Source: a virus
Taxonomy: Duplodnaviria; Caudoviricetes
DNA length: 64,000 nt
Direction: 5' to 3' (one strand)
Virus record (IMG/VR): IMGVR_UViG_3300025018_000001
In this document: positions 1-64,000 of the stretch, piece by piece
How positions within the stretch are numbered: the stretch's first letter is position 1
How the letters are laid out: every line of letters starts with the position of its first letter
Notes under the pieces: model-generated
The model's input: only the letters and a program-made list of their open reading frames with translations
The model's database searches: none
Told to the model about the DNA's origin: nothing
Program-made: the position numbers and the translations under genes

Positions 1-29
1 TACTTAATGTATATGACTTTAAAGATGTA

Positions 30-302
30 ATGAAGTGTCCAGAATTTATAAGAGACTATTTATTAGATAAATATAATAATAGCTGTTCTCTTTGTGGTTG
101 GAAAGAAGTAAATCCATTGCTAAAAAGACCAATATTAGAAATAGAGCATATAGATGGTAATTGTATGGATCATTCTTATAAGAATGTTACATTACTGTGT
201 CCAAACTGTCATACTTTAACCCCAACTTATAGAGGATTAAATATAAATAATCCAAAAAGAGATAAACGTATAACTTACGGTGGACGTTCTTTTAAAAAAT
301 AA
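30..302 (+). CDS. HNH endonuclease (possibly 5'-truncated by window edge)
   Basis: CSLCG...LEIEHIDGN...N..LLCPNCH motif. Confidence 0.8.
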   Translation: MKCPEFIRDYLLDKYNNSCSLCGWKEVNPLLKRPILEIEHIDGNCMDHSYKNVTLLCPNCHTLTPTYRGLNINNPKRDKRITYGGRSFKK

Positions 303-328
303 CAATAAAAATTAATCATTGGTGCTTT

Positions 329-640
329 ATGAAGACTAAATACAGTAATCTTCTAGGGTTTAGAGTGATAGAGAAAGCGTCTTTAGTTGAAGACGGGCCA
401 TTAGTAATTGTAAAAAGATCAATGATTAACAGATTATTTTCCTGGCCTTGGCGACCTATGGTCAAAGAGGAAGCGGTGGTAAGTAAAAGGCCGTCTAAAA
501 TAATACATAAAGCTGGTGATTTTTTAATAATGCACCCGCTTGTGGCAAAGAAACTAAGATTTTACATAAGATGTAACAAATACTCTCTCGTAAGAATTTA
601 TTTATTACAATACATGAAAGAACACGATAGTAAAATATAG
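329..640 (+). CDS. hypothetical protein
   Basis: ORF in co-oriented run. Confidence 0.55.
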   Translation: MKTKYSNLLGFRVIEKASLVEDGPLVIVKRSMINRLFSWPWRPMVKEEAVVSKRPSKIIHKAGDFLIMHPLVAKKLRFYIRCNKYSLVRIYLLQYMKEHDSKI

Positions 641-649
641 GGAGATACT

Positions 650-1114
650 ATGAATTTCAATGTAACTTTTTCAACTAATACTTCTGATGAAAGTCTTGTC
701 GAAAAAATGGGACGTCCAGGGTTAGATTTACTGGATGTTGTTAGAGAAGAAAATCCAGAAACTAAAACATTACCTGCTCACAGCTTCTATATTAATAATG
801 GGTGTCCAATAAACGGGTCAGACCTTTGTGTAGAGTTGACAGAAGCACAGGCTAGAGCTTCTGGGCATTTTAATGCAGACACAAGTGTGGATGTGCAGGT
901 AGAGGAACATGCATTCTCGAAATATGTAATTAATACATTAGAAAAGAATTATAGTGAATCTGCTTCAGAGTTACGTATATGTGGTATTAATACTGGCATG
1001 TTTAAAGAGAAAACAAAACGGCTTGACCATGTGCGGGTCGATAACAAGTTTGATTATGACGCACTTAGAAGTGATTGGGCAGCTGCTGGACATCCTCTTA
1101 ATTGGAAACAGTAG
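650..1114 (+). CDS. hypothetical protein
   Basis: 154 aa ORF with GGAG SD. Confidence 0.7.
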   Translation: MNFNVTFSTNTSDESLVEKMGRPGLDLLDVVREENPETKTLPAHSFYINNGCPINGSDLCVELTEAQARASGHFNADTSVDVQVEEHAFSKYVINTLEKNYSESASELRICGINTGMFKEKTKRLDHVRVDNKFDYDALRSDWAAAGHPLNWKQ

Positions 1115-1635
1115 CCATGATATTTAATCCAAGAATACATACAAGTAAAATGAGTCATCCAAAAAGTGCTGACCATAAAAGATACTTTGTATATAAAGAA
1201 GGTAAATGTTACTTGGAAGGTGCTTGTTTAGACACAATGCATACCTTTGTATCACAAAGACGTGAATCACTTGGTATAGATAAAAAAGTAGTAGTATTAA
1301 GAACAAACCTTTTTACTACACTCAGAGATGCTGGTTACATAGTTGAGTCTGTGACGGCTTCTTATGATGCTTTGGTAAAAGAATTTTTAGAAGACAAAGA
1401 AAAATGTAGACAAAAGTATAAAGATGATTTATACTCTTGGTTAGGTATACTCGATATGAGTAAAGAAACTTTTGAAAAGTTTTATGACTTAGCTAAACTA
1501 CTAGGCGATATCGAAACCTTTGAATTTGGTTATGAAGAAAGTAGATACGATGAAAAACACAAAGCATTTGAAGAAGATTTAAAAGAGCTTGTAGGTGTAG
1601 GATTGTCCTTAGTTAAGGATTTAAGACAACGATAA
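1102..1635 (+). CDS. hypothetical protein
   Basis: 177 aa ORF; true start probably a few codons downstream. Confidence 0.65.
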   Translation: METVAMIFNPRIHTSKMSHPKSADHKRYFVYKEGKCYLEGACLDTMHTFVSQRRESLGIDKKVVVLRTNLFTTLRDAGYIVESVTASYDALVKEFLEDKEKCRQKYKDDLYSWLGILDMSKETFEKFYDLAKLLGDIETFEFGYEESRYDEKHKAFEEDLKELVGVGLSLVKDLRQR

Positions 1636-1819
1636 TAGGTAAAGGTGACACATGAGAAGAACTAGTACAAAGAAGATAAAGAATCGTAAAATTAATCAAA
1701 TGTCAAAAGCAACTTTAACTGAGTTCATAAAAGATCTTGAAAAAGATAATCAAGTAAACAGTAAAGTGTATGCAATGGCTAAAAACCAGTTGCTGAATAA
1801 ATAACACCAAAACACTTAG

Positions 1820-2461
1820 GTGACCCTTATGAGAGTACTTTATATTGTCTTTCTATTTTTATTGCTGTCTTGTCAACAAGTATTTGCAACTATAATTCGT
1901 GAAAATGGTTGTACTTATGACTGCCATGAAGAGTCAAGAACTTATGAGCAGCACTACACAACGTACAAGGAAATAAAACATCTTGACTTTGTTAAAGAGA
2001 TGCAGTATTTTGAAAGAACATCAACCCCTGTTATAGGGCCAAATGAAGTACTCCATGATTGTAAAGATTATAAAGACTGGGATAACATAGTAGAAGACAC
2101 TAACAGAGGTAAATCTACTGGTTATAAAGTTGTAGATAATAAACTTTTTACCAATGAAGGTAAGAGATATCTACGTTGTAATGACCCAGCTAACGAGAAG
2201 TGGATTAAAAGATGGACAGAAGAAGTAGAGATTGTTAAACCTATTGAATGGTCTGAATTTATACCTATTGATAATATAGACTATCTTACTATCAGTAAAT
2301 GGGTATGTGTTCCTATTCCTAACTACTTTCACAGTAGTGGTGGTGGATATCATCATGGTGGAGGTGGTGGTGGAACACAACCTGTGCCTGAGCCAGCAAC
2401 TATGCTTTTGTTCGGTACTGGGCTTGTAGGTCTTGCATCTATTAAAAAATTTGGTAAGTGA
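1820..2461 (+). CDS. PEP-CTERM sorting domain protein
   Basis: N-terminal signal peptide; Gly/His linker; C-terminal VPEPATMLLFGTGLVGLA + basic tail. Confidence 0.9.
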   Translation: MTLMRVLYIVFLFLLLSCQQVFATIIRENGCTYDCHEESRTYEQHYTTYKEIKHLDFVKEMQYFERTSTPVIGPNEVLHDCKDYKDWDNIVEDTNRGKSTGYKVVDNKLFTNEGKRYLRCNDPANEKWIKRWTEEVEIVKPIEWSEFIPIDNIDYLTISKWVCVPIPNYFHSSGGGYHHGGGGGGTQPVPEPATMLLFGTGLVGLASIKKFGK

Positions 2462-2505
2462 GGTTTTTTGGGTGGTGGCTTACCGAAAAATAAAAAGGAT
2501 TAAAA

Positions 2506-2982
2506 ATGTATAGTAAGGCACTACGTAAAATTTATATAGTAACATGTGGCTTTTTAATTGGTATACTTGGCATCATCGGAACGTATTATGGTATAGCCAA
2601 ATACAATAAACTACACACAGAATTTTTGTTTGTATATAAAGTACTACCTGTATTAATTATACTAGACCCAGATCATTATATTATACATGGTGATACTTCC
2701 GTGGGTAGTCAGATGGGTGCAGTGTTACTTATAGAAGATGTTAATGATCCAAATACACTCAGGCATGAGTTAATTCATGTAAAACAACAATATCGTACCT
2801 TATTTATGTATAGCAGTTTTATGTATTGGACAAATGCAGAATACAGATTACGTGCAGAATATGAAGCTTACGCCGCAGAACAAAATACTTCCCAAGATGT
2901 AATAATAGATTCACTTTATAATTACTACAACTTAGGTATGACAAAGGAACAAATAACTTCTTTTATAAGTAGTTACAATTAA
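2506..2982 (+). CDS. membrane-anchored HExxH metallopeptidase-like protein
   Basis: N-terminal TM helix; LRHELIHVKQ...E.EAY. Confidence 0.6.
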   Translation: MYSKALRKIYIVTCGFLIGILGIIGTYYGIAKYNKLHTEFLFVYKVLPVLIILDPDHYIIHGDTSVGSQMGAVLLIEDVNDPNTLRHELIHVKQQYRTLFMYSSFMYWTNAEYRLRAEYEAYAAEQNTSQDVIIDSLYNYYNLGMTKEQITSFISSYN

Positions 2983-3013
2983 CCATAAAATATTAACAAC
3001 GAGGAGTAAAGGC

Positions 3014-3286
3014 ATGGCAAAGGAACAGAAACCAACTACACTGAGAGACATGGCCGCAGGATTATTCGTATCGGCACCGCCTAAAAAGAAAACGTATTCT
3101 CAGATTGTATCGAAGTTCAACGAGACTCGTGTTGAATTACAGGAACTTGTTGCTGACAGTGAAGCAGCTATTATACAAATTGAAGAAGACATCAAAGAGC
3201 TTGAAGTTGAGAAAACTGAAGTTCTTGAAGAAAAAAGTAACGCCATTACTACACTTGACTTTCTTGACAAGTTTGTAAAAGGTTAA
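3014..3286 (+). CDS. hypothetical coiled-coil protein
   Basis: GAGGAG SD; heptad-rich acidic sequence. Confidence 0.65.
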   Translation: MAKEQKPTTLRDMAAGLFVSAPPKKKTYSQIVSKFNETRVELQELVADSEAAIIQIEEDIKELEVEKTEVLEEKSNAITTLDFLDKFVKG

Positions 3287-3289
3287 TAC

Positions 3290-3484
3290 ATGTCTGATGA
3301 GCTACATACTGATGATATAGTATTTAGGCTTACCAAGAGAGCAGAGATTCGAAGACAAATAACAACGCGTAAAAGTGTAATTGAAGGTAAACCAGACCGT
3401 ATTTCAGACATATTGGAAGAGGCTGCAAAAGAAATTGTAGCTTTAAGATCTCACATATTGCTTTTAACCGCTGAAAAGCATTAA
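3290..3484 (+). CDS. hypothetical protein
   Basis: short ORF in operon. Confidence 0.6.
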   Translation: MSDELHTDDIVFRLTKRAEIRRQITTRKSVIEGKPDRISDILEEAAKEIVALRSHILLLTAEKH

Positions 3485-3489
3485 AAATG

Positions 3490-3850
3490 ATTGTCGTGGG
3501 TGGGGAAAGGATTGTATAAGGACTTTAAATCCGAAGGAAGTTTTCCATTTAGTAGACGCTAATAACTACTTGTATAAGTATGGAACGGCTAGTCACCGCG
3601 TGTGTATCGGCACACAACAATCCTGTATTACCACAACTAGTATGGTTACTCTGCTAGTTGTGTAAAAATGAGGAGTAACTATATAAAGTTTTAGTTTATA
3701 GTACATAAGCGATAATGCCTTAAAACTTTATGAAATAACTTAATAAATGACGCGACATATAAACTAGCGTAAGTCTTTGGCATTAGAGGCGATTGGTAAC
3801 AGTAGCCACCCTGCGACGCGTGAACTGGGTGGCTACTAACCAATTTTTAA
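3490..3850 (+). ncRNA. candidate large structured ncRNA
   Basis: ORF-free; pairings AGGATTGT 3508/ACAATCCT 3617, CACAACTAG/CTAGTTGTG, ATAAAGTTTTA/TAAAACTTTAT, TAATGCC/GGCATTA; strong terminal hairpin AGTAGCCACC/GGTGGCTACT. Confidence 0.4.
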
Positions 3851-3953
3851 TATTTGTACTAAGTGGTTTATGTTTCATAGCCATATAATGGGCCGGGACT
3901 CTCATTAACACTGCTGAACACTTTGATAAACTATTAAATATGAACCACTTATT

Positions 3954-4187
3954 ATGAATATTAAAAAATTAGATCTACATGGTATTAGACATGCAGATGT
4001 TAAGCAACTAGTTATACACTTCATTGAAGATAACTGGGGGTCAGAGGAAGATTTTGAAATAGTTACAGGACATAGTGCTAACATGAAGAGTATAGTTCTT
4101 AATGTACTAGATGAATACAAACTTCCATATACAGTTGGAGAAATATTCAACTCACTGGCACCTAAAATAACATTTTGGATGAAATAA
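3954..4187 (+). CDS. stand-alone Smr domain protein
   Basis: LDLHG...IVTGHS motif. Confidence 0.75.
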   Translation: MNIKKLDLHGIRHADVKQLVIHFIEDNWGSEEDFEIVTGHSANMKSIVLNVLDEYKLPYTVGEIFNSLAPKITFWMK

Positions 4188-4307
4188 TGAAAATAAAAGA
4201 TGTATGTTACACATGTGGTTATTTTGACCCAGACCTTGGTAAAGGAAAACGTTATAAATGTTTTACAGATAAGTGTCCAGTTAAAACGTTAGGGTCAGCC
4301 AAAGTAA

Positions 4308-4592
4308 GTGCTTTACTACGGGAGCACAAAAAGAATGCCAAAAAATAATTATATAGTATACGATTGGCTAGAAGTAAGAGATGCTACTGATTCTTTGTAC
4401 AAAAGATTATTTAATGTAAAAATAGATAATTTTGTTAAAGATGTCTGTAGCAATGGGTTGCCACATGCAATGACCTCCGTATTAGCTGCAGCTTTTGTAC
4501 ATGGTTTAATCAAAGAAGATGCAGATGTTGATAAAGTTATTAATGCTTATTTACAGTTAGAAGATGTGGGATTTATCGGTGTGAAAGAGTAA
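4308..4592 (+). CDS. hypothetical protein
   Basis: ORF track. Confidence 0.5.
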   Translation: MLYYGSTKRMPKNNYIVYDWLEVRDATDSLYKRLFNVKIDNFVKDVCSNGLPHAMTSVLAAAFVHGLIKEDADVDKVINAYLQLEDVGFIGVKE

Positions 4593-4706
4593 AGATTTGT
4601 TGTGGTTAAAGATTATTTGTGCAGCTTGTGGCTGGGTTTTGTGGTCATTAATTAACTAACCTTACTAACTTACACTTAAAAGAGGTGACGTCATGTAACA
4701 TTTTAC

Positions 4707-4735
4707 TTGCATAATTAATAGAAATAGATTATAAT
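4707..4735 (+). promoter_or_regulatory. sigma70-type promoter upstream of the RNA cluster
   Basis: TTGCAT-17 nt-TATAAT. Confidence 0.7.
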
Positions 4736-4778
4736 AGAGGATATAAATGATAGTTAGAAGTAGTAGATAGTTTTAAAT

Positions 4779-4860
4779 TTCGTATTACAGGTAGTGTTAA
4801 ACATGGTTACTTCAATTGGTGAAAAATACACCTTGTTTGTTAGTTCTCCTGTAATACGAG
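4779..4860 (+). ncRNA. free-standing Y-RNA-like module RNA (F0)
   Basis: 12-bp terminal stem TCGTATTACAGG/CCTGTAATACGA; 22-nt strand TAGTGTT-AAACATGGT-TACTTC; partner ACCTTGTTT-GTTAGTTCT; small hairpin TTCA-ATTGG-TGAA. Confidence 0.7.
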
Positions 4861-4863
4861 TTC

Positions 4864-4947
4864 GCGGGGGTGGTGGAATAGGTAGACACAAGGGACTTAA
4901 AATCCCTCGGCTGCAATGCCATGAGAGTTCAAGTCTCTCCCTCCGCA
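4864..4947 (+). tRNA. trnL: tRNA-Leu(TAA)
   Basis: cloverleaf with long variable arm; AGGGA-CTTAAAA-TCCCT. Confidence 0.92.
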
Positions 4948-4960
4948 TACAATTAATAAT

Positions 4961-5033
4961 GCCGGTGTAGCTCAGTTGGAAGAGCGCCTCCCTTGTAAGG
5001 AGGATGTCACGGGTTCGATTCCTGTTACCGGCT
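4961..5033 (+). tRNA. trnT: tRNA-Thr(TGT)
   Basis: canonical cloverleaf; CCTCC-CTTGTAA-GGAGG. Confidence 0.93.
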
Positions 5034-5054
5034 CAGTATATAAAGGTGAATTCA

Positions 5055-5267
5055 ATGGGTGTTTTGAGTTGTGATAGACCTGGTTGCGATAACATAATGT
5101 GTGATAGGTATTCAGGTAAACATGGTTATTTATGTTGGGAATGTTTTAATGAATTGGTTGCTAAAAAAATACCTGTAAGCGAGTTCATGCGTACAATAAG
5201 AGCAGAAGAAGATGAGAATCCTTATACTGAAGAATTTTATAATGAAATTTTTCCAATACGAAATTAA
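5055..5267 (+). CDS. Cys-rich hypothetical protein
   Basis: ATG at 5055 (track start overlaps the tRNA); CDRPGC..CD..CWEC. Confidence 0.6.
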   Translation: MGVLSCDRPGCDNIMCDRYSGKHGYLCWECFNELVAKKIPVSEFMRTIRAEEDENPYTEEFYNEIFPIRN

Positions 5268-5270
5268 TTA

Positions 5271-5356
5271 CTGGGTGTAGCTCAGTCCGGTAGAGTACGT
5301 GCCTTGGACGCACGGAGTCGTTGGTTCGAATCCTACCTTAGGAGCAATATACCCAT
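5271..5356 (+). pseudogene. tRNA-Pro(TGG)-like element with displaced 3' acceptor strand
   Basis: D arm, anticodon arm CGTGC-CTTGGAC-GCACG and T loop present; acceptor partner TACCCAT lies 13 nt after the T arm. Confidence 0.6.
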
Positions 5357-5398
5357 AACAATAATAACAATAAGTGTATTTAAACAACAGGAGTTACC

Positions 5399-5995
5399 AT
5401 GTTTAGAATTGGTTTGGAGTTAGAAGAATTTTGTGTCAATGGAGAAAAAGAAGTTATCTTAATACCGAAAGAGTCAAATATACCACATGATGGTTGTGGC
5501 TGGCTCATCGAATACAGAAGTGATGCAAGTAAAGATATTGTTGATGCCGTGTTTAGTTTACGTGCACATGAGTATAAAACAATTGAAACGCTAAAGAAAT
5601 TTAATGTATCCGGCGCTAGAATACCTGTAATGAAACCAAATAAAACTGTACGTATGGCTGCAAGAAAACGGTTCATTAAAGGCCTTGTACAATTTAACAA
5701 CATTTATGGTCATCAGTGTCATAAGAATACTCTAGCTGAAGCAGTTGCTGCTATACATATTTCTGTAACCTTTAGTGTTGAAGGTAAACATGGTAGTATA
5801 AATAAAGTATGGGACTTTCCTGATTTTATACGTCATATGGATAAAAAATTTGCTGAAGAGATATCAGCTGCGAAAAGACGTCCAGGTTTTTATGAAATTA
5901 AAAGTGACGGTAGAGTAGAGTATAGATCTTTACCAAATAATGTTGATTTAACAAAACTGATGTATGAAGTAAATGCATATAAGTTTAAATATTAA
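5399..5995 (+). CDS. putative amidoligase / glutamine-synthetase-fold (COOH-NH2 ligase-like) protein
   Basis: IGLELE..DG.G.LIEYRS..HIS..R.PG.YE.K..G.VEYRSL pattern. Confidence 0.55.
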   Translation: MFRIGLELEEFCVNGEKEVILIPKESNIPHDGCGWLIEYRSDASKDIVDAVFSLRAHEYKTIETLKKFNVSGARIPVMKPNKTVRMAARKRFIKGLVQFNNIYGHQCHKNTLAEAVAAIHISVTFSVEGKHGSINKVWDFPDFIRHMDKKFAEEISAAKRRPGFYEIKSDGRVEYRSLPNNVDLTKLMYEVNAYKFKY

Positions 5996-6004
5996 AAGTT
6001 GTAA

Positions 6005-6139
6005 TGCTATTTAGTGTAACGGCAAGCATGCTAAAATCTCCTTATCTGTTAGTTCCCTTACGTAAAAGTAAGTGGTGTAAGATATGGTTACTTCATATCA
6101 TAAATGAGAAGACTGGTTCGACTCCAGAAATAGCTACCA
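6005..6139 (+). ncRNA. tRNA-Met(CAT)-like RNA with inserted Y-like module (element A)
   Basis: acceptor GCTATT/AATAGC + encoded CCA, D arm, T arm; ~60-nt insert 5' of TTCAT-ATCATAA-ATGAG. Confidence 0.75.
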
Positions 6140-6156
6140 AAAATTAAAATAAGGAT

Positions 6157-6304
6157 TTGATCTGTAGCTCAGTTGGCTAGAGCAGCTGTTTAAAAAAGCC
6201 TGTTTTTGTTTGTTCCTCCTTTCTCCTCCTTCGTTGTGGATGGTGTAGAAAACAGATACTTCATATGGCACAGCGGGTCGTCAGTTCGAGTCTGACCAGA
6301 TCAA
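6157..6304 (+). ncRNA. tRNA-like RNA (His-like loop remnant) with Y-like module in the anticodon loop (element B)
   Basis: TGATCTG/CAGATCA acceptor, GCTC/GAGC D stem, GCTGT/ACAGC anticodon stem enclosing ~80 nt, GTCAG-TTCGAGT-CTGAC T arm. Confidence 0.75.
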
Positions 6305-6314
6305 CAATAAAGTT

Positions 6315-6416
6315 TAAAAACATACCAGATACTAGGGTGCGGTTGGTTTCGAAAGCCAATGAATCTAGTAGAGAGCGGCGGAAAATACAGCGAGATGAGT
6401 TCGAGGTATGTTTTTA
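6315..6416 (+). ncRNA. candidate small structured RNA between elements B and C
   Basis: 12-bp perfect closing stem TAAAAACATACC/GGTATGTTTTTA; inner TACTAG/CTAGTA and TTGGTT/AGCCAA helices; GC-rich relative to flanks. Confidence 0.45.
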
Positions 6417-6429
6417 TTTAATATGTATA

Positions 6430-6563
6430 GCGGATGTAGCTCAGCTGGGAGAGCGCCTTCATCATAGACACTGTATTAGCTTATTCCCTATTTTAAATAG
6501 TGGTGTATAACACAGATACTTCAACCAAGAAGGAAGTCGATAGTTCAAGCCTATCCATCCGCG
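6430..6563 (+). ncRNA. tRNA-like RNA (Gly-like) with Y-like module in the anticodon loop (element C)
   Basis: GCGGATG/CATCCGC acceptor, D arm, CCTTC/GAAGG stem enclosing ~68 nt, GATAG-TTCAAGC-CTATC T arm. Confidence 0.75.
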
Positions 6564-6583
6564 ACTTTAAAAGGAAATATTAT

Positions 6584-6754
6584 ATGAGATACGATGAAAA
6601 TTTAACGAAAGAAGCTGTACATGAGTGGGCTATTAAACATTTTAAAGGGCCTATAGAAGTGTATGCATTTAGAAAAACTTTTGTAGCAGTATGCAAAGAA
6701 GAAGTTGTAAATGTCCACTGTGATACTGGTTCAGTTGAAGTGGAAGATAGATGA
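6584..6754 (+). CDS. small hypothetical protein
   Basis: ATG at 6584 after AAGGA; track start lies inside element C. Confidence 0.5.
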   Translation: MRYDENLTKEAVHEWAIKHFKGPIEVYAFRKTFVAVCKEEVVNVHCDTGSVEVEDR

Positions 6755-6759
6755 TATAT

Positions 6760-6832
6760 TGCGGGTTAGAGAAACGGCCATCTCGCTAGGCTCATATCCT
6801 GGAAACAACCGGTTCAACTCCGGTACCCGCTA
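6760..6832 (+). tRNA. trnM: tRNA-Met(CAT), initiator-like
   Basis: cloverleaf; 1:72 mismatch; CTAGG-CTCATAT-CCTGG. Confidence 0.85.
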
Positions 6833-6835
6833 AAT

Positions 6836-6926
6836 TTAAAACTTGAATGGTGAATAGTATGGTTACTTCTATAGACTCTTAATCTAACCAAAAACAACCT
6901 TACTAGTATGTTCCTTCAAGTTTTAA
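6836..6926 (+). ncRNA. free-standing Y-like module RNA carrying a Lys(CTT) anticodon stem-loop (F1)
   Basis: 12-bp terminal stem TTAAAACTTGAA/TTCAAGTTTTAA; TGGTGAA-TAGTATGGT-TACTTC; TAGA-CTCTTAA-TCTA; AACCTTACTA-GTATGTTCC. Confidence 0.75.
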
Positions 6927-6953
6927 TACTTGCTGATGATGTAGTTGATTTGT

Positions 6954-7027
6954 AACTAGGGTGGTGAATAGAACAGTTACTTCACTGTAAATGAAAAAAC
7001 GACTGTTCTAGTCTGTTCCCTCTAATT
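6954..7027 (+). ncRNA. free-standing Y-like module RNA carrying a Tyr(GTA) anticodon stem-loop (F2)
   Basis: TGGTGAA-TAGAACAGT-TACTTC; TTCA-CTGTAAA-TGAA; 10-bp helix TAGAACAGTT/GACTGTTCTA; GTCTGTTCC; ends ~20 nt before the ro60 start. Confidence 0.75.
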
Positions 7028-7048
7028 CGTGTTAAAGGAGAAAACACA

Positions 7049-8455
7049 ATGGCAAAGTTAAACAAAGTACCCCAGTCCCTTAGAACTCATAATGGTGCAG
7101 TAGCTAAACACATCTCCCCTGAAAACATGCTTAGACGTTCTATTATGTCTTGCTTGCTTTGGGAAAAAGAGTACTACGAAGATGGTGTTACTATCGCACA
7201 ACGAATCGAAAAATTAGTACCACTAGTTGACCCAATGGTTGTTGCAGACTTGGCGATACTTGCTCGTACTAATATGAACCTCAGGCATGTACCACTGTTA
7301 CTGGTAAACACCATGCTAAAGTTCCCTGAACACAAGAAATATGCACGAGAAGTAATAGGTAAAGTTGTTAATCGTCCTGATGAACTTGGCGAACTTCTTA
7401 CTATGTACTTTGGTGGCGGAACCAAGAATAAACCATTGGCTAACTCTTTAAAGAAGGGTCTTGCTGATGCGTTTTGTAAATTCAATGAGTACCAGTTAGC
7501 TAAGTACAACAGGGAAGAAGCAATAAAACTCCGTGATGTACTGTTCCTGACTCATGCAAAACCAGTAGACAACACTCAGGCAGTGTTGTGGAAAAAGCTT
7601 ATCGGTGGCTTCTGTAAAAATTGTGGTGAAAGTCACTATAGCAAAGATACAAAACGAGTAGAGCCTAAAACAGAGGCTTGTTCACAGTATGAAGAGCTTA
7701 CGTTGGCTACACCTGACACTTGGGAAGTCGCTTTATCTTCTGGTGGAAACAAGCGTGAACACTGGACAAGACTACTTAAAGAAGGAAAGCTTGGTGCACT
7801 GGCACTGCTTCGTAACTTACGTAATATGCTTACTGCCGGTATTGATAAACAACAAATAGCAGAAGCTTTTACAAAGACTGACCTTAGTAAAGTTCTACCT
7901 TACAGGTACATAGCTGCTGCAAAGTATGCTCCAGGTTTGGAAAATATACTGGAAGATGGTATGTTCAAGAGCTTGAAAAATGCACCTCGTATGGAAGGAC
8001 GCACAACGCTGCTTATAGATGTTTCTGGTAGCATGGATTGGGCCTTATCTGCTAAGTCTGATCTTAAGAGATTGGATGCTGCTTGTGGTTTAGCTATGCT
8101 ACTTCGTGAAATCTGTGAAGACGTAGATATATTCACATTCAGTACCAGGCTTGTGCAGGTACCACCAAGAAGAGGGTTTGCTTTAAAAGAAGCCATAGAG
8201 CGTAGTCAAGGTCATAGCTCAACTTACCTTGGTAGGTCTTTAAAAGAGTTACAAAGTAAAACAAAATGTGATAGACTTATTGTTATCACAGATGAACAAT
8301 CGAACGACGCCGTACCAGATCCAAAAGGTACTGGCTATATGATAAACGTAGCTTCTGCCAGAAATGGTGTTGGTTACGGTGCTTGGACTCATGTAGATGG
8401 TTTTAGTGAGTCTGTAGTACGTTGGATTCAGGAATTGGAAAATGATAAAAAATAA
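7049..8455 (+). CDS. rsr: Ro60/Rsr RNA-binding protein (TROVE + vWA)
   Basis: TROVE motifs (R.P.LLL, FNEYQLAKY, LRDVLFLTH, TWE..LS, ALLRNLRN, LPYRY) and vWA MIDAS DVSGSM...IVITDEQ. Confidence 0.93.
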   Translation: MAKLNKVPQSLRTHNGAVAKHISPENMLRRSIMSCLLWEKEYYEDGVTIAQRIEKLVPLVDPMVVADLAILARTNMNLRHVPLLLVNTMLKFPEHKKYAREVIGKVVNRPDELGELLTMYFGGGTKNKPLANSLKKGLADAFCKFNEYQLAKYNREEAIKLRDVLFLTHAKPVDNTQAVLWKKLIGGFCKNCGESHYSKDTKRVEPKTEACSQYEELTLATPDTWEVALSSGGNKREHWTRLLKEGKLGALALLRNLRNMLTAGIDKQQIAEAFTKTDLSKVLPYRYIAAAKYAPGLENILEDGMFKSLKNAPRMEGRTTLLIDVSGSMDWALSAKSDLKRLDAACGLAMLLREICEDVDIFTFSTRLVQVPPRRGFALKEAIERSQGHSSTYLGRSLKELQSKTKCDRLIVITDEQSNDAVPDPKGTGYMINVASARNGVGYGAWTHVDGFSESVVRWIQELENDKK

Positions 8456-8477
8456 GTTATGGTAGATGTGTAATACT

Positions 8478-8515
8478 AGTAGCTAGAAACTGGCAATTTT
8501 TAGCTACTTTAATTT
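8478..8515 (+). terminator. intrinsic terminator after ro60
   Basis: AGTAGCTA/TAGCTACT hairpin followed by T-rich tract. Confidence 0.6.
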
Positions 8516-8532
8516 TTGTGTAGTCAACATGG

Positions 8533-8561
8533 TTGACAATCATTGATTATGTGTGTATTAT
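8533..8561 (+). promoter_or_regulatory. sigma70-type promoter with inverted repeat over -35
   Basis: TTGACA-17-TATTAT; GTCAAC-ATG-GTTGAC palindrome 8523-8537. Confidence 0.65.
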
Positions 8562-8572
8562 GTATTTACTAT

Positions 8573-8712
8573 TTTAGTATTTCTGCTGGCAACAGATTTA
8601 CTAAGCTTTTTAAGACTGGAAAACAATATAACAAGATGGCCGTCCCTTTTATCGAATAGCTGCATCGCGCTGCGAAAGATCCGGGACCTCCTAGTTTGAG
8701 TTCGAAAGTTTA
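8573..8712 (+). ncRNA. candidate structured leader or small RNA
   Basis: hairpins TTAGTA/TACTAA, GTCCC/GGGAC, CCTAGTT/AACTAGG directly after the promoter. Confidence 0.35.
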
Positions 8713-8783
8713 AGCAACTAGGTTGAATGGGTAGGGGTGGGGATTTTTTATCATTTATTATTAATTTAAATATTTGGGGGTGT

Positions 8784-9110
8784 ATGGAAAGAGATCTTTG
8801 TGACTTGATGGCGAACGGTGGTGATGACTTTGGTAGCCAGTATGACTATAATTCAGATGAATGTACTTCAAGAGAATTTGGTAGTCGAGATCTAGGTACA
8901 GCAATGACTTTTGCAGAGATGCTCGCAGAAGAAGAATCATTGTCCGGTTTAATGGAGTCAATGGATGCACACGACCCAGAAGAATTGTTGGAAGCTATGG
9001 AAATAGCCCAAGACAAAGATAAAGTAACACGTGTTAGTCTTAAGAGTAGGAATACGGATGCTCCTGCTTTTGAACAATACGTTTATGCAAAATGTGGACT
9101 AGTTAGATAA
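8784..9110 (+). CDS. acidic hypothetical protein
   Basis: likely ATG 8784 after GGGGG SD. Confidence 0.6.
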   Translation: MERDLCDLMANGGDDFGSQYDYNSDECTSREFGSRDLGTAMTFAEMLAEEESLSGLMESMDAHDPEELLEAMEIAQDKDKVTRVSLKSRNTDAPAFEQYVYAKCGLVR

Positions 9111-9295
9111 TGCCTATTTACAATTACGAGTGTTCTGTCTGTAAAAAAAAGTATGAATCTATACAACCGATGGACACTAAAACAATACAATGTACTTGTG
9201 GTGAAACAGCTAAAAAAGTACCGTCTCTAACTAATTTTCAACTAAAAGGTGGAGGTTGGGCAAAAGATGGATACAGTAGCGGTGGTAAAAAGTAG
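9110..9295 (+). CDS. FmdB-family zinc ribbon protein
   Basis: MPIYNYECSVC...C.CG..A.K...F.LKG.GW..DGY. Confidence 0.85.
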   Translation: MPIYNYECSVCKKKYESIQPMDTKTIQCTCGETAKKVPSLTNFQLKGGGWAKDGYSSGGKK

Positions 9296-9584
9296 TTGCG
9301 AATTTGAAAATAATATGTTAAACTTACTTATCGGTAAGAGGTATTCAATAACACTATTCGCACATGACACGCCAATGGTTGGTACAATTAAATCAAAAGA
9401 AGCTAAGGATAAATCAAATCATACTTATTGGTTTTCTTGGTGGGATGAAGCACGAAAACAAAATGTAGGACATTACATATTTGATAGAGGTTATGCTAAT
9501 ACCAAAAGAACAATTGTATATAATCAATATAGTATACGTACATGTAAAGAAGTATGTCCTAACATTGACCCTAAAAAAGATTAA
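9249..9584 (+). CDS. hypothetical protein
   Basis: ORF; true start probably downstream of 9295. Confidence 0.5.
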   Translation: MEVGQKMDTVAVVKSSCEFENNMLNLLIGKRYSITLFAHDTPMVGTIKSKEAKDKSNHTYWFSWWDEARKQNVGHYIFDRGYANTKRTIVYNQYSIRTCKEVCPNIDPKKD

Positions 9585-9590
9585 GGAGAC

Positions 9591-10115
9591 GTGATGTTGC
9601 TCGTCGAAAAAGCAATGCTATTTGCTATTGAAGCACATAAAGGTACATTTAGAAAATTTGATGGTACAGCTTATATAAAACATCCTTTTTCTGTCATGGG
9701 GATTATGACTGAATACTCGGATGACCCTGCTGTACTAGCGGCTTGTCTACTACATGACACAGTCGAAGATATTGATGATATTACATTAGAAACAATGCAC
9801 GATACATTTGGTGAACGAGTGGCGAGTAACGTTTTTTATGTTACAGAAAAAGCTACTAAAGCTGACGGTAGTCGTAGAGTACGAAAAGAAATTGACCGTA
9901 TTCATTACAGTAAAGGTACAGTAGATTCACAAAATATAAAAGTAGCGGATATGTTGGATAATATTCCTGGTATTGTATTATGCGACCCTAAATTTGCACC
10001 TATATACTTAGAAGAAAAAAGACAGCTTTTATGGAGCTTAACAAAAGCAGTTCCAGATATAAAAGCTAAAGCAGAAAGACTAATAAACCAGATGTACTTA
10101 ATTCTAGGTAATTAG
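9591..10115 (+). CDS. HD-domain hydrolase, Mesh1/SpoT (p)ppGpp-hydrolase-like
   Basis: A..FA..AH.G..RK..G..YI.HP..V...LLHDTVED...KVADMLDN. Confidence 0.85.
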   Translation: MMLLVEKAMLFAIEAHKGTFRKFDGTAYIKHPFSVMGIMTEYSDDPAVLAACLLHDTVEDIDDITLETMHDTFGERVASNVFYVTEKATKADGSRRVRKEIDRIHYSKGTVDSQNIKVADMLDNIPGIVLCDPKFAPIYLEEKRQLLWSLTKAVPDIKAKAERLINQMYLILGN

Positions 10116-10121
10116 TTTATA

Positions 10122-10257
10122 GGCCTGTTAGCTCAATCGGTTAGAGCATTAAGCTAAACCTTATTAGCTAGTTCCCTATTTAATTATAGCGGTGTATAAT
10201 ATGGTTACTTCTCTTATGATAAAAGAAAGATGGTAGGTTCGAATCCTCCACAGGCCA
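10122..10257 (+). ncRNA. tRNA-Ile(GAT)-like RNA with inserted Y-like module (element D)
   Basis: GGCCTGT/ACAGGCC acceptor, D arm, T arm; insert with CGGTGTA-TAATATGGT-TACTTC before TCTT-ATGATAA-AAGA. Confidence 0.75.
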
Positions 10258-10476
10258 AATTAAATTATTAACAAATGAATAAGGTCTCTGGTTGAGTAAT
10301 TCTAGATAGGGTGGTTCAATTCCGCCCGCCTTGAAAAATGTTGGGGTTGATGTGTTAGTCCTCCATGTATAGCTCCTAGGTAAGCTTACAGAAGCACTCA
10401 AGTGTAAACTGCAACTCTTCGTGGTTATCAGACTAAACCACGTTAACTTAATAGGGAGATTCCAAATAAGAAAAAC

Positions 10477-11199
10477 ATGAAAGAACCAAATGAGATAGAT
10501 ATTCTCGACTTGAATTATCCTTTACTTGTGAAATTTAAGGAGAAGTGTCCTGGTACTTTTGCACATAGCAAGAAATTAGCAGAAGTATTAGAAAAAATAG
10601 GTACTGCGCTTGGTCTTGATTCCAAAGTATTAAAAACTATAGGTCTGTATCATGATGTAGGTAAAATGGTAACACCTGTTTTATATTCTGAGAATCAACC
10701 AATAGATTTTAATCCACATGATAACCTGGAGCCTTGGATTTCATTTGCTCTAGTAGCTGGTCATGTAGCGCACTCAGTACAAATACTACTAAACGACCCT
10801 AACTTTGATGATGAGTTGGTAAAAGTATGCTCTCAACATCATGGCACAACTCTAGCTTTGTGCTTCTTTAAGAAAAGTGGTAGTGAAAATGAAGAGGAGT
10901 ATAGATACACAACACTTCGTCCACAATCTTTTGAAGCCGCATTACTAATGATTTGTGACCATCTAGAAGCACGTATTCGTTCTGAAATGAATAGCGGTAG
11001 GATAACAGATAAAGAGGGTATTGAAAATATAGTAGAGATAGTTTTCAATAGTTTAGTAGACGATGGTCAATTCGATGATGTAGCCGTACCGAGTTTTAAA
11101 ATATTACGGACACTGAAAAGTACACTGAAATTAGAATTTTCAGAGTTGTTCGAAGACCATAAGCGTATAGACTACGCACAAGATACAGTAAAGAAATAA
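10477..11199 (+). CDS. stand-alone HDIG-type HD domain protein (PgpH/YqfF-like catalytic domain)
   Basis: PGTFAHS...YHDVGK...ENQ...NPHD.L.P..S...HV...QHHGT...YRY...P.S.EAALLMICD. Confidence 0.8.
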   Translation: MKEPNEIDILDLNYPLLVKFKEKCPGTFAHSKKLAEVLEKIGTALGLDSKVLKTIGLYHDVGKMVTPVLYSENQPIDFNPHDNLEPWISFALVAGHVAHSVQILLNDPNFDDELVKVCSQHHGTTLALCFFKKSGSENEEEYRYTTLRPQSFEAALLMICDHLEARIRSEMNSGRITDKEGIENIVEIVFNSLVDDGQFDDVAVPSFKILRTLKSTLKLEFSELFEDHKRIDYAQDTVKK

Positions 11200-11216
11200 C
11201 TTTTGGTTAAGCTACT

Positions 11217-11429
11217 ATGACAATGAAAGTTTACAAAGTTGGCGAAAAATCTAAAGCCATATGTCACATCTGCAAAGCGATTAAAGAAACAACTTTTGAT
11301 TTAAGAGACGTTCCTCTTTCTGATGGTACAGCTATTGCTAAAGAAGCATTGGTAGGTATTTGTGATACTTGTAATACTATTGTGTCAATGCCAGCGCAGC
11401 ACATACATTATAAAAAATTGAGTTTGTAA
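11217..11429 (+). CDS. YgiT/MqsA-type zinc finger protein
   Basis: CHIC...GICDTC pattern. Confidence 0.6.
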   Translation: MTMKVYKVGEKSKAICHICKAIKETTFDLRDVPLSDGTAIAKEALVGICDTCNTIVSMPAQHIHYKKLSL

Positions 11430-11597
11430 TACTAATAGTATCAAACTGCTTCCGCAAAGAAGTGTAAGTGAAAGAAAGCAGCCTGTGAATAGGCCTAAGA
11501 CGACTATATGTACCGCACGTAAAGTGGCTGACATGGTAGCGTGGTTGCCATCGTAAGGACGAAAACCCTAAGTGCAAATCTTGTAAAACTATTAGTA
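11430..11597 (+). ncRNA. candidate structured ncRNA
   Basis: 10-bp closing stem TACTAATAGT/ACTATTAGTA around several GC-rich hairpins. Confidence 0.4.
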
Positions 11598-11622
11598 CTA
11601 CTTTTACCTACATACAGGAGTA

Positions 11623-11808
11623 ATGATGGAGAAAAATGAAACTGTTTGTGTAATAACCACTGTAAATATGTGTGCTAAATGCCCAAACTTTGTTGATAAT
11701 TATGGTTGGGATAACGATTGGTGTAAGCATAAAGACGCTTCATGTATGTGGATTTATGATGCTAGTATAATTGATCCAAATTGTCCTATTAGGAAAAAAA
11801 AATGTTGA
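11623..11808 (+). CDS. Cys-rich hypothetical protein
   Basis: GGAG SD; CAKCP..WC..C..CP. Confidence 0.55.
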   Translation: MMEKNETVCVITTVNMCAKCPNFVDNYGWDNDWCKHKDASCMWIYDASIIDPNCPIRKKKC

Positions 11809-12017
11809 ACAAACTGAGACGTAATTCATTAGGCATAGCTCTTAGGAGTAATCAACCGGAGTTAGTTGGTCGTTTATTAGTGGTTATTGACAATCTAAAA
11901 GATAATTGGTTAAGAGTACGTCTAATGCAACTTGGAAGTCATTGTAATGTAGACTGGGCTAAAGATGATTTTGTGATACCTAGAGAACATTTTTTATTTA
12001 TAAACAAAAGGTTATGA
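11802..12017 (+). CDS. hypothetical protein
   Basis: ORF overlapping upstream stop. Confidence 0.5.
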   Translation: MLNKLRRNSLGIALRSNQPELVGRLLVVIDNLKDNWLRVRLMQLGSHCNVDWAKDDFVIPREHFLFINKRL

Positions 12018-12396
12018 TATGAAAGTCAAGGATGCAAAAGCATTATTAGATACCTTCGATGATGAAGCTGAATTAGTATTACTAGGAGAAGACTCAACAA
12101 CCTATGATATTAAAAACTGCGACACTGCTAAAGACTCCAAACTGGTTTGGTTTGAAATAAAAGAAACCGGAATGTGTGATGGCTGTTAAGTAAATATTAA
12201 TGTAACTAGTAATTTTATAACTCGTATTAACGTATTATTATAGTATGAGTTAGCGCAACTTAGACCAGTGAATTGAGATACGGCGTTCAGCAGTAACTGG
12301 TTACTTCAATGTAGATACGCCGTTGGTCCTAACTTGTACTATAGTAGTATAATTATTACTAATCCTTAGATGCTATGATGCGATAGGAGAAGTGAA

Positions 12397-13290
12397 ATGA
12401 AAGAACAATCCGCAAATGTAGGCGTTGTAATTGGTCGTTTCCACGTAGACGATCTCCACGAAGGTCACCTAAATCTACTTTCTACAGTAGAGAACTCACA
12501 CAGTAGACTTATTATTTTTGTAGGTCTATCTCACAACAAATGTACTTATAATAACCCTTTAGATTTTGAATCAAGGCGGTCTATGTTACAAGCACATTAT
12601 CCAAAAGCAACTATTCTTTATATTAGAGACGTACATGACGATGTGATCTGGTCCAAAGATCTCGATAATAAAATATTGAACTTAATAGGGCCTAATCAAA
12701 CCGTATGTCTTTATGGTAGTAGGGATTCTTTTATTCCGTATTATCATGGAAAATTTCCAGTTAAAGAACTTGTACAAGAAACTTATTTCTCAGGCACCGA
12801 AGTACGCAAACAAGTAGCTATTAGATCCAATTCTACTAGAGACTTTAGAGCAGGTGCTATATGGGCGTTAGGTAATCAGTATGCATCCCCTAATTTTACT
12901 ATTGATGTTGCTATATTCAATGATGATTTTACTCGTGTCCTTCTCGGTCGCAAAATAAGAGAATCAAAATATAGATTCATTGGCGGCTTTATTCAAAACT
13001 CAGAGAAGATATCTGATGCCGTTGCAAGGGAAGCGTTGGAAGAAACTCATCTCGTACTTAATAATATTACTTACATTGATAGTTTCCCGTCTACTGACTG
13101 GCGTTACAAAGGTGAAAGAGATAAGATTACTACTATACTCCATACTGCTACAATTAAATCAGGCACACCTGAACCAGATGATGATATACATGAGCTTCGT
13201 TGGTTTGACTTCAACGGTGAAGTAATGGAACATCTCGTCCCAGAGCATCTTGAAATGATGAATCAGTTGTTACTCAAATCACGGAGTTAA
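12397..13290 (+). CDS. nadM: bifunctional NMN adenylyltransferase / ADP-ribose pyrophosphatase (NadM-Nudix)
   Basis: GRF...HEGH, NPLDFE.R, GSRDSF, SGTEVR; Nudix box GG...E....AVAREALEET. Confidence 0.92.
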   Translation: MKEQSANVGVVIGRFHVDDLHEGHLNLLSTVENSHSRLIIFVGLSHNKCTYNNPLDFESRRSMLQAHYPKATILYIRDVHDDVIWSKDLDNKILNLIGPNQTVCLYGSRDSFIPYYHGKFPVKELVQETYFSGTEVRKQVAIRSNSTRDFRAGAIWALGNQYASPNFTIDVAIFNDDFTRVLLGRKIRESKYRFIGGFIQNSEKISDAVAREALEETHLVLNNITYIDSFPSTDWRYKGERDKITTILHTATIKSGTPEPDDDIHELRWFDFNGEVMEHLVPEHLEMMNQLLLKSRS

Positions 13291-13298
13291 TTATAATA

Positions 13299-13496
13299 AT
13301 GATAAGAAAAACTGTATGCTTACCTATAAAAGTACCAGAAGGTAAGTACTGTTGGGAATATAACGTAGCTGGTACCTGTGATTACCATGATAATGAAGGT
13401 GGTACATCTGTATGTACATTACACTTTGATGTTAAAGAAACAAAGAAAGGCGTTATTAAGGACCCACTTTGCGCCTCATTAACATTGGTGAAATGA
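13299..13496 (+). CDS. Cys-rich hypothetical protein
   Basis: short ORF. Confidence 0.5.
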   Translation: MIRKTVCLPIKVPEGKYCWEYNVAGTCDYHDNEGGTSVCTLHFDVKETKKGVIKDPLCASLTLVK

Positions 13497-13559
13497 CTGG
13501 CAAAAGACATATATGGTCATGAAATAACAGCAGATAGTGCCACAGAACTTGAAGGGCTT

Positions 13560-13772
13560 ATGTGTTGGAATAATCATAGGGTATTCAGCCTTATAAAAGA
13601 TAGACATGGTGTATTCTGGTCTGGATGGGATATAAACAGACATTATCCACACACATGGGAGCATCATGCTGACAATCTTGGTAGCGACCCTGAAGAAGCT
13701 AAAAGGTTACACAAAATAGAAACAGATAGAATACGAGCTAAGATTGATGAAGATCCATCAAGATGCTGGTAA
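13560..13772 (+). CDS. hypothetical protein
   Basis: short ORF; start uncertain. Confidence 0.45.
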   Translation: MCWNNHRVFSLIKDRHGVFWSGWDINRHYPHTWEHHADNLGSDPEEAKRLHKIETDRIRAKIDEDPSRCW

Positions 13773-13802
13773 TAGAGTAGTATAATATAAATCCTAGATG
13801 CG

Positions 13803-15170
13803 TTGATGCAAGGGAGAAACAACATGAAAAGAAGAAGCTTAGTATTTAAAACGGATTCCTATAAATCAAGTCACTGGTTACAGTTCCCTGAGAATAGAGG
13901 AAGTTACTACTACATAGAATCACGTGGTGGTGCAGAAGAAGTACTCTTCTTTGGTCTACAAGCAGTCATCAAAAGAATACTTTCAAAAATGCCTACAAAG
14001 AAAGAAGTTAAAAAAGCTGCTAAATTCTGGGCAAACCACGGAGTTGCTTTCAATAAGAAAGGTTGGATGAAACTTGTTAAACTTGGTTATTATCCGATTG
14101 AAATTCACGCTGTGGAAGAAGGTAAATTAATAAAAACAAAAGAAGTACAAGTAACAATTGAGTCTACTGATGACCGATTTGGTTGGCTTCCTGGTTGGAT
14201 TGAGACGACGTTGCTCCAGCTATGGTATCCTACTACAGTTGCGACGAAGCAATTCGAGTGTAAGAAAGTTATACTTGAGTACTTAAAGAAAACTGGTACC
14301 CCTGAAGATGCACCATTCAAACTACACTCATTTGGTTATAGAGGTGTTAGTTCTGAGGAGTCTGCTGGCATAGGTGGATCTGCTGAGTTACTTACATCCA
14401 TGGGTACTGACACTGTTGCTGGTATACTTGAAGCACAAGACATGTACAATACTAACGCTATGCTTGGCTTTAGTATAAATGCAGCGGAACACAGTACTAT
14501 TACTGCCTGGGGAAGAGAGTTTGAGCGTGATGCATACGAGAATATGCTCAATCAATTTCTTAAGCCTGGGGCTATTGTAGCAGTTGTGTCTGATAGCTAT
14601 GACCTAAGTAATGCTGTACTGAAGTATTGGGGTGGTGAGTTTAAAGAACGTATAATTCAATCAGGTGGTACATTGGTAGTGCGGCCTGATTCCGGTGAGC
14701 CATCTGAGATAGTACTTAGAACTCTTGAACAACTTGGCGAATGCTTTGGTACTGAAGTAAATGCTAAAGGATATAAAGTTCTTCCAAGTTACGTAAGAGT
14801 GATCCAAGGCGATGGCCTTAATGGTGCTGACGATATACGTAAAGTATTAGAAGTTATAACAGAGGCCGGTTGGTCCGCTGACAACGTAGCATTTGGTATG
14901 GGTGGTGGATCATTACAACAAGTCAACCGTGACACCTACAAATATGCTATGAAGATGTCTGCCATTTTCAAAAAGAACAAGGATGGCCAATTTGCTTGGT
15001 CTGATGTATTTAAAGAACCTGCTGATGCACCGTGGAAAAATAGTAAGAAAGGTAGATTTGATAAATTAAATCTACCACTTATTTGGAAAGATGGTAAGTT
15101 TTTTAAACAGTACACATTTGAAGAAGTGCGTGCTAACGCAATGGGTGAGCTTGAACGTAAGACAAGTTAA
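13803..15170 (+). CDS. nadV: nicotinamide phosphoribosyltransferase
   Basis: TDSYK.SH, LWYP.TVAT, LH.FG.RG, AAEHS, VSDSYD, VRPDSG, IQGDG, FGMGG. Confidence 0.95.
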   Translation: MMQGRNNMKRRSLVFKTDSYKSSHWLQFPENRGSYYYIESRGGAEEVLFFGLQAVIKRILSKMPTKKEVKKAAKFWANHGVAFNKKGWMKLVKLGYYPIEIHAVEEGKLIKTKEVQVTIESTDDRFGWLPGWIETTLLQLWYPTTVATKQFECKKVILEYLKKTGTPEDAPFKLHSFGYRGVSSEESAGIGGSAELLTSMGTDTVAGILEAQDMYNTNAMLGFSINAAEHSTITAWGREFERDAYENMLNQFLKPGAIVAVVSDSYDLSNAVLKYWGGEFKERIIQSGGTLVVRPDSGEPSEIVLRTLEQLGECFGTEVNAKGYKVLPSYVRVIQGDGLNGADDIRKVLEVITEAGWSADNVAFGMGGGSLQQVNRDTYKYAMKMSAIFKKNKDGQFAWSDVFKEPADAPWKNSKKGRFDKLNLPLIWKDGKFFKQYTFEEVRANAMGELERKTS

Positions 15171-15319
15171 CTCAGAGGGTGCAGAAGGACTATAGTAACT
15201 GACAAGATTATATGAATTCGAGTGCCTGATGGTGTTGCCGTGGAGGTTATGTATTATGGGAGTCTGTCAAACTCTTTAACTGAGGATAACGGTAACACCA
15301 CATTTTTTAAGGAGACTAT

Positions 15320-15526
15320 ATGGGATTTGCAACATTGCCAGAAAAGAAAAAGATAAAACCACGATATAAGAATACGCTTGTATGTCAAGAGTGTGGTACT
15401 GAATTTGGAGCCAACGTTACGTTTGTGCGAGGTATATCAGAGATACGTGGAACAGACTTTGAAAGATTTACACCACTAACTAAGATAGAAAAAGGCACAT
15501 GTCCCATGTGTAGTAATAATGTATAA
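15320..15526 (+). CDS. zinc-ribbon hypothetical protein
   Basis: CQECG...CPMC; AGGAG SD. Confidence 0.6.
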   Translation: MGFATLPEKKKIKPRYKNTLVCQECGTEFGANVTFVRGISEIRGTDFERFTPLTKIEKGTCPMCSNNV

Positions 15527-15716
15527 GCGTAGCGGTGGGACTACAGACATAGAAGTAGTAAATCATATTGACTATATTGTTGTTGAGCCAAAAGTTAACC
15601 CTAAAAAGAAAATAAAAACATCTATGTATAAAGAGTCTAAAATAGCCCGTCACACAACAGTTGGTGGAAAGGGTATCGTAGGTAGGATATACAATAAAAA
15701 AGGTAAGAAGCTATGA
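15519..15716 (+). CDS. basic hypothetical protein
   Basis: translationally coupled ORF. Confidence 0.5.
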   Translation: MYKRSGGTTDIEVVNHIDYIVVEPKVNPKKKIKTSMYKESKIARHTTVGGKGIVGRIYNKKGKKL

Positions 15717-16162
15717 TGCAGACATTAAATTGTGATATACTACACGGCTTAAAAGCAGACCAAAAAACAGTTATACTGCACGGTTGTAATTGTTTTAATA
15801 CGATGGGTGCAGGTATTGCAAAGTATTTACGTGGTAAATTTCCAAACGTATATGCAGTAGATTGTGCAACAAAGCGTGGCGACAAGAATAAATTAGGCAC
15901 ATGTAGTAGGGCAGTAATAAGTCATAACTTACATATTCTAAATTGTTATACTCAGTACAACTACGGAAGAGAGAAGAAGCTATATGCAAATTATATAGCT
16001 ATTGATGAATGTTTTAAAAGAATTGCTGCTGATTATGACACTACTTGGGAAATACGTATGCCTAGAATAGGTTGTGGCCTTGCCGGTGGTGATTGGGAAG
16101 TAATTGGTGCTTTGGTTGTTAATAATTTTAATAAGCATAACACAAACATATATTTTAAATAG
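15713..16162 (+). CDS. macrodomain protein (ADP-ribose binding/hydrolase)
   Basis: ILHGCNCFNTMGAGIA...MPRIGCGLAGG.W. Confidence 0.9.
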   Translation: MMQTLNCDILHGLKADQKTVILHGCNCFNTMGAGIAKYLRGKFPNVYAVDCATKRGDKNKLGTCSRAVISHNLHILNCYTQYNYGREKKLYANYIAIDECFKRIAADYDTTWEIRMPRIGCGLAGGDWEVIGALVVNNFNKHNTNIYFK

Positions 16163-16170
16163 GACTTAAC

Positions 16171-16983
16171 ATGTTGACAGAAATTAAAAAGAAAGAATTT
16201 GCTAATGGTTGTGTATATCTTTATGAGACTAAAGATAATTACCCCTTAGAAGTTACAGATACATTTTTACCAGCTTATACAAAAGATTCTATAGGTACTC
16301 ATCAAAATTTCCTTAAGGATGGTAACCTTGGTAGTAGAGATGAACGTTGGATGATTGGTGTATCAACTATGTCAGGATGTCCAGTAGGATGTAGATTTTG
16401 CGCAACAGCTAGTATGAAAAGATGTAGGAATCTTAAATCCCCTGAGATAGTAGCGCAAGTAGTTGAAATGGTGGCAAAACAAAAGAAAGAGTTAGTTGAA
16501 GGTTTGGTACTTGGTAAACGTGAAGGAGAGTTTAAAATAAACTACACACGTATGGGCGAACCATTTCTAAATATAGATGAAGTTAAAGCTGCTATTAAAG
16601 CAATTGATACTATACTTGCTGGTACTAAAGTACATCATTACATTTCCACTATTGGTGTAAAAGGCGCCGATTATTCATGGATTAAAGATAATATTACCTT
16701 ACAATTCTCTGTACATTCTTTTAATGAAGAGTACCGTGACTGGTTAATTCCTTTCAAGAACAAAATATCTTTGGAAGAAATGGGAAAGGTCAGGACAGGA
16801 AGTAAACTAAAAACAACTATCAACCTTACTCTAGCTAGAGCACGCGATTTTGATATTGATGCTTTGAAAAAGTATTTTGACCCTGAATATTTTTTTATTA
16901 AGATAAGCCCTATCAATGAAAATGATGTGTCAAAAAGTAATCAAATGGGTAGCGGGATTATTGGTCAGCATAATATAGTTTAA
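16171..16983 (+). CDS. RlmN/Cfr-like radical SAM enzyme lacking the C-terminal ACGQL segment
   Basis: VSTMSGCPVGCRFCAT, RMGEPFLN, ISTIG, SVHS motifs align with RlmN; ends ~25 aa after KISPIN. Confidence 0.8.
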   Translation: MLTEIKKKEFANGCVYLYETKDNYPLEVTDTFLPAYTKDSIGTHQNFLKDGNLGSRDERWMIGVSTMSGCPVGCRFCATASMKRCRNLKSPEIVAQVVEMVAKQKKELVEGLVLGKREGEFKINYTRMGEPFLNIDEVKAAIKAIDTILAGTKVHHYISTIGVKGADYSWIKDNITLQFSVHSFNEEYRDWLIPFKNKISLEEMGKVRTGSKLKTTINLTLARARDFDIDALKKYFDPEYFFIKISPINENDVSKSNQMGSGIIGQHNIV

Positions 16984-16988
16984 TATTA

Positions 16989-17294
16989 TTGGAGGGTACA
17001 TGTATGGCAATAGATCTTAAATCAGAAGTAGCCTTATTAAAAAAGTTAAAGAAAAGATTTTCGAGCAACGACTTATATTTTATGTCAATACAAGACATGT
17101 ATGAGGAGGGCTTGATTACACAAAAAGCTTTTAGATCAATTACTAATTGGTTAGCTAATATAGGTCAACCTAAAACAAGTGTAAGTATAAAAAGTAATGT
17201 AGGTCGAAATAGGGTAATACCTAGAAAAGAAATTGTACAAGAAGTTGACCCATGTAGTCATGGTGGAGGAAGCTTTAGAAATACATCATGTTAA
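16989..17294 (+). CDS. hypothetical protein with Cys/Gly-rich C-terminus
   Basis: ends DPCSHGGGSFRNTSC. Confidence 0.6.
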   Translation: MEGTCMAIDLKSEVALLKKLKKRFSSNDLYFMSIQDMYEEGLITQKAFRSITNWLANIGQPKTSVSIKSNVGRNRVIPRKEIVQEVDPCSHGGGSFRNTSC

Positions 17295-18174
17295 ATACAA
17301 CGTTTACAAATAAGTTACAGTTTAGAAAAAAGAGTTGTAGTTTAAATGAAAAAAATGGTATTGATATACCTCACAATTACGTTAATATTTATGTAAAAAT
17401 TACAAGTAATTGTAATGCTAAATGTAACTTTTGTGTATATCGTAACAAAACACATAATACAAAGGAACAGTTTGACTTTATTAAGTTTGAAAACATGTTA
17501 TTGTTATTAGAAGCAGAAGACATACACATACATAAAGTGTCTTTTACGGGTGGTGAACCTTCAATGTATTGTAATAGGCTTGCAAAATGTTTAAACAGTA
17601 TAGCAAAGTTAAAATACAAACCATTTATTGTAGTAAATTCTAACGGATTTAGACTTAATTTGTTACAGCAATTCAAAGAGATTGACAGTATATCCCTTTC
17701 AAGGCATACACTAACTGACATAAGTAACTGTAGTGTATTTGGTACATTATCTGTTGCAAAAATCGCAGATATGAAACAAAATGTTAGTAACAAGATACAC
17801 TTGACCTGTAATCTAATAAAAGGACGTGTTGACTCAGAAAAAACTATAATTGATTACTTAGAAAAAGCGGCATCTCTTGGTATATATATGATGTTGGTTT
17901 TGTTAGTCTTATGAAGGTAAATGATTTTTGTACTAAACACCACGTAGATTTCAACGATATAGAATTTAAAGATCCATCCATAGTATGTAATAAGGAATGG
18001 ACTTATTCCGATATATGTAGGTGTAAAAATTTTATATACTTACCTGAGGAAGGAACTAAAGTAGTTAAATTTTACTCGCGCTACAGGTGTAGGAATGACG
18101 CAGAAGCTGAGAGTAACTACGTCTTTGATGATGGATACTTAAAAGATAATTTTAGTGGTAAAATAATTTACTGA
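17288..18174 (+). pseudogene. radical SAM protein split by a 2-nt slip in an (AT)n tract
   Basis: CNAKCNFC, SFTGGEP in 17288..17914; removing AT at ~17881-17889 fuses ..LGIY-DVGFVSLMKVND.. to ORF 17911..18174. Confidence 0.7.
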
Positions 18175-18184
18175 GGAGGCTATT

Positions 18185-18382
18185 ATGGCAGAAGAAATAA
18201 GAAGACAAACTACTGATGGTAGGATGGTTACCAAAGAAGAATACATTAAAGAAGTTAAAGAAGCACTTATAAAAATTCAACTAGCTGAAGCTGGTTATGA
18301 CTATGCTATAGCTGTTGCTACGGATGCTGAGGTTAAAGCTGGTGCAGCTTGTGGACAATTAGCTATCATTAATGAGAGTTAA
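18185..18382 (+). CDS. small protein equivalent to the RlmN C-terminal catalytic-Cys segment
   Basis: own GAGGAGG SD; ends LAEAGYDYAIAV...AGAACGQLAII (cf. RlmN DAACGQL). Confidence 0.75.
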   Translation: MAEEIRRQTTDGRMVTKEEYIKEVKEALIKIQLAEAGYDYAIAVATDAEVKAGAACGQLAIINES

Positions 18383-18707
18383 TATGAAAAAAGTTTATAT
18401 ATCTTCTAAATACAGCGAAGGTGACAAAGATACTAATGTACAAGCACAAGTAACAGCTGGAAACTTACTAATAGATCGAGGTTTTAATCCCTTTGTACCA
18501 CTTTTGACACATTATTTAGATAAAGACCAGCCAAGACCTTATAATTACTGGCTAGGTGCCTTGATTGAGTGGTTAAAATTGTGTGATTGTTTATTAAGAC
18601 TTGAAGGAGCAAGCCCAGGAGCTGATATAGAAGTAATGATGGCAAAGCGTTTAGGTATACCAGTCTTCTATTCTATTGAAGAACTACTTAGCCATTATAA
18701 AAAGTAA
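18372..18707 (+). CDS. DUF4406/nucleoside deoxyribosyltransferase-like protein
   Basis: KVYISS.Y...GFNPFVP...L..CD.L..L.G.S.GA..E. Confidence 0.65.
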   Translation: MRVNMKKVYISSKYSEGDKDTNVQAQVTAGNLLIDRGFNPFVPLLTHYLDKDQPRPYNYWLGALIEWLKLCDCLLRLEGASPGADIEVMMAKRLGIPVFYSIEELLSHYKK

Positions 18708-18718
18708 AGGAGGAGGCC

Positions 18719-19342
18719 ATGTTTAAATACCCAAGGACGTATCATTTACCATGGTCTCCTGGCGTAACAAAAGATGATAAGATAATAAAATCTACAGAGC
18801 ACTTTGTAGGTAAAAGAGTAATAGTAACAGAAAAATTAGATGGTGAATGTACTACAATTAAAAGAGGTCGTATACATGCACGCTCTATGGATTCTAAAGA
18901 TCATATATCAAGACACTGGATTAAAAATCAGTATGGTTATTTAACTAACGTTTTGAATACTGCTACTAGGGTATGTGGTGAGAATGTATTTGCTGAACAT
19001 TCTATTGCTTATCAAAATCTTATCAGTTTTTTTTACGCCTTCTCAGTATGGAATTTTTCAACTTGTTTATCATGGGATACTACACTTGAAGAATTAAAAT
19101 TTTTAAACATAGCACATGTACCAGTTATATATGATGGTATTTGGGACGAAGACCTTATAAAAAATATACCTGTTACCCCTACTGAAAAAGGTGATATGGA
19201 GGGGTATGTTGTAAGAATGGCTAGTTCTTTTGATATAATAGATTTTGACTATAATATTGCTAAGTATGTTAGAGCCGGGCATGTACAAACAGATGAGCAC
19301 TGGTTAAGTAAACCTGTTGTAAAAAATAAATTAAAGATATAA
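18719..19342 (+). CDS. ATP-dependent RNA ligase (Rnl2-like)
   Basis: KYPRT.HLPWS, TEKLDGE, CGEN, EGYVVR, KYVR. Confidence 0.88.
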   Translation: MFKYPRTYHLPWSPGVTKDDKIIKSTEHFVGKRVIVTEKLDGECTTIKRGRIHARSMDSKDHISRHWIKNQYGYLTNVLNTATRVCGENVFAEHSIAYQNLISFFYAFSVWNFSTCLSWDTTLEELKFLNIAHVPVIYDGIWDEDLIKNIPVTPTEKGDMEGYVVRMASSFDIIDFDYNIAKYVRAGHVQTDEHWLSKPVVKNKLKI

Positions 19343-19353
19343 AGGAATTTAAT

Positions 19354-19788
19354 ATGTCAGATATACCAGCTGGTTACCAGCTTCGGGTCACTACGTGGGA
19401 AAATGATGGTGACCACTATAGTACAGAAATAACCTCTGGGTTAACTAAGGAAGACACAAGGTTTCTTATTTCTATTGCAGAACAGTTTAGTAAAAAAGGT
19501 AAATATGGGAATGACTTCATAAAAGACACTGATTTAATTGAAGTTATATCAAATGCTTTAGAAAGTAGCTCAGGTATAACATTACTAATGCGAGCTGATT
19601 GGCAAGAAGCTTTACAAAATAGTATTGATGAGGGTGATGGTGCTTATTATTTACATGAAATACTAAGTGATACTTTACTAAGCTGCCCTCAAGAGGACTA
19701 TGGTTCTGGGTTCTGTAGAAATGTGGAAACAATAGAAGTTTATTATATACCTGAAGATATTACTGAGGTAACAAAAGAATTTATTTAA
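19354..19788 (+). CDS. hypothetical protein
   Basis: acidic 144 aa ORF. Confidence 0.65.
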   Translation: MSDIPAGYQLRVTTWENDGDHYSTEITSGLTKEDTRFLISIAEQFSKKGKYGNDFIKDTDLIEVISNALESSSGITLLMRADWQEALQNSIDEGDGAYYLHEILSDTLLSCPQEDYGSGFCRNVETIEVYYIPEDITEVTKEFI

Positions 19789-19796
19789 AGGAGTTA

Positions 19797-20942
19797 ATGA
19801 TGGAAAGGCAATTAGCATCTATCCAAAAAATCGTAGATTTACAACCTATCGCTGGCGCGGACAGAATTGAAGTTGCCTTTGTATTAGGTTGGCAATGTGT
19901 TGTAAAGAAAGGTGAATTTAATGTGGGTGACTTATGTGTATATTTTGAAATAGATTCTCAATTACCACCACATAAAGCCTTTGATTTTATGGCAGACCGT
20001 AAGTATAGAGTACGTACTATTAAGCTACGAAAACAAATTGCGCAGGGATTGGCATTACCAATAAGTGTACTAACTCATTTTAGTAGTAAGCTTCTTAATA
20101 AATACAAAGAAGGTGATGATGTTACTACTTTAATAGGCGTTACTAAATATGAACCACGTCCTGATAATGTAGATCCAAGTAGTAAAAAGAAACTAAAGCC
20201 AGTAGTTAATTATTTGATGGACTACTTCTGGTTCAGGAAGCTGTACAATATTATTATGCCAGGTAAGACTAAAGGTAACTTTCCTGAGTTTATTAATAAG
20301 ACTGACGAGACACGTATACAAAGTTGTCCTATACTTCTGAGAAAGAATATTGGTAAGTCCTTCTACTTTACTGAAAAACTTGATGGCAGTTCGGCATCTT
20401 ACTTCTTTAATACTGCTTTAGTTGGCAAAAAGCTAGGCTTATTCAATAAAGATAAAGGTAATGGCTTTGGTGTTTGCTCTAGAAATCTAAGGCTTGTTAC
20501 ACCGGATAATAGATACTGGTGGAAGTATGCTAAAGACCATGAGCTTGAAGATAAGATAACATGTATGTCAAAGTACTTAGGATTCAGTATTGCTGTACAA
20601 GGAGAATTAATAGGTCCAGGTATTCAGAAGAATAAGTACTGTCTTGATGACTTAGACTTCTATTGTTTCAATATCTTTAATATAGATGATAAAGTATATG
20701 TGTCTATAGAAAAGAAAGAAGAGGTATGTAAACTATTTGGTATAAAAACTGTACCGCGTGATGATACTGTAGTTGTTCTTACTGAAGATCATGACGTAAA
20801 CTTTTTTGTTAATCTTTCTAAGAGAAAGAGTAAATTAAACAAGAAAGTTACGGCTGAGGGTATTGTTGGTAGATGCACTGATGATGATACTATAAGTTTT
20901 AAAGTTATAAATCCCGAATGGTTATTGAAGAACGATGAGTAA
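19797..20942 (+). CDS. RNA ligase, DRB0094 family
   Basis: N-terminal LASIQ.I..L.PI.GADRIE..V.GWQCVV; KTDETRIQ; TEKLDGSS; QGELIGPGIQKN; EGIV; SFKVIN. Confidence 0.9.
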   Translation: MMERQLASIQKIVDLQPIAGADRIEVAFVLGWQCVVKKGEFNVGDLCVYFEIDSQLPPHKAFDFMADRKYRVRTIKLRKQIAQGLALPISVLTHFSSKLLNKYKEGDDVTTLIGVTKYEPRPDNVDPSSKKKLKPVVNYLMDYFWFRKLYNIIMPGKTKGNFPEFINKTDETRIQSCPILLRKNIGKSFYFTEKLDGSSASYFFNTALVGKKLGLFNKDKGNGFGVCSRNLRLVTPDNRYWWKYAKDHELEDKITCMSKYLGFSIAVQGELIGPGIQKNKYCLDDLDFYCFNIFNIDDKVYVSIEKKEEVCKLFGIKTVPRDDTVVVLTEDHDVNFFVNLSKRKSKLNKKVTAEGIVGRCTDDDTISFKVINPEWLLKNDE

Positions 20943-20964
20943 TAAATCTTAATTGTGAGGTATT

Positions 20965-21303
20965 ATGAGTTTATATTTAGAGTTGTATCATGGTAGAGAT
21001 AATGTAGATGATAACCTTGATGACTGGGGATTTGACGGGCCAGTAATAGGTCCATTAGAACATATGACGTTCACCTATATGAATGTTATAAGAATATTTT
21101 TTGCTAAGGAAGCAGTGGCTAAGGCATGTGGTTTTGAAGGTAAGGAAGACAACTGGATAACATTTGAAGATGACTTACTATCATTTCAAGGCAAGTACTA
21201 TGGTGATTTCTCACTTATTGATTTACCGGCTGCCAAAGTTAAGGCTATGCGTAAAGAAATAAATAGAGTAAACGCTATTCCTTTTAACAAATACAATAAA
21301 TAG
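20965..21303 (+). CDS. hypothetical phage protein
   Basis: ORF in operon. Confidence 0.65.
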   Translation: MSLYLELYHGRDNVDDNLDDWGFDGPVIGPLEHMTFTYMNVIRIFFAKEAVAKACGFEGKEDNWITFEDDLLSFQGKYYGDFSLIDLPAAKVKAMRKEINRVNAIPFNKYNK

Positions 21304-21305
21304 CT

Positions 21306-21584
21306 ATGAAAAGAATACCAGTTATAGTTTGTGCTGCTCTACGTAAAGACGACCTAATTATAGCTGGTCCAAGACACTTTGATGGTATTATGCGTGCCCA
21401 AATAAGAGCGATCTTAGGGGATGAGGCAAAGAAATTTGCTTATGCTGAACAAGGTTTTGTGGATCAGTTTGGTACTTTTTGGAATCGTATTGATGCTATG
21501 ATGTTAGCAAGAGCATCTGGACAACCGTTAGATATGAAAAGGAACGGCTCTAAAACAGAATTATTTAGTGAGGGTTTATATTAA
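21306..21584 (+). CDS. hypothetical phage protein
   Basis: IVCAA..GPRH..EQGFVDQ.G.F..R..A..LFSE.LY pattern. Confidence 0.7.
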   Translation: MKRIPVIVCAALRKDDLIIAGPRHFDGIMRAQIRAILGDEAKKFAYAEQGFVDQFGTFWNRIDAMMLARASGQPLDMKRNGSKTELFSEGLY

Positions 21585-21589
21585 AAGAG

Positions 21590-21835
21590 GTGTTAATGGA
21601 CAAAACAACTGTAAGAATACATAATGAGATACCTGACTTATTGAAGCCAGCCTTTCATGTAGATAGACCTTGGGATGTTATTGCTGCTTATCCAGAGGCT
21701 GCTTGGAAAGCATTAAAAATTATTCATGATGAAAATATTCAATTAAAAGAAGAGATTGCACAAATGCAAAGTGCAGCTAAAGTAACAGAAGTAATACAAA
21801 ACTGCGGTGAAAATCGTTGTAGGGTTGATAAATGA
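21590..21835 (+). CDS. hypothetical protein
   Basis: ORF in operon. Confidence 0.55.
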   Translation: MLMDKTTVRIHNEIPDLLKPAFHVDRPWDVIAAYPEAAWKALKIIHDENIQLKEEIAQMQSAAKVTEVIQNCGENRCRVDK

Positions 21836-22131
21836 TCGCGTACAAATTAGTACGTAAAAGAAAAGACGGTACATTAGCACCACTGTTTATAAACAGAAAG
21901 CTAACTTTTAAACTCAACGAATGGCTGCAAGCGGAATGTGTCCCTACTAAAGGATACGCAGTACGTCAAGGATGGCACACTACAAGCGCTCCTGAAGCAC
22001 CACACCTAAGTAATAAGGGCAGAGTATGGGTAAGGGTAGAAATTGATGACTACGACGAACTACAGCGTCCTATAGCTCAAGGTGGTTTATGGTTTATAGC
22101 TCAAAAAATGAAGGTACTAAACGAACTATGA
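21832..22131 (+). CDS. hypothetical phage protein
   Basis: coupled ORF. Confidence 0.6.
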   Translation: MIAYKLVRKRKDGTLAPLFINRKLTFKLNEWLQAECVPTKGYAVRQGWHTTSAPEAPHLSNKGRVWVRVEIDDYDELQRPIAQGGLWFIAQKMKVLNEL

Positions 22132-22445
22132 AAATTAAAGCTAGGCAAATCAAACCAGGAATGGTGATTGACAAAAAATTCAAGGGTGACCATGATTACA
22201 TGCTTGTTACTTCAGTTAAAGGTTATAAAGAAGTAGAGTGTGCTCACTTTAATCATTGTGATGGTTATATGGGACGTATGATTGGTTTCTATGATGGTAA
22301 AGAAAAAGTAAAAGTCATTACCAATAAAAAGAAAAGGGCTAAGATAATTAAAGATATCCTTGATGATGTATTCAAACTTCTTCATGATACTGAAGATAAT
22401 GTGGCTCTTATAAAACTTATTCAAGCTATGGATAAAGGTATATGA
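22089..22445 (+). CDS. hypothetical protein
   Basis: likely start at MKIKAR. Confidence 0.55.
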   Translation: MVYSSKNEGTKRTMKIKARQIKPGMVIDKKFKGDHDYMLVTSVKGYKEVECAHFNHCDGYMGRMIGFYDGKEKVKVITNKKKRAKIIKDILDDVFKLLHDTEDNVALIKLIQAMDKGI

Positions 22446-23029
22446 ATATAAATCAGACAATTATAAGAAGTATACTTAAACACCCATTACTATACAAAGA
22501 CGTAAACTTTGAACTGTCTCGTGACAAAGTTCTTAATCACCTATTCTTTACTAATGGTAATGGATTTGATTGGTGTAATGGAGAACTTGTTGATGTTTTT
22601 GAAGGTGACAAGCATGAGCCTATGCAAATACCAGAAAATTACTTTAGTACTCCTATAATGAGTACAGAGAAAGATGAAAGTGCATTGTTCAAAAAATTTC
22701 GTGAACAAGATGGTGAAGCGTATAAACCACATGAGATATGTTCCAAAGAGGCACTTACAATTTATCCTATTTGTCAGTATGCTGCTATAATGAATTTACC
22801 AAAGGATTTAAAACTCGATTGGTTAGAAGCTGGCGAGGATGCGTGTTACTTAGCTTTAGACTACTTTACTAACCCTTATAAACATTGCCGTGATCATTAT
22901 ATAAAGCAGTGGATGGTGCGTAGAGAGTATGATAAAATAAAAGCTTTTTTAAAGGAGCAAGTACATTTTATTAGCTTAAGTATTTTAGAACTAAGTAGAA
23001 TTAAAAATGGTTGGTATAAGCACAACTGA
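22442..23029 (+). CDS. hypothetical protein
   Basis: 195 aa coupled ORF. Confidence 0.65.
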   Translation: MNINQTIIRSILKHPLLYKDVNFELSRDKVLNHLFFTNGNGFDWCNGELVDVFEGDKHEPMQIPENYFSTPIMSTEKDESALFKKFREQDGEAYKPHEICSKEALTIYPICQYAAIMNLPKDLKLDWLEAGEDACYLALDYFTNPYKHCRDHYIKQWMVRREYDKIKAFLKEQVHFISLSILELSRIKNGWYKHN

Positions 23030-23049
23030 TGAACTAGGAGGATTTAACT

Positions 23050-23289
23050 TTGGTAGATGCTAAATGGATACCTATAACAGATATGGTTTTGGGGGGAAGA
23101 TACGTCTGTATAGCTCGCAACTTTGATATTGGTACTTGGAATGGTAAAGAATTTAAATATAGGCGTGCAGGACAGCTTGGTACAGAACTACATTGGGATA
23201 ATGGGGAACCGCACGGCACTGTAAAACCTTTCGTGTTACTGTCTTTAGATAATGACGTAATCAATACTTATAAAAGTAGGGTAGGCTAA
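23050..23289 (+). CDS. hypothetical protein, paralog of 52248..52499
   Basis: ARNF.IG.WNGK.F.Y...HWD.G.P.GTVKP shared. Confidence 0.65.
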   Translation: MVDAKWIPITDMVLGGRYVCIARNFDIGTWNGKEFKYRRAGQLGTELHWDNGEPHGTVKPFVLLSLDNDVINTYKSRVG

Positions 23290-23439
23290 TGAAATTTCAT
23301 AGATTCATGTCACAAGAAGAAGTACAAGAACAAGTGTCTAAAGCTATGGTACCTCATATAATACGATTTGTAATAAAAATAATGTGCTTAGCTGTACTAA
23401 CACTTATACTAATTAATTATTAACGTAGAAGGAATTAAA

Positions 23440-24066
23440 ATGAAAACAAAACTGTTATTGTGCATTGCTGTATTAATGTTAAGTGTAACATGTGCATTTG
23501 CTGCTGCACCTACAGACACGGTAATATCACAAGAAGCATTACTTAATATGAACTCAAATGAACGAAACGCTATATTTGACGCTTTAAAAGAACAGAATAA
23601 ATTGAAAGCAAAAGCCATTGCTTCTGTTAATACAGAAACTGTACAAGCACTTGCCAATATGGATGTTGAAACATTTAAAGGTAAGGCTGTAGCTGTAGCT
23701 GATACTCTTGTGGTGTTCTTTGATAAGCTCGGTGTCAAAGCAAATGAGTTTGTTAAAACTGATGTTGGTCTACTTGCAGCTATAGGTATTATATATAAGA
23801 TGGGTGTATTTGGATCTTTATGGGACGCTACTGTCGGTACTATAGGTATTGGTATTTTTCTTATTATTCTGTATAAACTTAACACAAGAAAAATTATAGT
23901 AGTAAAAAAATATGGTATGGATGGTAAAGAAGTGTCCTCACAGGAAACTTTAGTACCTAAGTTTTCAGCAGTCGGTACAGATGACGATAATGATAGAACT
24001 ATATACTCTGTAATAGGTTCTATAATTTGCGTTGTTATGATAGTAATATTCTTAGCGTGTATGTAA
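23440..24066 (+). CDS. membrane protein with signal peptide
   Basis: signal peptide plus hydrophobic segments. Confidence 0.7.
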   Translation: MKTKLLLCIAVLMLSVTCAFAAAPTDTVISQEALLNMNSNERNAIFDALKEQNKLKAKAIASVNTETVQALANMDVETFKGKAVAVADTLVVFFDKLGVKANEFVKTDVGLLAAIGIIYKMGVFGSLWDATVGTIGIGIFLIILYKLNTRKIIVVKKYGMDGKEVSSQETLVPKFSAVGTDDDNDRTIYSVIGSIICVVMIVIFLACM

Positions 24067-24067
24067 T

Positions 24068-24328
24068 ATGATGAAATTTAATAGACAAAAATGTAGCAAT
24101 ATATTTTGGATATGGGCGGGTATAGGTAGTATATTTTTTGTTATATGGGGTTTTACTTTTTTGCATTTAGCTACATTAGAGAATGTAACTCCAATAGCCT
24201 TGTCTGCAAGATCTCCAATTGCTTTTGGTACATTAATATTTATATCAGGGCCACTAGTGTGGATTGCTATATGTATTGTATTAGTAGGTATATTATGTAG
24301 TAACATACTTCCCTTCTTATTCACCTAA
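24068..24328 (+). CDS. small two-TM membrane protein
   Basis: two hydrophobic helices. Confidence 0.6.
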   Translation: MMKFNRQKCSNIFWIWAGIGSIFFVIWGFTFLHLATLENVTPIALSARSPIAFGTLIFISGPLVWIAICIVLVGILCSNILPFLFT

Positions 24329-24331
24329 CTA

Positions 24332-24375
24332 CAATAGCTAGTACAATAGAGTCATAACTATTGTACTAGCTATTG
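24332..24375. terminator. perfect 18-bp hairpin at the convergence of the two gene blocks
   Basis: CAATAGCTAGTACAATAG-8 nt-CTATTGTACTAGCTATTG. Confidence 0.75.
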
Positions 24376-24537
24376 GTCACACATAGCAGTAGTGGTTTAT
24401 ATATCTATATTCAATTCTATCTTTAGGGTCTTTTGGTTTAACTCCATATACTCTATATTTATATTCATTTTCTTGTCCACAAACAGGACACATTTCAAAC
24501 ACAGTTATATACCAATATTTCCCCATAGTACAACTCC

Positions 24538-25281
24538 TTAAATAGTTATAATCTCTGCATGATCTTTATGTATTATTACTTGGTGCTCTACATGACAACT
24601 TAATCTACCAGAATCAGTAACTACAGTCCAACCGTCAGATAGCCTGTGATTATCCGCAGGACCATCTACTAACATTGGTTCTATACAGATGCACATACCA
24701 GCTTTTAATTTTATACCTTCTATATCCCTACCAAAGTTATGTATAGCAGGTTCCATATGTAAATCTCTACCTATACCATGACCTATATAGTTCTTTACTA
24801 CAGAGTAGCCATATTCTGTCGCGTATGACTCGATTACTCTACCTATGGTACCAGTAGTCACCCCTTCTTTAGCTTCCAATATAGCCCCATTTAAAGCCAT
24901 TTGGGACACATCTATTAAATCTTGTTTGTTCTCGTCAATACTACCTACACCAACAGTAAATGCCGCATCACCATAAAACCCATCTTTAAGCACACCCACA
25001 TCTACACTAAGTATATCACCATCCTCAAGTTTCCTAACGTTCGGAAAGCCATGTACTATAACTTCATTAGTACTACAGCAAGTACAAAAAGGAAAGCCTC
25101 TATAACCCTTAAAAGCGGGTACACCTCCTTCAGCTAGTATTATTTTTTCAGCTACGCTGTCTAACTCTAGAGTAGATATTCCTGGAGCTACTAGTTTCTG
25201 TAGTTCTTTATGCACTAGGGCTACTATTCTACCACTCTCTCTCAACTTGTACAAGTCACTACTAGTATGTGTAACTACCAA
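24538..25281 (-). CDS. map: methionine aminopeptidase type I
   Basis: GY.GFP..CC.S.NE.IVHG.P, D.G...DG.YGD.A, GHGIG..LH, IEPM, HVEHQV. Confidence 0.95.
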   Translation of the reverse strand: MVVTHTSSDLYKLRESGRIVALVHKELQKLVAPGISTLELDSVAEKIILAEGGVPAFKGYRGFPFCTCCSTNEVIVHGFPNVRKLEDGDILSVDVGVLKDGFYGDAAFTVGVGSIDENKQDLIDVSQMALNGAILEAKEGVTTGTIGRVIESYATEYGYSVVKNYIGHGIGRDLHMEPAIHNFGRDIEGIKLKAGMCICIEPMLVDGPADNHRLSDGWTVVTDSGRLSCHVEHQVIIHKDHAEIITI

Positions 25282-25409
25282 GGTACTCTCCTTATGTCTG
25301 TTTTTTCGCCCCCTAAGTACTACTCAGTAAGTAAGTAAGTACTACTTATACGTTAGTTTGTTTTTGTTTGTTTGGGGTGTTTCTCCCCAGTTTTTTTTTT
25401 AATTTTACT

Positions 25410-25460
25410 GCGAAGCGAGCCGCCTATTGAACCGGTATACTTTTCATACCTGTGAATATT
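25410..25460. repeat. copy 1 of ~50-nt imperfect intergenic repeat
   Basis: GCGAAGCGAGCC..TTGAACCGG..CTTTTCATACCT; copy 2 at 26762. Confidence 0.7.
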
Positions 25461-25748
25461 TTAAGACGTTACTATTTTAATAAGTTGATCATGAAACTGA
25501 CTACTTTCTGTACTACATAAATTAGTCATCTCATGTTCTATAACAGCTTTTTTATTAGATAAGGATTTAATTTTACCTTTCATAAGCCCCCTATAATGGA
25601 TCTGCATAAAAACCACTTCATCTCCTATATTAAGCTCACTACCTAGAAAATCTTTTTTCATTTCTGCCACCTCATTCACACTACATTCTACAAATCTTAT
25701 TGGAAATAACTTTCGCCACAATCTTATAAATATATTTCTTTCAGGCAT
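25461..25748 (-). CDS. hypothetical protein
   Basis: ORF track. Confidence 0.55.
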   Translation of the reverse strand: MPERNIFIRLWRKLFPIRFVECSVNEVAEMKKDFLGSELNIGDEVVFMQIHYRGLMKGKIKSLSNKKAVIEHEMTNLCSTESSQFHDQLIKIVTS

Positions 25749-25871
25749 TATTATTTCGGCAAAATCACCATTTAGTTTCTCATTAAGATGTGTTGGTTAA
25801 AAGCTATTTCCCAATAGTTATTACCAAGTCTTCTGAATCTGATTACCTTCATGACAACCTCTTATTTAATT

Positions 25872-26729
25872 TTACGATACAAACACTATCCCATCGCATA
25901 CTTGGTCTTCACTTGTTATTGTAATAACCTCCTTCTCTAAAGGTTTAATTTTAATATAATGATCAGAAAATTTTACAGGCATAAAGCCTAAAAAAGCATC
26001 AGTCGAAAATAAGAACTTACCATCCCAAAACCATGTTTCATTTTTGTCTTTCTTTGGTTGCAGCATAGTGCCAGGTTTTAGTGAAGATAGTAAAGCTTTT
26101 CTACCTATGTTACTAAAACTAGTTATATAACTTTGTAAATTAACAGTTTTTGATACTTCATTAAATATATCTGGAAAAAATTCTTTTAGATGTTTAACAA
26201 ATAATGGTACTTCCTTTAATCTATAATCAGTAATCTCTCCACCAAACATAGCCATAGGTCTATGTCGTAATAACATCTCTATAGTTTTTACATTGAAATC
26301 TTTTTCATGTATAAATGGGCTGCCGGAAGACATGAAAGTAGCGTTAGATATAAAAGGTGCTTTAGATTCATAACTCATATGGGGATAAGGTAAATAGTAG
26401 TAATCACCTACCTTAGCTATTAATTTTTCAGTAGTTGTTAATTTGTTTAAAAACTCTGCATACCTAGTTTGTCTTTCAGAGATCCATGTTCTAAAAGCCC
26501 TAGCACGCTTAGTAGGCCCGTATTCATGACTTACCTTACCATTGGGACAACGGCAATTAAACATATCTTTTTGTACACATTTACCAAAAGAATATAGGCT
26601 GCAAGTGTCTTTAGAAGAACAAGAGTAAATCCAACATTCTGCTCTATCAGATGCTTTAGATTTAAAAATAGATTTAGTTGGGTCATATACACGTACATCT
26701 ATTATTTCATACTTTTTATTATCTACCAT
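25872..26729 (-). CDS. hypothetical phage protein
   Basis: 285 aa ORF with GGAG SD. Confidence 0.7.
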   Translation of the reverse strand: MVDNKKYEIIDVRVYDPTKSIFKSKASDRAECWIYSCSSKDTCSLYSFGKCVQKDMFNCRCPNGKVSHEYGPTKRARAFRTWISERQTRYAEFLNKLTTTEKLIAKVGDYYYLPYPHMSYESKAPFISNATFMSSGSPFIHEKDFNVKTIEMLLRHRPMAMFGGEITDYRLKEVPLFVKHLKEFFPDIFNEVSKTVNLQSYITSFSNIGRKALLSSLKPGTMLQPKKDKNETWFWDGKFLFSTDAFLGFMPVKFSDHYIKIKPLEKEVITITSEDQVCDGIVFVS

Positions 26730-26761
26730 ATTATAATTCTCCTTTAACTCCCGGCCCTCTG

Positions 26762-26812
26762 GCGAAGCGAGCCAGCCCTTGAACCGGCTCTCTTTTCATA
26801 CCTACGAAATTT
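26762..26812. repeat. copy 2 of ~50-nt imperfect intergenic repeat
   Basis: GCGAAGCGAGCC..TTGAACCGG..CTTTTCATACCT. Confidence 0.7.
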
Positions 26813-26975
26813 TACAAACTAAAATGGTATTTCGTCCCAATTATATGGCCTTTTAAACGCGAGTTGCTGTATGTGTGGGCATCTTGAGCATTTAGTAGTT
26901 ACTACCAATGCGTTGTTACCTGTCCATACAGGTTCTTGTAGTGTAAGTCTGTGACCAAATATTTTACAAAGTAAT

Positions 26976-27179
26976 TTAGATATCATAAAAAGGCTCCTTA
27001 GGGTGGTTACCGTAGTTTTTACACTTAGGATTTATACAATTAAATGCACCAATAAAGGTGTATTTTTTAAAAGAAGTACTACCACATACAGAACATAGCC
27101 TTGTAGGGAACGGAGACTCTCTTAAAAATCTTATTAATGGTGGTTCTGGTGGATGTTTCATAATATTATTAACTATCAA
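26976..27179 (-). CDS. Cys-rich hypothetical protein
   Basis: CSVCG...CINPKC. Confidence 0.5.
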   Translation of the reverse strand: MIVNNIMKHPPEPPLIRFLRESPFPTRLCSVCGSTSFKKYTFIGAFNCINPKCKNYGNHPKEPFYDI

Positions 27180-28110
27180 ATAAGTAACTTAAACTCTGCT
27201 CGTTATGAATACCTTCAATAGCTTCTGCAAAAAGAGTGGCTGAAGAAAGTACTTCTATCTTAGAGGATAATTTTATACTTGTATTGCATATAGTATCAGT
27301 CACATATAGCTTTCCAATTGATGACCTTTCTAAAGTATTTATTGCTTTTCCGCTAAGTACGGGGTGAGTACAATAACATTCTACGGAAGCAGCACCATTA
27401 TTCAATAACACATTAGCTGCTTTTACTAAGGTACCTCCTGAATCTACCATATCATCAGCTATAATACAGTTCTTACCTTTTACCTCACCTATCAAAAACA
27501 TTTCTCCTATTTCTGAAGGCCCTGTACGTTGCTTATATATCATAGCTACACCACAACCTAACTTACCTGCATAACTCTTTGCCACTTTTATAGACCCCGC
27601 GTCTGGAGCTACAATACATATTTCATTATTAGGGTGGTTAGCACTTATATGGGGTACAAATACATTAAACATATGTAAATTATCTACAGGGATATCGAAA
27701 AATCCAGCTATCTGTGGGCTATGTAACTCGGAAGTTAATAGTCTATCAGTACCTGCTGTCATTATTAAATTAGCCACTAATTTAGCTGATATAGGTACAC
27801 GTGAAATAACTTTTCTATCTTGTCTACTATAAGGGTAACAAGGAAGCACAGTGGTAACTCTATAACAGCTAGACCTTTTAAGGGCATCAAGTATAAGTAG
27901 TAACTCCATTATATGAGTATCTGTTGTATTGCTTGCACCCTGTATCACAAATACATCTTTGTTACGTACATTTTCTTGTATTTCTACTCTACACTCCCCA
28001 TTACCAAATGTGCCTGTCATTACAGAAGTTAAAGGGACACCCAATAATTCAGCTATGTTAGTAGCTAAAAATGGGTTTGAACTACCGGAAATAATCGCTA
28101 ATTCTTTCAT
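27169..28110 (-). CDS. prs: ribose-phosphate pyrophosphokinase
   Basis: F.NGE..V.I.ENVR..DVF, PYSRQDRK, LHSPQI.GFF, VAPDAG, DDMVDSGGTL. Confidence 0.95.
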   Translation of the reverse strand: MKELAIISGSSNPFLATNIAELLGVPLTSVMTGTFGNGECRVEIQENVRNKDVFVIQGASNTTDTHIMELLLILDALKRSSCYRVTTVLPCYPYSRQDRKVISRVPISAKLVANLIMTAGTDRLLTSELHSPQIAGFFDIPVDNLHMFNVFVPHISANHPNNEICIVAPDAGSIKVAKSYAGKLGCGVAMIYKQRTGPSEIGEMFLIGEVKGKNCIIADDMVDSGGTLVKAANVLLNNGAASVECYCTHPVLSGKAINTLERSSIGKLYVTDTICNTSIKLSSKIEVLSSATLFAEAIEGIHNEQSLSYLFDS

Positions 28111-28382
28111 ATTAATTCCTCAATTTTTTGTTTTTGTAGGTTGCTCATGTAGTTTTTAAGGTTATGCTTTGCTTCAGCAGCATAGTGTTCAAGTATAATT
28201 GCCTTATCAACCATAAGATTCTTAGTGGAAAAAGTGCGTTGAAAGAATATCTCCTCTCCTGATATCTCGTCAAAGGTTTTAACACGTAAAGAACATCCAT
28301 AATTCTCGCATATCACGCCAACAATACAGTCGTAACCTATCAGATATTCAATTCTTAAAAGGTCTCTTGATGTAATCAACAT
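28107..28382 (-). CDS. hypothetical protein
   Basis: coupled to prs. Confidence 0.55.
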   Translation of the reverse strand: MLITSRDLLRIEYLIGYDCIVGVICENYGCSLRVKTFDEISGEEIFFQRTFSTKNLMVDKAIILEHYAAEAKHNLKNYMSNLQKQKIEELI

Positions 28383-28424
28383 AATTGCTCTCCTTTATTT
28401 TTAAGTATTTTTTAATTATTACTA

Positions 28425-28453
28425 ATTATACATTATTATATAAAGGAAAGCAA
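28425..28453 (-). promoter_or_regulatory. sigma70-type promoter for prs operon
   Basis: TTGCTT-17-TATAAT. Confidence 0.6.
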
Positions 28454-28465
28454 GTAAAATGTTAA

Positions 28466-29329
28466 TTATTTATTTTGTCCCTTAAACCTGTGGTACATTA
28501 AAGCCTGATACCATTCAGTATGCCAATTACGATCAAAATTTGCCCTAGAGTTACAAGATCTACAAACTGTTATTAAATTATTAGGATCACAATTCTTTTT
28601 ATTATAATCTATGTGATGAATATTTAAAACATTATCAGTTTTAAAGCAGTATGGGTTCTGACAAATATTATTATCTCGTGTCCTGATGGCTGCTTTGTAA
28701 TATTTATCAGACCAGATTGGGCAGTACTTCTGAAAAGATAAGCCACCTTTCCAGTTCCAATGCCCTTCTCCACACTGTTTTATTATAGCACAAGTTGGGC
28801 ATCTGTATCCAAAGTTGAAGTTTCCTAAAGTAGTACTATGATTATGGCCATTAGGACATTTATATTTTAATTTGGAGTTACTATTTACATAGCTTTTGGA
28901 TAATAAAGTATAGCTCTCCTTTTCAAAAATATTTCGAACGTCAGTATAATTTAGTAAGACATTTCCAGCACATACACCACATCGTTTACCTTGCTGAAAA
29001 TTTGCCCATGAAATAGATGTATTATGTTCTTTATCACAGAGATAGTTTAGCTTAATATGTGCATTTATATATTTTTTAGATAATAAAATATATCCTTCTT
29101 TTTCAAAAGCTTCTTTAATTTGCTTGTAAGTCTTCTTAATTTTATTAGAGCAATAGGGACACCTATTTCCTCCTTGAAAACCGTGCCAGCTAATAAAATG
29201 CTTATGTCCATTACAACAAACATATTCAAGTAATTGCTTATTATTTTTATATTCTTTAGTTATTAATATAAAACCTGCACTGAAAAAAGCTTTGGCTATA
29301 AAAGCTATATTTAATGGTACCTTACCCAT
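28466..29329 (-). CDS. HNH homing endonuclease with repeated zinc-ribbon domains
   Basis: three C..GH.H...F..G.RC..C repeats; C-terminal IHHIDYNK.NC...NL..VC.SCN. Confidence 0.85.
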   Translation of the reverse strand: MGKVPLNIAFIAKAFFSAGFILITKEYKNNKQLLEYVCCNGHKHFISWHGFQGGNRCPYCSNKIKKTYKQIKEAFEKEGYILLSKKYINAHIKLNYLCDKEHNTSISWANFQQGKRCGVCAGNVLLNYTDVRNIFEKESYTLLSKSYVNSNSKLKYKCPNGHNHSTTLGNFNFGYRCPTCAIIKQCGEGHWNWKGGLSFQKYCPIWSDKYYKAAIRTRDNNICQNPYCFKTDNVLNIHHIDYNKKNCDPNNLITVCRSCNSRANFDRNWHTEWYQALMYHRFKGQNK

Positions 29330-29330
29330 A

Positions 29331-29894
29331 TTATTGTATATCTGCCATAGAACTTTCTAGTTTTAAATGTATACCAGTTTCATCTACTCTAAAAGTCTCA
29401 AACCTTACTTTACCTTTTCCTACTAAATCTCTAACTTTTCTTTGACTGGCACTTAGTTTTGCTTTACCAGACTTAAATTCTATAAAAATTATAGCATCTT
29501 CTTCTATTTGTAACCCATCACAAGGCCAGCCTAAAAAATGAAAAGATTTGTGGTCATACATGTACCCGTTAGTAAAAGGTAATAGTTGTTCTGAAATTTG
29601 TCCTAAGCGTACCTCACTAGATTTCTTTTGGCTAATAACCGTATTATTCTTTGTCTTAAGCCTCTCTATGCCAATGTTTTGTGTATTAATTTCTGAACGT
29701 TGGCTTAGTATAAGATTTTTCTGCTGCTCAACCAACTCATTCAAATCTAATAACTCTGCTTTTGTTTGTTCAGAAAGCTCCAGTGCATTTTGTAACTTCT
29801 TGTTATTTTTGCTTACTAACCTTTTAAAGAATATATAACACAACAAAACTATAGCTAGTATAATAGTTATGTTCATAAGTGCAATTGATGTCAT
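29331..29894 (-). CDS. membrane-anchored Holliday junction resolvase-like (PD-(D/E)xK) endonuclease
   Basis: N-terminal TM, coiled coil, GQ.SEQL.PF...FLG.P.D...F.E.KSG...L...QR. Confidence 0.7.
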   Translation of the reverse strand: MTSIALMNITIILAIVLLCYIFFKRLVSKNNKKLQNALELSEQTKAELLDLNELVEQQKNLILSQRSEINTQNIGIERLKTKNNTVISQKKSSEVRLGQISEQLLPFTNGYMYDHKSFHFLGWPCDGLQIEEDAIIFIEFKSGKAKLSASQRKVRDLVGKGKVRFETFRVDETGIHLKLESSMADIQ

Positions 29895-29896
29895 TG

Positions 29897-30487
29897 TTAA
29901 TTCTCATTCCTTACACAAGATACGTAAGAAGTCATAGCATCATACCCTTCCTGCACACCCCTTGTTGTAGCAGCAAAAGAGAATGTAGACTTGGTTTCAA
30001 ATGAGTAAGTTTTTGCTGTTTTAAACACATCTTGATTAGCACCAATGAATACAAACTCCCAACCAAACTGCTCTTTACGTTGCTCAATCAAAGCCTTGAC
30101 CTGTGCAGCTGTAAACTCTTTAGATGAGTTCTCCTCACCATCAGTTATAACACATACAATAACTTTGGCTGGTCGGTCTTTAGCCTTCATAGCCAACATC
30201 TGCTGACCAACTTTGTTGATAACATTACCAAGAGTGTCATTCAAAGCTGTAGAACCGTTAGGTGAGTAGTTAGCAAAACTTAGTAAGCTAATATCCTCTA
30301 AAGGCTCATTGTCTGCAAGGTACTCATAAGTATTGTCAAATAAACAAACTGTAGCTAGTGCCTTACCTTTTATTTCACGTTGCGCTTTTACAAAATTATT
30401 AAAGCCGTCAATAGCTCCCTGCTTAATTGCTGACATGGAACCACTCTTGTCTACTACCATTGCGATAAATGTTAAATTCTTTTTCAT
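29897..30487 (-). CDS. vWA domain protein
   Basis: VDKSGSM, T.L.D, VITDG.EN.S; likely ATG 30487. Confidence 0.85.
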   Translation of the reverse strand: MKKNLTFIAMVVDKSGSMSAIKQGAIDGFNNFVKAQREIKGKALATVCLFDNTYEYLADNEPLEDISLLSFANYSPNGSTALNDTLGNVINKVGQQMLAMKAKDRPAKVIVCVITDGEENSSKEFTAAQVKALIEQRKEQFGWEFVFIGANQDVFKTAKTYSFETKSTFSFAATTRGVQEGYDAMTSYVSCVRNEN

Positions 30488-30492
30488 TGTAC

Positions 30493-30795
30493 TTACCCCC
30501 GTTGGAATATTGTATTTATTGTTTTTTCTTGCTTCTCTTTTAGTATATAGTATATCATAATACCTAACCATATTGCGTTGGCTACGGCTATAAAAATACC
30601 TCCTAAAAAAGATGCCCATTGACCAAGATGTGGATAATAATATAGATTCCATATGGACCAAGTACTAAAGAATGCCACAGCTCTCCAATCCACACCTTTA
30701 ACCTTTTTTTCTTTTAGTAAATTTAAAATACTTAGTAGTATAAATGGTGCACCTAGTAGTTCATAAGTACCATTTATAACGTCTTGCCAAGTCAT
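30493..30795 (-). CDS. small membrane protein (PQ-loop-like)
   Basis: three hydrophobic helices. Confidence 0.6.
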   Translation of the reverse strand: MTWQDVINGTYELLGAPFILLSILNLLKEKKVKGVDWRAVAFFSTWSIWNLYYYPHLGQWASFLGGIFIAVANAIWLGIMIYYILKEKQEKTINTIFQRG

Positions 30796-30817
30796 TATAA
30801 CCCCCCCCCCCTAATAG

Positions 30818-31519
30818 TTATTCCTGCGCTGCGTCCTCTTCATAGTCTAATCTTTTATGATATATATTAGATATTTCTGATGTCAGAATTTTCCTTATTA
30901 CTCTTAATTGCCCAAGTGATAATATATCTAACTGTTCATCCTCTATCATACCATTTATGAGTCTATCTATTGTTGCCTTGTAGTCATTTAGTTTTCCACC
31001 ATTAGCTAAGGCCCTACAAGCGCTTTCTACAACATCACAACACATCAATATACATGATTCTACCGAAGTAGGTTTGGAAGACCTATACTTAAAATGGTCC
31101 TCCACAATTACACCTTCGTATAATTCTTTAGCTTTTAGATATATAGATTTTATAGTACTATTACCATGATGCTCACTCACTATTTTTATAACTTCTTGTG
31201 GCACATCTAACTGTATCAACTTTAACACACTGTCAGACAAATGCCTAGATATAAACTGGAACGAAACTTGTGGGTCTAATTTGTCATGTGGATTTATACC
31301 ATTTGATTGATTCTCTATAAAATTATCAGGGTTTAAACATTTACCAATATCATGTAAAGTAGCTGCTAATATTAAAGCATCTGTATTTAAATCCAACTCT
31401 TTGGATAAAGGTTCACATAATTGTGCTACATTTTGGCAGTGTCTGAATGTACCAGGTGCTATCTCTTTAAATCTATCCAGTACATGTACACTACTTAGTA
31501 AAAACTCTTTAGTATCCAT
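30818..31519 (-). CDS. second stand-alone HDIG-type HD domain protein (PgpH-like)
   Basis: PGTFRHC...LHDIGK..F.ENQ...NPHD.L.P..S...EHHG...Y...P.S.E..ILM..D. Confidence 0.8.
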   Translation of the reverse strand: MDTKEFLLSSVHVLDRFKEIAPGTFRHCQNVAQLCEPLSKELDLNTDALILAATLHDIGKCLNPDNFIENQSNGINPHDKLDPQVSFQFISRHLSDSVLKLIQLDVPQEVIKIVSEHHGNSTIKSIYLKAKELYEGVIVEDHFKYRSSKPTSVESCILMCCDVVESACRALANGGKLNDYKATIDRLINGMIEDEQLDILSLGQLRVIRKILTSEISNIYHKRLDYEEDAAQE

Positions 31520-31586
31520 TTTATTGCCTATTATGAAGAATTATTTATTAATTACTGATATATTATTACCAGCCATTGAAGGTACC

Positions 31587-31615
31587 ATTATACCAAATAT
31601 ACAATAGAGTGTCAA
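31587..31615 (-). promoter_or_regulatory. consensus sigma70 promoter
   Basis: TTGACA-17-TATAAT. Confidence 0.8.
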
Positions 31616-31671
31616 TACTAATAATGCGTATAAATAAAGCTAATAAAATCCCTCATACCTGTTATCTTGGT

Positions 31672-32175
31672 TTAATTACTTAAAGCCACCTCATATTTTT
31701 TACAAGGTAGTTCACAGAATATAGATAGTTCACAAGCTATTTCTACTGCTTTATCTACATCGTGCCCTAAGTGGAGAGCAGCAAGAGCGAAGTCCATCCC
31801 AGCACCTATAGCAGAAAAGTTGAATATTTCTTCTACAAAGAAGCTCTGGACTCCGAACACGTGGCTATCAACAATAAATATATAATCATTGTTAATAGTA
31901 GGGGAGTTGGTTTTCTTGTTTTTCCAATCCGAGAACTCTGATAAAAAATTAATCAGTGCCGCTTCAGATGCTTGCTCTGGTCTACGTGTACTACAAAATA
32001 CATATAATAATGCACTCTCTTCTGCAGTACCTGTACTACCAATAGTCATACCATTAACTTGTGTTAGTTTAGAGTAGCTATTAGTTGACTTACTTTGTGT
32101 CCACCCCCGTACAGTAATACTATCGGAGGCTATTTCTATTACATCAGGTAAAATTTTAACAGCAATAACACTCAT
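31672..32175 (-). CDS. HslV/proteasome-like Ntn hydrolase
   Basis: N-terminal (M)SVIAV..ASDS; AIGAG..FALAAL. Confidence 0.65.
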   Translation of the reverse strand: MSVIAVKILPDVIEIASDSITVRGWTQSKSTNSYSKLTQVNGMTIGSTGTAEESALLYVFCSTRRPEQASEAALINFLSEFSDWKNKKTNSPTINNDYIFIVDSHVFGVQSFFVEEIFNFSAIGAGMDFALAALHLGHDVDKAVEIACELSIFCELPCKKYEVALSN

Positions 32176-32191
32176 ATTTGCTCCTTATAAA

Positions 32192-32725
32192 TCATAAGTT
32201 AAGTAAGTCGGTATAAATCTCATCTGAAGAACGGATAAGTTTATAAGGTATTTTATATTCTTCAAATATCTCAAGCATAGCATCATTAACACTACTACGA
32301 AAAGTGTCATCAGTATCCCTAACACCATCAACTACGTTCCAAGAAAAGAAGTTGGGATCTAATAAGTATATAGCCTTGTAATATTTTTTAATATGTTCTG
32401 ATAAGTAGTTAGCTTGTAGTAAACTAATCCAATCTGGTTTACCCACCACCCTACCGTAACATACAGAGTCTAATACACTTCTGTCTACAATTATATAGTC
32501 ATACCTATCCATCTTTTCGATTTCTTTTGTAACTTGTTTAGTAGATATCCATGCTTGAGTCCTATCATCCGCCTCCCTATTTATAGGAAAAGGGCTTTCT
32601 CTAGCTAGTTCATTAATTATAGCTACATTCTTACCTAGTTTCTTTAAGAACGTAGCTATACTATAAACTATAGTTGTTTTACCACACCCATGTGTGGCAC
32701 TCACAGCAATAATTTTTTTGTCCAT
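32192..32725 (-). CDS. P-loop nucleotide kinase-like (NadR/AAA_28 type)
   Basis: THGCGKTT; E.AR; VDRS.LD. Confidence 0.7.
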   Translation of the reverse strand: MDKKIIAVSATHGCGKTTIVYSIATFLKKLGKNVAIINELARESPFPINREADDRTQAWISTKQVTKEIEKMDRYDYIIVDRSVLDSVCYGRVVGKPDWISLLQANYLSEHIKKYYKAIYLLDPNFFSWNVVDGVRDTDDTFRSSVNDAMLEIFEEYKIPYKLIRSSDEIYTDLLNL

Positions 32726-32938
32726 ATAAACTCCTTGTAATACAATAAATCAGTTTACACTACTTTTCATATCAAGTAGTTTCCATAATTCAATATAACA
32801 TTCATTTTCATAAAAATTACATTCCTTATCTGAACACCAGACAGTCTGACTTTTTAGATCGTAGTTACCGTGGTCACTACCACATAAAGGGCACTTTGGT
32901 ATATCTTCTGTAGTATAAGTTGTAGTCATAAATTATCC

Positions 32939-33277
32939 TTAATTAGAATGCCCCATAGTTCTGGAGTATTTTTGTCTTCTTTCCTGTATTACCTTATCTC
33001 TTTTTCTAATACTACCAAGAAATTTTTGTGCACACCTAGCACAACAGAAATCTTTTGTTTGATATATAAAAGAAAAGGGCTGGCGATACTCTTTCACAAC
33101 CAGGGTTATCCACAAGAAGTCATTATCATCCGCGTAAAGGTCATTTTGGCCTTTTTTCGCATACTCATCTGTAGCATGGTAGCGTTCTAGTTCAAGGTCT
33201 TTTCGTTCATGCCTCTTCATAGATACATTACAATTATCACACACATACTTATCTGTCTTATAGGTTAGCTTACTCAT
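32939..33277 (-). CDS. hypothetical protein
   Basis: CDNC...CC.RC. Confidence 0.55.
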   Translation of the reverse strand: MSKLTYKTDKYVCDNCNVSMKRHERKDLELERYHATDEYAKKGQNDLYADDNDFLWITLVVKEYRQPFSFIYQTKDFCCARCAQKFLGSIRKRDKVIQERRQKYSRTMGHSN

Positions 33278-33484
33278 GGATAACTCCAGTATAATTCTTT
33301 AATTAAGCTTGGTCAAACTGTACATTTTCAGATGCACATTTAGTGCATGTAAAAACTTCACCAAAAGTCTTATGACCGTCTGCCTCTTCAAACCCACAAT
33401 CCATACAAACGGCTTTGATTTTTACTTCTTTCTTTTTAGCTGTCTCTTTATTTTGTTTTAGTCTTCCGTTAGTACTATACATTA

Positions 33485-34000
33485 TTAACCTCCGTTATTT
33501 AGTAGTAAAGGGTCTTCAGGCATAAAATCAAAGAAAGCTGGATCTTGAGACACTAAATAAGGGGCAGATACGTCTAAGCATCTGACATTTTCAGACGCCA
33601 AGTATTTATATTTTGGATCTTTCCCCCATATGCGTAATCTCTCAGTGATAATCTTCCTTCCAAGACCTTGCTGTATCATATTATTAAACTGTCTCTGATA
33701 CTTATATCTTATGTACCGTATGTAACCACTACGCATAAATTCCCAGATAATTTCATCTTTTTTATCAAGCATACTATCTGCTGTAGTTATAACTATATAA
33801 CGATACCCTGCAAATAGGTCGTACAATTTTTGCATTGCATAGCTATAATCAAGTGGGTCTATACCTATAATAACAATACCTAATTCACCCACCTCAAAAC
33901 AATCAGGTAAGTTACTACCTAATGGTACCCGCTTATGGGGTACCATGAAGGTAGTTAACATTATAGAAATCTCAGTTGGTAGTTCTTCTAAACTATACAT
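33485..34000 (-). CDS. hypothetical protein
   Basis: coupled to Clp-like gene. Confidence 0.6.
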   Translation of the reverse strand: MYSLEELPTEISIMLTTFMVPHKRVPLGSNLPDCFEVGELGIVIIGIDPLDYSYAMQKLYDLFAGYRYIVITTADSMLDKKDEIIWEFMRSGYIRYIRYKYQRQFNNMIQQGLGRKIITERLRIWGKDPKYKYLASENVRCLDVSAPYLVSQDPAFFDFMPEDPLLLNNGG

Positions 34001-35936
34001 TAGCTATTTCCTTTAAATTCCCTTTAGTGTCGCTTTCCAAGTAAGTAGGTGCCTTGCTTGGTTTTTTAGTAAACTTAAAAGTAACTCCACCTTTAGCTGT
34101 AGTAACTGTAACTATAGTATTAATAGCTGTAACACCCTTCAACAACTGTACGGCTAAAGGGGTAGATATATATCGCTCAATCGCTCTTTTCAAAGGACGG
34201 GCGCCATATTCTTTAGTAATACCTTTCTCGTATATGAACTCACAAACCTTTTTATCAAATAGTATTTCGATATCTTTATACTTAGTTTTGTTACTCTGAA
34301 GATTAGTATTCAATTTAAAAAGTTCTATATCAATAATTCTAAAATAATCCTCTTTAGTAAGGTCGTTAAAATAAATTACTTCGTCTAATCTATTTAAGAA
34401 TTCTGGTTTAAATTTTTGCTTTAAAGCCTTCTCTATTGCACGCTCTTTTTTATCCTCAGTAACTACACTAACGTCACCAAAGCCAATGGTTTTAGATATA
34501 CTAGCAATATTTTCAACACCTACGTTAGAGGTCATAATAATTACAGTGTCTTTAAATGATACCTTAGTACCTTTATTGTCTGTAAGTCGCCCCTCCTCTA
34601 ATACCTGTAAAAGTAGTTGATATATTTTAGAAGACGCTTTCTCAATCTCATCAAACACTACTACGCTAAAGGGATTTTCAATAATAGCATTAGTTAATAA
34701 GCCACCATTTTCATAGCCTTGATAACCATTAGGGGAACCAATTAACTTAGAATACTCGTGGTCTGCGGAATACTCTGAGCAGTCTATAGTAATTAAGTTA
34801 TCCCTATCCTTTATCAACTCATTGGCTAATATTTTACCAGTTAAACTCTTACCACAACCTGTAGAGCCAGCGAATAAGAAAGAACCTATAGGTTTTACAG
34901 GGTCTTTTAAACCAACACTTGCTCTTTGTATTGCTTCAGTTAAGCTGTTAACTACCTTATCCTGCCCTATTAGGGACACCTTCATGTTAGTAGCTAAATT
35001 TAATAGGTCTTCCTCAGGAACGTCAGCAAAGACTTTCTTCTTCTTGTCCACTTTGTTTGCAAATTGGTCCATAGCGGTAGCTCCTGAAGACATAGTTTTT
35101 TTTCCGGTACCACAGTCAGTACACTCTGACTGTTTCTTATCCTTATTAGAAAGCTCTTGTGCATTTTCATAAGTTAAAAATGTATTACAAGAATGACATA
35201 TATCATATAACTCTTTCATCAACAGAGGGGGCGACACTCTGGCAGGTACACCCATATTCTCAAGGGTCTGAAAAAGGACTTCAAAATCTTCAATGCATAA
35301 TGTTACAATAAATGTATTAAAACTAACACTGCTATGAAAAAAGCGATTACCAATTAGTTTTGCTAAATCCTTTTCTTTAAACACTTTAACTGAAACATAC
35401 CTACCTATACGCTTCCACCACTTATCTTTAGTATCATAAACAGGGACATCACTAACTTTTTCTATAGGGTTACCTTGCGCGTCAACAAAACCATCTACCA
35501 GTTCTTGGTCCGGTGTTACACCCATTTCAGGTATGTAATCCCATAAAGGATTATCAGCCAAAGCTATAGTATCCTCTGGGTCTGTAATCAAAGATTTTAA
35601 TTTTAAAATATGATTTTTATTAATAATAATATTGTCATAAGCAAGGCTAGGATTTTTATCCATAATGGCATTGATTATACTATTACGAAGCTCATGAAAA
35701 TCTAAAGTAGACGCAAGAACTTCTTCACTTATCTTATGAAGTATCTGATTAATATTGGCTACACATGTAGCAATTAAGTAGTCGTCAAACAAAATTTTAG
35801 CTACTAACCCATCATCCTTAGCAAAAAAGGCTAATTTATCTTCTATATCTTCTTCTTTGATTTCAAGAATGAGTAGATTAAATTCAATCAAGTCACAGAA
35901 AACTTCATGTACTTCATAATTAACATTGTCAGTCAT
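33993..35936 (-). CDS. Clp/Hsp100-family AAA+ ATPase (single D2-type domain, novel N-terminus)
   Basis: LIGQD, P.GSFLFAGSTGCGKS, IDCSEY, LIGSP.GY.G, FDEIEKA, MTSN.G, FKPEFLNRLD, GARPL.R. Confidence 0.9.
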   Translation of the reverse strand: MTDNVNYEVHEVFCDLIEFNLLILEIKEEDIEDKLAFFAKDDGLVAKILFDDYLIATCVANINQILHKISEEVLASTLDFHELRNSIINAIMDKNPSLAYDNIIINKNHILKLKSLITDPEDTIALADNPLWDYIPEMGVTPDQELVDGFVDAQGNPIEKVSDVPVYDTKDKWWKRIGRYVSVKVFKEKDLAKLIGNRFFHSSVSFNTFIVTLCIEDFEVLFQTLENMGVPARVSPPLLMKELYDICHSCNTFLTYENAQELSNKDKKQSECTDCGTGKKTMSSGATAMDQFANKVDKKKKVFADVPEEDLLNLATNMKVSLIGQDKVVNSLTEAIQRASVGLKDPVKPIGSFLFAGSTGCGKSLTGKILANELIKDRDNLITIDCSEYSADHEYSKLIGSPNGYQGYENGGLLTNAIIENPFSVVVFDEIEKASSKIYQLLLQVLEEGRLTDNKGTKVSFKDTVIIMTSNVGVENIASISKTIGFGDVSVVTEDKKERAIEKALKQKFKPEFLNRLDEVIYFNDLTKEDYFRIIDIELFKLNTNLQSNKTKYKDIEILFDKKVCEFIYEKGITKEYGARPLKRAIERYISTPLAVQLLKGVTAINTIVTVTTAKGGVTFKFTKKPSKAPTYLESDTKGNLKEIANV

Positions 35937-35950
35937 TAATAATGCCTCAC

Positions 35951-36871
35951 TTATTTAGAATTTAAAAATGTTACCATGTCGAGAGCGTCTGAGTATAACA
36001 TAGTATCTAGTGATTCTGGTATGCTGCTTTCTCTTGTAGCATAAAATTCTTTGGCTGCTTCTTCAAAAGAAACATTCTTTGCAGAAAGCCTAGTATTAAT
36101 TGCTACTTTTTGTACCATAGTCAAAGCGTGTTCTGCACCTTTTTCTGAGCTAGGTGTATTAGGAGTACTGGGCATAGACCCTGGCACTGCTGTCATTTTA
36201 GGTAACACACTTGGTCCACTTGGTACACTTGGTACACTTGGTACACTTGGTACACTACCACTTGTGGGTGTTAACACTTTAGCTACTTCCTCTGCAACTG
36301 ATTCTATAGCTGTATTACTCATACCACCTGGAACATTTGGAGTACTTTGCTTGCCTGTTGGTGGTGTCGGTGGTGTAGATGAAAAAGATGGTGGAGTATC
36401 CACCGATGCCGTTGCCCCCATTGGGAAAGCGGTACCTGTTGTAGAATTAGGCATTGCTGTCTTTGGCATAGACGGAGTAAATGATGTACTCGTTGAACTA
36501 TCTGATTCATCATCATCCCCTTCCTCAAGAAATAAGCCTACGCCCCAGTTTCTGGCGGCACTTTTTATAGCCTTTGAAGTTGCTGATTTAAAAACATTAC
36601 CTAAGTCAACACCTCTAAATTTTTTAGCTGAGCCAAACCCATCTTGTTTTGCTAATACTCTACCTTCATCATCATATACTCTAAGTGATGCCAGTACTAA
36701 TACTTCGTCATCAATTACCTTATGTTCTAAAATTTCTAATCCCCAATTACAATTGAAAGCTTTGTTCAACCTATCAAGTACATATTTTGTTTTAACATAC
36801 TTAAACCCCTGTCCTGGTTTTTGGTCAACTTTCAAGTCTTCGTATAATTTATCTATAACATGTTGTTCCAT
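35951..36871 (-). CDS. Rad52/Sak-like ssDNA annealing protein with Pro/Ser/Thr-rich tail
   Basis: Y.....V.DRLN.AF..NW...K.A.S.A.K.AA..WGVG..L; VPSVPSVPS repeat. Confidence 0.8.
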   Translation of the reverse strand: MEQHVIDKLYEDLKVDQKPGQGFKYVKTKYVLDRLNKAFNCNWGLEILEHKVIDDEVLVLASLRVYDDEGRVLAKQDGFGSAKKFRGVDLGNVFKSATSKAIKSAARNWGVGLFLEEGDDDESDSSTSTSFTPSMPKTAMPNSTTGTAFPMGATASVDTPPSFSSTPPTPPTGKQSTPNVPGGMSNTAIESVAEEVAKVLTPTSGSVPSVPSVPSVPSGPSVLPKMTAVPGSMPSTPNTPSSEKGAEHALTMVQKVAINTRLSAKNVSFEEAAKEFYATRESSIPESLDTMLYSDALDMVTFLNSK

Positions 36872-36906
36872 AATAACTCCTTTTGGTTAAATTTCAATTA
36901 TGGTTA

Positions 36907-36935
36907 ATTATAACTCACTAGTTTGTGTTTGTCAA
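36907..36935 (-). promoter_or_regulatory. consensus sigma70 promoter
   Basis: TTGACA-17-TATAAT. Confidence 0.8.
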
Positions 36936-36938
36936 CCA

Positions 36939-37268
36939 TTAATCAGTCTTTCTACTTGGATGTTTCTTTTTTCTACAATAAATAGTTTTATCTTTAACTA
37001 CTTTTGTTTGTGTATTATACTCTAAAAATTCTTTACGTGCAAGCTTTTTTATTAACTTTGTTCTTCTTTTTACTAAGTCATCCTTTTTGTTTGACACGGC
37101 ATACTACCCCCAAAATGTTCCAGGTATAAGCTCACAGTCAAAGTAATCCTTCAAGATATAAATATCTCTTTCAGAAAGGCCAGCATCTTTAATTTCATTC
37201 ACTAATAAGCTTATACGCTTTTTTATTATTTTTAATTTTTCAATTTCTTTTTTATCTTGTTTATCCAC
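36939..37268 (-). CDS. two in-frame 54-codon ORFs separated by one TAG (37104-37106)
   Basis: manual translation VDKQDKK..GTFWG*YAVSNKK..RKTD*; missing from ORF track. Confidence 0.45.
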
Positions 37269-37304
37269 ATATACTCCTATAATTGAAATTAAAAAACTAC
37301 ACTA

Positions 37305-37505
37305 CTAAAAGCTAGTGGTGTAGTTTTCCTCTGTAGAGTTCTGTATAAACTCGTCTGGGTCAATGAGCTTGTAGCTTATAACCTTATTACCATCTTCATC
37401 AAAAGCATCCACAAAAAGAAAAGCGGACTCGAATGCATCTTCCGACGAAAAATATATTGCTTCAGGTCCATCTTCGGACGATGCAACAAAGTAAACGGCC
37501 TCCAT
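37305..37505 (-). CDS. acidic hypothetical protein
   Basis: AGGAG SD. Confidence 0.55.
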   Translation of the reverse strand: MEAVYFVASSEDGPEAIYFSSEDAFESAFLFVDAFDEDGNKVISYKLIDPDEFIQNSTEENYTTSF

Positions 37506-37570
37506 AAATATCTCCTGTATAAATTTTTAAACTGAATACTACCTCTATTGTATACAAGAAACATTATTAG

Positions 37571-38290
37571 TTATTTTGCTGTAGCCATTACATTGTCTAC
37601 TACTTGTTCATACCCAGGCCAATTATCTACACCACTGCCTTCTAAAGCTATAAGAAAATTATTGTTTTTAATTAACATAGCATATTCTTCTTTTGATATA
37701 GTTACTGATTTTGATGCTAACCATTGCCTTAATCCAGCTAACATATAGGAAAAATCATCAAAAAATAAAACCCCGTACACATTTTCGTTATATGGATACC
37801 TTATAGACATTACAGGTAAACCTATACTAACAGCATATTGCTGACTTGAAGGGCTATCATCTATAAATAAATCAGCATCTTGCAACAAAGGGTGTTTATC
37901 ATCAACTGTATGAAGTTCATCAAAGAATATATTATGTTTATTAAGCCAAGCTTTAGTTGCTGCCTTAGATTTATATGTTCTATGAGAAGCTATTTTAACA
38001 TAGAAGCCAGAATTATGCAACATATTTGTCAGCTTACCCGCGCCTTCAAAACAACCAAACTCCTCTTGACGCATATGTACCGCGTCAATAGTCTGTTGAA
38101 AAATATGATCATCCATAAAACCCTCACCAAAATTCCAGCTATTCGTACTTCCTGGGAAGGGTATATCCGGGTTTATCTTTATAAGTTCTTCATACCAAGC
38201 AGGTGCCATAGACCATAGAATACCATCAATATCTACAACCGCTATTCTTTTATACATAGTGTCTCTTTGGAAAAAATCTTTTTTAACCAT
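37571..38290 (-). CDS. HAD-family 5'(3')-deoxyribonucleotidase-like protein
   Basis: VDIDG.L, ASHR, ..WL..H, FIDDSP. Confidence 0.75.
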   Translation of the reverse strand: MVKKDFFQRDTMYKRIAVVDIDGILWSMAPAWYEELIKINPDIPFPGSTNSWNFGEGFMDDHIFQQTIDAVHMRQEEFGCFEGAGKLTNMLHNSGFYVKIASHRTYKSKAATKAWLNKHNIFFDELHTVDDKHPLLQDADLFIDDSPSSQQYAVSIGLPVMSIRYPYNENVYGVLFFDDFSYMLAGLRQWLASKSVTISKEEYAMLIKNNNFLIALEGSGVDNWPGYEQVVDNVMATAK

Positions 38291-38326
38291 GTTAGTAATC
38301 CTTTATTTTTCTTTTTAGTTTATATA

Positions 38327-38413
38327 CGGATAGAGAGGGATTTGAACCCTCGGTGGCTTTTATACCACACTTGTTTAGCAGACAAGCACCATAGGCCTCT
38401 CGGTCATCTATCC
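38327..38413 (-). tRNA. trnS: tRNA-Ser(GCT)
   Basis: CTTGT-CTGCTAA-ACAAG, long variable arm. Confidence 0.9.
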
Positions 38414-38418
38414 TTAAA

Positions 38419-38604
38419 TTAGGAATTAGTAGATAGTAGTTCTGGTATAATAGTACTAGTTACTAAGCTTTTGTTTTTAACGCCAGAGTACATCTCTCTC
38501 AATAATGACATCTTAGCGTGACGTCGCTCATCAAACGTTACTTCTGATACTGGTTTCTTAAACATTCTGGCTGCCAATGATTTATAAAAGTCATATTCTT
38601 CCAT
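38419..38604 (-). CDS. hypothetical protein
   Basis: short ORF with GAGG SD. Confidence 0.5.
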   Translation of the reverse strand: MEEYDFYKSLAARMFKKPVSEVTFDERRHAKMSLLREMYSGVKNKSLVTSTIIPELLSTNS

Positions 38605-38615
38605 TAATTATTACC

Positions 38616-38918
38616 TCAGTATTTAATTTTATGTGCCTTTTTGTGGCACTTACTACATATGGTTACTAAATTTTTAGCTGGCTCGTTCCATGGGTATTTC
38701 CTGGTGTACTTTAAGTGATGAAGGTGTAGCATTGTTTCTGTGTCGCCACACTCTTTACATTTCCAACCATCTCTTTCAAATATCTTAAGTCTTTTCTTTT
38801 GCCATTTTGGGTGTTGCAAAGCTAAAGCATACTGCTCTTTAGTGAGTTTGACATAGGGTTTTCCTATAACTTTGGCTTGGGCTTTCTTTTTTATTTGTTT
38901 GGTCTTTGGTTTTTTCAT
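38616..38918 (-). CDS. HNH endonuclease
   Basis: W...R..IFERDG..C..CG...LHLHH..Y...L.T.C..CH. Confidence 0.85.
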   Translation of the reverse strand: MKKPKTKQIKKKAQAKVIGKPYVKLTKEQYALALQHPKWQKKRLKIFERDGWKCKECGDTETMLHLHHLKYTRKYPWNEPAKNLVTICSKCHKKAHKIKY

Positions 38919-38922
38919 ATAC

Positions 38923-39225
38923 TTAGTACACTCTTAAACTATTATTATAGATTTCAAATACGCCAGAGTTACCTGTTCTCAAATGTACAATTGTAAACTC
39001 ATCGCCCTCGTAAACCCATTCTTGGCCAAAGGCCGTAAAAGTTGTACAACTATTACCATCAATAACATCATTATACTCTGGTGCTACGTGTATTTTGTAG
39101 TCATCTAATTTCCAATGATAAAATTCATTAATATAAATAGAGTGAGTATTATTATACATAGTGTCACAATTAAAATATCTCATTAATTCTTCTCTAGCCG
39201 TGAAGTAGTCATAAAATAATTTCAT
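38923..39225 (-). CDS. hypothetical protein
   Basis: ORF track. Confidence 0.55.
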   Translation of the reverse strand: MKLFYDYFTAREELMRYFNCDTMYNNTHSIYINEFYHWKLDDYKIHVAPEYNDVIDGNSCTTFTAFGQEWVYEGDEFTIVHLRTGNSGVFEIYNNSLRVY

Positions 39226-39235
39226 ACAGACCTCC

Positions 39236-39631
39236 TTATAAAAGTTTTAAATCCCCTGTTATTTTATCAATATCTTCACTAACCCAAGGACCTATACCGA
39301 CACAAGTGTATGTGGGTACACCACCAAATTCTGTTCGACCAGCGTCTCTTATTAAAGCACAAGGAATACAAGCTTCTTTAGACCTAATGTATATATCCAT
39401 GAGAGCCTCTTCACTATCCACACTTACAACAATTTTGGTAAAGGAGCTATCCAACCAATGTTTTATAGGATCTGGTGCAAAAATAGGGTCTACATCATCA
39501 TCTCTTATTGCTTGATTTATGTCAAGCTCAGCAAGTATTACAGCTAAACTTGCATGGGCGCCTTGCGCAATCATCTTACCTTTACGCATATTTAAATCTT
39601 TACGCATAACAATAACTTGTTTTGTTTCCAT
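39236..39631 (-). CDS. pth2: peptidyl-tRNA hydrolase, Pth2 type
   Basis: KQVIVMRKDL.M.KGK.IAQ.AHA..KIVV..DAGRTE..T..GIGP..ID.ITG.LKLL. Confidence 0.92.
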   Translation of the reverse strand: METKQVIVMRKDLNMRKGKMIAQGAHASLAVILAELDINQAIRDDDVDPIFAPDPIKHWLDSSFTKIVVSVDSEEALMDIYIRSKEACIPCALIRDAGRTEFGGVPTYTCVGIGPWVSEDIDKITGDLKLL

Positions 39632-39852
39632 TAAAAAATCTCCATACGTATTGTAGCATCAGAAACAAATGCTTCTGAGTATTTGTGACCCATTGTTCTT
39701 GTATAAACCATATCTATATCTATAGAATGTTCTGCACAACGTATGCCTGACTTCTCTTTAAAGTCTTCTAAGATTCTAGATACTTCTTTTGCTATCTCAC
39801 TTTCTGCTTCTTTTTTCATTTTAGAAAGTTCTTTTACTGTTATGTCGTACAT
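39631..39852 (-). CDS. hypothetical protein
   Basis: ATG 39852 after AGGAG; track start overlaps tRNA. Confidence 0.55.
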   Translation of the reverse strand: MYDITVKELSKMKKEAESEIAKEVSRILEDFKEKSGIRCAEHSIDIDMVYTRTMGHKYSEAFVSDATIRMEIF

Positions 39853-39864
39853 ATTAACTCCTTT

Positions 39865-39936
39865 TGCCTCCAGAGGGAATCGAACCCCCGTCACACTATT
39901 TTAGAGGTAGTTGTTCCACCATTGAACTATGAAGGC
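39865..39936 (-). tRNA. amber suppressor tRNA (anticodon CTA)
   Basis: GCCTTCA/TGGAGGC acceptor, GTTC/GAAC D stem, loop CT-CTA-AA, GGGGG-TTCGATT-CCCTC T arm; 31:39 mismatch. Confidence 0.8.
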
Positions 39937-39986
39937 TTCTAATTTAAATAGAGCCGTACATAAATAGTTAGGTACGGCTCTAAGTT

Positions 39987-40289
39987 TTATAATAAAGACA
40001 TGTTAGCAAAATAATCGTTACTGCCTAGGCTTGCTATAGCAGTAAGTTGATTGTTAAAATCAGGCTCTTTAAAACTTGTATAATGGATCTTACCATGTTT
40101 AAGAAGCGCTGTCAAGGATTTTAATTCATCCTCATCATTTACTTTTAAGTACACTAAAGTACCATTAGACCAATGAGTATTATTTTTTAACAAATACTCG
40201 GCTAAGGCGTGGCCAGCTTGGACCGCTTGCTGGGATTTAGATAAATCTTTTCTTGTAACTACATATAACTTATCCTGCATTTGCAACAA
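39987..40289 (-). CDS. Pth2-like peptidyl-tRNA hydrolase (short variant)
   Basis: LYVVTRKDL...Q.AVQAGHA..E...EPD...QLTAIA. Confidence 0.75.
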   Translation of the reverse strand: MLQMQDKLYVVTRKDLSKSQQAVQAGHALAEYLLKNNTHWSNGTLVYLKVNDEDELKSLTALLKHGKIHYTSFKEPDFNNQLTAIASLGSNDYFANMSLL

Positions 40290-40590
40290 GCTCCTGCTTT
40301 TTAAGATTTTCCCAATGAAGGATGATAGGTTTCATAATCCTATCTACGTAGTACGTGTCAGGCTTGTTATCGTCTGCACACTTACGTTCTATTTCCTCCA
40401 TAGATCTACCTCTTATCAAACAGTAAGCTATGTGGTGGTGCCTATAATCATATCGTAGATCATCTAATCCAGCTACTACACCGTAAAGAGAACCCTTACG
40501 TTTAGATTTTTTATTTCTAATCTCTACCGCTGCTTCTTTTAATGCTACTTTTAGTTCTTTTAATGTTTCTATTTTAGTATTAATTTTCAT
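40270..40590 (-). CDS. hypothetical protein coupled to Pth-like gene
   Basis: YRHHHIAYCLIRGRS.EEIE. Confidence 0.65.
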   Translation of the reverse strand: MKINTKIETLKELKVALKEAAVEIRNKKSKRKGSLYGVVAGLDDLRYDYRHHHIAYCLIRGRSMEEIERKCADDNKPDTYYVDRIMKPIILHWENLKKQELVANAG

Positions 40591-40657
40591 AATTTTTTCT
40601 CCGTATTTATTTATTAGTATAGTAATAATAGTAGTAACAATTATAGTACCAATAAAT

Positions 40658-40699
40658 TTACGGTGACCTAACTACCTAGACGAATCCTGATTTTGTCAT
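40658..40699 (-). promoter_or_regulatory. candidate leader peptide MTKSGFV(amber)VVRSP(ochre)
   Basis: AAGGAGG SD 6 nt before ATG; TAG at codon 8; readthrough ends Pro-TAA. Confidence 0.5.
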
Positions 40700-40712
40700 A
40701 GTCCCTCCTTTG

Positions 40713-40961
40713 TTAATTGTATTTAGTTTGTACTATCTCCGCATCAGTGAAAACATGGGTATCTTTATCAGCACATACCCACAGGGGAAAACTTTCCCCA
40801 CTATTATCATGTAAGTGAAGACCACATAACTCACCATTTTTTATTTGCACCCATTTATACATGTAATGCTTCTTCCTGCGTACAGCACCTATAAAGTGGA
40901 ATACTTTGAGAACATCAAATTCACGTATCTCATTCCCTTTCTTATCTAGAACCTTCTTCAT
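40713..40961 (-). CDS. hypothetical protein
   Basis: ORF track. Confidence 0.6.
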   Translation of the reverse strand: MKKVLDKKGNEIREFDVLKVFHFIGAVRRKKHYMYKWVQIKNGELCGLHLHDNSGESFPLWVCADKDTHVFTDAEIVQTKYN

Positions 40962-40970
40962 GCTTAGACC

Positions 40971-41153
40971 TTACTTCTCTTCTTTAGGGCCACTAGTATC
41001 AGTAGTGTATCTACTTACTCTATCGTGACAAACTATACAGTGTACAAGCCCTTCAAAATTGTCAATTATATTGGAGTCTCTATATACACCGCCGCAACCA
41101 TTTTCACAGGGTCTATCTAGTCTATCCTTTACGTTGTTAAAAGGTTTAATCAA
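40971..41153 (-). CDS. Cys-rich hypothetical protein
   Basis: CENGCG..C..C. Confidence 0.5.
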   Translation of the reverse strand: MIKPFNNVKDRLDRPCENGCGGVYRDSNIIDNFEGLVHCIVCHDRVSRYTTDTSGPKEEK

Positions 41154-41179
41154 AGTAAATCTCCTAGTTGTTAAATAAA

Positions 41180-41803
41180 TTAAATAGTATCCCTATTAAG
41201 GACTACTGCCAATACACCTTTAGAATCATAAATATGAGTACTATTCAAAACAGTTTCTAAATTATAATCATATTTAGCAAATAAGTCAAGCCACCATTGC
41301 TTAGAATGTATCTGAATGTGTGTTTTGTCATTCTTGCTTACTTCTAAAACAAAATCCTCCCCTTCAATAGCTGCTACAGGTATACGTACAATAATAGTAT
41401 TAGCTACTGTAATACTACCTAATAAACTATGCAGAGCATCTTCTGGTATATGTTCTAATACATCTAAGAATAAAACAACATCAAACATTCCTGACAATAG
41501 GCCAGGGTCATAGTGGTGCAGTAAGTTAGCTAAATTATAATGCTTTTTACCAAACTCTACAGCCCAGTGACTTATATCTGTGCCTTCACAATATACATAT
41601 CTCTCAGTTAATTCATATATTAAACCGCCAGTAGCGGCACCGTAGTCTAAAACGCATTTATGTTTTAAATAAGGTAATAAATCATCAGCTAAACCAGAGA
41701 ACTTCTTCTCACGGTAGTCATCATAATTACTGATGGTACTTTTTACATAATAGTTTTTATCAAAAGGCATAGTATAATCCTTAAATAAATTTAAAATGCT
41801 CAC
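41180..41803 (-). CDS. class I SAM-dependent methyltransferase
   Basis: VLDYGAATG, G.DIS..A, FD....DVLEHI. Confidence 0.85.
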   Translation of the reverse strand: MSILNLFKDYTMPFDKNYYVKSTISNYDDYREKKFSGLADDLLPYLKHKCVLDYGAATGGLIYELTERYVYCEGTDISHWAVEFGKKHYNLANLLHHYDPGLLSGMFDVVLFLDVLEHIPEDALHSLLGSITVANTIIVRIPVAAIEGEDFVLEVSKNDKTHIQIHSKQWWLDLFAKYDYNLETVLNSTHIYDSKGVLAVVLNRDTI

Positions 41804-42707
41804 AAGGTAAAATCACTTGCTCTATCAAATCATTGTGCTCATTAAAAAAACATTTTCCTTCTTGGCATAAATTAGTAGCAAAAGCTTTTGGTGGGCTTAG
41901 CCAATGTCTAGTTATGTCTTCTATAGCGCACATTCTAAAATTTGGGTTAAACTTTCTATCTATCAATGGATTAGCTGAACAATGATACACAAAGCCGTCA
42001 GTATTTACGAACGGTTTCAAAAGGCCCATCCAACAACGGTTAGGTACTGTATATTTCTTCTGTTGAAAAAAGAAACCTGGGTATTTATTTAAAAAAGGTT
42101 TTATAGCCTCAGTTGCAGCATCAATGTCATCTATCGACAGACAGTTTGGCACCACCCTAACATAACTTGCGTTGTACTTATTATAATAGTCAGCAATTTT
42201 AATTAGCTTTTCCTCAGAAGAAAGTTCAGTCCAGACGTATGAAAATCCTAATGTTACATTACTTGGTATATCTATAGTAATATCTTCTACGTAGTCTAAA
42301 CAATTTAAACTAATTCTAAGCCACTCTAACTTGGTTAAGTTCTCTTGTGAAATATTAATTAACTTAACCCCGTTTGTTATCATACCTATATTATACCCTA
42401 AGCTAAATGAAAAGTCAATAGCTTCATTTATATATGAGTACATTGTTGGATCTCCGCCGCCGGTAAACTCTACTGTCTGTGCACCTAGGCCTTTAAAATC
42501 TTTTAATATTTGCTTACACTGTTCTAATGTGAGTGTATTACCCTCACGTGCTTTTACTGAGCACATAGTACAATTTAAGTTACAGGTATCAGTAGGGGCG
42601 AGTTGTATAGATATTGGCTTAAAGATACCATTTTGCATCTCCTGAAGCCTATCAAGATTGTGTAGTAGTTTTGTTTGGGTACTAGTATATAATTTCTCTT
42701 TACTCAT
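41781..42707 (-). CDS. radical SAM protein with SPASM/Twitch-like C-terminal Cys cluster
   Basis: CNLNCTMC, FTGGGDP, TNG, C....K.FV..DG.VY.C. Confidence 0.85.
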   Translation of the reverse strand: MSKEKLYTSTQTKLLHNLDRLQEMQNGIFKPISIQLAPTDTCNLNCTMCSVKAREGNTLTLEQCKQILKDFKGLGAQTVEFTGGGDPTMYSYINEAIDFSFSLGYNIGMITNGVKLINISQENLTKLEWLRISLNCLDYVEDITIDIPSNVTLGFSYVWTELSSEEKLIKIADYYNKYNASYVRVVPNCLSIDDIDAATEAIKPFLNKYPGFFFQQKKYTVPNRCWMGLLKPFVNTDGFVYHCSANPLIDRKFNPNFRMCAIEDITRHWLSPPKAFATNLCQEGKCFFNEHNDLIEQVILPCEHFKFI

Positions 42708-43431
42708 AAGTATAGTCCTCTATTATTAGGTCTGTATTCCATTTTAGATTAGCAAAAGCCTTGTCATGCCATTCATGACTACAACAAGTTCCCATATCTC
42801 TACCTCTATGGTTTGTTCTAGAGTAAGAAGGGAAGATTTCATACAGATTATTTTTTTTACAACAAGCAGCTATTGCCCAATCCCAACCATAAGAATTAAA
42901 ATACTTTAGTGCAAGCTCATCATTAAACCAATGGTGTTTAAATACACCCTCAATGTTATCTTTAAAAGCACACCAACCTAAGCCTGTGAATGTACCACAT
43001 CTAGTTAATAACTTACTAGGCTCACTAGGGTTACTATCATAATTAAATAAACCATAACTATTGAAGGTTAAGGGTTTATCTCTAAAAGTTCTTTCATAGT
43101 AATCAGCAAGTTTTAATGCGTCAGGTGAGATGAATATATCATCATCCATATGACAATTAAATGTACTACCTGCATTAAAAGCCATAGCAATAGCTGCAAA
43201 CTGATTTAATCTATGATTTTTTCTAGTAGTATTAATAGTAACAGTCATTGAAGCAAAGCCATAATTATTTTCTAGTACTTTTTTTATCTCGTTAGTTTTT
43301 TCAGATGGGTCAACACTTATAAAGAAATGCCAATCTTTTGGATTACATTTAGCAATGTCTAGTAAGGTTTCTTTTAAGTAGTCAGGTCTATTGTATGCAG
43401 TCATACTTATTGTTTTCATAGTAGACTCCAA
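42700..43431 (-). CDS. GT-A fold glycosyltransferase
   Basis: TAYNRPDYLKE.L, DDD motif, GWD. Confidence 0.7.
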   Translation of the reverse strand: MESTMKTISMTAYNRPDYLKETLLDIAKCNPKDWHFFISVDPSEKTNEIKKVLENNYGFASMTVTINTTRKNHRLNQFAAIAMAFNAGSTFNCHMDDDIFISPDALKLADYYERTFRDKPLTFNSYGLFNYDSNPSEPSKLLTRCGTFTGLGWCAFKDNIEGVFKHHWFNDELALKYFNSYGWDWAIAACCKKNNLYEIFPSYSRTNHRGRDMGTCCSHEWHDKAFANLKWNTDLIIEDYTYE

Positions 43432-43830
43432 TTATAAATATTTTCTATATTCTGGGGTTGTTATACACAAGTGCTTAAACATATACCTTGCTATGGTTGT
43501 AGATATATCTTCTACTACAAGCTGTGTAACCTCCTCACGGGACTCGAAACGACAGTTAGTATTTATCTTACCAAATATTTCTTCCCCATTAAGACTACAC
43601 TTGTATAGAATAATTTCACCTACGGATGCCCAATTTTGTGAAACTGTTACGGCAATGTCTATGACAGTGTTAGATATTTTAAATGAATCAATTGTAGATT
43701 TCTGTGCTTTTTGTACAAACTCATGATATAAACGAATACTGTCGTCTGTTGGGGCTTTATGCTCAGTTATTGTTCTAGCATAAGGTACTGCAGTTTCTCT
43801 AACTGTTCCTGTATGATAAGTGTCAAACAT
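43432..43830 (-). CDS. hypothetical protein
   Basis: ORF with GGAG SD. Confidence 0.6.
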   Translation of the reverse strand: MFDTYHTGTVRETAVPYARTITEHKAPTDDSIRLYHEFVQKAQKSTIDSFKISNTVIDIAVTVSQNWASVGEIILYKCSLNGEEIFGKINTNCRFESREEVTQLVVEDISTTIARYMFKHLCITTPEYRKYL

Positions 43831-43862
43831 ATAATTCTCCTTTAATTCTTTAGATAATGCTT

Positions 43863-44303
43863 TTATTCACACCAGTCTTTTACTTTTGTCCCTCCATTAT
43901 ACTTAACTGCCAGGCCTTTGTCAAGTAAAATTTCAGCTAAGTTGCCTTCTGATGTAATAACATCTGCAACGATTCTAAAATACTTGCCTCGGCGTGTATT
44001 AAGTAAAGATAGGTATTTGGTATCTCTTAAAGTAACATATACAAGTTCTTTGGCTTCTATAGCTAAATGACGCTCTTTGTCACACTTACCATGTATCTCA
44101 GGTGTATCTATACCATAAACCCTTATGCTTATCTCTTTACCCAAAATGTCCGGTACATCGTCTATATTAACAGTAATAGTGTCACCATCATAATTTCTAA
44201 CCACATGTACAGCATGAAAATCTCCATACGTTTTATCTGTAGCTTGAGCGTTGGTATAGCTTAGTAGTAATATTGTTGTTAGTAAAACTAATAATCTATT
44301 CAT
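43863..44303 (-). CDS. secreted thermonuclease (SNase-like)
   Basis: signal peptide; DGDTI, IR.YGIDTPE, GKY.R..A.V. Confidence 0.88.
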   Translation of the reverse strand: MNRLLVLLTTILLLSYTNAQATDKTYGDFHAVHVVRNYDGDTITVNIDDVPDILGKEISIRVYGIDTPEIHGKCDKERHLAIEAKELVYVTLRDTKYLSLLNTRRGKYFRIVADVITSEGNLAEILLDKGLAVKYNGGTKVKDWCE

Positions 44304-44310
44304 ATAAAGC

Positions 44311-44883
44311 CTATTGTAAACGTATAAAATTAGGAGTAGAAAACTTTAGATCCACTTCTCCTATGTCTAGGTGACAGTGCGTATGATGGTTATAAACAGT
44401 ACCAGTGTTTTCTGATAATCTAATACCTGTTAAGTCAAGCTTATATTTCCTAGCTACTGTTCTAAGTTCACTAATTAATACATCATTAACCCTAAAAACT
44501 GTACCTGGAATTATTTGAGATACTCTTAAACAATATATTAAAAATCTTTCAGCATCAAACACACCTCTTTTCAATTTTGTACCTGGGATATCCCACATGT
44601 CTGTGGATTGTCTTCCAGCGGTGCTGTTAGTTTCAAAAGTATAATATCCTTTATCCACTGATATAAACTGTTTATGACTAGCACCAGGATGCCTATCATC
44701 TACGTTTTTATACGTAGAAAAGTCATAGTAACAAGCAACCCTATCTTTTCTGTCTGGGAAATCAAAATATATACTAGCATCAACCAACCATAGGGCTATA
44801 AATCTATTAGCCTCAATGTATCTGTAATCTATATGTCCTATACAACTTTGATACGCCGAATCTCTACAACCTATTACTTTCAT
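44311..44883 (-). CDS. possible MepA/M15 (LAS-type) murein endopeptidase
   Basis: HPGASH....SVD and HHTHCHL resemble LAS metal-binding motifs. Confidence 0.45.
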   Translation of the reverse strand: MKVIGCRDSAYQSCIGHIDYRYIEANRFIALWLVDASIYFDFPDRKDRVACYYDFSTYKNVDDRHPGASHKQFISVDKGYYTFETNSTAGRQSTDMWDIPGTKLKRGVFDAERFLIYCLRVSQIIPGTVFRVNDVLISELRTVARKYKLDLTGIRLSENTGTVYNHHTHCHLDIGEVDLKFSTPNFIRLQ

Positions 44884-45212
44884 GTTCCTACCACCCTTGC
44901 AATAGTAAAATGTGGAGAACCGTATTGGTCAACAAGCATTTCGTCAGGTCCTAATATTTTCATTTTATAACGCCAACTTTTTATATTGGGGTGATCAGTA
45001 GGTAGTATTAAATGCCCTTGTTCAGGTGCCAGTGTTATCTCTTGTGTTTTTATAATCTTAGAACCATCAGGCCATTCATACCAATGTACAGTAATTTTAT
45101 TTTCTACGCCAGAAGGGTTATCCAAAACAAAGGCTACCCATTGTGGTTTATCATCCTTTATATTTGGGTCTTTTGGGCGACTTGCAAAATAAGGTATCTG
45201 AAATATTTTCAT
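44880..45212 (-). CDS. hypothetical protein
   Basis: AGGAG SD. Confidence 0.6.
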   Translation of the reverse strand: MKIFQIPYFASRPKDPNIKDDKPQWVAFVLDNPSGVENKITVHWYEWPDGSKIIKTQEITLAPEQGHLILPTDHPNIKSWRYKMKILGPDEMLVDQYGSPHFTIARVVGT

Positions 45213-45265
45213 TTATTTTCTCCTTTAAATTTTAATTAGTCTTATTATATACAAGACACTTTATT

Positions 45266-45337
45266 AGCGGATACTCGGACTCGAACCGAGATCTTAAGCT
45301 TGGAAGGCTTCAATGCTAACCATTACACCATACCCGC
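45266..45337 (-). tRNA. trnG: tRNA-Gly(TCC)
   Basis: loop CT-TCC-AA; cloverleaf. Confidence 0.88.
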
Positions 45338-45340
45338 ATT

Positions 45341-45423
45341 CGGAGAGCGTAGGATTTGAACCCACGGGGCTTTCGCCCTTCAGTTTTCAAGACTGATGTC
45401 ATAAGCCACTCGACCAGCTCTCC
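45341..45423 (-). tRNA. trnS: tRNA-Ser(TGA)
   Basis: TCAGT-CTTGAAA-ACTGA; long variable arm. Confidence 0.9.
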
Positions 45424-45430
45424 TGTTGTT

Positions 45431-45514
45431 TGGATGCGGTAGGACTCGAACCTACGAAGACCCTAAGGCCGGGAGATTTACAGTCTCCAGCAATTGCCAC
45501 TATGCGACACATCC
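45431..45514 (-). tRNA. trnY: tRNA-Tyr(GTA)
   Basis: GGAGA-CTGTAAA-TCTCC. Confidence 0.9.
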
Positions 45515-45521
45515 ATGTATT

Positions 45522-45595
45522 TGGTGCTAGAGGGATTTGAACCCTCGCTGCCGACGTGAAAGGCCGGTGTCCTAACCTAGCTAGACGATAGCACC
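45522..45595 (-). tRNA. trnE: tRNA-Glu(TTC)
   Basis: CCGGC-CTTTCAC-GTCGG. Confidence 0.9.
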
Positions 45596-45600
45596 ATGTG

Positions 45601-45673
45601 TTGACCCAGAGAGACTTGAACTCTCGACCTCGGAGTTAAAAGCTCCTTGCTCTACCAACTGAGCTATGGATCA
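45601..45673 (-). tRNA. trnK: tRNA-Lys(TTT)
   Basis: GGAG-CTTTTAA-CTCC. Confidence 0.9.
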
Positions 45674-45679
45674 TTAATT

Positions 45680-45751
45680 TGGACTCGGATGGGATTGAAC
45701 CACCGACGCTCGCCTCTTCAGGGCGACGCTCTACGACTGAGCTACAAGTCC
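45680..45751 (-). tRNA. trnF: tRNA-Phe(GAA)
   Basis: TCGCC-CTGAAGA-GGCGA. Confidence 0.9.
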
Positions 45752-45757
45752 AGTGTT

Positions 45758-45830
45758 TAGTTCCAACTGGCATCGAACCAATGTCTCACGATTATCAGTC
45801 GTGTGCTCTAACCAACTGAGCTATGGAACC
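45758..45830 (-). tRNA. trnI: tRNA-Ile(GAT)
   Basis: CACGA-CTGATAA-TCGTG. Confidence 0.9.
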
Positions 45831-45841
45831 ACTAAAAACTA

Positions 45842-46042
45842 TTAAGATATTAATGCTAATTGTTGTCTAATATATCTCATAAATATTATTGCCTTTTCTC
45901 TTGCGGGAAAAGTAGCCTCACCACAATCTACTATAGGCACAGTAAATATAAAATCGGTGTCTTCAACGTGATAGTGAAGATAACCAGCCCTATAGAAATC
46001 AAAACAAACGTACCTATCCTTAACTAATTCTTTAATGTTCAT
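45842..46042 (-). CDS. hypothetical phage protein
   Basis: ATG 46042 after AGGAG. Confidence 0.6.
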   Translation of the reverse strand: MNIKELVKDRYVCFDFYRAGYLHYHVEDTDFIFTVPIVDCGEATFPAREKAIIFMRYIRQQLALIS

Positions 46043-46062
46043 AAATTCTCCTTTAAGTTGTG

Positions 46063-46134
46063 TAGGTAAAGTAGGGGTTGAACCTACGACTTCTAGCATA
46101 TGAGGCTAGCGTTCTACCACTGAACTATTTACCC
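46063..46134 (-). tRNA. tRNA-Met/Ile2(CAT)
   Basis: CTAGC-CTCATAT-GCTAG. Confidence 0.88.
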
Positions 46135-46147
46135 TTTTTAAAACAAA

Positions 46148-46182
46148 AAAGGCGACTTAGAGTGTTATCCCTAGTCGCCTTT
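46148..46182 (-). terminator. intrinsic terminator
   Basis: AAAGGCGACT/AGTCGCCTTT hairpin + T tract on minus strand. Confidence 0.65.
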
Positions 46183-46373
46183 AGTATATATTTATACTTA
46201 GTTCAACTAGACATAGCAGTACATTCCCTCAATTTTTGAGGAGCCATAAAAGAAAATCTTTTCATAGTTTGTACTAATCATAGTTGTTTACCTAATTTAA
46301 GTTTATTATTACTGCTTATAATATGTATAAGCGAGATATATTATTAATACTACTCCAAGACCACCTAGCAATC

Positions 46374-46679
46374 TTACATAAAAATTACTGAAATAGGGCC
46401 AGGAGCTGCTGGTGCCAAAAAATCCACTGATACGTCCTCTATAATGGAGGGTTCAGACTCGTTAGCTGCGTCATCAATTGCTACAATAGAGAATGTATAA
46501 GTACCATCAAGTGCCGGAGCAATGTTGTTAAGTACGAACTCTATATTACCATCAGCATCAGTAACTAATTCATCCAACAAAAATAGCTTACTATCTGCAG
46601 GATCAGGTCCCCAGGATAGTTTGTATGAAACTACATCTGTTGATGTAGACGGAGCAAAAACTAATTTAACTGTATTCAT
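46374..46679 (-). CDS. fibronectin type III-like protein
   Basis: V.L.F..S...V.SY...Y.F.IVAID.A.NES.PS. Confidence 0.65.
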   Translation of the reverse strand: MNTVKLVFAPSTSTDVVSYKLSWGPDPADSKLFLLDELVTDADGNIEFVLNNIAPALDGTYTFSIVAIDDAANESEPSIIEDVSVDFLAPAAPGPISVIFM

Positions 46680-46730
46680 TATTATTCTCCTTACTATTTA
46701 TTTTTAATTATACAATATTATCTAGGTTAG

Positions 46731-47492
46731 TTAATTAGTAGTATGGCAGTTAGTACATGCTATGCGTTTTTCAGCATGTTTTTTATGGCTTTCACTTACC
46801 CAACTCTTAGAGGAGTGGCAGTTATTACATAAATTTTGCCATGGCATCTCTTTAAAACCTGTTGGATTAACTTCACCTGTAGGTGGTACTGGTGTGTTAT
46901 CCTCATCATTACTACCTATTAAATCACCAGAACCTACCCTTACATGACACTCTAAACAGCCCTGATGTACTAAATAATCTTCAGCTTTAAACCCAGGTGT
47001 AGCGTGTGGGTAATGACAAGTTTTACATTTAATTATGTCACCCTTAAGTAATACTGCTATACCAGTACCTGAAGTAATTTCATTACCACTCATAGGGTCT
47101 TTTACAAAACCCCCATTACCATCAGACACTTTACGTCCAACAGGCTGAAAATCATATTGAGAACATATAAATCTATCCGAAACTACTACAGCATCCTTAC
47201 CATTATGGCAAGGCGTACATGCAGTTATTCCTTCTCTCTTAACTCTATTACCATGGTTAACACCATGAGCATTACCTGGAGAAGGTAAAAATTCAACTAC
47301 TGGTGGCTCAGGGTCTGGGCATACTATCGGATCTGGACATATAGTTGGATCTTCACAAGGTGTACATAGTGGTGGACTATCCAGAGTAAGTGTTTGTCCC
47401 TCTTCAGCACTAAACCATACCTTATCAGCAGCACTAGCTATTGATAAACATAAAAGTGTTAATACAAAAGCGATGCCAATGATCTTCTTCAT
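46731..47492 (-). CDS. secreted multiheme c-type cytochrome (5 CxxCH)
   Basis: signal peptide; CTPCH, CKTCH(YPH), CLECH, CNNCH, CTNCH; extra distal His. Confidence 0.85.
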   Translation of the reverse strand: MKKIIGIAFVLTLLCLSIASAADKVWFSAEEGQTLTLDSPPLCTPCEDPTICPDPIVCPDPEPPVVEFLPSPGNAHGVNHGNRVKREGITACTPCHNGKDAVVVSDRFICSQYDFQPVGRKVSDGNGGFVKDPMSGNEITSGTGIAVLLKGDIIKCKTCHYPHATPGFKAEDYLVHQGCLECHVRVGSGDLIGSNDEDNTPVPPTGEVNPTGFKEMPWQNLCNNCHSSKSWVSESHKKHAEKRIACTNCHTTN

Positions 47493-47526
47493 TTTTTTTT
47501 ATCCTTTAATTTAAGTTAGTAAAACA

Positions 47527-47555
47527 ATTATACTACATTATTTAAACACTGTCAA
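47527..47555 (-). promoter_or_regulatory. consensus sigma70 promoter for the cytochrome gene
   Basis: TTGACA-17-TATAAT. Confidence 0.8.
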
Positions 47556-47559
47556 TAAA

Positions 47560-48441
47560 TTAAATCTGAATAAATGGTTTATTAAGGTTATCCTCACTAC
47601 AAATAAGCTGAGGAGTTTGCTCAAATCTGCGCTTTCTTAAAAGTTCTTCTGCTTTATCACGTAAAGTTTTCAAATCAATTGTTGGATTTTGTAGTAGTAA
47701 TCCTTGTACTACGTAAGATAAAGCTCCCTGATACCTATTAGTAAAGTAAGCATCAGCAGATGTTTGGTCGTCACTACAACCAGTTATAATAGAAATATTA
47801 TGTTTACTATAACTAGGTGGGCTTATAGGTATAATAGGCTCTGGTTGAAATAGGAAGTCAAAAAAGTTTTTATTTAAATCATCCTCGCCAAAAGATGATG
47901 TTGGATCAAATAAATCTTTTGTTAAAGTTGCGTCCGATACACGGGACATTAAATCTAAAGGTGTAGGAATTTGTTTTACTAACCTATCTTTAGGTATAGC
48001 AGCTCTGTCAATAGAACCACTATGACATGCATCTACAACCATAGCTATATGGTGATTATCTTTCAATTTTTTCATTAACCTGGCTATCTGGTTATCCAAA
48101 ATGTAGTTACCTTCCCAATTAAAGTCAACTGGGCACATAAGTTCATCCATAGAGTCAGGTTCATAGTTATCTTCCGAGTAATCTTGTGTAGGAATTTGTG
48201 CTCCATGACCTGAGTAGTAGAACATTTTATTCTCAGCATCATTTGTTATCAACCATTCCATTCTTTCCATTATATTATCTTTTGTAGCACGCTCATCTAA
48301 TATTAATCTTATCTGGTTTGCAGGAACTTTATAAATCTTAACTAATATATCCCGCATTATGATAACATCGTTAACACAACCGTTGAGTGGGCAATCAGGG
48401 TATTTATTAATACCTACAAGAACTGCACTAAAATTAGACAT
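47560..48441 (-). CDS. metacaspase/caspase-family peptidase (C14)
   Basis: GIN.Y..L.GCVND, YSGHG, DACHSG, GC.D.QTSAD, GAL..Q.PQL. Confidence 0.9.
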   Translation of the reverse strand: MSNFSAVLVGINKYPDCPLNGCVNDVIIMRDILVKIYKVPANQIRLILDERATKDNIMERMEWLITNDAENKMFYYSGHGAQIPTQDYSEDNYEPDSMDELMCPVDFNWEGNYILDNQIARLMKKLKDNHHIAMVVDACHSGSIDRAAIPKDRLVKQIPTPLDLMSRVSDATLTKDLFDPTSSFGEDDLNKNFFDFLFQPEPIIPISPPSYSKHNISIITGCSDDQTSADAYFTNRYQGALSYVVQGLLLQNPTIDLKTLRDKAEELLRKRRFEQTPQLICSEDNLNKPFIQI

Positions 48442-48456
48442 CTAATTTCTCCTTAT

Positions 48457-48966
48457 TTAAATATTTTTATTTCTTCTTAAACCTAATTCTTTAAACGCAC
48501 TTTTAAATCCACCTTTTCTGTAACCATTCCAAGCAACCCAGCCAAATAAACGTAGTACAAACCAAGCAGCGTCATTTAGGAAAAATCTACCATTTACATA
48601 TGTGTTTATAGCACGTATTTGTCTATCAAAAAAAGATCGTTTTTCTCTATTAAAAACTTTATTATTATTGACGTCTAGTAAATAACCATACTGATAGCCA
48701 AAGTCATGAAAAATACTACCTATAAGTAATATACCGACTGGATCTAGAATAGGCCAAAAGACTCTTGGTACTGATGCGCCATCAAAAGTAAAACCTTTTG
48801 GTATAAATAAAGTAGTATTCAACCAAGGTATATATAATGTATAGTCAACATCAATAATCCACATACGTCTACTAAAAGCATGTTTAACCTTTTTAAGCCA
48901 GGGTAGCCCACGTGTGGGTATACGTAAAGGACTAAATGAAGGCATCCTTATAGTGGTATCTATCAT
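48457..48966 (-). CDS. DUF1353-like protein
   Basis: IPKGF.FDGASVPR..W....HD..Y. Confidence 0.75.
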   Translation of the reverse strand: MIDTTIRMPSFSPLRIPTRGLPWLKKVKHAFSRRMWIIDVDYTLYIPWLNTTLFIPKGFTFDGASVPRVFWPILDPVGILLIGSIFHDFGYQYGYLLDVNNNKVFNREKRSFFDRQIRAINTYVNGRFFLNDAAWFVLRLFGWVAWNGYRKGGFKSAFKELGLRRNKNI

Positions 48967-49148
48967 TTTATATCCCCTTTCTTAAAAGATACACTCATGT
49001 TAGTAGAAGAAATATTTCTATGTATCTGTGTATTAAATTCTTTTACATTATTTGGTGACTTGCCATGAAGCCTAAAAAGAAACATAATTGTAATAGAAGC
49101 TAAAGCAAGTACATGAAGTCCTTTACAAAAAATTACCATAATATCCAT
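48963..49148 (-). CDS. small membrane protein
   Basis: one hydrophobic helix. Confidence 0.4.
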   Translation of the reverse strand: MDIMVIFCKGLHVLALASITIMFLFRLHGKSPNNVKEFNTQIHRNISSTNMSVSFKKGDIK

Positions 49149-49394
49149 AGAAGTTACCTGAGTATATATTAATTATAATTAGGAGCCTAATGGCCCCTCC
49201 CTTACATCCACAAGAGTGACCCTTAATTCACCTTTTTATAATCTGATATAGATACCCAACTGTACGAAAAACCGTTTCTACTTGTAATATTTAAGTTACT
49301 ACAATAAAATAGGAAATCCAAACACCAGTTTTTTGTTAATGTGTATAAGGTTTCTAGATCAGTAATAAAGCACTGAGGGTCAAGTTTTTTCACA

Positions 49395-49736
49395 CTAATC
49401 TTCCCTAGGAGCTTTATTTCTTAAAGCTTCTTTTTTTAACTCTGTTCTTGAGTCTAAAAATCTTGTATAAAGTTTATACATAAAAAATAGAATTATACCT
49501 GATTTACCTGTACTAGTTAAAGCAGTTAAGTCAGGCATATTACTAGCATGTACTGAGGCTACAACATCTTGTACGGTTGTTGCATATTTAGCCATATCCT
49601 CTGGTGATACAATCTTAGTAACATCACCACCTAAAACTTCTTTTAGTAGATACAAACCTCCTAATAATACACCTGCTAAAGATTGTCCTTCTAAGGATTG
49701 ATAGGCTGGTTTTACATCTGGAATCTCTTTTGCCAT
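49395..49736 (-). CDS. small membrane protein (possible holin)
   Basis: two hydrophobic segments, charged C-terminus. Confidence 0.4.
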   Translation of the reverse strand: MAKEIPDVKPAYQSLEGQSLAGVLLGGLYLLKEVLGGDVTKIVSPEDMAKYATTVQDVVASVHASNMPDLTALTSTGKSGIILFFMYKLYTRFLDSRTELKKEALRNKAPRED

Positions 49737-49752
49737 AATGTGTGTCTCCTAT

Positions 49753-50298
49753 TTAAAGTACTACTACTGCGATACTTAATATTTTAATAGCTAAACCTAG
49801 TACATTGGCCACTAAAGTCAAAGTTGTATTAACTTTAGTATTTGAATTAGCATCTATTAGAATACTAATTTTTTTAGATGCCTCAACAGCTTGTCTATCG
49901 AAACTCTCAAATAACATTTTTGTATCTGCATCAAAAGCATTTTCATGTGCTTTAACTACACTACGTGCTGCAATGTAGCTATTTTTAGTCATATCCCACA
50001 TGGTACTAACGTCATACATATTAAAATTAGTTGTATCTAACCTAAGCAACATATCATACTTCATAAGTAGTAATTTTATTGTTGCGTCTACATCTATAAG
50101 TCTGTCCCACTCTAATGGTGTGAATATTTTATTTTCTTCTTGTTTAAAGTTTAATAAATTTTTAACCTGTACGTAAGAGTCACTGAGAGAAATAACTTCT
50201 AGCTGTAAAGTTGTGCTATCTATAGGAGGCTGTGCTTGCGTAGCACAACCCCCTATAAGCAAAATTGTTAAAAGTATACTAAAGAACAATTTTTTCAT
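49753..50298 (-). CDS. lipoprotein
   Basis: lipobox LIGGC; C-terminal hydrophobic helix. Confidence 0.7.
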   Translation of the reverse strand: MKKLFFSILLTILLIGGCATQAQPPIDSTTLQLEVISLSDSYVQVKNLLNFKQEENKIFTPLEWDRLIDVDATIKLLLMKYDMLLRLDTTNFNMYDVSTMWDMTKNSYIAARSVVKAHENAFDADTKMLFESFDRQAVEASKKISILIDANSNTKVNTTLTLVANVLGLAIKILSIAVVVL

Positions 50299-50314
50299 GT
50301 GTACTCCCGTTCAG

Positions 50315-50905
50315 TTAATCTGTAGCAACTATGTCTCCTTCTAATGAAGCGGCACCCTCTAAAGCAGCGTCACCATTATTAGTCTTATAACTATCGGTAT
50401 TAGTGGTATTATAAGAGTCATGCACACCTGCACCATTAATGCCCGTCTTAGCAACATCAGCTAAATTGTTTGATTGTACAATACCTAAAGCTATGCCACC
50501 TATTCCTAGTATTGTGCTTCCCATTTTTCTTACAGAATCTCCAACAGACTCCGGCGCCTCAATCTTATTCAAGGCTACTGTAGGTTTAGTAGCGTCGCCT
50601 AGAGTTTTTGTTGTTTGCCACTTATCTTCTAATACCATTACCATGATCGGTGCAATAACATCATCAGATGTATCCGGTGTTTTCGCAACCGCTTGCATTA
50701 CGTTGCCAGTCAAAGTCAACATTTTTTCTTCATGTTTTCGCTGGGCTTCTTCCCGCTTGGTTGTTTCTTTTTCTGCCATCAGTTGTAACGTGATGTTCTG
50801 CTCTTTCACGGCTTGGGCGTAGTCACCATAACCGATAGTACATCCTGTAAAAGACATACATAAGAGTAATGCCACTGCTGTTAAAACCAATTTGTTGATT
50901 TTCAT
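50315..50905 (-). CDS. lipoprotein
   Basis: lipobox FTGC. Confidence 0.65.
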   Translation of the reverse strand: MKINKLVLTAVALLLCMSFTGCTIGYGDYAQAVKEQNITLQLMAEKETTKREEAQRKHEEKMLTLTGNVMQAVAKTPDTSDDVIAPIMVMVLEDKWQTTKTLGDATKPTVALNKIEAPESVGDSVRKMGSTILGIGGIALGIVQSNNLADVAKTGINGAGVHDSYNTTNTDSYKTNNGDAALEGAASLEGDIVATD

Positions 50906-51038
50906 AATTCTTGCTCTCCTAAATAAGCATTGACGATTGGACTAATTGCTCTCCTGTAATAGTGTAGTCAGTTTATTAGTAAATATAAAACCCCTGACTA
51001 ATACAAGATTAGTAGGGGTTTTATCTAAAAAATTATAT

Positions 51039-51632
51039 TTATTTTAGGCTGAAAAGATTAATAAACTTAGTATAAAATTCTAGTGGTGTATGTGGGTCTA
51101 ACCAACCAGATATTATACCTCCTTTATTTAAACATAGTTTAGCTGCTGCCACCATATCCTCAATTTCAGGTAAGGTGTCCTCATCTATATGTTTATAGAA
51201 ATCCATAAATATAAAATCATATTTATTCTTTGTACGCAACATGAATTTCAAACCGTCTTGATTCACTATTTCATGTCTTTCTGGGTCATATACGGACCAT
51301 TTTTCTAATTTATTATCAAGTAATTTTATAGTATCGTTATGTGAATTTATTACATCTTTACGTAATTCTACAGTAGTTAATGATTTAACTTGTGGATATG
51401 TTAAAATACATCTTGAAGCTACACCTAAACCTAAACCTATTTCTAAACAACGTCCTCTAGGTTTATCCCCTAACTGTTCCATATAAACTGTGTATTCACT
51501 TTCCAAAGCCCATAGGTTGTGCCCTGGTCCCACCTCTAAAAATAGTTCTCCGTGCATTTCATAAACAGTAACATTACCATGATTACTCACGACCTTTCCG
51601 TCCTTAAAATAAATACCTGTTGCTGTCTGCAT
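51039..51632 (-). CDS. spermidine-synthase-like SAM-dependent methyltransferase
   Basis: LEIGLGLG, VE...DVI, D..K..YDFIFMD. Confidence 0.75.
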   Translation of the reverse strand: MQTATGIYFKDGKVVSNHGNVTVYEMHGELFLEVGPGHNLWALESEYTVYMEQLGDKPRGRCLEIGLGLGVASRCILTYPQVKSLTTVELRKDVINSHNDTIKLLDNKLEKWSVYDPERHEIVNQDGLKFMLRTKNKYDFIFMDFYKHIDEDTLPEIEDMVAAAKLCLNKGGIISGWLDPHTPLEFYTKFINLFSLK

Positions 51633-51674
51633 TGTATCCTCCAGATGTGTGTTTACTCCATTAGCTAGTATAAA

Positions 51675-52148
51675 TTACAAAATTACATCTCCCTGCTGTT
51701 GGTCTTCTTGTTGTTCGTAAACAGCTAGGGTCAACTCTGTTAATTTAGATGCCCAATTAGGGTCATCAGCATTTTTTTGGAGTTCTGCTGCAAAATCTTC
51801 TACATCGTGTCCAACTAATTTTAATTTTCCCTTTTCATTAAATACAATATGATTAAGTTCATGTGAAATTATTCTCTTCCTATCCTGTTCAGAAGCATAC
51901 TGCCAAGCTAGTGCGTCAATAATAACTATACAGTCATAACCCTCTGGAATACCGTCATCAGTTGTAAAGAATTTTACCTTTTCATTAGCTAATTCTACAG
52001 AGGCTAATGTAATATTACCTTTGTACACCCGCTTTTTAGTATCAAAAATAAGTTTAAAATTTAAACCTTCCAACCAGTTAAACTCGGTGTTTAAAACGTT
52101 GGCAAAGGTGGTCTCTAAAAGCTCGTCGGAATCAAGGTATCTGTTCAT
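51675..52148 (-). CDS. putative phage metallopeptidase
   Basis: IISHEL.H...L.GHDVEDF. Confidence 0.7.
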   Translation of the reverse strand: MNRYLDSDELLETTFANVLNTEFNWLEGLNFKLIFDTKKRVYKGNITLASVELANEKVKFFTTDDGIPEGYDCIVIIDALAWQYASEQDRKRIISHELNHIVFNEKGKLKLVGHDVEDFAAELQKNADDPNWASKLTELTLAVYEQQEDQQQGDVIL

Positions 52149-52212
52149 TGTAATTCTCCTAAATGTAAATTAATAATAGCTAACACTATGTTAGCATTTT
52201 TAAACTTCATAC

Positions 52213-52241
52213 ATTATACAACAACTGTATAAATAATGCAA
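52213..52241 (-). promoter_or_regulatory. sigma70-type promoter
   Basis: TTGCAT-17-TATAAT. Confidence 0.65.
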
Positions 52242-52247
52242 CTATTT

Positions 52248-52499
52248 TTATATTTCTTGTAAAGGTTTCACTGTACCATATGGCGCACCGTCATCCCAAT
52301 GATATTCTACATCAGGAAAAACGCTACCAAATTTACGACGCATATAATCAAAACCTTTACCATTCCATTTACCTATATAAAAGTTTCTAGCTTTACATAA
52401 ATAGGTCATGCCTACAACTAACTCTTCTCTAGGTATCCAATTGTCGAATGGGATGTGCCTAAAATATAACTCACGTATTTCTTCTTCTGTAAATTCCAT
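52248..52499 (-). CDS. hypothetical protein, paralog of 23050..23289
   Basis: shared ARNF.IG.WNG..HWD.G.P.GTVKP. Confidence 0.65.
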   Translation of the reverse strand: MEFTEEEIRELYFRHIPFDNWIPREELVVGMTYLCKARNFYIGKWNGKGFDYMRRKFGSVFPDVEYHWDDGAPYGTVKPLQEI

Positions 52500-52502
52500 A
52501 AA

Positions 52503-52799
52503 TCACTCCACAAACATTTTAAACTCACCTGTGTTTTCATCTACAGCATAGAAAACCTTAGTAGCTCCTTCATAGTAGCCAATACATCTCCGCTCAATCC
52601 TAAATGATTCCTGTGACCCTGGCACTACTGATGCAGTATTACGAATAAAGTATGCAGCCTTACCAGTTAGATCCCATCTTCGTGTATCAAATAATAATGA
52701 TAGTTGTTTAATCTGTATTTTTGGTACCTCACGCCACTCGTGTGTATCTTCAGTCATTCTGCTACCGTCATACAACAGTACTTCCCAACCTCTCTGCAT
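52503..52799 (-). CDS. hypothetical protein
   Basis: ATG 52799; the track TTG start is the -35 box. Confidence 0.6.
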   Translation of the reverse strand: MQRGWEVLLYDGSRMTEDTHEWREVPKIQIKQLSLLFDTRRWDLTGKAAYFIRNTASVVPGSQESFRIERRCIGYYEGATKVFYAVDENTGEFKMFVE

Positions 52800-52824
52800 A
52801 ATGTTATTCCCCTTATTTCCCTTT

Positions 52825-52853
52825 ATTATACTATAAATTACTATGTGTGTCAA
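52825..52853 (-). promoter_or_regulatory. consensus sigma70 promoter
   Basis: TTGACA-17-TATAAT. Confidence 0.8.
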
Positions 52854-52858
52854 TCATT

Positions 52859-53047
52859 TTATTCACTTAATAATTTATGACCACAAAAAGGACAAAATTT
52901 AATAGGTATTCCATAATTATGAGTTTTATGAAATGTTCCTTCATCTGATATTTCCATCCATGCTATTATTATACCATAGTTAGAATATTTTTGAAACAAA
53001 AAAGGGTGGTCTATAATAACATTTTTAAAATCTTCGCAACATTCCAT
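52859..53047 (-). CDS. Cys-rich hypothetical protein
   Basis: CC...FCPFCG. Confidence 0.55.
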   Translation of the reverse strand: MECCEDFKNVIIDHPFLFQKYSNYGIIIAWMEISDEGTFHKTHNYGIPIKFCPFCGHKLLSE

Positions 53048-53112
53048 AAAAAATAAGGGCCTACAAACAGTAGGCCCTTCCTCCTTAAATTAAGTTTTAG
53101 GTGGGTGTCTAC

Positions 53113-54972
53113 TTAATTAGAAGCAGATGCTTCCTCTTCAGGTGGCACTGGAGGCGTATCCATAGGAGGTGCCTGTGCATAAATCTTTTCTGCCACGGGA
53201 TGAAAAGTAGCATTTAATTCTTCTACCTTCTGATTTAGTTCTTCCACAGAAGTAGTTGTTGTAAGAATCTCACGAAGTTCCTTAATTTTAGTTTCTATAG
53301 ACTCCTTTTCTTCATCAGATACTTTATCACTACTCTCCTTTAAAGTTTTCTCCATTTGATAGGCAGTGTTCTCTGCTTGATTTTTTGCTTCAATCAAGCT
53401 ACGTTTAGCCTTATCAGCCTCAGCATGTTCTGCTGCTTCATCAACCATACGAGCAATATCTTCTTTAGACAATCCTGAAGAGGACTCTATCTTAATAGAC
53501 TGCTCTTTACCTGTACCTAAATCCTTAGCAGCTACTGTTAAAATACCGTTAGCATCAATATTGAAACTAACTTCTATTTGTGGTACACCACGTGGGGCTG
53601 GGGGTATACCAACTAAATCAAACCTACCTAAAGTTTTGTTATCCTGAGCCATCTCTCGCTCCCCTTGAATAACATGTATTGACACTGCATTTTGATTATC
53701 TGCAGCAGTACTAAATACTTGCGTCCTTAACACAGGTATAGATGTGTTCTTTTCTATAACTTTAGTAGCAATACCCCCAAGAGTCTCAATACTAAATGAC
53801 AGAGCGGTCACATCAAGCAACAGAACATCTGTTGTAACACCAGCTATAATACTTGCTTGGATAGCAGCTCCCTGAGCAACAACCTCATCGGGATTAACAG
53901 ATTTATTTACTTTCTTACCGAAGAAGTCTTCAACCGCTTTCTGTATAGCAGGTATACGAGTAGAACCACCTACTAAAATTACTTCATCAATATCCTTAAT
54001 ATCAACTCCTGAGTCCCGTAATACCGTTTTACAAGGCACTAAAATTCTTTCTACTAGATGAGCTGTCATAGCGTCAAACTTAGACCTAGATAATTTCATA
54101 GTTAAATGCTTAGGGCCAGAGGCTGTAGCAGTTATAAAAGGCAGATTAATAGTAGTCTCCGAGGATGAAGATAATTCCTTCTTAGCCGATTCAGCTTCAT
54201 CTTTTAATCTCTGTAAAGCCATATTATCTTTTGACAGGTCAATGCCTTCTGATTTTTTAAACTCATCTACTAACCAGTTAACAATAATTTGGTCAAAATC
54301 TGTGCCCCCCAGAAAACTATCACCACTAGTTGCTTTAGTCTCTACAACCCCTCCACCTAACTCAAGTAAACTTACGTCATGTGTACCCGCGCCAGTGTCA
54401 ACGATTAAAACCTTTTCTTCCTTCTTGCCCTCAAAACCATAAGCTAGTGCAGCTGAAGTTGGTTCTGAAATAATACGTTTAACATCTAGTCCTGCAATTT
54501 TTCCTGCGTCCTTTGTTGCTTGCCTCTGTGCATCCGTGAAATAAGCAGGTACAGTAATAACCGCTTCTGTAACAGCTTCGCCTAAGTAATCTTCAGCGTA
54601 TTTCTTCATTTCAGCTAAAACAGCTGCTGATATCTCTACTGGAGAAAGCGTTTTACCAGCTACATCAATAAGCACCTCACCATTAGTACCTTCCTTCAAC
54701 TTAAAAGGTGCGGTTTTTGCAAAATCTTGCACTTCTTTATCTTTATAGAGTCTTCCTATAAGCCGTTTTGCTTCGTAAATAGTTCTTTCAGCATTAGTGG
54801 CTGCTTGTCGCTTAGCTGCACCGCCTACTAGTTTACCTTCATCAGTGAAAGCAACTACTGATGGAGTTGTTCTATTTCCATCACTATTTACTATGATCTT
54901 TGAAGACCCATTCTCCATAACTGATACAACCGAAAAACCGGTTCCAAGGTCAATGCCTACAATCTTTCCCAT
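53113..54972 (-). CDS. dnaK: Hsp70 chaperone DnaK
   Basis: [44 protein letters not shown]. Confidence 0.97.
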
Positions 54973-55002
54973 TCTAAACTCTCCTTTAAATTTGTTAATT
55001 AT

Positions 55003-55572
55003 TTATACTACCTTAAACTTATTCCAAATATTTAAATCATAATCAGCTGGGGTTTTCCCTGCTTCCTGTGCTAAAGTAAGCACTATTTTTTCTAATGTCA
55101 AGTATAATTTTTTATTACTTGGTGTATTTTTAGGTACTTCATATCCTAGTAATTTCAAATGTTTCAACATATGTGTGTCAAGACCTGCATAGGGTGCATT
55201 TTCTCTACTATGTATCAAGAAACACCTAGCAGTTTTCATACCTATACCATAGATACTTTCCAAGTCTTCAGATGTACAGGTCTTTAAATTTAACCCTGCT
55301 CTAGCTAACTGTGATAAAGTGCGTGCTTTTATATTGTGACACCCTGTTTTATTAGCTGCTAGAAAGTCAGCAAGCTGTTCAGTGGTGTAATGCATTATAG
55401 CGTCAAACGGTGGTAATGTCATACCGAAACTTTGCCAAAAACTAACCATATTATTTGTACATTCAGCAGCGCGGGTGCCATTTTTTCCCGCCGCTAGAAC
55501 CCAAAATATAATTCGTTCTTCAAGCTCAAAGTCTGTTAAGTTATAGTTAGTTATATTAGCAGCATCTATCAT
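55003..55572 (-). CDS. HhH-GPD / endonuclease III-like DNA glycosylase
   Basis: L..I.GIG.KTA.CFL...LDTH. Confidence 0.7.
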   Translation of the reverse strand: MIDAANITNYNLTDFELEERIIFWVLAAGKNGTRAAECTNNMVSFWQSFGMTLPPFDAIMHYTTEQLADFLAANKTGCHNIKARTLSQLARAGLNLKTCTSEDLESIYGIGMKTARCFLIHSRENAPYAGLDTHMLKHLKLLGYEVPKNTPSNKKLYLTLEKIVLTLAQEAGKTPADYDLNIWNKFKVV

Positions 55573-55683
55573 AATTTCTCCTTGTTTATTTAACCATCAT
55601 TATTATATAGCATGAATTATATACCACCAATTATAACACATATCGCAAGATAGTCAAGATAAAAATAAAGGAGTATAAATATT

Positions 55684-57846
55684 ATGGCAGATTATTATGT
55701 GGACTTCACCAGGGGTACTAATGGTACTGGAACTGCAGCGGCCCCATGGAATGTGTTTACCTCAACACAAAATGCAGGTGTTTCCGCTGGAGATAAGGTA
55801 TGGTTCAGACGTTGTACTGTGGCAGTCAATACTAAGGTTATTGCATTTAAAGCAGGTACTGATAACTTAAATAGAATTACTTATATAGGATGGCCTCTAG
55901 TGGGTGATGAATTTTATGATAGTAGAGAACCCACTTTACAAGCTGCTTGGGATGTTGATGGTGCTTTATGGACAATGCAATCTAATAATTCAACAACAGT
56001 ATCAGTCGCAGCAGTAGACAGTAATATTAATATACATAGATTTGATGTTTACTCAGAGTATGCTGGTAATACCACCCAAACTTGCTTTAAGATGGATGGT
56101 TTAAGTAACATTACACTGAATAATTGTAGGTCAGGTATGTACGCAGTACCTCTTAATACCTCTTATACAGCAGGACAATTCTATATAAATAATAGCAGTA
56201 ATATTAAAGTAAACAATTCTTATATAAATGGGCAATCACAAGGAAACACTGTTACTTCCAACCGGGAGCACACACTAACTATACTAAATAGTGATGTTGT
56301 ATTTACAAACTGTGATTTTATTCATGGTAGTTCAGCGGCTACTGTATGGACACAAAACTACATGTCTGCATATAGAGCCGGGTCTTTCATTCAAAACTCT
56401 AATATAAGTTTTTATGGCTGCGATTGGAAGGATCAGTTTAACATGTCAATGAGTGTGCAAGTAGTTACAGGCCCAGCACATGTTTATTATTTTGAAAATT
56501 CCCAAGTAACTATATCAGGTTGTACATATCAATCTATGAACACTGTCGGTCTACAAAGTTTAGTAGCTTATGAAAATGGTTATGGTTGGTTACCTTTCTT
56601 TAGATTTATGGGTGCCCTAACCAATGTAAATATAGCTAGTACTGATTTCTCTTCAATTACCCATAAATCTAATCCTTTGATGGTTGATGAAAATGCAAAT
56701 TTAGTTATGACCAACTGTACTTGGGATGTACTTACAGGTTTTACACAAAATGTACTTATGGGTCTATATAATGTCGGTACAATAAGTATAGATGGTGTTA
56801 CATTAACATTACCAACAGCCACGCAAGAAAATTGGAACTATTATAATTGGTTTGCCTACATAAAAGACTGGGAGGCCATTACTGACTCGGCACGTTGTAG
56901 TTTTACTAATATTACTGGATCTGGTCACTTACTCGACGTAAGTTGGGAGGCTAGTGATAAACTAACTCTTACATTAACTCCTGCAAATAGTAATATATTT
57001 GGAGTAGGCCCTTTAGTAGTTTCTCATATAGCCAATATAATAGCCGATGACTGCTCATTAAATAGTTTTATTTTTTATAATAAAATATATGTGACTAATC
57101 AAGTCGTCCCAGGAGGGTCAGCACCAACAAATACTGTAAGATGTAACAACTGTAGTTTTTATAATAAGCCCATAGTACTACACGAAAGTTATGCGGCATA
57201 TATTAAAGCCACCTTATACGGCTGTGTTGGTACAGGCACCAATATAATAGACGTTAAAACAGCATTAGCATACACATCAGACATAAAAGCTCTAAGAACT
57301 AGAGGTTTTATAGGTACCGGTAATTTGAGTGCTACAGGCGAAAATGTGTTACTACAAGTACTTAATAGTTATAATGGGGGTGTATCTTCTTATACAAATA
57401 ATATAATGAGTATATCTTCATCTAGTGTAGCTAGAGCAGGTGGTGCTGGTTATACCAACGCTATATCCAAACTCAATGCTAATGGGGTTAAACTCAGATA
57501 CCCAGCTATAGGTGAGGATTCCATTTGGGTATATTTCCCGACTGCTGGTAACTACGTAGTAACTGCTTATATGTGTTACGAGAGTATTTCAGGGGCGTTT
57601 ATTCAGGGAGATATAGATCTTGGTCTAGAAATAATGGACTCTTATTCATATCCTTTTAGGGGAGGTACCCTAAGTGAAGATGTTCTAAGTGTATGGACAG
57701 GTATAAGTGGCGCTACAAATATAACGGTATCTGATGTTGTTACTATACCTAAGCCTCAATACTGTCCTATATTTTTAAATATATACCCCTCACTTCCTGG
57801 GCAAATTATATACTTTGATCCTAAAATATTAATAACTGCTGTATAA
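55684..57846 (+). CDS. beta-helix-like virion/tail spike protein
   Basis: YYVD...G.GT...PW N-terminus; Asn/Thr/Ser-rich parallel beta-helix character. Confidence 0.6.
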   Translation: MADYYVDFTRGTNGTGTAAAPWNVFTSTQNAGVSAGDKVWFRRCTVAVNTKVIAFKAGTDNLNRITYIGWPLVGDEFYDSREPTLQAAWDVDGALWTMQSNNSTTVSVAAVDSNINIHRFDVYSEYAGNTTQTCFKMDGLSNITLNNCRSGMYAVPLNTSYTAGQFYINNSSNIKVNNSYINGQSQGNTVTSNREHTLTILNSDVVFTNCDFIHGSSAATVWTQNYMSAYRAGSFIQNSNISFYGCDWKDQFNMSMSVQVVTGPAHVYYFENSQVTISGCTYQSMNTVGLQSLVAYENGYGWLPFFRFMGALTNVNIASTDFSSITHKSNPLMVDENANLVMTNCTWDVLTGFTQNVLMGLYNVGTISIDGVTLTLPTATQENWNYYNWFAYIKDWEAITDSARCSFTNITGSGHLLDVSWEASDKLTLTLTPANSNIFGVGPLVVSHIANIIADDCSLNSFIFYNKIYVTNQVVPGGSAPTNTVRCNNCSFYNKPIVLHESYAAYIKATLYGCVGTGTNIIDVKTALAYTSDIKALRTRGFIGTGNLSATGENVLLQVLNSYNGGVSSYTNNIMSISSSSVARAGGAGYTNAISKLNANGVKLRYPAIGEDSIWVYFPTAGNYVVTAYMCYESISGAFIQGDIDLGLEIMDSYSYPFRGGTLSEDVLSVWTGISGATNITVSDVVTIPKPQYCPIFLNIYPSLPGQIIYFDPKILITAV

Positions 57847-57847
57847 T

Positions 57848-59032
57848 ATGGTAATTCATGCTTCATATCCAGTTTACTATACTCCTGATAGTACTAATAG
57901 TGGTATAGTAAACGTATATGGTCCTATAGTTCATGGGCCAACTACTTCTGGTTTTGTTGGTCCACAATTACCTGCAGGTGGTGTAGGTGCGTACTTTCCA
58001 GACGCTACAATTAACCCTATAGTGTACCTGGAACCACTTATGGGTGGGTATACTACAGGGCCAACCATAATTCCAGAGCTTTCTAAAGATTTTATACCTA
58101 GTATACAATATATTAGTGAATCAATACAAAGTACAAACAACGAGGCAGTACAACCACTAGGCTTTACATACTTTGTATATGTAGAACAAAACGTATACAC
58201 AATAGCTATTAACTTATCTGCATTTGTAAATGTAATATCTATAGAAGATATAGTAGGTTATATAACACCAACACAACAGTCCCTAGATGATTTATCAAGT
58301 TTTATTAGAAGTTCTACAAACAGTAATGAAAGTTTTGAAGCAGGTATTGGTGTTGTTGTTCCACAACTATTATTTCAAATATTTACTAAAGGTGAATTTA
58401 TTTATGCAGCCGTACAAAAAGGTATAGAGATATTTGATGTTCACACAGGTAATTCTTTATATCTAAAAGATGTTCCTTATACACGAATTAAAACCTTATG
58501 GGGTAATGATACTACTTTATACTTTGGTGGTATTGGCGGAATTTTCTCAATAGATTATGCAGATCTTCACGCCGATTTGGAAAACTCAGTTATCAGCAAT
58601 AGTTTCTCATTAAAATCAAATGTAGTAAATTATATACATGGTAGCGGTAATTCATTATTAGTATCAACAACCTCAGGAGTAGAGTATTTTAACTGGTCAG
58701 GAAATCCTGTAATTAAAAGTAGGGCTTATATAGAAAATGTTAGTAAATGTTTCTTAGTAGACGACTCAGCTTATTATATAACTAATACTACTATATCAGG
58801 GGAAACTACCTGGACGTTAAATAAAAAATATAATCTAATAACAGATTGGACCTTACCTACAGCTACATATAGTAATGGTGATACATTCACATTAAGTACT
58901 GCATTAACTGATATATTCGTAACAAAAGGGACTGCAGCGGCTGGTGGTAATACTATATTTTGTGCAACTACTAGCGGTATCTATGTTATAGACGAAGATA
59001 CAAATAATAAAGCAATATATTACACGAGGTAA
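57848..59032 (+). CDS. putative structural protein (beta-propeller-like)
   Basis: coupled ORF in tail-like island. Confidence 0.55.
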   Translation: MVIHASYPVYYTPDSTNSGIVNVYGPIVHGPTTSGFVGPQLPAGGVGAYFPDATINPIVYLEPLMGGYTTGPTIIPELSKDFIPSIQYISESIQSTNNEAVQPLGFTYFVYVEQNVYTIAINLSAFVNVISIEDIVGYITPTQQSLDDLSSFIRSSTNSNESFEAGIGVVVPQLLFQIFTKGEFIYAAVQKGIEIFDVHTGNSLYLKDVPYTRIKTLWGNDTTLYFGGIGGIFSIDYADLHADLENSVISNSFSLKSNVVNYIHGSGNSLLVSTTSGVEYFNWSGNPVIKSRAYIENVSKCFLVDDSAYYITNTTISGETTWTLNKKYNLITDWTLPTATYSNGDTFTLSTALTDIFVTKGTAAAGGNTIFCATTSGIYVIDEDTNNKAIYYTR

Positions 59033-59034
59033 TA

Positions 59035-61017
59035 ATGGCCGATATAATGAATTGGGACAAGACTAAAATATTAAAGTTCAGTATAGACAATACCTTGATA
59101 GACGAAGAACTTACTGATTTTCCTGTACTTCTAAATATAAGTGAGACTGCAGGGATAAATAGGTTTGACTGTTCGCCTTTATTCAATAACTTAATGGATG
59201 CGACCGGTAAAGATGATACTTCTAACTATAGTCTTATACTTAATTTTGAAAATGGTTTTGTAGATCTTTCTGAACAAGAACTGCTTATTTCCTCTGGTGG
59301 TACTCCTGGGTTAACTTCCGGCATATCAAAATTCGGTAACAAAGCTTTATCACTGAATGGGGCTTCTTGGCTAATAGTAAACATGACTGATGCGTTAGTG
59401 CCAGGAACGGGTGATTTTACCATTCATAGTTGGTACTACGTAAGTGCTATTACAACTTACATACCCTTCTTTTACTTAGGATTTTACACTCTAGGTATAT
59501 TTTTATATTACAATGGAGGGAAACTAACATGTATTGTAAATGGTACGATTATAAATGACACTACTGTAGCATTACCTTTAAGCAGTTGGTTCCATATAGC
59601 TTTAGTAATTAGTTCATCCATGATAATGATATTTCTAAACGGGGTACAACAAGGCACTGCTTACGGACCTTACATGAGTGGTATAGTTCCAACTAATCCC
59701 TTGTTAATAGGTAAAGATGAGGGGTATGCTAATTCATATTTCACAGGTTATATAGATGAATTTATTATTGTAAAAGGGGAAGCTTTGTGGACAACAAACT
59801 TTACGCCACCCTCAACAGGTATAAACCCTGCTAAACTAGAAATTAAAAAAATAGCAGCCATCTACCCAAGTGTACAAGAACATTGGGTAGATGGTGTTTT
59901 AAAGAACTACATACACGGTAGTACAGATGAATTATTCTGTGAAATAGAAAGTTATAGTTCAACAAATAAATCAATACAATTGTGGGTTAAAGTACCTAAA
60001 GTATTAGTAGACCAACCAACAGATATATTATTATATTATGATATAACTCAAGAAGATAACAACGACTATGTGGGGTTTACTAAGGAATACCCAGCCACAC
60101 AAGTTTGGACAAATAACTATGCAGCTGTTTACCATATGGCACAAATACCCCAAGCTGGCCTAACTAGTACACTGGATTCAACAAGTAATGCCAATCATGG
60201 TGTACCTTATTCACTTCTTACTACAGATAGAGTTGCTGGTTTAATAGGCTATGCTATAAATTTTGATGGTGCAAATGATCATATTAACGTGCCTAATCAT
60301 ACTTCATTAATGTTAACAGGCAGCTTGACTATGGAAGCCTTTGCAAAAGTTTTGGATAACGGTACTGCTAGAGGTTTAATGCTGAAGGGTGTAATATCTA
60401 GCTGGGGTGATTACCATTTATCAAGATCAGGAGTAGATGATAAAAGTATGTTTGTACTTAATAAAAGCTCTTCTAGTGATAATGGTACAGGTAGAATAAC
60501 AGGGGGTCCTATATATAAAGATGAGTGGTTCAGTCTTAGCGCAGTATATGACAAGTCATCTCAGTATTTATTTACAGATGGTATTGTGACTGCGTCTGGG
60601 ACTTTTACCTCAGACGTTACTACAGATACTAACTCCTTATTTTTAGGTAGGTCCTATAATGCTTATTTTTATGGTCCTATACAAAGTTTAATATTGTCTA
60701 ACACAGCTAGAAGTGCTGCTTGGATAAAAGCAGGAAGTTATATGCAAAGAGATGCGCTAATAAATATAGATTTAGGTAAACGATATAAGATATCTGGGCA
60801 TGTAGCAGCTTTTGGTTCCCCTGTAAGAAGAACTATTTTTCTATATGATAGGGTGTCAGGAGTATTACTAGATAAGATTATTTCCGATGATGCTGGTTAT
60901 TACACTTTATATGCAAATACAGGTGACAGGTATAACGTAGTATGCTTAGATGATGACACAGGTATGGATTTAAGTGATATACTTATAAGCAAAATAGTTC
61001 CAGTGGAGGTAGTATAG
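59035..61017 (+). CDS. LamG/concanavalin and DUF2341-like domain tail protein
   Basis: LTDFPVLL, GDFTI..W, W.H.A, WVKVP, R...W.KA motifs. Confidence 0.7.
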   Translation: MADIMNWDKTKILKFSIDNTLIDEELTDFPVLLNISETAGINRFDCSPLFNNLMDATGKDDTSNYSLILNFENGFVDLSEQELLISSGGTPGLTSGISKFGNKALSLNGASWLIVNMTDALVPGTGDFTIHSWYYVSAITTYIPFFYLGFYTLGIFLYYNGGKLTCIVNGTIINDTTVALPLSSWFHIALVISSSMIMIFLNGVQQGTAYGPYMSGIVPTNPLLIGKDEGYANSYFTGYIDEFIIVKGEALWTTNFTPPSTGINPAKLEIKKIAAIYPSVQEHWVDGVLKNYIHGSTDELFCEIESYSSTNKSIQLWVKVPKVLVDQPTDILLYYDITQEDNNDYVGFTKEYPATQVWTNNYAAVYHMAQIPQAGLTSTLDSTSNANHGVPYSLLTTDRVAGLIGYAINFDGANDHINVPNHTSLMLTGSLTMEAFAKVLDNGTARGLMLKGVISSWGDYHLSRSGVDDKSMFVLNKSSSSDNGTGRITGGPIYKDEWFSLSAVYDKSSQYLFTDGIVTASGTFTSDVTTDTNSLFLGRSYNAYFYGPIQSLILSNTARSAAWIKAGSYMQRDALINIDLGKRYKISGHVAAFGSPVRRTIFLYDRVSGVLLDKIISDDAGYYTLYANTGDRYNVVCLDDDTGMDLSDILISKIVPVEVV

Positions 61018-61018
61018 T

Positions 61019-61357
61019 ATGGAATGGGTGCCAGGACTGTCAGGCGAAAATTTAGATATTGTATTTTCAGAAGAAGATATTAGGGAAATACGCACTGAAT
61101 ATAACTTTGACTTTTTACAAAGCCCCGATAGTGTTTATATACTAAAGGATGCTAATGTATTTTCATCTATATATGCAGACCCAGACGCCTCATTAACTAA
61201 TGGTAGTTTTTATATAGGAACGAATAAAAGCCTGACAATAGTAAAAGTTACTAATGGTCAGGCTTTTATAAAAGATTACTATAGTAATACAATTTCAGGT
61301 TCCACAGGTGCAGCACTCATAAATGACACTGCTGTGGATGTGGTGGTTAATTTTTAA
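61019..61357 (+). CDS. hypothetical structural protein
   Basis: coupled ORF. Confidence 0.55.
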   Translation: MEWVPGLSGENLDIVFSEEDIREIRTEYNFDFLQSPDSVYILKDANVFSSIYADPDASLTNGSFYIGTNKSLTIVKVTNGQAFIKDYYSNTISGSTGAALINDTAVDVVVNF

Positions 61358-61581
61358 CCTAGCAACCAGCTAAAGAAACTTCCTGATTCTTTTGGCATAT
61401 CTTCAGGATTTCTATTAGCCCTCTCTATTGCATCATTTATTTGGTCTATTGTAAATAGTGCAGGAACTTCATTTCCATCTACCCTAATAATGTATGAAGG
61501 GTAATAAGAAGGACAGCTGCCAAATTTACGGTCCATATTATCAACTTGCTCCTCCATATAAATCTTAGAATCTACTTTCAT
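61354..61581 (-). CDS. hypothetical protein
   Basis: GAGG SD. Confidence 0.6.
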   Translation of the reverse strand: MKVDSKIYMEEQVDNMDRKFGSCPSYYPSYIIRVDGNEVPALFTIDQINDAIERANRNPEDMPKESGSFFSWLLG

Positions 61582-61591
61582 AATTACCTCG

Positions 61592-62662
61592 TTAATTATA
61601 TTTGGCTACAATTTTAGCAATAGCTTTCAAGTCATTCTCGAAATCAGGTGCTATATAAACAACTTTTTCCAAAGAACCATAATGAGTTTCTAAGCAATTA
61701 ATTAAAAGTTCCTTAATTTTGGCCTCATTAGGTTTGTACTGAAGAGTACTTTTAGCATATAATTCCTCCAGCTGCTTTTCTTTACTTTCAAAATAATCTG
61801 ATATTTGCTGTAGTGTCCACTCACCCCGCCGTATAGATTTAAGTTGTTCGTTATTCCTCTGTAAGTCTATGTCATGTTCAACTAGTATTTGTTCACATTC
61901 AGAAAGTAATCTTACTATGTGATAAGAAAATTTAGAATCATAGCCTAAAATCTTACTACCTATAGCTCTTTTACCAGCAAGCGAAAATAAGTTATTATAA
62001 TTCTTTAGTTGATCGTCTGTTAAATAACCTAAAAAAGACTTTCCTCTATTTGCAAGTTCAAATTCTACATCATGTATATCTGTAGATTTAGGTATAGCAA
62101 ATTCAATCTCATAGTCAATTAACTCTTGTAAACCTTTTGGGTCTTTTATATTCATCTTATGCATCTGTGAATAAGCGTATCCTTTAAACTTATGAAAGGC
62201 ACCTCTATGCAAAAATAACTTCCTATTCTCTCTTACAAGTTCACTAATAGCAGTACTATGTAAAATACATGTCCTAGGCACAAACAAGGAATCAATCATA
62301 TTGGGATTATTATCCATACATAATTGGAAATATTTAACAATACTAAAAATAGAGAAGTCATACTCCTTATCAGAAGAAGCATCTTTTATATGGTGTTGCT
62401 GCCATTGGTCAAACCTGGGTGAGGGTTTTCCAAAACCAGCTATATCACCAGCTAAATGTGGAAATACTTGGTCTTTTGGTGGTAGACAAAAACCATAAAT
62501 GTCAATATCACTACCTAAATTTGCAACACCATAAGCCACCGACCCCATATAGGTAGCATACATAACATTATCAAGTAAAAACTTAGGTGCTGTAAGTTTA
62601 CCTAGCTTATTTAATTTCTTTAATAACTCCATAAGACCTCCAAAAACAAGAGTTCTAAACAA
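61592..62662 (-). CDS. Pol-beta superfamily nucleotidyltransferase (RlaP/Nuc-transf type)
   Basis: GS.AYG....SD.D..G, NPN..D.LF, F.GYA..Q, GYD.KF.YH..RL. Confidence 0.85.
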   Translation of the reverse strand: MFRTLVFGGLMELLKKLNKLGKLTAPKFLLDNVMYATYMGSVAYGVANLGSDIDIYGFCLPPKDQVFPHLAGDIAGFGKPSPRFDQWQQHHIKDASSDKEYDFSIFSIVKYFQLCMDNNPNMIDSLFVPRTCILHSTAISELVRENRKLFLHRGAFHKFKGYAYSQMHKMNIKDPKGLQELIDYEIEFAIPKSTDIHDVEFELANRGKSFLGYLTDDQLKNYNNLFSLAGKRAIGSKILGYDSKFSYHIVRLLSECEQILVEHDIDLQRNNEQLKSIRRGEWTLQQISDYFESKEKQLEELYAKSTLQYKPNEAKIKELLINCLETHYGSLEKVVYIAPDFENDLKAIAKIVAKYN

Positions 62663-62702
62663 ACATAGTTTAGAACTCTAATTACTTTAGCATAGTAAAA
62701 TT

Positions 62703-63065
62703 TTACTTCTTACTTTTATTAAAATTGAAACCACGTTTAACTTCTTTAACTTCTTCTTTAGCTGGTTTAGGTTCCACCTTAACTTCCTCAACCTTAACTT
62801 CTTCAACAACAGGCTCTACTACAGTCTCTACTACAGGTTCAACAACCTCTGGTACTACTTGTTCAGCAGTACTGATCATTAAGTCAGCTTCTTTTATTGA
62901 TGTTTCAATGTAAGGTTTCATAGCAGTCATAATTTTTTTAGCATAACTTCTTGACTTAGCTACAGAACCAAGATCATCATCTTCACACCATTTATTGCCA
63001 AGTGTTTCAAACTCTTTTACATACGTCATAATTTCTTTAAAAATTTTCTTAGATACTTTTTCCAT
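62703..63065 (-). CDS. hypothetical protein with Glu/Val/Pro-rich low-complexity tail
   Basis: EPVVETVVEPVVEEVKVEEVKVE. Confidence 0.65.
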   Translation of the reverse strand: MEKVSKKIFKEIMTYVKEFETLGNKWCEDDDLGSVAKSRSYAKKIMTAMKPYIETSIKEADLMISTAEQVVPEVVEPVVETVVEPVVEEVKVEEVKVEPKPAKEEVKEVKRGFNFNKSKK

Positions 63066-63085
63066 GATGGCTCCTTATATTTATT

Positions 63086-63376
63086 TTAGTCAGTCACATT
63101 AGCTCTGAAATTAGCCAAGCAATCTGGGGTCACACTTTGGCTAACGGCTTGTACGTAAGCATTCTTAGATGCCTCTTTTTGGGTCTTTTTATATTCTTTC
63201 CTTGTCCTTATATTATAGGGTACATAAATAGCTTCCATTTTATTAGGCTTTTTAACCTTTTCAGGGGCATACGAAAATAGCTCACATAATCTAGATTTAT
63301 TTTGAGCAACTTTATTACCTTTGACTAAACATATAATACCATCCGTATTTTCACAAACTTTACATCTTACTTTCAT
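63086..63376 (-). CDS. hypothetical protein
   Basis: CKVC..C..C. Confidence 0.6.
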   Translation of the reverse strand: MKVRCKVCENTDGIICLVKGNKVAQNKSRLCELFSYAPEKVKKPNKMEAIYVPYNIRTRKEYKKTQKEASKNAYVQAVSQSVTPDCLANFRANVTD

Positions 63377-63392
63377 AATATCTCTCCTTTAG

Positions 63393-63776
63393 TTACCAAG
63401 AAACACACATATCTCTTATTTCATCTGTACAACCCCAGTAGTCAATATCAATTTTTCCCATATCTACATCCCTAGAATCACACTCAACCTTAAACCCTTT
63501 AGCTCTTAGCTCTTTCTTTATAGCATCCATATAACTACTATTTAGTGTACATACATCTAAGTAAGAACCACCATATGTAATATGCCGTATCCCAGAAGAG
63601 GCTGCTTTTTTAATATCCTTATCTAGATTTTTTCTAATGTGTTCTGATAAACTAGTAGCTTGCATTTTCAATACATTCTGATGCTGTTCTTCTTTTTTCT
63701 TCTTTTCGGCCCAACGTTTTTTATTTATAGCCTCAGTGGTTTTGTTTGTTAATCTTTGAGCACTTTTTGCATCCAT
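63393..63776 (-). CDS. hypothetical protein
   Basis: GAGG SD. Confidence 0.6.
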   Translation of the reverse strand: MDAKSAQRLTNKTTEAINKKRWAEKKKKEEQHQNVLKMQATSLSEHIRKNLDKDIKKAASSGIRHITYGGSYLDVCTLNSSYMDAIKKELRAKGFKVECDSRDVDMGKIDIDYWGCTDEIRDMCVSW

Positions 63777-63788
63777 ATAGTTACCTCG

Positions 63789-63974
63789 CTAGTTAAGATA
63801 AAAAAATTCACAACAAGGGTACTTTCTTCCCTTGTCGTCTAAAGGTTCTTCCCAATTAGATGGATCTGAGTTTTCATGATCACCGTCTTTAGGTTCCATA
63901 TTACAACTACATCCTCTCGGTACACAATCATCACAATAAAAGTCATTTGTTTCTGGACCTTCATGGCTTGGCAT
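63789..63974 (-). CDS. Cys-rich hypothetical protein
   Basis: YCDDCVPRGCSCN..PCCEF. Confidence 0.55.
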   Translation of the reverse strand: MPSHEGPETNDFYCDDCVPRGCSCNMEPKDGDHENSDPSNWEEPLDDKGRKYPCCEFFYLN

Positions 63975-64000
63975 ATATACCCAAACTGCTATTCTACCAC

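Follow-up and report, generated by a model that had tools for sequence, protein, structure and literature searches.

Predicted Ro60-associated Y RNAs of a phage ro60 locus: one known docking module in open-ended and tRNA-ordered forms

Introduction

YrlA RNAs (Rfam RF02553) are bacterial Y RNAs whose published Ro-binding motif is GNCGAAN0-1G, to which the sequence GGCGAA followed by G conforms (PMC4201824). In vivo, YrlA of M. smegmatis was reported to undergo cleavage by RNase P and to acquire CCA (PMC4201824). Y RNAs have also been described in phages: the Ro60 of phage phiLo binds the phage Y RNAs as well as host PNPase (PMC12135203), and Caulobacter phage CcrColossus has been cited as a phage with Y RNA-like RNAs. 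For the origin of YrlA from tRNA, a dimeric tRNA transcript has been proposed. Two questions about YrlA, namely the purpose of its tRNA-like domain and its origin from tRNA, are those on which the locus described here bears.

The locus lies in a 64,000-nt stretch of phage DNA (IMG/VR record IMGVR_UViG_3300025018_000001; Caudoviricetes), here called the window; the data sets holding this phage are all DNA metagenomes. Taken as a whole, the analysis indicates, with a probability of about 0.75, that seven elements around ro60 encode Y RNAs of the YrlA/YrlB class with predicted binding to Ro60.

The ro60 locus

The features of the locus are as follows.

4779..4860, + strand: F0, predicted minimal open-ended Y RNA (motif match, fold)
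4864..5034, + strand: tRNA-Leu(UAA) and tRNA-Thr(UGU) (ARAGORN; RF00005 at 56.9 and 66.9 bits)
6005..6139, + strand: A, predicted tRNA-ordered Y RNA (R1 at 62.7 bits)
6158..6305, + strand: B, canonical tRNA body (ARAGORN intron mode; R1 at 62.5 bits)
6430..6563, + strand: C, canonical tRNA body with the module within the anticodon stem (ARAGORN intron mode; R1 at 65.2 bits)
6836..6926, + strand: F1, predicted minimal Y RNA (motif match, fold)
6955..7025, + strand: F2, predicted minimal Y RNA (motif match, fold)
7049..8455, + strand: ro60 (Rsr-like) (Pfam TROVE 1.8e-22, vWA_Ro60 9.7e-06)
8478..8508, + strand: terminator-like hairpin 3' of ro60
10122..10257, + strand: D, predicted tRNA-ordered Y RNA (RF00005 at 41.3 bits, ARAGORN intron mode, R1 at 70 bits)

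The ro60 product consists of a TROVE domain followed by a vWA domain with the DVSGS MIDAS motif (DxSxS), and its closest solved structure is the Ro60 of Thermus phage phiLo (9KOP/9L5Y, E 1.9e-27). The terminator-like hairpin is followed by a strong promoter-like site (8533-8561). All seven elements are on the + strand like ro60, the farthest being F0, 2.2 kb upstream, and D, 1.7 kb downstream and after an HD-domain gene, and all lie within the distance of about 4 kb from a Ro60/TROVE gene, on the same strand, that was taken to define the location of YrlA-class RNAs. The ordinary tRNAs tRNA-Leu(UAA) and tRNA-Thr(UGU), directly 3' of F0, are probably co-transcribed with it and act as its processing neighbours. 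Two RNA-ligase family genes are found about 10 kb downstream, and NAD-salvage genes are nearby.

The shared docking module

The original prediction described a 22-nt strand common to seven RNAs, and this strand was recovered at every claimed site: the pattern YRGTGWW-N9-TACTTC has exactly seven exact matches in the 64-kb window, all on the + strand (starts 4792, 6073, 6241, 6501, 6848, 6962 and 10190), while a mean of 0.07 is expected from the shuffled window and none of 100 shuffles reached seven. A search of the same 64 kb with two mismatches allowed returned background only and no further copies. The claimed 9-nt partner box, GYNWRTTCY, was read in all seven copies; between each N9 segment and the partner strand of its own copy, 7-9 of 9 positions are paired, and the U-U mismatch beside GG/CC occurs in four copies as described (F0, A, F1 and D). 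The module is composed of a distal stem, a bulged pyrimidine, a GG:CC pair and an asymmetric internal loop (5' UGWW facing 3' GYNWRUU), followed by a 9-bp helix of free sequence and the unpaired UACUUC. It is present in both proposed topologies: the GGUG strand comes first and the ends are open in F0, F1 and F2, whereas in A-D the order is partner strand, hairpin and GGUG strand, with the closed module embedded in a tRNA body.

The pairing proposed from covariation is borne out as well. Among 14 hairpin-closed modules (four from the window and ten from relatives), 89% of cells are paired, falling to 40-50% when the partner is slid; compensatory changes were found in 12 of 15 pairs, and none of 500 shuffles reached the observed score. 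Across 286 distinct modules with 224 distinct N9 segments, N9 forms 8.37 pairs with its own partner and 5.63 with a shuffled one, and the GG:CC position covaries with AG:CU (258 GG:CC, 21 AG:CU, 7 discordant), the latter replacing GG:CC in F0. The intergenic location of the repeats, together with F2 abutting the ro60 ribosome-binding site, would agree with DNA-level or cis-acting signals (protein operators, terminators or recombination sites) rather than RNA genes. This explanation is extremely improbable, however, since the changes are compensatory base pairs and not conserved sequence, the strand bias follows ro60, four copies lie within complete tRNA bodies, and the module is homologous to YrlA RNAs that were detected experimentally (PMC4201824).

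Occurrence at Ro60 loci and relation to YrlA

The suggested search for co-occurrence with TROVE genes gave a clear association: the module was found in 184 of 240 Ro60 loci from phages, metagenomes and bacteria (68/80 viral, 49/80 metagenome and 67/80 bacterial), and 342 of 345 copies are on the ro60 strand, mostly 100-700 nt upstream. Pattern matches in IMG/VR were filtered by pairing, and those with 8 or more of 9 pairs adjoin a TROVE gene wherever the flank is available, with the exception of loci L027 and L119, while most of the weaker 7-pair matches are without an adjoining TROVE gene. L027 is a 161-kb fragment, estimated to be 61% complete, which carries an ortholog of D and no Ro60 gene. 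The published GNCGAA motif is present in half of the copies. In the window it is literally absent, with GGUGWA (AGUGUU in F0) at that place and U at the C position; among the 286 modules at Ro60 loci, 139 have C and 147 have U at position 4 of the 5' strand. In CcrColossus the same module occurs five times upstream of the TROVE gene with the motif GGCGUA. A 'tRNA-Gln' of CcrColossus is a member of the module family annotated as a tRNA gene.

As judged by sequence comparison, the shared module is the Ro60-binding stem already known from YrlA/YrlB-class Y RNAs. The proposed Y-RNA/YrlA-type docking stem thus finds support in the TROVE linkage, in the alignment to the Rfam YrlA stem in relatives and in CcrColossus, while the idea of a special system of this phage was not sustained, as the module proved to be the common docking stem of a very large known family. 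The Rfam YrlA model gave full-length, sub-threshold matches to long forms in relatives, with the module placed on the Ro-binding stem; permuted relatives scored 30-42 bits, the gathering threshold being 69 bits. The suggested search with this model, run over positions 4500-10600 at E<=10, matched none of the seven copies, and class membership therefore rests on our own comparisons. The module defines a very large Y RNA subfamily that is missed by Rfam YrlA (scores below 45 bits against the threshold of 69) and some members of which are labelled as tRNA genes.

Minimal open-ended RNAs

F0, F1 and F2 resemble YrlB in their minimal form, with the 5' end paired to the 3' end as in classical Y RNAs. 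Folding gave terminal stems of 9-13 bp with the GGUG strand first and the ends open, and neither a T arm nor a D arm is present in the three RNAs. F0 has a 13-bp terminal stem, an N9 helix with the U-U mismatch and a small distal loop; F1 has a 10-bp terminal stem and the distal hairpin loop CUCUUAA; F2, directly upstream of the ro60 ribosome-binding site, has a V hairpin with the loop CUGUAAA. Orthologs were identified at two related loci, of F0 in L002, of F1 in L001 and of F2 in both. A Ro stem formed by the paired 5' and 3' ends, as in YrlA, is found in F0-F2 and not in A-D, where it is hairpin-closed, and the permuted tRNA-like domain of YrlA (T arm, closed acceptor-like stem, D arm) is found in none of the seven.

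tRNA-ordered RNAs

A, B, C and D are tRNA bodies in normal order, with the acceptor open and the module hairpin-closed. ARAGORN in intron mode recognised the 7-bp acceptor, the D arm with GG and the T arm with a UUCRA loop in B, C and D. In A, the 7-bp acceptor contains a U1-U72 mismatch and the encoded end is A-CCA; a weak D stem is followed by the module, closed by its hairpin, and then by a V hairpin and the T arm. CCA is encoded by A in the window and in L002, and also in L259 and L310. Orthologs with compensatory changes were found in L001 (Ro60 78% identical), L002 (68%) and L027, those of A in L001 and L002 and those of D in L001 and L027; none of C was found in L001.

The module had been described as grafted into the anticodon arm. 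This holds for B and C, the only two in which a 5-bp anticodon stem encloses it, and not for A and D, in which it is flanked by the D arm on one side and on the other by a hairpin whose 7-nt loop is of anticodon type (AUGAUAA in D, whose RF00005 match includes a 75-nt insertion). A 5-bp anticodon stem closing a 7-nt loop at the normal place is present in none of A-D. The counted inserts measure 80 nt in B and about 77 nt in C, while the ARAGORN introns are 73 and 61 nt.

The canonical tRNA bodies of B, C and D raise the question of whether A-D are intron-containing tRNA genes, from which the module is excised, perhaps with the aid of Ro60, and whose halves are joined by the phage RNA ligases encoded about 10 kb downstream; the freed intron may itself be a Y RNA. 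The 80-nt insert of B stands in exactly for the 7-nt anticodon loop, and an ordinary tRNA on a metagenome contig shares the anticodon stem of B and has CUUGUAA as its loop (joint 6189/6270). Nevertheless, this explanation is very unlikely. The junctions of B and C, read from the sequence, lack a bulge-helix-bulge (3-4-3), no group I or other intron family was found in Rfam at E<=10, and no bacterial tRNA splicing endonuclease is known (bioRxiv 10.1101/312249). Moreover, B or C without the insert gives no consistent 7-nt loop, the module is outside the anticodon-type hairpin in A, D, L253, L259, L262, L272 and L310, and the same module occurs in hundreds of non-tRNA RNAs.

The anticodon-type loops bear on another explanation, in which the RNAs are mainly decoys or sensors for tRNA-targeting host defences and present such loops or whole tRNA bodies to anticodon nucleases, while Ro60 would stabilise them or report on them. 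The loops of F1, F2 and D show CUU, GUA and GAU, respectively. Of 294 modules, about 40% continue after UACUUC into a hairpin whose 7-nt loop is of anticodon type, compared with 6% for shuffled sequence, and 26 of 116 such loops show GUN triplets. Phage Bas63 has a Ro60-like protein that counters the ppl defence (PMC11482910), and the nearby RNA ligases and NAD-salvage genes would fit as well. Such a main role is nonetheless unlikely, given that bacteria, whose own nucleases do not attack them in this manner, have this very hairpin as the known V arm of YrlA, that F0, B and C have no anticodon-type loop, and that a 7-nt U-turn loop may be plain inheritance from a tRNA ancestor.

Circular permutation

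The two topologies had been proposed to be circular permutations of one architecture, and this was confirmed with a profile built from 24 permuted YrlA-like RNAs. The profile matched native A-D in two pieces of swapped order, its positions 2-67 on the 3' part and 75-137 on the 5' part, which is a signature of circular permutation. After in-silico permutation the pieces became colinear, with single full-length matches for B of L001, B of L002, L253 and L262.

The tRNA-ordered layout is rare and recurrent, being present in at least four further Ro60 lineages besides this phage. On the Ro60 tree it corresponds to five changes, at least four of them forced by well-supported branches, and every carrier sits among permuted-form lineages. 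The original view of this form as a missing link between tRNA and YrlA is not supported by this pattern; repeated interconversion accounts for it no less well than ancestry does. At least five separate Ro60 lineages have natural single-chain versions in tRNA order, with an open 7-bp acceptor and in some cases an encoded CCA, which indicates that the fold is needed and the position of the chain ends is not.

Proposed function

By homology to the Rsr-binding YrlA, the module is the predicted docking site for the phage Ro60 ring. A-D share the three-dimensional plan of YrlA: the tRNA body adjoins the docking stem on its UACUUC side, but the chain ends are in the acceptor stem rather than in the docking stem. 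They are probably released from polycistronic transcripts by host RNase P and RNase Z or exonucleases, and would gain CCA or already encode it. The matured RNAs would provide a nuclease-resistant, tRNA-shaped handle which, as proposed for other Y RNAs, may tether Ro60 to a tRNA-binding or RNA-degrading/repair partner, candidates being host PNPase or the phage's own RNA ligases. The tRNA-ordered RNAs would be ready test substrates for RNase P/RNase Z processing, CCA addition, aminoacylation and partner binding.

A bolder reading, which we regard as doubtful, is that tRNA-ordered Y RNAs mature like tRNAs to a free CCA end and, with Ro60 bound, interact with parts of the tRNA machinery, be it CCA-adding enzyme, synthetases, EF-Tu, anticodon nucleases or tRNA-repair ligases. 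They would act as Ro60-tethered stand-ins for tRNA by which attacks on tRNAs of host or phage are sensed, absorbed or repaired, and deletion after a tandem duplication would flip the RNA between tRNA order and YrlA order. If true, this flip would be a concrete route to YrlA from a tRNA that had first gained a Ro-docking arm.

Comparison with known systems

The docking module itself is already known, and what is new here is the docking stem inside an ordinary tRNA body, for which no description was found in the literature as far as accessible. YrlA (RF02553; PMC4201824; structure in bioRxiv 10.1101/312249) is likewise encoded beside Ro60 on the same strand, and has a similar docking stem (a GNYGWA strand, an inner helix and then YUAY/UACUUC), tRNA-like D and T arms and the same body order of docking stem, V hairpin, T arm, acceptor, D arm and docking stem. 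Its chain, however, ends in the docking stem, its acceptor-like stem is a closed loop and its T arm is 5' of the D arm, whereas A-D have an open 7-bp acceptor, sometimes with CCA, a hairpin-closed docking stem and the normal tRNA arm order. The cleaved, CCA-tailed YrlA of M. smegmatis (PMC4201824) is also tRNA-shaped with an open acceptor and CCA, and is bound by Ro60, as is predicted for A-D; it derives from a permuted precursor cut into two pieces with both stems open, in contrast to the single chain in tRNA order of A-D.

F0-F2 share with YrlB/Yrn2-type minimal Y RNAs and with Yrl1/Yrl2 of phiLo (PMC12135203) the location just upstream of ro60 and the plan of an end-formed terminal stem, an internal loop bearing the Ro motif and, distally, a small loop; they differ in having GGUGWA in place of CGAA and anticodon-type distal loops in two of three. 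The b7a-tRNA (Burroughs and Aravind 2016), as described in bioRxiv 10.1101/312249, is a predicted ncRNA with a close likeness to a true tRNA, at times encoded beside Rsr, and that description reports no Ro-docking stem for it. The permuted tRNA genes of red algae and archaea, as cited in the same source, are likewise a natural circular permutation of the tRNA fold. There they are described as precursors of working tRNAs that are mended by splicing enzymes, whereas in A-D and YrlA both orders appear to be end products, each with a protein-docking arm.

The putative docking module and its covariation

The strand shared by the window's seven candidate Y RNAs, YRGTGWW-N9-TACTTC, was found by pattern search exactly seven times in the window, on the + strand only and once in each of the minimal, open-ended F0, F1 and F2 and the tRNA-ordered A, B, C and D, against a mean of 0.07 in shuffles; a looser pattern brings in only background matches. 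The partner strand ends in GYNWRTTCY in all seven copies, and the original prediction of a common strand with a partner box is thus borne out. From the distal side inward, the module formed by the two strands consists of:

a stem whose sequence is free, a bulged U or C, and a GG:CC pair that is replaced by AG:CU in F0
an asymmetric internal loop with 5' UGWW facing 3' GYNWRUU
innermost, a helix of nine positions with 7-9 pairs, followed by unpaired UACUUC

The helix occurs in two flavours: AUGG, in which position 6 is a U-U mismatch (F0, A, F1 and D), and ACAG, in which position 4 is sometimes a C-A mismatch. The two ends of the RNA pair as the distal stem in F0, F1 and F2, where a small loop caps the helix; A, B, C and D have a hairpin as their distal stem, and their helix leads into a tRNA body.

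Covariation was assessed by aligning 14 modules of the hairpin-closed kind, of which four belong to the window and ten to relatives. In this alignment 89% of the cells are paired, a share that drops to 40-50% on sliding the 3' partner by 1-3 columns; both sides have changed in 12 of the 15 pairs, and none of 500 shuffles reached the observed covariation. Orthologs with compensatory changes are present in L001 (a 228-kb contig, Ro60 78% identical) and L002 (68%), and in an ortholog of A AGAU/AUCU has become UAAU/AUUA and the hairpin has been swapped for an unrelated, still pairing sequence. Among 286 distinct modules from Ro60 loci there are 224 different N9 sequences, and N9 pairs number 8.37 with their own partner versus 5.63 with shuffled partners. 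The GG:CC combination occurs in 258 of these modules and AG:CU in 21 (7 are discordant), the two pairs covarying, and the base that follows GG is C in 139 and U in 147. The seven-copy module is a structured RNA.

Occurrence of the module at Ro60 loci

Two pattern scans of IMG/VR were informative only after filtering for N9 pairing, chance matches dominating among the matches listed. Among the matches listed, those with at least 8 of 9 pairs adjoin a gene for the Ro60 domain (TROVE) wherever the flank is available, except at L027 and L119, and most of the weaker 7-pair matches are not beside such a gene. A survey by Ro60 alignment covered 240 Ro60 loci, 80 each from viruses, metagenomes and bacterial MAGs, drawn from at least 500 viral, 592 metagenome and 579 genome loci. 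The module was present at 68/80 viral, 49/80 metagenome and 67/80 bacterial MAG loci, and of its 345 copies 342 share the strand of ro60, most of them a short way upstream. These counts confirm the expected co-occurrence with TROVE genes and run against the idea that the module is special to the window's phage; it is a common stem of Ro60 loci, for which docking to Ro60 is predicted.

The ro60 gene and other RNAs of the window

Protein genes of the window include:

7049-8455: ro60, a Ro60/Rsr homolog (TROVE 1.8e-22, Ro60-type vWA domain, DVSGS MIDAS motif)
18719-19342 and 19797-20942: two RNA-ligase family proteins (Pfam), ~10 kb downstream

The closest solved structure to the ro60 product is Ro60 of Thermus phage phiLo, and no close relative of the window's phage was found among deposited phage genomes. 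The Pfam matches in 12397-20942 further include NUDIX with a weak cytidylyltransferase-like match, NAMPT (NAD-salvage), a macro domain and two radical-SAM proteins. A terminator-like hairpin 3' of ro60 is followed, in 8533-8760, by a strong promoter-like site (TTGACA, 17-nt spacer, TATTAT) and then ~190 nt of non-coding sequence with a G-rich stretch and a T run at its end. The 3' half of this stretch is kept in L001 (7690-7750), its overall fold is no better than that of shuffled sequence, and it is possibly a leader or a small RNA.

Ordinary tRNAs are interleaved with the Y RNAs, and several further RNAs were observed:

5271-5345: tRNA-Pro(UGG)-like gene, its acceptor stem poorly paired but its D, anticodon and T arms good
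6316-6415: structured RNA between B and C, with a terminal stem of 11 bp and, inside it, a hairpin around UUUCGAAAG
10283-10335: tRNA-like piece directly 3' of D, a T arm with a 5-bp closing stem
39865-39936, - strand: tRNA with anticodon CUA, among phage tRNAs (RF00005, 60 bits)

The RF00005 match of the tRNA-Pro(UGG)-like gene is limited to model positions 7-64, and its L001 counterpart is a normal tRNA-Pro. Both stems of the RNA between B and C covary between the window and L001 (5403-5497), with a fold z-score of -2.8; it contains no docking module and has no match in Rfam. After the tRNA-like piece, ~130 nt of conserved non-coding sequence (region 10283-10470) precede an HD-domain gene at 10477; in L001 (9255-9400) only the conserved stretch was matched and the tRNA-like piece was not seen. 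The CUA tRNA is of the amber suppressor type and is labelled Pyl by ARAGORN.

tRNA bodies of the hairpin-closed RNAs

The four tRNA-ordered RNAs are:

6005-6139: A, 7-bp acceptor with a U1-U72 mismatch, encoded A-CCA, weak D stem and good T arm
6158-6305: B, cloverleaf with insert (ARAGORN intron mode)
6430-6563: C, cloverleaf with insert (ARAGORN intron mode)
10122-10257: D, cloverleaf with insert (ARAGORN intron mode)

The ARAGORN inserts in B, C and D measure 52-73 nt, and D scores 41.3 bits against the Rfam tRNA model, spanning a 75-nt insertion. The original description of the module as grafted into the anticodon arm applies to B and C, in which a regular 5-bp anticodon stem encloses it, but not to A and D, in which the D arm precedes it and a hairpin with an anticodon-type loop of 7 nt follows. 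The Rfam Y RNA and YrlA models, proposed as a check in the original prediction, gave no match in the RNA region of the window even at a loose threshold, nor did any intron family.

An ordinary tRNA on a cold-spring metagenome contig shares the anticodon stem of B and has the 7-nt loop CUUGUAA (Thr UGU) at the place of B's 80-nt insert (joint 6189/6270). The sequencing runs listed for the window are aquifer and cold-spring DNA metagenomes, with no RNA run among them, and contigs of four runs cover it in DNA fashion only; short contigs of a relative came from two wastewater libraries labelled RNA-Seq, which are probably DNA.

A and B stand in tandem, 20 nt apart. A dimeric YrlA-like RNA made from the GGUG strand of A and the partner strand of B was rejected, although their 103-nt spacing fits: the two form no credible helix (4 Watson-Crick and 3 wobble pairs, where A's own partner gives 7 Watson-Crick pairs), the acceptor half of A does not pair with that of B, and the compensatory changes in L001 track A's own partner.

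Circular permutation and recurrence of the tRNA-ordered layout

A, B, C and D are related by circular permutation to YrlA, the bacterial Y RNA class with a permuted tRNA-like domain, and differ from it only in the position of the chain ends. A profile built from 24 permuted YrlA-like RNAs of other loci matches the native RNAs and their counterparts elsewhere in two pieces of swapped order, positions 2-67 (docking strand, V hairpin, T arm) falling on the 3' part and positions 75-137 (D arm, partner strand) on the 5' part. When the acceptor ends were joined and the hairpin opened in silico, the pieces became colinear, and B of L001, B of L002, L253 and L262 gave single full-length matches, as expected from the two permuted topologies first proposed.

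The covariance model of the hairpin-closed module, R1, separates the topologies incompletely: junctions of tandem open-ended units, including that of F1 and F2, score 23-47 bits, and true hairpin-closed copies mostly at least 50 bits. L259 (44.9), L223 (35.9) and the first L272 unit (30.9) score in the junction range and were judged by sequence inspection. Calls of "perm" made by regular expression at L241, L258, L263, L273, L279 and L370 were discarded, as they combine the 3' strand of one unit with the 5' strand of its successor.

Although rare, the tRNA-ordered layout recurs. It occurs in the window's clade (the window, L001, L002 and the D ortholog in L027), at the viral loci L253, L259, L262, L272 (two tandem copies) and probably L223, at the metagenome locus L310 and, in a form without D arm, in an Acidobacteria MAG (L400). 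ARAGORN reports a tRNA with an insert in L253, L259, L262, L272 (both copies) and L310, and CCA is encoded in L259, L310, the window's A and A of L002. On a FastTree phylogeny of 227 Ro60 proteins the layout requires 5 changes, at least 4 of them forced by well-supported branches, and every carrier nests among permuted-YrlA loci; it was therefore gained or retained on several occasions, and the tree does not establish the layout as an ancestral missing link between tRNA and YrlA. Since a tandem duplicate of either layout contains the other across its junction, duplication would offer a simple route in both directions.

Proposed function and the anticodon-type loops

In Y RNAs, the strand of the stem bound by Rsr, the bacterial Ro60, is the 5' one; Y RNAs also serve as tethers between Ro60 and PNPase. 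YrlA of S. Typhimurium carries tRNA modifications made by TruB and DusA. By homology, all seven RNAs of the window probably dock onto the phage Ro60; tRNA-processing enzymes probably free A, B, C and D from polycistronic transcripts, and these four would end in CCA and present a stable tRNA-shaped handle to a partner. In vitro, both phage Y RNAs and the host's PNPase are bound by the Ro60 of phage phiLo (PMC12135203). Phage Bas63 has a Ro60-like protein that acts against the ppl defence (PMC11482910).

Among 294 modules from loci L218-L457, ~40% carry a hairpin with a 7-nt anticodon-type loop after UACUUC, compared with 6% of shuffled sequences; the commonest loops are CUGUUAA, CUGCUAA, CUCUUAA and CUGUAAA. 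GUN triplets, the anticodons of queuosine tRNAs, are over-represented (26/116). These hairpins could serve as decoys, but inheritance from a tRNA anticodon arm fits them at least as well, because the hairpin corresponds to the V arm of YrlA and is found in bacteria and phages alike.

Comparison with known Y RNAs

The module, its partnership with Ro60 and the minimal forms are of kinds already known. The papers that could be searched contain no description of a tRNA-ordered form made as a single chain with an open acceptor; some key reviews and analyses lie outside this set.

At loci whose two strands are ~100 nt apart, a T arm, a closed acceptor-like stem and a D arm lie in between, and the Rfam YrlA model (RF02553) matches at full length but below threshold (37-42 bits versus 69), the module falling on its Ro-binding stem. 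The motif GNCGAAN0-1G and a conserved YUAY were published for YrlA (PMC4201824); modules with GGCGAA followed by G correspond to the former, and UUAC or AUAC to the latter. The tRNA body lies on the UACUUC side of the docking stem in the YrlA layout and in the tRNA-ordered one alike. CcrColossus (L461), a phage cited as carrying Y RNA-like RNAs, has five modules upstream of its own TROVE gene. Its annotated "tRNA-Gln" (L461 2131-2198; JX100810.1 109217-109284) overlaps the 5' half of a YrlA-like RNA, which has ACCACCA after the strand equivalent to the acceptor 3' strand. YrlA of M. smegmatis was reported to undergo cleavage by RNase P and to acquire CCA while in complex with Rsr (PMC4201824), and the placing of ACCACCA in the CcrColossus RNA resembles this cleaved form.

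Follow-up and report, generated by a model that had tools for sequence, protein, structure and literature searches.

Four tRNA-like elements in a phage genome, here called A–D, each carry a long conserved insert at the anticodon arm, and the question they raise is whether these inserts are introns or integral parts of chimeric RNAs. The elements are encoded in a 64,000-nt stretch of viral DNA (Caudoviricetes; IMG/VR record IMGVR_UViG_3300025018_000001), the whole of which is referred to as the window. The phage DNA is rich in AT, comes from metagenomes of aquifer and cold-spring origin and contains many tRNA genes. A first-pass annotation, made from the sequence alone, had put forward both explanations. 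Here they are weighed, together with further ones, on the basis of structure prediction, comparison with related loci and the literature on Ro60 and its Y RNA partners.

Four elements with a tRNA frame

All four elements lie on the plus strand and proved real at their annotated positions, except that B starts at 6158 rather than at 6157. A–D have in common a 7-bp acceptor stem, U8-A9, a D arm, a T loop of the form TTCRANY and a discriminator base, which bears out the acceptor, D and T arms of the annotation; A departs from the canon in a U1·U72 acceptor mismatch and a non-canonical GUGU/GCAU D arm. The order of elements is the same throughout: acceptor 5′ strand, D arm, module (the term used below for the conserved part of the insert), T arm and acceptor 3′ strand. 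The insert itself, described previously as 60–80 nt of conserved sequence at the anticodon arm, was seen in each of the four. The D arm is separated from the anticodon region by 55–80 nt, and no canonical cloverleaf with a 5-bp stem and a 7-nt loop follows position 26. Genes of this layout are termed tRNA-wired, and A–D are classed as putative tRNA-topology Y RNAs on grounds given in the following sections.

Two sub-types can be told apart. In sub-type 1, represented by A, D and a family in crAss-like phages, the module is flanked by the D stem on one side and by an anticodon-like arm on the other, the latter being a hairpin with a 7-nt loop that follows the sequence UUACUUC. Element A (6005–6139) is made up of the acceptor strands 6005–6011 and 6129–6135, a D arm at 6014–6029, the module at 6040–6094, an anticodon-like hairpin at 6092–6108 (loop ATCATAA, presenting CAU), a T arm at 6112–6128 and an encoded A73-CCA at 6136–6139. 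In D (10122–10257) the module (10159–10211) is followed by the anticodon-like hairpin 10211–10227, whose loop ATGATAA presents GAU, and by the T arm at 10233–10249. As annotated, the insert in A and D is thus located 5′ of a complete anticodon hairpin with a 7-nt loop. In sub-type 2, comprising B, C and a copy on the viral contig L090, the anticodon stem itself closes on the module and the anticodon loop is absent. The stems previously noted around the insert read GCTGT/ACAGC in B (6158–6304; strands 6185–6189 and 6270–6274, module 6200–6262 with a pyrimidine-rich P2 hairpin loop at 6220–6237) and CCTTC/GAAGG in C (6430–6563; strands 6456–6460 and 6529–6533, module 6471–6522). The proposal that B and C retain His-like and Gly-like loop remnants found no support as far as anticodon loops are concerned; C instead has on its 5′ side the remnant ATCATAG, which looks like a CAU loop. 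The spacing between A and B is 18 nt.

Genes of this kind are overlooked by gene finders or reported as tRNAs with an intron and a false anticodon, a point of relevance for annotation. Without its intron option ARAGORN called none of A–D; with that option each of them was found, although A required a relaxed score threshold, and the anticodons assigned (AAA, CCC, ATT and TAA) are arbitrary. The Rfam tRNA model (RF00005) detected only D (41.3 bits, with a 75-nt insertion). The window also encodes ordinary tRNAs, among them two tRNA-Met(CAU) and a tRNA-Ile(GAU), and the bodies of A–D are not recent copies of the ordinary tRNAs of this phage. A search of INPHARED with positions 4700–7000 returned ordinary tRNA matches only and no close relative.

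The insert is a two-helix module that also occurs in stand-alone RNAs

The inserts of A–D represent one two-helix module with the same layout in all four. An 8-bp helix, P1, with a conserved U·U mismatch is followed by GUNNGUU, a CC/GG step with one bulged pyrimidine and the P2 hairpin, and then by a UG(U/A)A strand, the return strand of P1 and (U/A)UACUUC. In A (6040–6094, plus strand) this order is realized as the P1 5′ strand (6040–6047), GUUAGUU, CC, the P2 hairpin, a bulged U, GG, UGUA, the P1 3′ strand (6080–6087) and UUACUUC. The module pattern is beyond chance: GGTGNA-N9-TACTTC has six exact matches in the window as compared with 1.25 expected, and only 1–2 of 289 shuffled-flank controls contained a complete module. 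Single-sequence folding-energy z-scores are weak (−1.0 to −1.7), and therefore the case for the structure stands on covariation.

Two of the six exact matches belong to stand-alone RNAs, and a seventh, divergent copy stands alone as well. In these three RNAs, Y0–Y2, the strands of the module come in the other order, such that the RNA ends in P2 and P1 is closed apically. Y0 (4781–4858, plus strand) ends in a P2 helix formed by CGTATTACAGG/CCTGTAATACG, a short apical region closes its P1, and it has an ortholog in the related viral contig L002. Y1 (6836–6926) and Y2 (6957–7024), both on the plus strand, have apical hairpins at 6872–6886 (loop CTCTTAA) and 6981–6995 (loop CTGTAAA), respectively; Y1 has an ortholog in a second related contig, L001, and Y2 has orthologs in both.

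YrlA RNAs contain two conserved motifs, GNCGAA, which is the presumed Ro60 contact, and YUAY, which precedes the variable region (PMC4201824). By position, GGUGNA of the module corresponds to the former and UUAC to the latter. The motifs present here, GGUG(U/A)A and (U/A)UAC, carry U in place of the expected C when compared with GNCGAAN0–1G of YrlA, and copies in the Caulobacter phage CcrColossus read GGCGUAG.

The module is linked to Ro60 genes

The presumed protein partner of the module is encoded in the same locus. A gene for a Ro60 protein with TROVE and vWA domains (7049–8455, plus strand; Pfam TROVE 1.8e-22, phrog_850 3.6e-50) matches the Ro60 structures of Thermus phage phiLo (9L5Y and 9KOP) at 1.9e-27. 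Y1 and Y2 are located directly upstream of this gene, with 25 nt between the end of Y2 and the start codon, while A–C lie 0.5–1.0 kb upstream and D 1.7 kb downstream, all on the plus strand. Taken together, four tRNA-wired and three stand-alone copies are encoded on the same strand as Ro60, at most 2.3 kb upstream or 1.8 kb downstream of it. A–D are thereby situated within about 4 kb of a Ro60 ortholog and on its strand, which is the criterion used for YrlA genes. Inspection of positions 5900–7100 for promoters and terminators yielded nothing above shuffles; the sole clear terminator, at 8478–8508, is located downstream of Ro60.

Linkage to Ro60 extends well beyond the window. We analyzed 233 loci, i.e. 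viral contigs fetched by a DNA pattern, with a parser that demands both P1 and P2 pairing, and found a complete module in 39 of them. Of these 39 loci, 34 contain a Ro60 gene, in most cases no more than a few hundred bases away, versus two of the 194 loci without a module (Fisher 4e-33). Five parser calls, in L154, L169, L177, L181 and L216, lacked a tRNA frame and were dropped.

Farther downstream, at 18719–19342 and 19797–20942 on the plus strand, the window contains two RNA-ligase genes (Pfam RNA_ligase 5e-26 and 1e-21; PHA02142 OB-fold domain). Ro60 and Y RNAs are known to pair with RNA repair (PMC7790460). The nearby ligases fit this pairing and offer no particular argument for splicing; we regard them as context only.

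Pairing is maintained by compensatory changes

The viral contigs L001 and L002 encode Ro60 proteins that are 78% and 68% identical, respectively, to that of the window. L001 contains orthologs of A, B and D, and L002 contains orthologs of A and B; D has a further ortholog in contig L014, and an ortholog of C is absent from both L001 and L002. Among the window, L001 and L002 the anticodon-like hairpin of A shows compensatory changes (TTCAT/ATGAG, TTCTA/TAGAG and TTCGC/GCGGG), as does the acceptor stem of B (TGATCTG/CAGATCA versus TACCTTG/CAAGGTA). Compensatory changes among these orthologs are also found in the T stems, P1 and P2, and in the orthologs of D (L001, L014) the changes in the acceptor and T stems are compensatory.

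Covariation was quantified in a plain MAFFT alignment of 11 tRNA-wired copies under a five-helix model. In this alignment 94.6% of the cells are paired, as compared with 68% after shuffling and 39–46% when the partners were slid. Both sides change in 23 of 31 pairs, and each of the five helices (acceptor, D, P1, CC/GG plus P2, and T) has support of its own. Nucleotides U8, A14, G18, G53, U54, U55, C56, A58 and C61 of the tRNA elbow are invariant in 15 copies. The insert of B is 96–97% identical among the window, L001 and L002 whereas the tRNA body ranges from 64 to 96%; its T arm and acceptor 3′ strand are only 64–76% identical, with compensatory changes. In D conservation of the insert equals or exceeds that of the tRNA body, and in A the tRNA body is more conserved than the insert.

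These data bear on the possibility that A–D are decaying, functionless relics of tRNA genes that were disrupted by a mobile element derived from a Y RNA. Such an origin might be read from the fact that ARAGORN and Rfam miss or mis-score A–D, and from the lack of an ortholog of C in the two closest relatives. However, the stems of both the tRNA part and the module keep their pairing by compensatory changes across phages whose Ro60 proteins are 35–78% identical, the tRNA-elbow nucleotides are invariant, and orthologs are kept in three lineages. We therefore consider decay to be extremely improbable.

tRNA-wired RNAs and classical YrlA are related by permutation

Most copies outside the window are stand-alone and fall into two size classes. 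Between the strands of P1, members of the long class contain a short hairpin, the T arm, a loop-closed acceptor-like stem and the D arm, which is the published architecture of YrlA (PMC4201824; bioRxiv 10.1101/312249). An nhmmer profile with a length of 134 was built from 50 unique classical long copies. In nearly all of 23 unique tRNA-wired RNAs this profile covers positions ~4–131 of 134 (39–62 bits), but only once the RNAs had been permuted in silico by cutting in the P2 loop and joining the acceptor ends; in six copies of the crAss family the permuted alignment extends over ~4/5–105 or ~4–119. The native tRNA-wired sequences match the profile as two swapped halves, and shuffled controls gave no match to it.

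The profile also matches five tandem copies just upstream of Ro60 in CcrColossus (28–72 bits). Three of these five are hit by the Rfam YrlA model RF02553 with 42, 30 and 30 bits (E 9e-8 to 3e-4), the gathering score of this model being 69. RF02553 has no match at E≤10 in positions 4500–11000 of the window, and an Rfam search of the window and 15 related loci at gathering score returned only tRNA and tmRNA. Judged by the permuted collinearity and by the occurrence of GGUGNA and UUAC at the sites of the published motifs, the predicted A–D RNAs represent a circularly permuted version of the YrlA class, with the normal order of a tRNA gene restored.

Recurrence of the tRNA wiring and its presence in crAss001

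An exhaustive scan of IMG/VR with a strict pattern for the tRNA wiring revealed 23 unique copies that fall into three groups, namely the window together with L001, L002 and L014; L090; and about 20 contigs of crAss-like phages. On a quick midpoint-rooted Ro60 tree the label "tRNA-wired" changes at least three times, and each change is nested among lineages with the classical form. As far as can be predicted from sequence, the tRNA wiring is recurrent, being present in three Ro60 lineages. When bacterial genomes were searched with the tRNA-wiring pattern, only stand-alone copies were present among the matches listed (the first 120). Sharing of the locus with a classical long form was seen for one of 11 tRNA-wired loci versus 18 of 29, a comparison of pattern-found loci that are not phylogenetically independent. 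This distribution suggests that the tRNA-wired form may fill the role of YrlA in these phages.

One of the crAss-like phages, the Bacteroides phage crAss001, is available in culture. An unannotated gap of 900 nt that follows gp96, its Ro60 gene, holds RNA genes of the type described here: a stand-alone copy and a tRNA-wired copy of 144 nt (Rfam tRNA 46.6 bits, with an 82-nt insertion). The second copy in crAss001 has an acceptor stem and a T arm and is devoid of a D arm. Among the crAss relatives the loop varies between 7-nt and 9-nt forms. Since crAss001 is cultured and its Ro60 gene is reported to be expressed as an early gene (PMC8375218), the nature of these RNAs is directly testable at the bench in this phage.

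Transcriptomic runs from three studies contain contigs in which 12 of 12 sampled words of the full-length crAss001 homolog are found, a word count that may reflect DNA or a precursor and would be compatible with an additional spliced form. For the window itself, reads from two wastewater runs tentatively labelled as RNA, a small RNA run from the source sample and a DNA run gave neither usable coverage of A–D nor meaningful junctions. The one apparent junction, from 6189 to 6270 with CTTGTAA in between, was rejected; it came from the DNA run and corresponds to an unrelated ordinary tRNA-Thr-like gene with B-like arms.

Splicing as an alternative

Suppose that the inserts represent short tRNA introns of a new, protein-dependent class. 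The precursor would then be marked by the module, which Ro60 might hold, a nuclease would cut on both sides of the module, and a phage ligase would join the ends to give tRNA-Met/Ile(CAU), tRNA-Ile(GAU) and others. One argument of this kind comes from what is left upon removal of the insert. In A and D this can give 5-bp stems with 7-nt loops, and the crAss relative L386 without its insert has a clean GCAGT/GCTGC stem and a CTTGTAA loop; moreover, the two RNA ligases are encoded 11–13 kb away. The earlier statement that exact removal produces perfect stems in A and D is arithmetically true. Yet A would keep a 9-nt linker between the D stem and the anticodon stem, and the perfect stems are the already existing local hairpins bar one pair (U·G to C-G in A, C·A to U-A in D). 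A single insertion point that restores a canonical anticodon arm is possible in A (with its 9-nt linker), D and L386, but a canonical loop is not regenerated in B, in C (A33), in L090 or in most of the crAss copies. The implied cut sites differ as well: A and D would both be cut at 26/27 and C after position 38, and in B the loop is replaced.

Other features expected of introns are likewise missing from A–D. The annotation had noted that the inserts are too short for group I or group II introns, and indeed their 60–80 nt compare with a catalytic core of about 200 nt or more; no intron or ribozyme family was found at E≤10 in the Rfam search. Its observation that there is no obvious bulge-helix-bulge also holds, because a brute-force search detected none at the junctions of A–D and the frequency of such motifs equals that in shuffles. 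No splicing-endonuclease domain was present among the 30 window proteins scanned. In B and D selection on the insert is as strong as that on the body, ordinary tRNA-Met(CAU) and tRNA-Ile(GAU) are encoded in the window anyway, and the locus also encodes the module as a free-standing RNA. The mature RNA of classical YrlA, which co-precipitates with Ro60, comprises both module and tRNA domain (PMC4201824). With no bulge-helix-bulge, inconsistent cut sites, no regenerable canonical loop in B, L090 or most crAss copies and a conserved insert in B and D, a new short intron class joined by phage ligases has found no support, and we rate it as highly unlikely.

The presence of a Y RNA helix, i.e. a partner of Ro60, in the anticodon arm makes whole chimeras, not intron-bearing tRNAs, the most likely identity of A–D. 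The insert equals the module of stand-alone Y-like RNAs encoded next to Ro60, it travels with Ro60, and the tRNA-wired and classical forms are exact circular permutations of each other; the unspliced tRNA–Y RNA chimera of the first-pass annotation is thus the explanation that fits. With structure, covariation, Ro60 linkage and the permutation relationship pointing in the same direction, A–D are probably unspliced YrlA-type Y RNAs in native tRNA topology.

Could A and D also serve as tRNAs?

A different question is whether A and D, while being full-length Ro60-binding RNAs, are tRNAs at the same time, which would be charged and possibly used by the ribosome, or which would signal to Ro60 whether tRNAs of their class are charged or cleaved. 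D retains GAU, A37-A38, A73, C4-G69, U12-A23 and C29-G41, which we take to be the identity elements of E. coli tRNA-Ile; together with the complete anticodon hairpins of A and D they would also fit a real tRNA precursor. A tRNA function is further compatible with the 7-bp acceptor stems, the discriminator base, the CCA encoded in A, the covariation of the anticodon hairpins in A and D and the conservation of their CAU and GAU loops. In addition, YrlA of M. smegmatis is cut by RNase P and CCA-tailed in vivo (PMC4201824). On the other hand, B, C and the L090 copy are devoid of an anticodon loop, the window also encodes normal tRNAs for the anticodons in question, and the loop drifts between 7 nt and 9 nt in the crAss relatives. 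Moreover, an extra arm of 55 nt is located at the junction of the D and anticodon arms, and we know of no precedent for such an arm among decoding tRNAs. A role of full-length A and D as working tRNAs thus appears unlikely. When this role, in which A and D would be charged and would act in or on translation with a Ro60 handle attached, is considered jointly with the option that the handle is spliced out by a novel bacterial or phage route of Ro60-guided cutting and the phage ligases, thereby releasing tRNA-Met/Ile, there is a small but tangible chance for one or the other. Should the splicing option be true, no earlier example of protein-dependent tRNA splicing would be known from a bacterial virus.

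A model for native-order Y RNAs

Taking A–D to be whole tRNA–Y RNA chimeras, we propose RNAs in native tRNA topology whose 5′ and 3′ ends would lie in a normal acceptor stem and whose anticodon arm would carry the Ro60-binding module (P1, a GUNNGUU/UGNA internal loop, CC/GG with a bulged U, and P2) in a hairpin-closed form. Host RNase P, a 3′ nuclease and the CCA-adding enzyme may release them from a multi-gene transcript, and the RNAs would then be kept at their full length of ~130–147 nt. While the module is probably the part that binds Ro60, the tRNA body may be offered to a tRNA-binding effector, and A, D and the crAss family would additionally present their anticodon-like hairpin. Candidate effectors include enzymes of RNA repair or decay and host defences that cut tRNAs. 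According to a preprint, a Ro60-like protein of phage Bas63 counters a host defence, and Y RNAs may be hidden among the annotated phage tRNAs (PMC11482910).

The open acceptor end, with CCA encoded in A, makes it testable whether these RNAs are processed, modified or charged like tRNAs. If they are processed, modified or charged in this way, Ro60 would be brought to tRNA enzymes or to tRNA-cutting defences of the host.

Comparison with known systems

Short Y RNAs such as YrlB and the phiLo RNAs Yrl1 and Yrl2 resemble Y0–Y2 in that they consist of the module and a short apical region and are encoded directly upstream of Ro60; they differ from A–D by the lack of a tRNA body. Binding of Yrl1 and Yrl2 to the phage Ro60 has been documented in vitro (PMC12135203).

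Two other systems share formal features with A–D. Archaeal and algal tRNA genes can contain introns or be circularly permuted, with permuted and non-permuted forms coexisting, and are resolved by bulge-helix-bulge splicing. The likeness to A–D consists in extra sequence in or near the anticodon arm, whereas A–D have no bulge-helix-bulge, no endonuclease was found among the 30 scanned proteins of the window, the positions of the insert are inconsistent, and the insert is a conserved module. tmRNA, which in nature comes in one-piece and permuted two-piece gene orders, is similar in having a tRNA-like domain of acceptor stem and T arm with the lower half of the molecule swapped for another functional domain. 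By contrast, A–D contain neither an mRNA-like reading frame nor pseudoknots, and their presumed partner is Ro60, not SmpB.

The closest counterpart is YrlA (RF02553; PMC4201824; bioRxiv 10.1101/312249, PDB 6CU1), with which A–D share a position adjacent to Ro60 on the same strand and a tRNA-like domain of D and T arms joined to a Ro60-binding stem at the anticodon arm; by position, GGUGNA and UUAC resemble the GNCGAA and YUAY motifs of YrlA. The two differ in where the molecule is open. YrlA ends in the Ro60-binding stem and has a loop-closed acceptor stem, whereas A–D end in a 7-bp acceptor stem and have a hairpin-closed Ro60-binding stem; the D arm precedes the T arm in A–D as it does in real tRNAs, while the order in YrlA is T arm, loop-closed acceptor stem, D arm. 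Unlike YrlA, A and D possess an anticodon-like hairpin with a 7-nt loop. In the literature searched, YrlA occurs only in permuted form with a closed acceptor stem, with the exception of the RNase P-cleaved two-piece form of M. smegmatis, and no one-piece Y RNA in native tRNA order has been described, nor any for crAss phages. The two-piece Y RNA of M. smegmatis acquires an open 7-bp acceptor stem with CCA through cutting of a permuted RNA, whereas the open acceptor stem of A–D is encoded directly and in one piece.

The relationship to YrlA also has an evolutionary side. YrlA RNAs have been described as circularly permuted tRNA mimics and proposed to descend from dimeric tRNA transcripts. A tandem, non-permuted arrangement as represented by A and B corresponds to the type of intermediate that can give rise to a permuted gene through tandem duplication. 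Since such a form, a possible intermediate, occurs naturally, it is tempting to speculate that Y RNAs in native order may bear on the origin of Y RNAs from tRNAs.

RNA elements and gene neighbourhood in the window

The P2 loop of B (6158–6304), one of the tRNA-wired Y RNAs of the window, comprises 18 nt (UUUCUCCUCCUUCGUUGU; 6220–6237) and is invariant across three phages, whereas the acceptor and T stems of B have changed. Within this loop lies an anti-Shine-Dalgarno-like CCUCC, and the Ro60 ribosome-binding site AGGAGAAA (approximately 7036–7043) is complementary to the loop.

The interval between B and C (6430–6563), a further tRNA-wired Y RNA, encodes a structured RNA roughly 100 nt long (6315–6416) with an outer stem AAAAACATACC/GGTATGTTTTT and a z-score of −2.9. 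It is kept in L001, a viral contig with a related Ro60, where two stems show compensatory changes; Rfam gives no match to this RNA. A divergent element at 12250–12345 is possibly an eighth Y-like RNA, with a folding z-score of only −0.8. Its features are a stem UUAGACC/GGUCCUAA from which a C bulges, a strand reading AGUGAA, and an apical loop that contains GGUUACUUCA. A search for relatives found none.

A tRNA-like gene at 5271–5345 carries the anticodon loop CTTGGAC (UGG), but its acceptor stem is unpaired and its match to the Rfam tRNA model is limited to model positions 7–64; the matching place in L001 and in L002, a second contig with a related Ro60, is occupied by an intact tRNA-Pro. A tRNA on the minus strand (39865–39936) has the anticodon CUA and is a possible amber suppressor. 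TAG may be a sense codon in some genes of this phage.

Genes for NAD salvage (NMNAT-Nudix, NAMPT) and a Macro-domain gene are located at 12397–16162, with the Ro60 locus on one side and the RNA ligases on the other. The tRNA-wired Y RNA D (10122–10257) is flanked by a second HD phosphohydrolase pair.

Probable Y RNAs of other phages

Caulobacter phage CcrColossus harbors five tandem YrlA-like copies upstream of Ro60 (1958–2910). A 'tRNA-Gln' annotated in its record (2131–2198) falls within one of these copies; it may belong to a Y RNA instead of being a free tRNA.

In Bacteroides phage crAss001 (NC_049977.1), an unannotated gap (3920–4824) past gp96 (Ro60) accommodates a stand-alone Y RNA (4017–4100) and two tRNA-wired ones (4193–4336 and 4448–4589), the second of which has an acceptor and a T arm without a D arm. 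Among close crAss-like relatives (L040, L386, L099, L357 and kin) the loop of the hairpin following UUACUUC, part of the putative Ro60-binding module, varies, being CTTTTAA (Lys UUU), CTTGTAA (Thr UGU) or a 9-nt form. The CTTGTAA loop is seen again in classical, i.e. permuted YrlA-form, copies from the unrelated phages L069, L013 and L019.

Follow-up and report, generated by a model that had tools for sequence, protein, structure and literature searches.

Y RNAs are the non-coding partners of Ro60. Those of the YrlA kind (Rfam RF02553; Chen et al., 2014; Wang et al., 2018, doi 10.1101/312249) are described without an anticodon loop, the Ro stem continuing from the position of the anticodon stem. 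YrlB-type Y RNAs are known from S. Typhimurium, M. smegmatis (YrlB) and D. radiodurans (Yrn2), and in M. smegmatis a single precursor gives rise to the Y RNAs encoded upstream of rsr, which accumulate in free form bound to Ro60 (Chen et al., 2014, PMC4201824). The same study modelled D. radiodurans Yrn1 with a 'potential anticodon arm' on a 5-bp stem. In Thermus phage phiLo, the RNAs Yrl1 and Yrl2 adjoin the phiLo Ro60 gene upstream (PDB 9KOP and 9L5Y; PMC12135203). In addition, a bacterial YrlA has been proposed to inhibit an SOS-induced anticodon nuclease by competition (Hughes et al., 2020, PMC7790460).

In this study, we analyzed a window of 64,000 nucleotides from a virus of the Caudoviricetes (IMG/VR record IMGVR_UViG_3300025018_000001). 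Two small RNAs, F1 (6836-6926) and F2 (6956-7025), both on the plus strand, had been described there by a sequence-only reading, which regarded them as Ro60-stabilised decoys or sensors for tRNA-cleaving defences and did not name the known class of Y RNAs of the YrlA/YrlB kind. They are located between tRNA-Met(CAU) (6759-6833, plus strand; ARAGORN, and 50.5 bits with the Rfam tRNA model), whose 3' end is 2 nt from the start of F1, and ro60 (rsr; 7049-8455, plus strand); tRNA-Met and F1 probably lie within one precursor transcript. The ro60 product contains a TROVE domain (Pfam, E = 1.8e-22) and a Ro60-type vWA domain (vWA_Ro60, 26.0 bits, slightly below the 27.7-bit cut-off), its nearest solved structure is phiLo Ro60 (9KOP/9L5Y, E = 1.9e-27), and it is the presumed protein partner of F1 and F2. 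Five further RNAs on the plus strand belong to the same locus: F0 (4779-4860), a third stand-alone member of the F1/F2 family recognized by model R1 (see below) and fold; T1 (6005-6141), T2 (6160-6303) and T3 (6431-6566), which are tRNA-shaped siblings with a Ro module; and D (10122-10257), a tRNA-shaped sibling 3' of ro60 with the anticodon-type loop AUGAUAA. HD-domain genes are also present downstream in the window.

F1 and F2 end 123 and 24 nt upstream of ro60, respectively, on the same strand, with a ribosome-binding site between the end of F2 and the start codon. A scan of 4400-8800 revealed no terminator-like or good promoter-like site between F1, F2 and ro60; promoter-like sites in this region were not more frequent than in shuffles, and the sole convincing terminator-like site was at 8478-8508, 3' of ro60. 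F1 and F2 would be cut out of a transcript running from tRNA-Met through F1 and F2 to ro60. The same arrangement, and the fact that the ro60-proximal position was occupied by a Y RNA in each relative checked, would also be expected if F2, and perhaps F1, were mainly a leader of the ro60 mRNA, with Ro60 binding its own 5' UTR and autoregulating translation or stability. We consider such a cis role improbable: the M. smegmatis Y RNAs mentioned above accumulate as free RNAs (Chen et al., 2014, PMC4201824), and members of the family also occur far from or downstream of ro60 (for example, F0 at 4.8 kb and D at 10.1 kb) and in arrays of up to 6 copies. A leader function would, moreover, be compatible with an additional role in trans.

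The two RNAs are built in the same manner. The F1 fold is closed by a stem (6836-6847 pairing with 6915-6926), followed by a 5' strand, GGUGAAUAGUAUGGUUACUUC (6849-6869), that contains GGUGAAU, one strand of an inner helix (6855-6862) and the conserved UUACUUC. The anticodon-type hairpin is at 6872-6886 (UAGA 6872-6875, loop CUCUUAA 6876-6882, UCUA 6883-6886; triplet CUU), and after it come a single-stranded A-rich tail, ACCAAAAACAA (6887-6897), which is kept across the F1 lineage, and a 3' strand (6898-6914) composed of the inner-helix partner (6898-6905) and a conserved G-N-N-N-GUUCC box (6906-6914). F2 has a shorter closing stem (6957-6961 pairing with 7020-7024), a 5' strand (6963-6983) with GGUGAAU, the inner-helix strand (6969-6976) and UUACUUC, a hairpin at 6981-6995 (UUCA 6981-6984, loop CUGUAAA 6985-6991, UGAA 6992-6995; triplet GUA) whose 5' stem strand overlaps the conserved CUUC, and a 3' strand (7003-7019) in which the inner-helix partner (7003-7010) precedes the GUCUGUUCC box. 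All these elements are on the plus strand. The hairpins are as the sequence-only reading had given them; in both loops the second base is U and the sixth and seventh are A. The 5-nt loop that it had reported for F0 (UUCA-AUUGG-UGAA) is also present. Both loops have every feature expected of an anticodon loop (7 nt, pyrimidine 32, U33, purine 37 and A38), whereas their stems are 4 bp long, compared with about 5 bp in an anticodon stem. These stems are A-U rich and marginally stable, with approximately 0 kcal/mol when folded alone; the minimum-energy folds of the whole F1 and F2 RNAs contain both hairpins.

Compared with shuffled sequences, the fold of F1 had z = -3.5 (0 of 200 shuffles as good), that of F2 z = -1.9 (6 of 200) and that of F0 z = -5.1. 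A covariance model built from 31 relatives (R1) scored F1 at 54.5 bits (6842-6920), F2 at 65.4 and F0 at 58.4, with E-values from 1e-11 to 1e-14. With this model, 169 matches were identified in 76 phage sources (75 phage loci and this window) and 181 in 80 bacterial loci, all of them on the plus (ro60) strand; the phage copies were nearly all directly upstream of ro60. In the 31-sequence alignment, 91.7% of cells were paired versus 63.7% in shuffles; both sides had changed in 14 of 16 pairs. The motif GGUG-N11-UACUUC was found at 45 of 82 ro60 loci and in all seven copies in the window, and 82 of the 83 instances listed had the orientation of ro60, most of them lying no more than 500 nt upstream. 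That these hairpins might be functionless chance structures in the spacers of a tRNA cluster is suggested by their short, weak stems and by the absence of promoter-like sites above the level of shuffles; such an origin is contradicted by the strong covariation, the approximately 350 model matches and the conservation across phyla, and we regard its probability as negligible. F1 and F2 are confirmed as genuine structured RNAs. A megablast search with 4700-8500 against the phage collection had 46 nt of a tRNA-Leu as its sole match, and thus no close sequenced phage. Public runs listed for this stretch were aquifer and cold-spring metagenomes, with no RNA run among them. A 157-nt contig spans F2 and the start of ro60 with one mismatch and one inserted A; the contigs come from two wastewater libraries labelled RNA-Seq (marked 'probably DNA') and one RNA library, and are uninformative on expression, RNA ends or strand.

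The anatomy of the family consists of paired 5' and 3' ends, an asymmetric internal loop in which a GGUGAA strand faces a G-N-N-N-GUUCC strand, and a covarying 8-bp inner helix, the internal loop lying between the closing stem and this helix. The apical module is ordered as UUACUUC, hairpin and A-rich tract. Judging from position and motif similarity, the bulged helix would be the Ro60 binding site. The apical module would correspond to the effector side of other Y RNAs, which tether or gate Ro60. The Ro-type motif of F1 and F2, GGUGAAU, has U in place of C relative to the published GNCGAAN0-1G, and relatives in the family read GGCGAA, which is the published GNCGAA, or GGCGUA. The UUAC of F0, F1 and F2 corresponds to the published YUAY, and TTACTTC or ATACTTC was present in 108 of 144 bacterial copies. 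In related loci, the tRNA-shaped members gave full-length matches to RF02553 of 31-39 bits (gathering score 69). The fold of one of them (L011:2579-2713; z = -4.65) combines a Ro helix and an anticodon-type hairpin with T and D arms and a capped acceptor stem.

On the basis of these results, we suggest, with a probability of roughly 0.8, that F1 and F2 are stand-alone Y RNAs and that their family is a divergent branch of the YrlA/YrlB RNAs. The proposed association with Ro60 would agree with their position next to ro60 on the same strand and their Ro-type motif. The likeness to YrlB-type RNAs includes small size, location upstream of rsr/ro60 on the same strand, an end-paired stem with a Ro-type motif, the lack of a complete tRNA-like domain, adjoining tRNA-like sibling Y RNAs and, probably, processing from a common precursor. 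However, F1 and F2 carry GGUGAA instead of GNCGAA, and their apex is an anticodon-type stem-loop with an A-rich tract, whereas that of YrlB and Yrn2 is a small pyrimidine-rich loop or a T-arm remnant. The phiLo RNAs are likewise phage-encoded and directly upstream of Ro60, and have a stem, a motif-bearing internal bulge and a further stem; in the part of the phiLo study used here they were found via a CGAA motif, no anticodon-type hairpin is mentioned, and binding of Ro60 and PNPase is demonstrated, whereas for F1 and F2 the binding of Ro60 is a prediction. With YrlA, F1 and F2 share the logic of the Ro-binding stem and the conserved YUAY. It should be noted that identification of F1 and F2 as YrlA itself was rejected: they lack T, D and acceptor arms, and neither RF02553 nor any other Rfam family matched them at E <= 1. 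Identification as tRNAs was also rejected, since neither ARAGORN nor RF00005 called a tRNA at 6836-7027, which agrees with the absence of D, T and acceptor arms reported before.

The tRNA-shaped siblings reveal what the hairpin stands for. At the hairpin position they have a 5-bp stem beginning in CUUC with a loop of 7 nt, after which come a variable loop of the AGGUC type and a T arm. In T1 the strand order of the Ro module is reversed, and UACUUC begins an anticodon arm with the loop AUCAUAA, which is supported by covariation in two relatives (L001 and L002). The hairpin of F1 and F2 takes the place of this full anticodon arm, and thus F1 and F2 are Y RNAs in which the tRNA-like domain is represented by its anticodon arm alone. 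In this respect the family differs from YrlA, as its anticodon arm is a separate element next to the Ro helix. Yrn1 is a published parallel in that its stem is placed at the anticodon-arm position, but its loop has 6 nt rather than 7, and no family-wide anticodon-loop signature is reported by Chen et al. (2014). The family thus shows both that a separate anticodon arm can stand next to a Ro-binding helix and that some Y RNAs keep this arm alone, and it agrees with the published view of Y RNAs as derivatives of tRNA transcripts.

We then examined the anticodon likeness across the family. A seven-base CU-NNN-AA loop directly 3' of UACUUC was present in 23 of 126 distinct phage stand-alone copies (0.18 in shuffles, maximum 2), and the broader YU-NNN-R-N loop in 30 of the 126 (2.0 in shuffles). 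Anticodon-like loops were also found in 22 of 94 bacterial stand-alone copies (1.5 expected) and in 21 of 50 bacterial tRNA-shaped copies (1.4 expected). These counts include related sequences, although they were drawn from 27 phage and 24 bacterial loci. The anticodon likeness is beyond chance, and the earlier expectation that homologous loops would be anticodon-like rather than random was borne out (YU-NNN-R about 15-fold enriched, in both phage and bacterial homologues). In a logo of 60 loops, C32 was found in 38, U33 in 39, A37 in 39 and A38 in 40. Among 82 loops, A34 was rare (4 loops), and positions 36/37 were UA in 36, UG in 1, GG in 16 and GA in 6; when only distinct loops were counted, the ratios were 18:1 versus 5:11 (Fisher p = 1.6e-4), and real tRNAs from the same loci gave a similar 36/37 table. 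Identical loops recurred on differing stems (CUGUUAA on 5, CUGCUAA on 4), and elsewhere the UUCA/UGAA stem seen in F2 was found with seven or more further loops. That C32, U33, A37, A38 and the 36/37 pattern of tRNAs are kept while the triplet varies indicates that selection acts, to some extent at least, on the loop as a mimic of an anticodon loop. Such tRNA-specific rules with a varying triplet would point to a partner that reads anticodon loops. A pairing of the F2 triplet GUA with the UAC of the conserved UUACUUC was considered and dropped, as most members carry other triplets.

The conservation of the hairpin has clear limits. Approximately three quarters of stand-alone members have no anticodon-type loop, and the ro60-proximal orthologues of F2 at 73%, 69/68% and 58% Ro60 identity have no hairpin, so that the function of the ro60-proximal Y RNA, whatever its nature, does not require the hairpin. 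F1 has orthologues in seven loci (L163, L001, L164, L170, L172, L167 and L174), and on an unchanged stem the loop of its lineage varies to CCGUUAA, CUAUUAA, UCUCCAA or one of 9 nt; the 13-nt core AGA-CUCUUAA-UCU of F1 is identical in a locus whose Ro60 is 48% identical (L078). The 82 loops contained 30 different triplets, with GUU, GCU, UGA and CAG the commonest, and with CUU in 3 and GUA in 2. The Lys/Tyr identity on which the sequence-only reading relied is therefore neither conserved nor enriched. Ordinary tRNA-Lys(UUU) (45600-45673) and tRNA-Tyr(GUA) (45430-45515) are indeed encoded separately, both on the minus strand; the F2 loop is identical to that of this tRNA-Tyr, whereas the anticodon of the phage tRNA-Lys is UUU and not the CUU of F1. 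Lys(CUU) was not found among the 99 tRNAs from the ro60 loci analysed.

These results bear on the decoy or sentinel function proposed previously, in which F1 and F2, stabilised by Ro60, would offer Lys(CUU)- and Tyr(GUA)-like loops to host anticodon nucleases and absorb or report them. The loops are true look-alikes of anticodon loops that obey tRNA rules throughout the family, and the F1 lineage shows a fast shift of the triplet above a conserved stem, as an arms race predicts. However, Lys and Tyr triplets are not enriched, the hairpin is missing in most members and in the F2 orthologues, and the 4-bp stems are weak. The tRNA-Lys targeted by PrrC has the anticodon UUU, whereas F1 mimics CUU. 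Furthermore, the same enrichment was observed beside ro60 genes of bacterial chromosomes, and thus the trait is not phage-specific. In favour of the proposal, RNA-repair genes occur beside ro60, with RtcB two genes downstream in one relative (L174), the HD-domain genes lie downstream in the window, and a role as RNA-repair platforms has been discussed for jumbo-phage TROVE proteins (PMC7824862). A similar function was raised by Hughes et al. [quoted passage not shown] Taken together, we consider such a decoy or sentinel function unlikely. The link to Ro60, the lack of a tRNA body and the anticodon-type tip remain from the earlier interpretation; the Lys/Tyr identity does not, and the decoy reading is weakened by the members and F2 orthologues without a hairpin and by the bacterial copies.

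Another possibility, by analogy with the particles of Deinococcus and of Thermus phage phiLo, is that F1 and F2 link Ro60 to host PNPase or another exonuclease via the A-rich tract, with the hairpin as a tRNA-like leftover without a partner. PNPase is the sole Y-RNA effector known from experiments in bacteria and phages (Chen et al., 2014, PMC4201824; phiLo complexes of Ro60, Yrl RNA and PNPase, PMC12135203), and phiLo Ro60 is the nearest solved homologue. The A-rich tract is near-universal among stand-alone members of the 31-sequence alignment, and conserved far more widely than the hairpin. In addition, the forms range continuously between a full anticodon arm and UUC/GAA mini-hairpins of 3 bp with loops of 5-8 nt, as decay would give. 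On the other hand, C32, U33, A37 and A38 are retained despite triplet variation, identical loops recur on differing stems, and the 36/37 pattern is found in stand-alone copies of many lineages at about 50% Ro60 identity, which makes neutral decay alone a hard explanation. A tether with a vestigial hairpin is somewhat doubtful. For the hairpin itself, an anticodon-loop-reading protein (a nuclease, modification or repair enzyme) is a tentative candidate partner; a host exoribonuclease such as PNPase, held via the A-rich strand with the hairpin merely accessory, is an equally tentative one; and an evolutionary remnant with no partner is only slightly less likely than either. A more speculative view, to which we assign a rather low probability, is that Ro60 particles of both phages and bacteria show interchangeable, genuine-looking anticodon arms on a constant Y-RNA handle, the arm being a programmable bait. 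Such an arm would bring Ro60 and its exonuclease or repair enzymes to readers of anticodon loops, or hide tRNAs from them; the readers would include anticodon nucleases of defence or toxin systems as well as modification enzymes acting on positions 34 and 37, and the quick triplet turnover in the F1 lineage would reflect an arms race.

Regardless of the function of the hairpin, the stand-alone Y RNAs described here would be overlooked in routine analyses. At E <= 1, a search of 3500-9500 with Rfam returned only tRNAs and no Y-RNA family, and no Y-RNA family was found in 20 related loci at gathering thresholds; standard annotation would thus miss or mislabel approximately 350 RNAs. Many more such RNAs behind the more than 8000 Ro60 homologues may be overlooked in the same way. 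Finally, GUN triplets were observed in 17 of the 82 loops versus about 5 expected, an excess that rests on related sequences and could point to Tgt or colicin E5-type readers.

The ORF at 7049-8455 encodes a Ro60 orthologue (Pfam TROVE, E = 1.8e-22) with a Ro60-type vWA domain slightly below the cut-off (26.0 versus 27.7 bits), and its closest solved structure is Ro60 of the Thermus phage phiLo (E = 1.9e-27). Two small RNAs with pairing ends, F1 (6836-6926) and F2 (6956-7025), are found upstream of ro60 and downstream of a tRNA-Met gene (6759-6833); a third stand-alone copy, F0, is located at 4779-4860. Both F1 and F2 carry GGUGAAU, 8 nt and UUACUUC near the 5' end and a G-N-N-N-GUUCC box near the 3' end. 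As described in the sequence-only reading, UACUUC is directly followed by a hairpin (UAGA-CUCUUAA-UCUA in F1, UUCA-CUGUAAA-UGAA in F2), and T, D and acceptor arms are absent (no call by ARAGORN or the Rfam tRNA model). Minimum-energy folding of the full-length RNAs reproduced both hairpins (z versus shuffles, -3.5 for F1, -1.9 for F2 and -5.1 for F0); their 4-bp, A-U-rich stems are of marginal stability when isolated. Neither a terminator-like site nor a good promoter-like site was present between tRNA-Met, F1, F2 and ro60, which suggests that F1 and F2 may be processed from one common transcript of all four.

Seven copies of this 21-nt strand are present in the window, one each in F0, F1 and F2 and in four tRNA-shaped genes (6005-6141, 6160-6303, 6431-6566 and 10122-10257) that carry the strands of the Ro module in reverse order. 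Among more than 8000 Ro60 homologues, 372 came from viral contigs. GGUG-N11-UACUUC was present in 45 of 82 fetched ro60 loci, and 82 of the 83 listed instances were on the ro60 strand, mostly within 500 nt upstream of the gene. An alignment of 31 stand-alone copies supported a closing stem, GG/CC pairs and an 8-bp inner helix: 91.7% of cells were paired, versus 63.7% after shuffling and ∼40-50% with partner columns slid, and both-sided changes occurred at 14 of 16 pairs. The covariance model built from this alignment gave 169 matches in 76 sources (75 phage loci and the window; one to six per locus, always on the ro60 strand), with F2, F0 and F1 scoring 65.4, 58.4 and 54.5 bits, respectively, and 181 matches in 80 bacterial genome loci, chiefly Acidobacteriota and Alphaproteobacteria MAGs.

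According to Chen et al. (2014, PMC4201824), bacterial Y RNAs adjoin rsr and have a terminal stem with GNCGAAN0-1G and a conserved YUAY, and YrlA additionally has a tRNA-like domain that is circularly permuted. Since bacterial copies of our family read UGGUGAA (48), UGGCGUA (33) or UGGCGAA (32), GGUGAA appears to be the published motif with U in place of C; YUAY is matched by UUAC. The tRNA-shaped members matched the YrlA model (RF02553) over its full length, at 31-39 bits versus a gathering score of 69; F1 and F2 had no Rfam match. On the basis of position, motif variant, YUAY and this likeness, F1 and F2 are probably best classified as stand-alone Y RNAs that resemble YrlB and belong to a divergent YrlA/YrlB family. 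Ro60 would bind the GGUGAA/GUUCC bulged helix, and the apical module may serve as an adaptor, as in other Y RNAs.

In the tRNA-shaped siblings, CUUC of UACUUC starts a 5-bp stem that closes a 7-nt loop; next in order are an AGGUC-type variable loop of 5 nt, a T arm, a capped acceptor-like stem and finally a D arm, from which the chain leads back to the Ro helix (for example, L011:2579-2713, fold z = -4.65). Thus, a full anticodon arm stands beside the Ro helix, whereas published YrlA 'lacks the anticodon loop' (Wang et al., 2018, doi 10.1101/312249). In the sibling at 6005-6141, this arm has the loop AUCAUAA and covaries with two relatives, L001 and L002. In the four tRNA-shaped genes of the window the acceptor ends are open (CCA is encoded in one of them), and their reversed Ro module is hairpin-capped; they represent the unpermuted counterpart of YrlA, seen beyond the close relatives of the phage only in L047 (a 125-nt Rfam 'tRNA', 2735-2859).

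The hairpin of F1 and F2 occupies the exact place of the siblings' anticodon arm, and of the tRNA-like domain these RNAs have kept this arm only. Among the remaining stand-alone copies all stages of reduction were seen, the smallest being a mini-hairpin of 3 bp (UUC/GAA) with a 5-8-nt loop, as in F0, always with an A-rich tract 3' of the hairpin. One tentative reading is that this A-rich strand holds an exoribonuclease such as PNPase, the sole effector with experimental precedent (Chen et al., 2014, PMC4201824; phiLo, PMC12135203). It is about as likely that the hairpin is a remnant without a partner.

Loops of homologs were enriched for anticodon-like forms rather than random. Among 126 distinct phage stand-alone copies, a 7-nt-loop hairpin directly followed UACUUC in 50 (19 ± 3.8 after shuffling), a YU-NNN-R-N loop occurred in 30 (2.0, maximum 6) and CU-NNN-AA in 23 (0.18, maximum 2). 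YU-NNN-R-N was also found in 22 of 94 distinct bacterial stand-alone copies (1.5 shuffled) and 21 of 50 bacterial tRNA-shaped ones (1.4). The stand-alone examples came from 27 phage and 24 bacterial loci, and 7 nt was the commonest loop length. Sixty loops had C32 in 38, U33 in 39, A37 in 39 and A38 in 40, with positions 34-36 variable. In 82 pooled loops A34 was rare (4); U36 was accompanied by A37 in 36 and G37 in 1, and G36 by G37 in 16 and A37 in 6. Counted on distinct loops, the A37:G37 ratios were 18:1 for U36 and 5:11 for G36 (Fisher p = 1.6e-4), and genuine tRNAs of the same loci gave a similar table. The same loop was carried by different stems (CUGUUAA by five, CUGCUAA by four), and the 13-nt core of the F1 hairpin, AGA-CUCUUAA-UCU, recurred unchanged in L078, where Ro60 is only 48% identical and the helices differ. 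The anticodon likeness exceeds chance; shared ancestry inflates these counts and cannot explain them. Y RNAs adjoining phage Ro60 are of a known kind, reported for mycobacteriophages (Chen et al., 2014, PMC4201824) and for phiLo (PMC12135203). Compared with the published Y-RNA work considered, what appears new is a family with a separate anticodon arm accompanying the Ro helix, its members cut down to that arm alone, and, throughout the family, a tRNA-like loop signature in which the triplet varies.

The structure, family membership, position and anticodon-arm homology are established here. For the partner, we put about one third on a reader of anticodon loops, as much as on each of the two readings given above. 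[quoted passage not shown] Separate ordinary tRNA-Tyr and tRNA-Lys genes do exist in the phage; the 7-nt loop of F2 equals that of this tRNA-Tyr, whereas its tRNA-Lys has UUU versus CUU in F1. However, the 82 loops carried 30 triplets, led by GUU (9), GCU (8), UGA (7) and CAG (6), with CUU three times and GUA twice. Among close relatives, obtained via their Ro60 proteins, the F2 loop was retained only at 94%, 79% and 78% Ro60 identity, and at 73%, 69/68% and 58% its place in the ro60-proximal Y RNA was taken by an A-rich, unstructured loop. Members of the F1 lineage retained the UAGA/UCUA stem and the ACCAAAAA tail and differed in the loop (CUCUUAA, CCGUUAA, CUAUUAA, UCUCCAA or a 9-nt sequence). 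Moreover, about three quarters of stand-alone copies lacked an anticodon-type loop, and enrichment was equally strong beside bacterial chromosomal ro60 genes. All of this argues against a decoy for Lys or Tyr; the nuclease decoy, one part of the anticodon-loop reading, is unlikely. Of the earlier interpretation, the Ro60 link and the anticodon-type loops are supported, and the Lys/Tyr specificity is not. GUN triplets (Asn, His, Asp and Tyr, the queuosine tRNAs) made up 17 of the 82 loops (L005-L162), versus ∼5 expected if uniform.

The gene context fits RNA repair or turnover, since RtcB lies two genes 3' of ro60 in L174 and genes for a zinc-ribbon protein and two HD-domain proteins lie 3' of ro60 in the window; phage TROVE proteins have been described as platforms for RNA repair that have a tRNA-like partner (Iyer et al., 2021, PMC7824862). 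The order small ORF, Zn_ribbon_8, small ORF, HD_4 is conserved (window 8727-10115; L164, L167, L170 and L173); a tRNA-shaped Y RNA comes after HD_4 in the window, and in L174 the ligase follows ro60 instead.

Several other tRNA-related elements were observed. A ∼100-nt element between two tRNA-shaped Y RNAs (window 6315-6416; L001 3405-3490) has a long closing stem, is near-identical in L001 and lacks the Ro module. The tRNA-Leu(UAA) gene after F0 is uninterrupted in the window (4864-4947) and in L001 (128-445) seemingly split near the anticodon loop by ∼240 nt, possibly a group I intron. The segment at 5277-5337 is tRNA-like (42 bits on the Rfam tRNA model, positions 7-64; no ARAGORN call), and its loop, CUUGGAC, resembles Pro(UGG). 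ARAGORN also predicted an amber-suppressor-type tRNA with anticodon CUA, labelled Pyl (39865-39936, minus strand), which may matter to stop-codon reading in the phage. Upstream of the Y-RNA array in L011, 73 nt (2130-2202) matched the ends of the Rfam tmRNA model (65 bits), a tRNA-like or tmRNA-like element. Finally, five ARAGORN 'tRNAs' of 67-77 nt (L103 2020-2096, L091 1595-1662, L107 1678-1744, L077 2833-2901 and L083 2153-2220) have Y-RNA-type anticodon stems (UUCGC/GCGGG or UUCGA/UCGGG), so annotation can mistake segments of tandem Y RNAs for tRNA genes.
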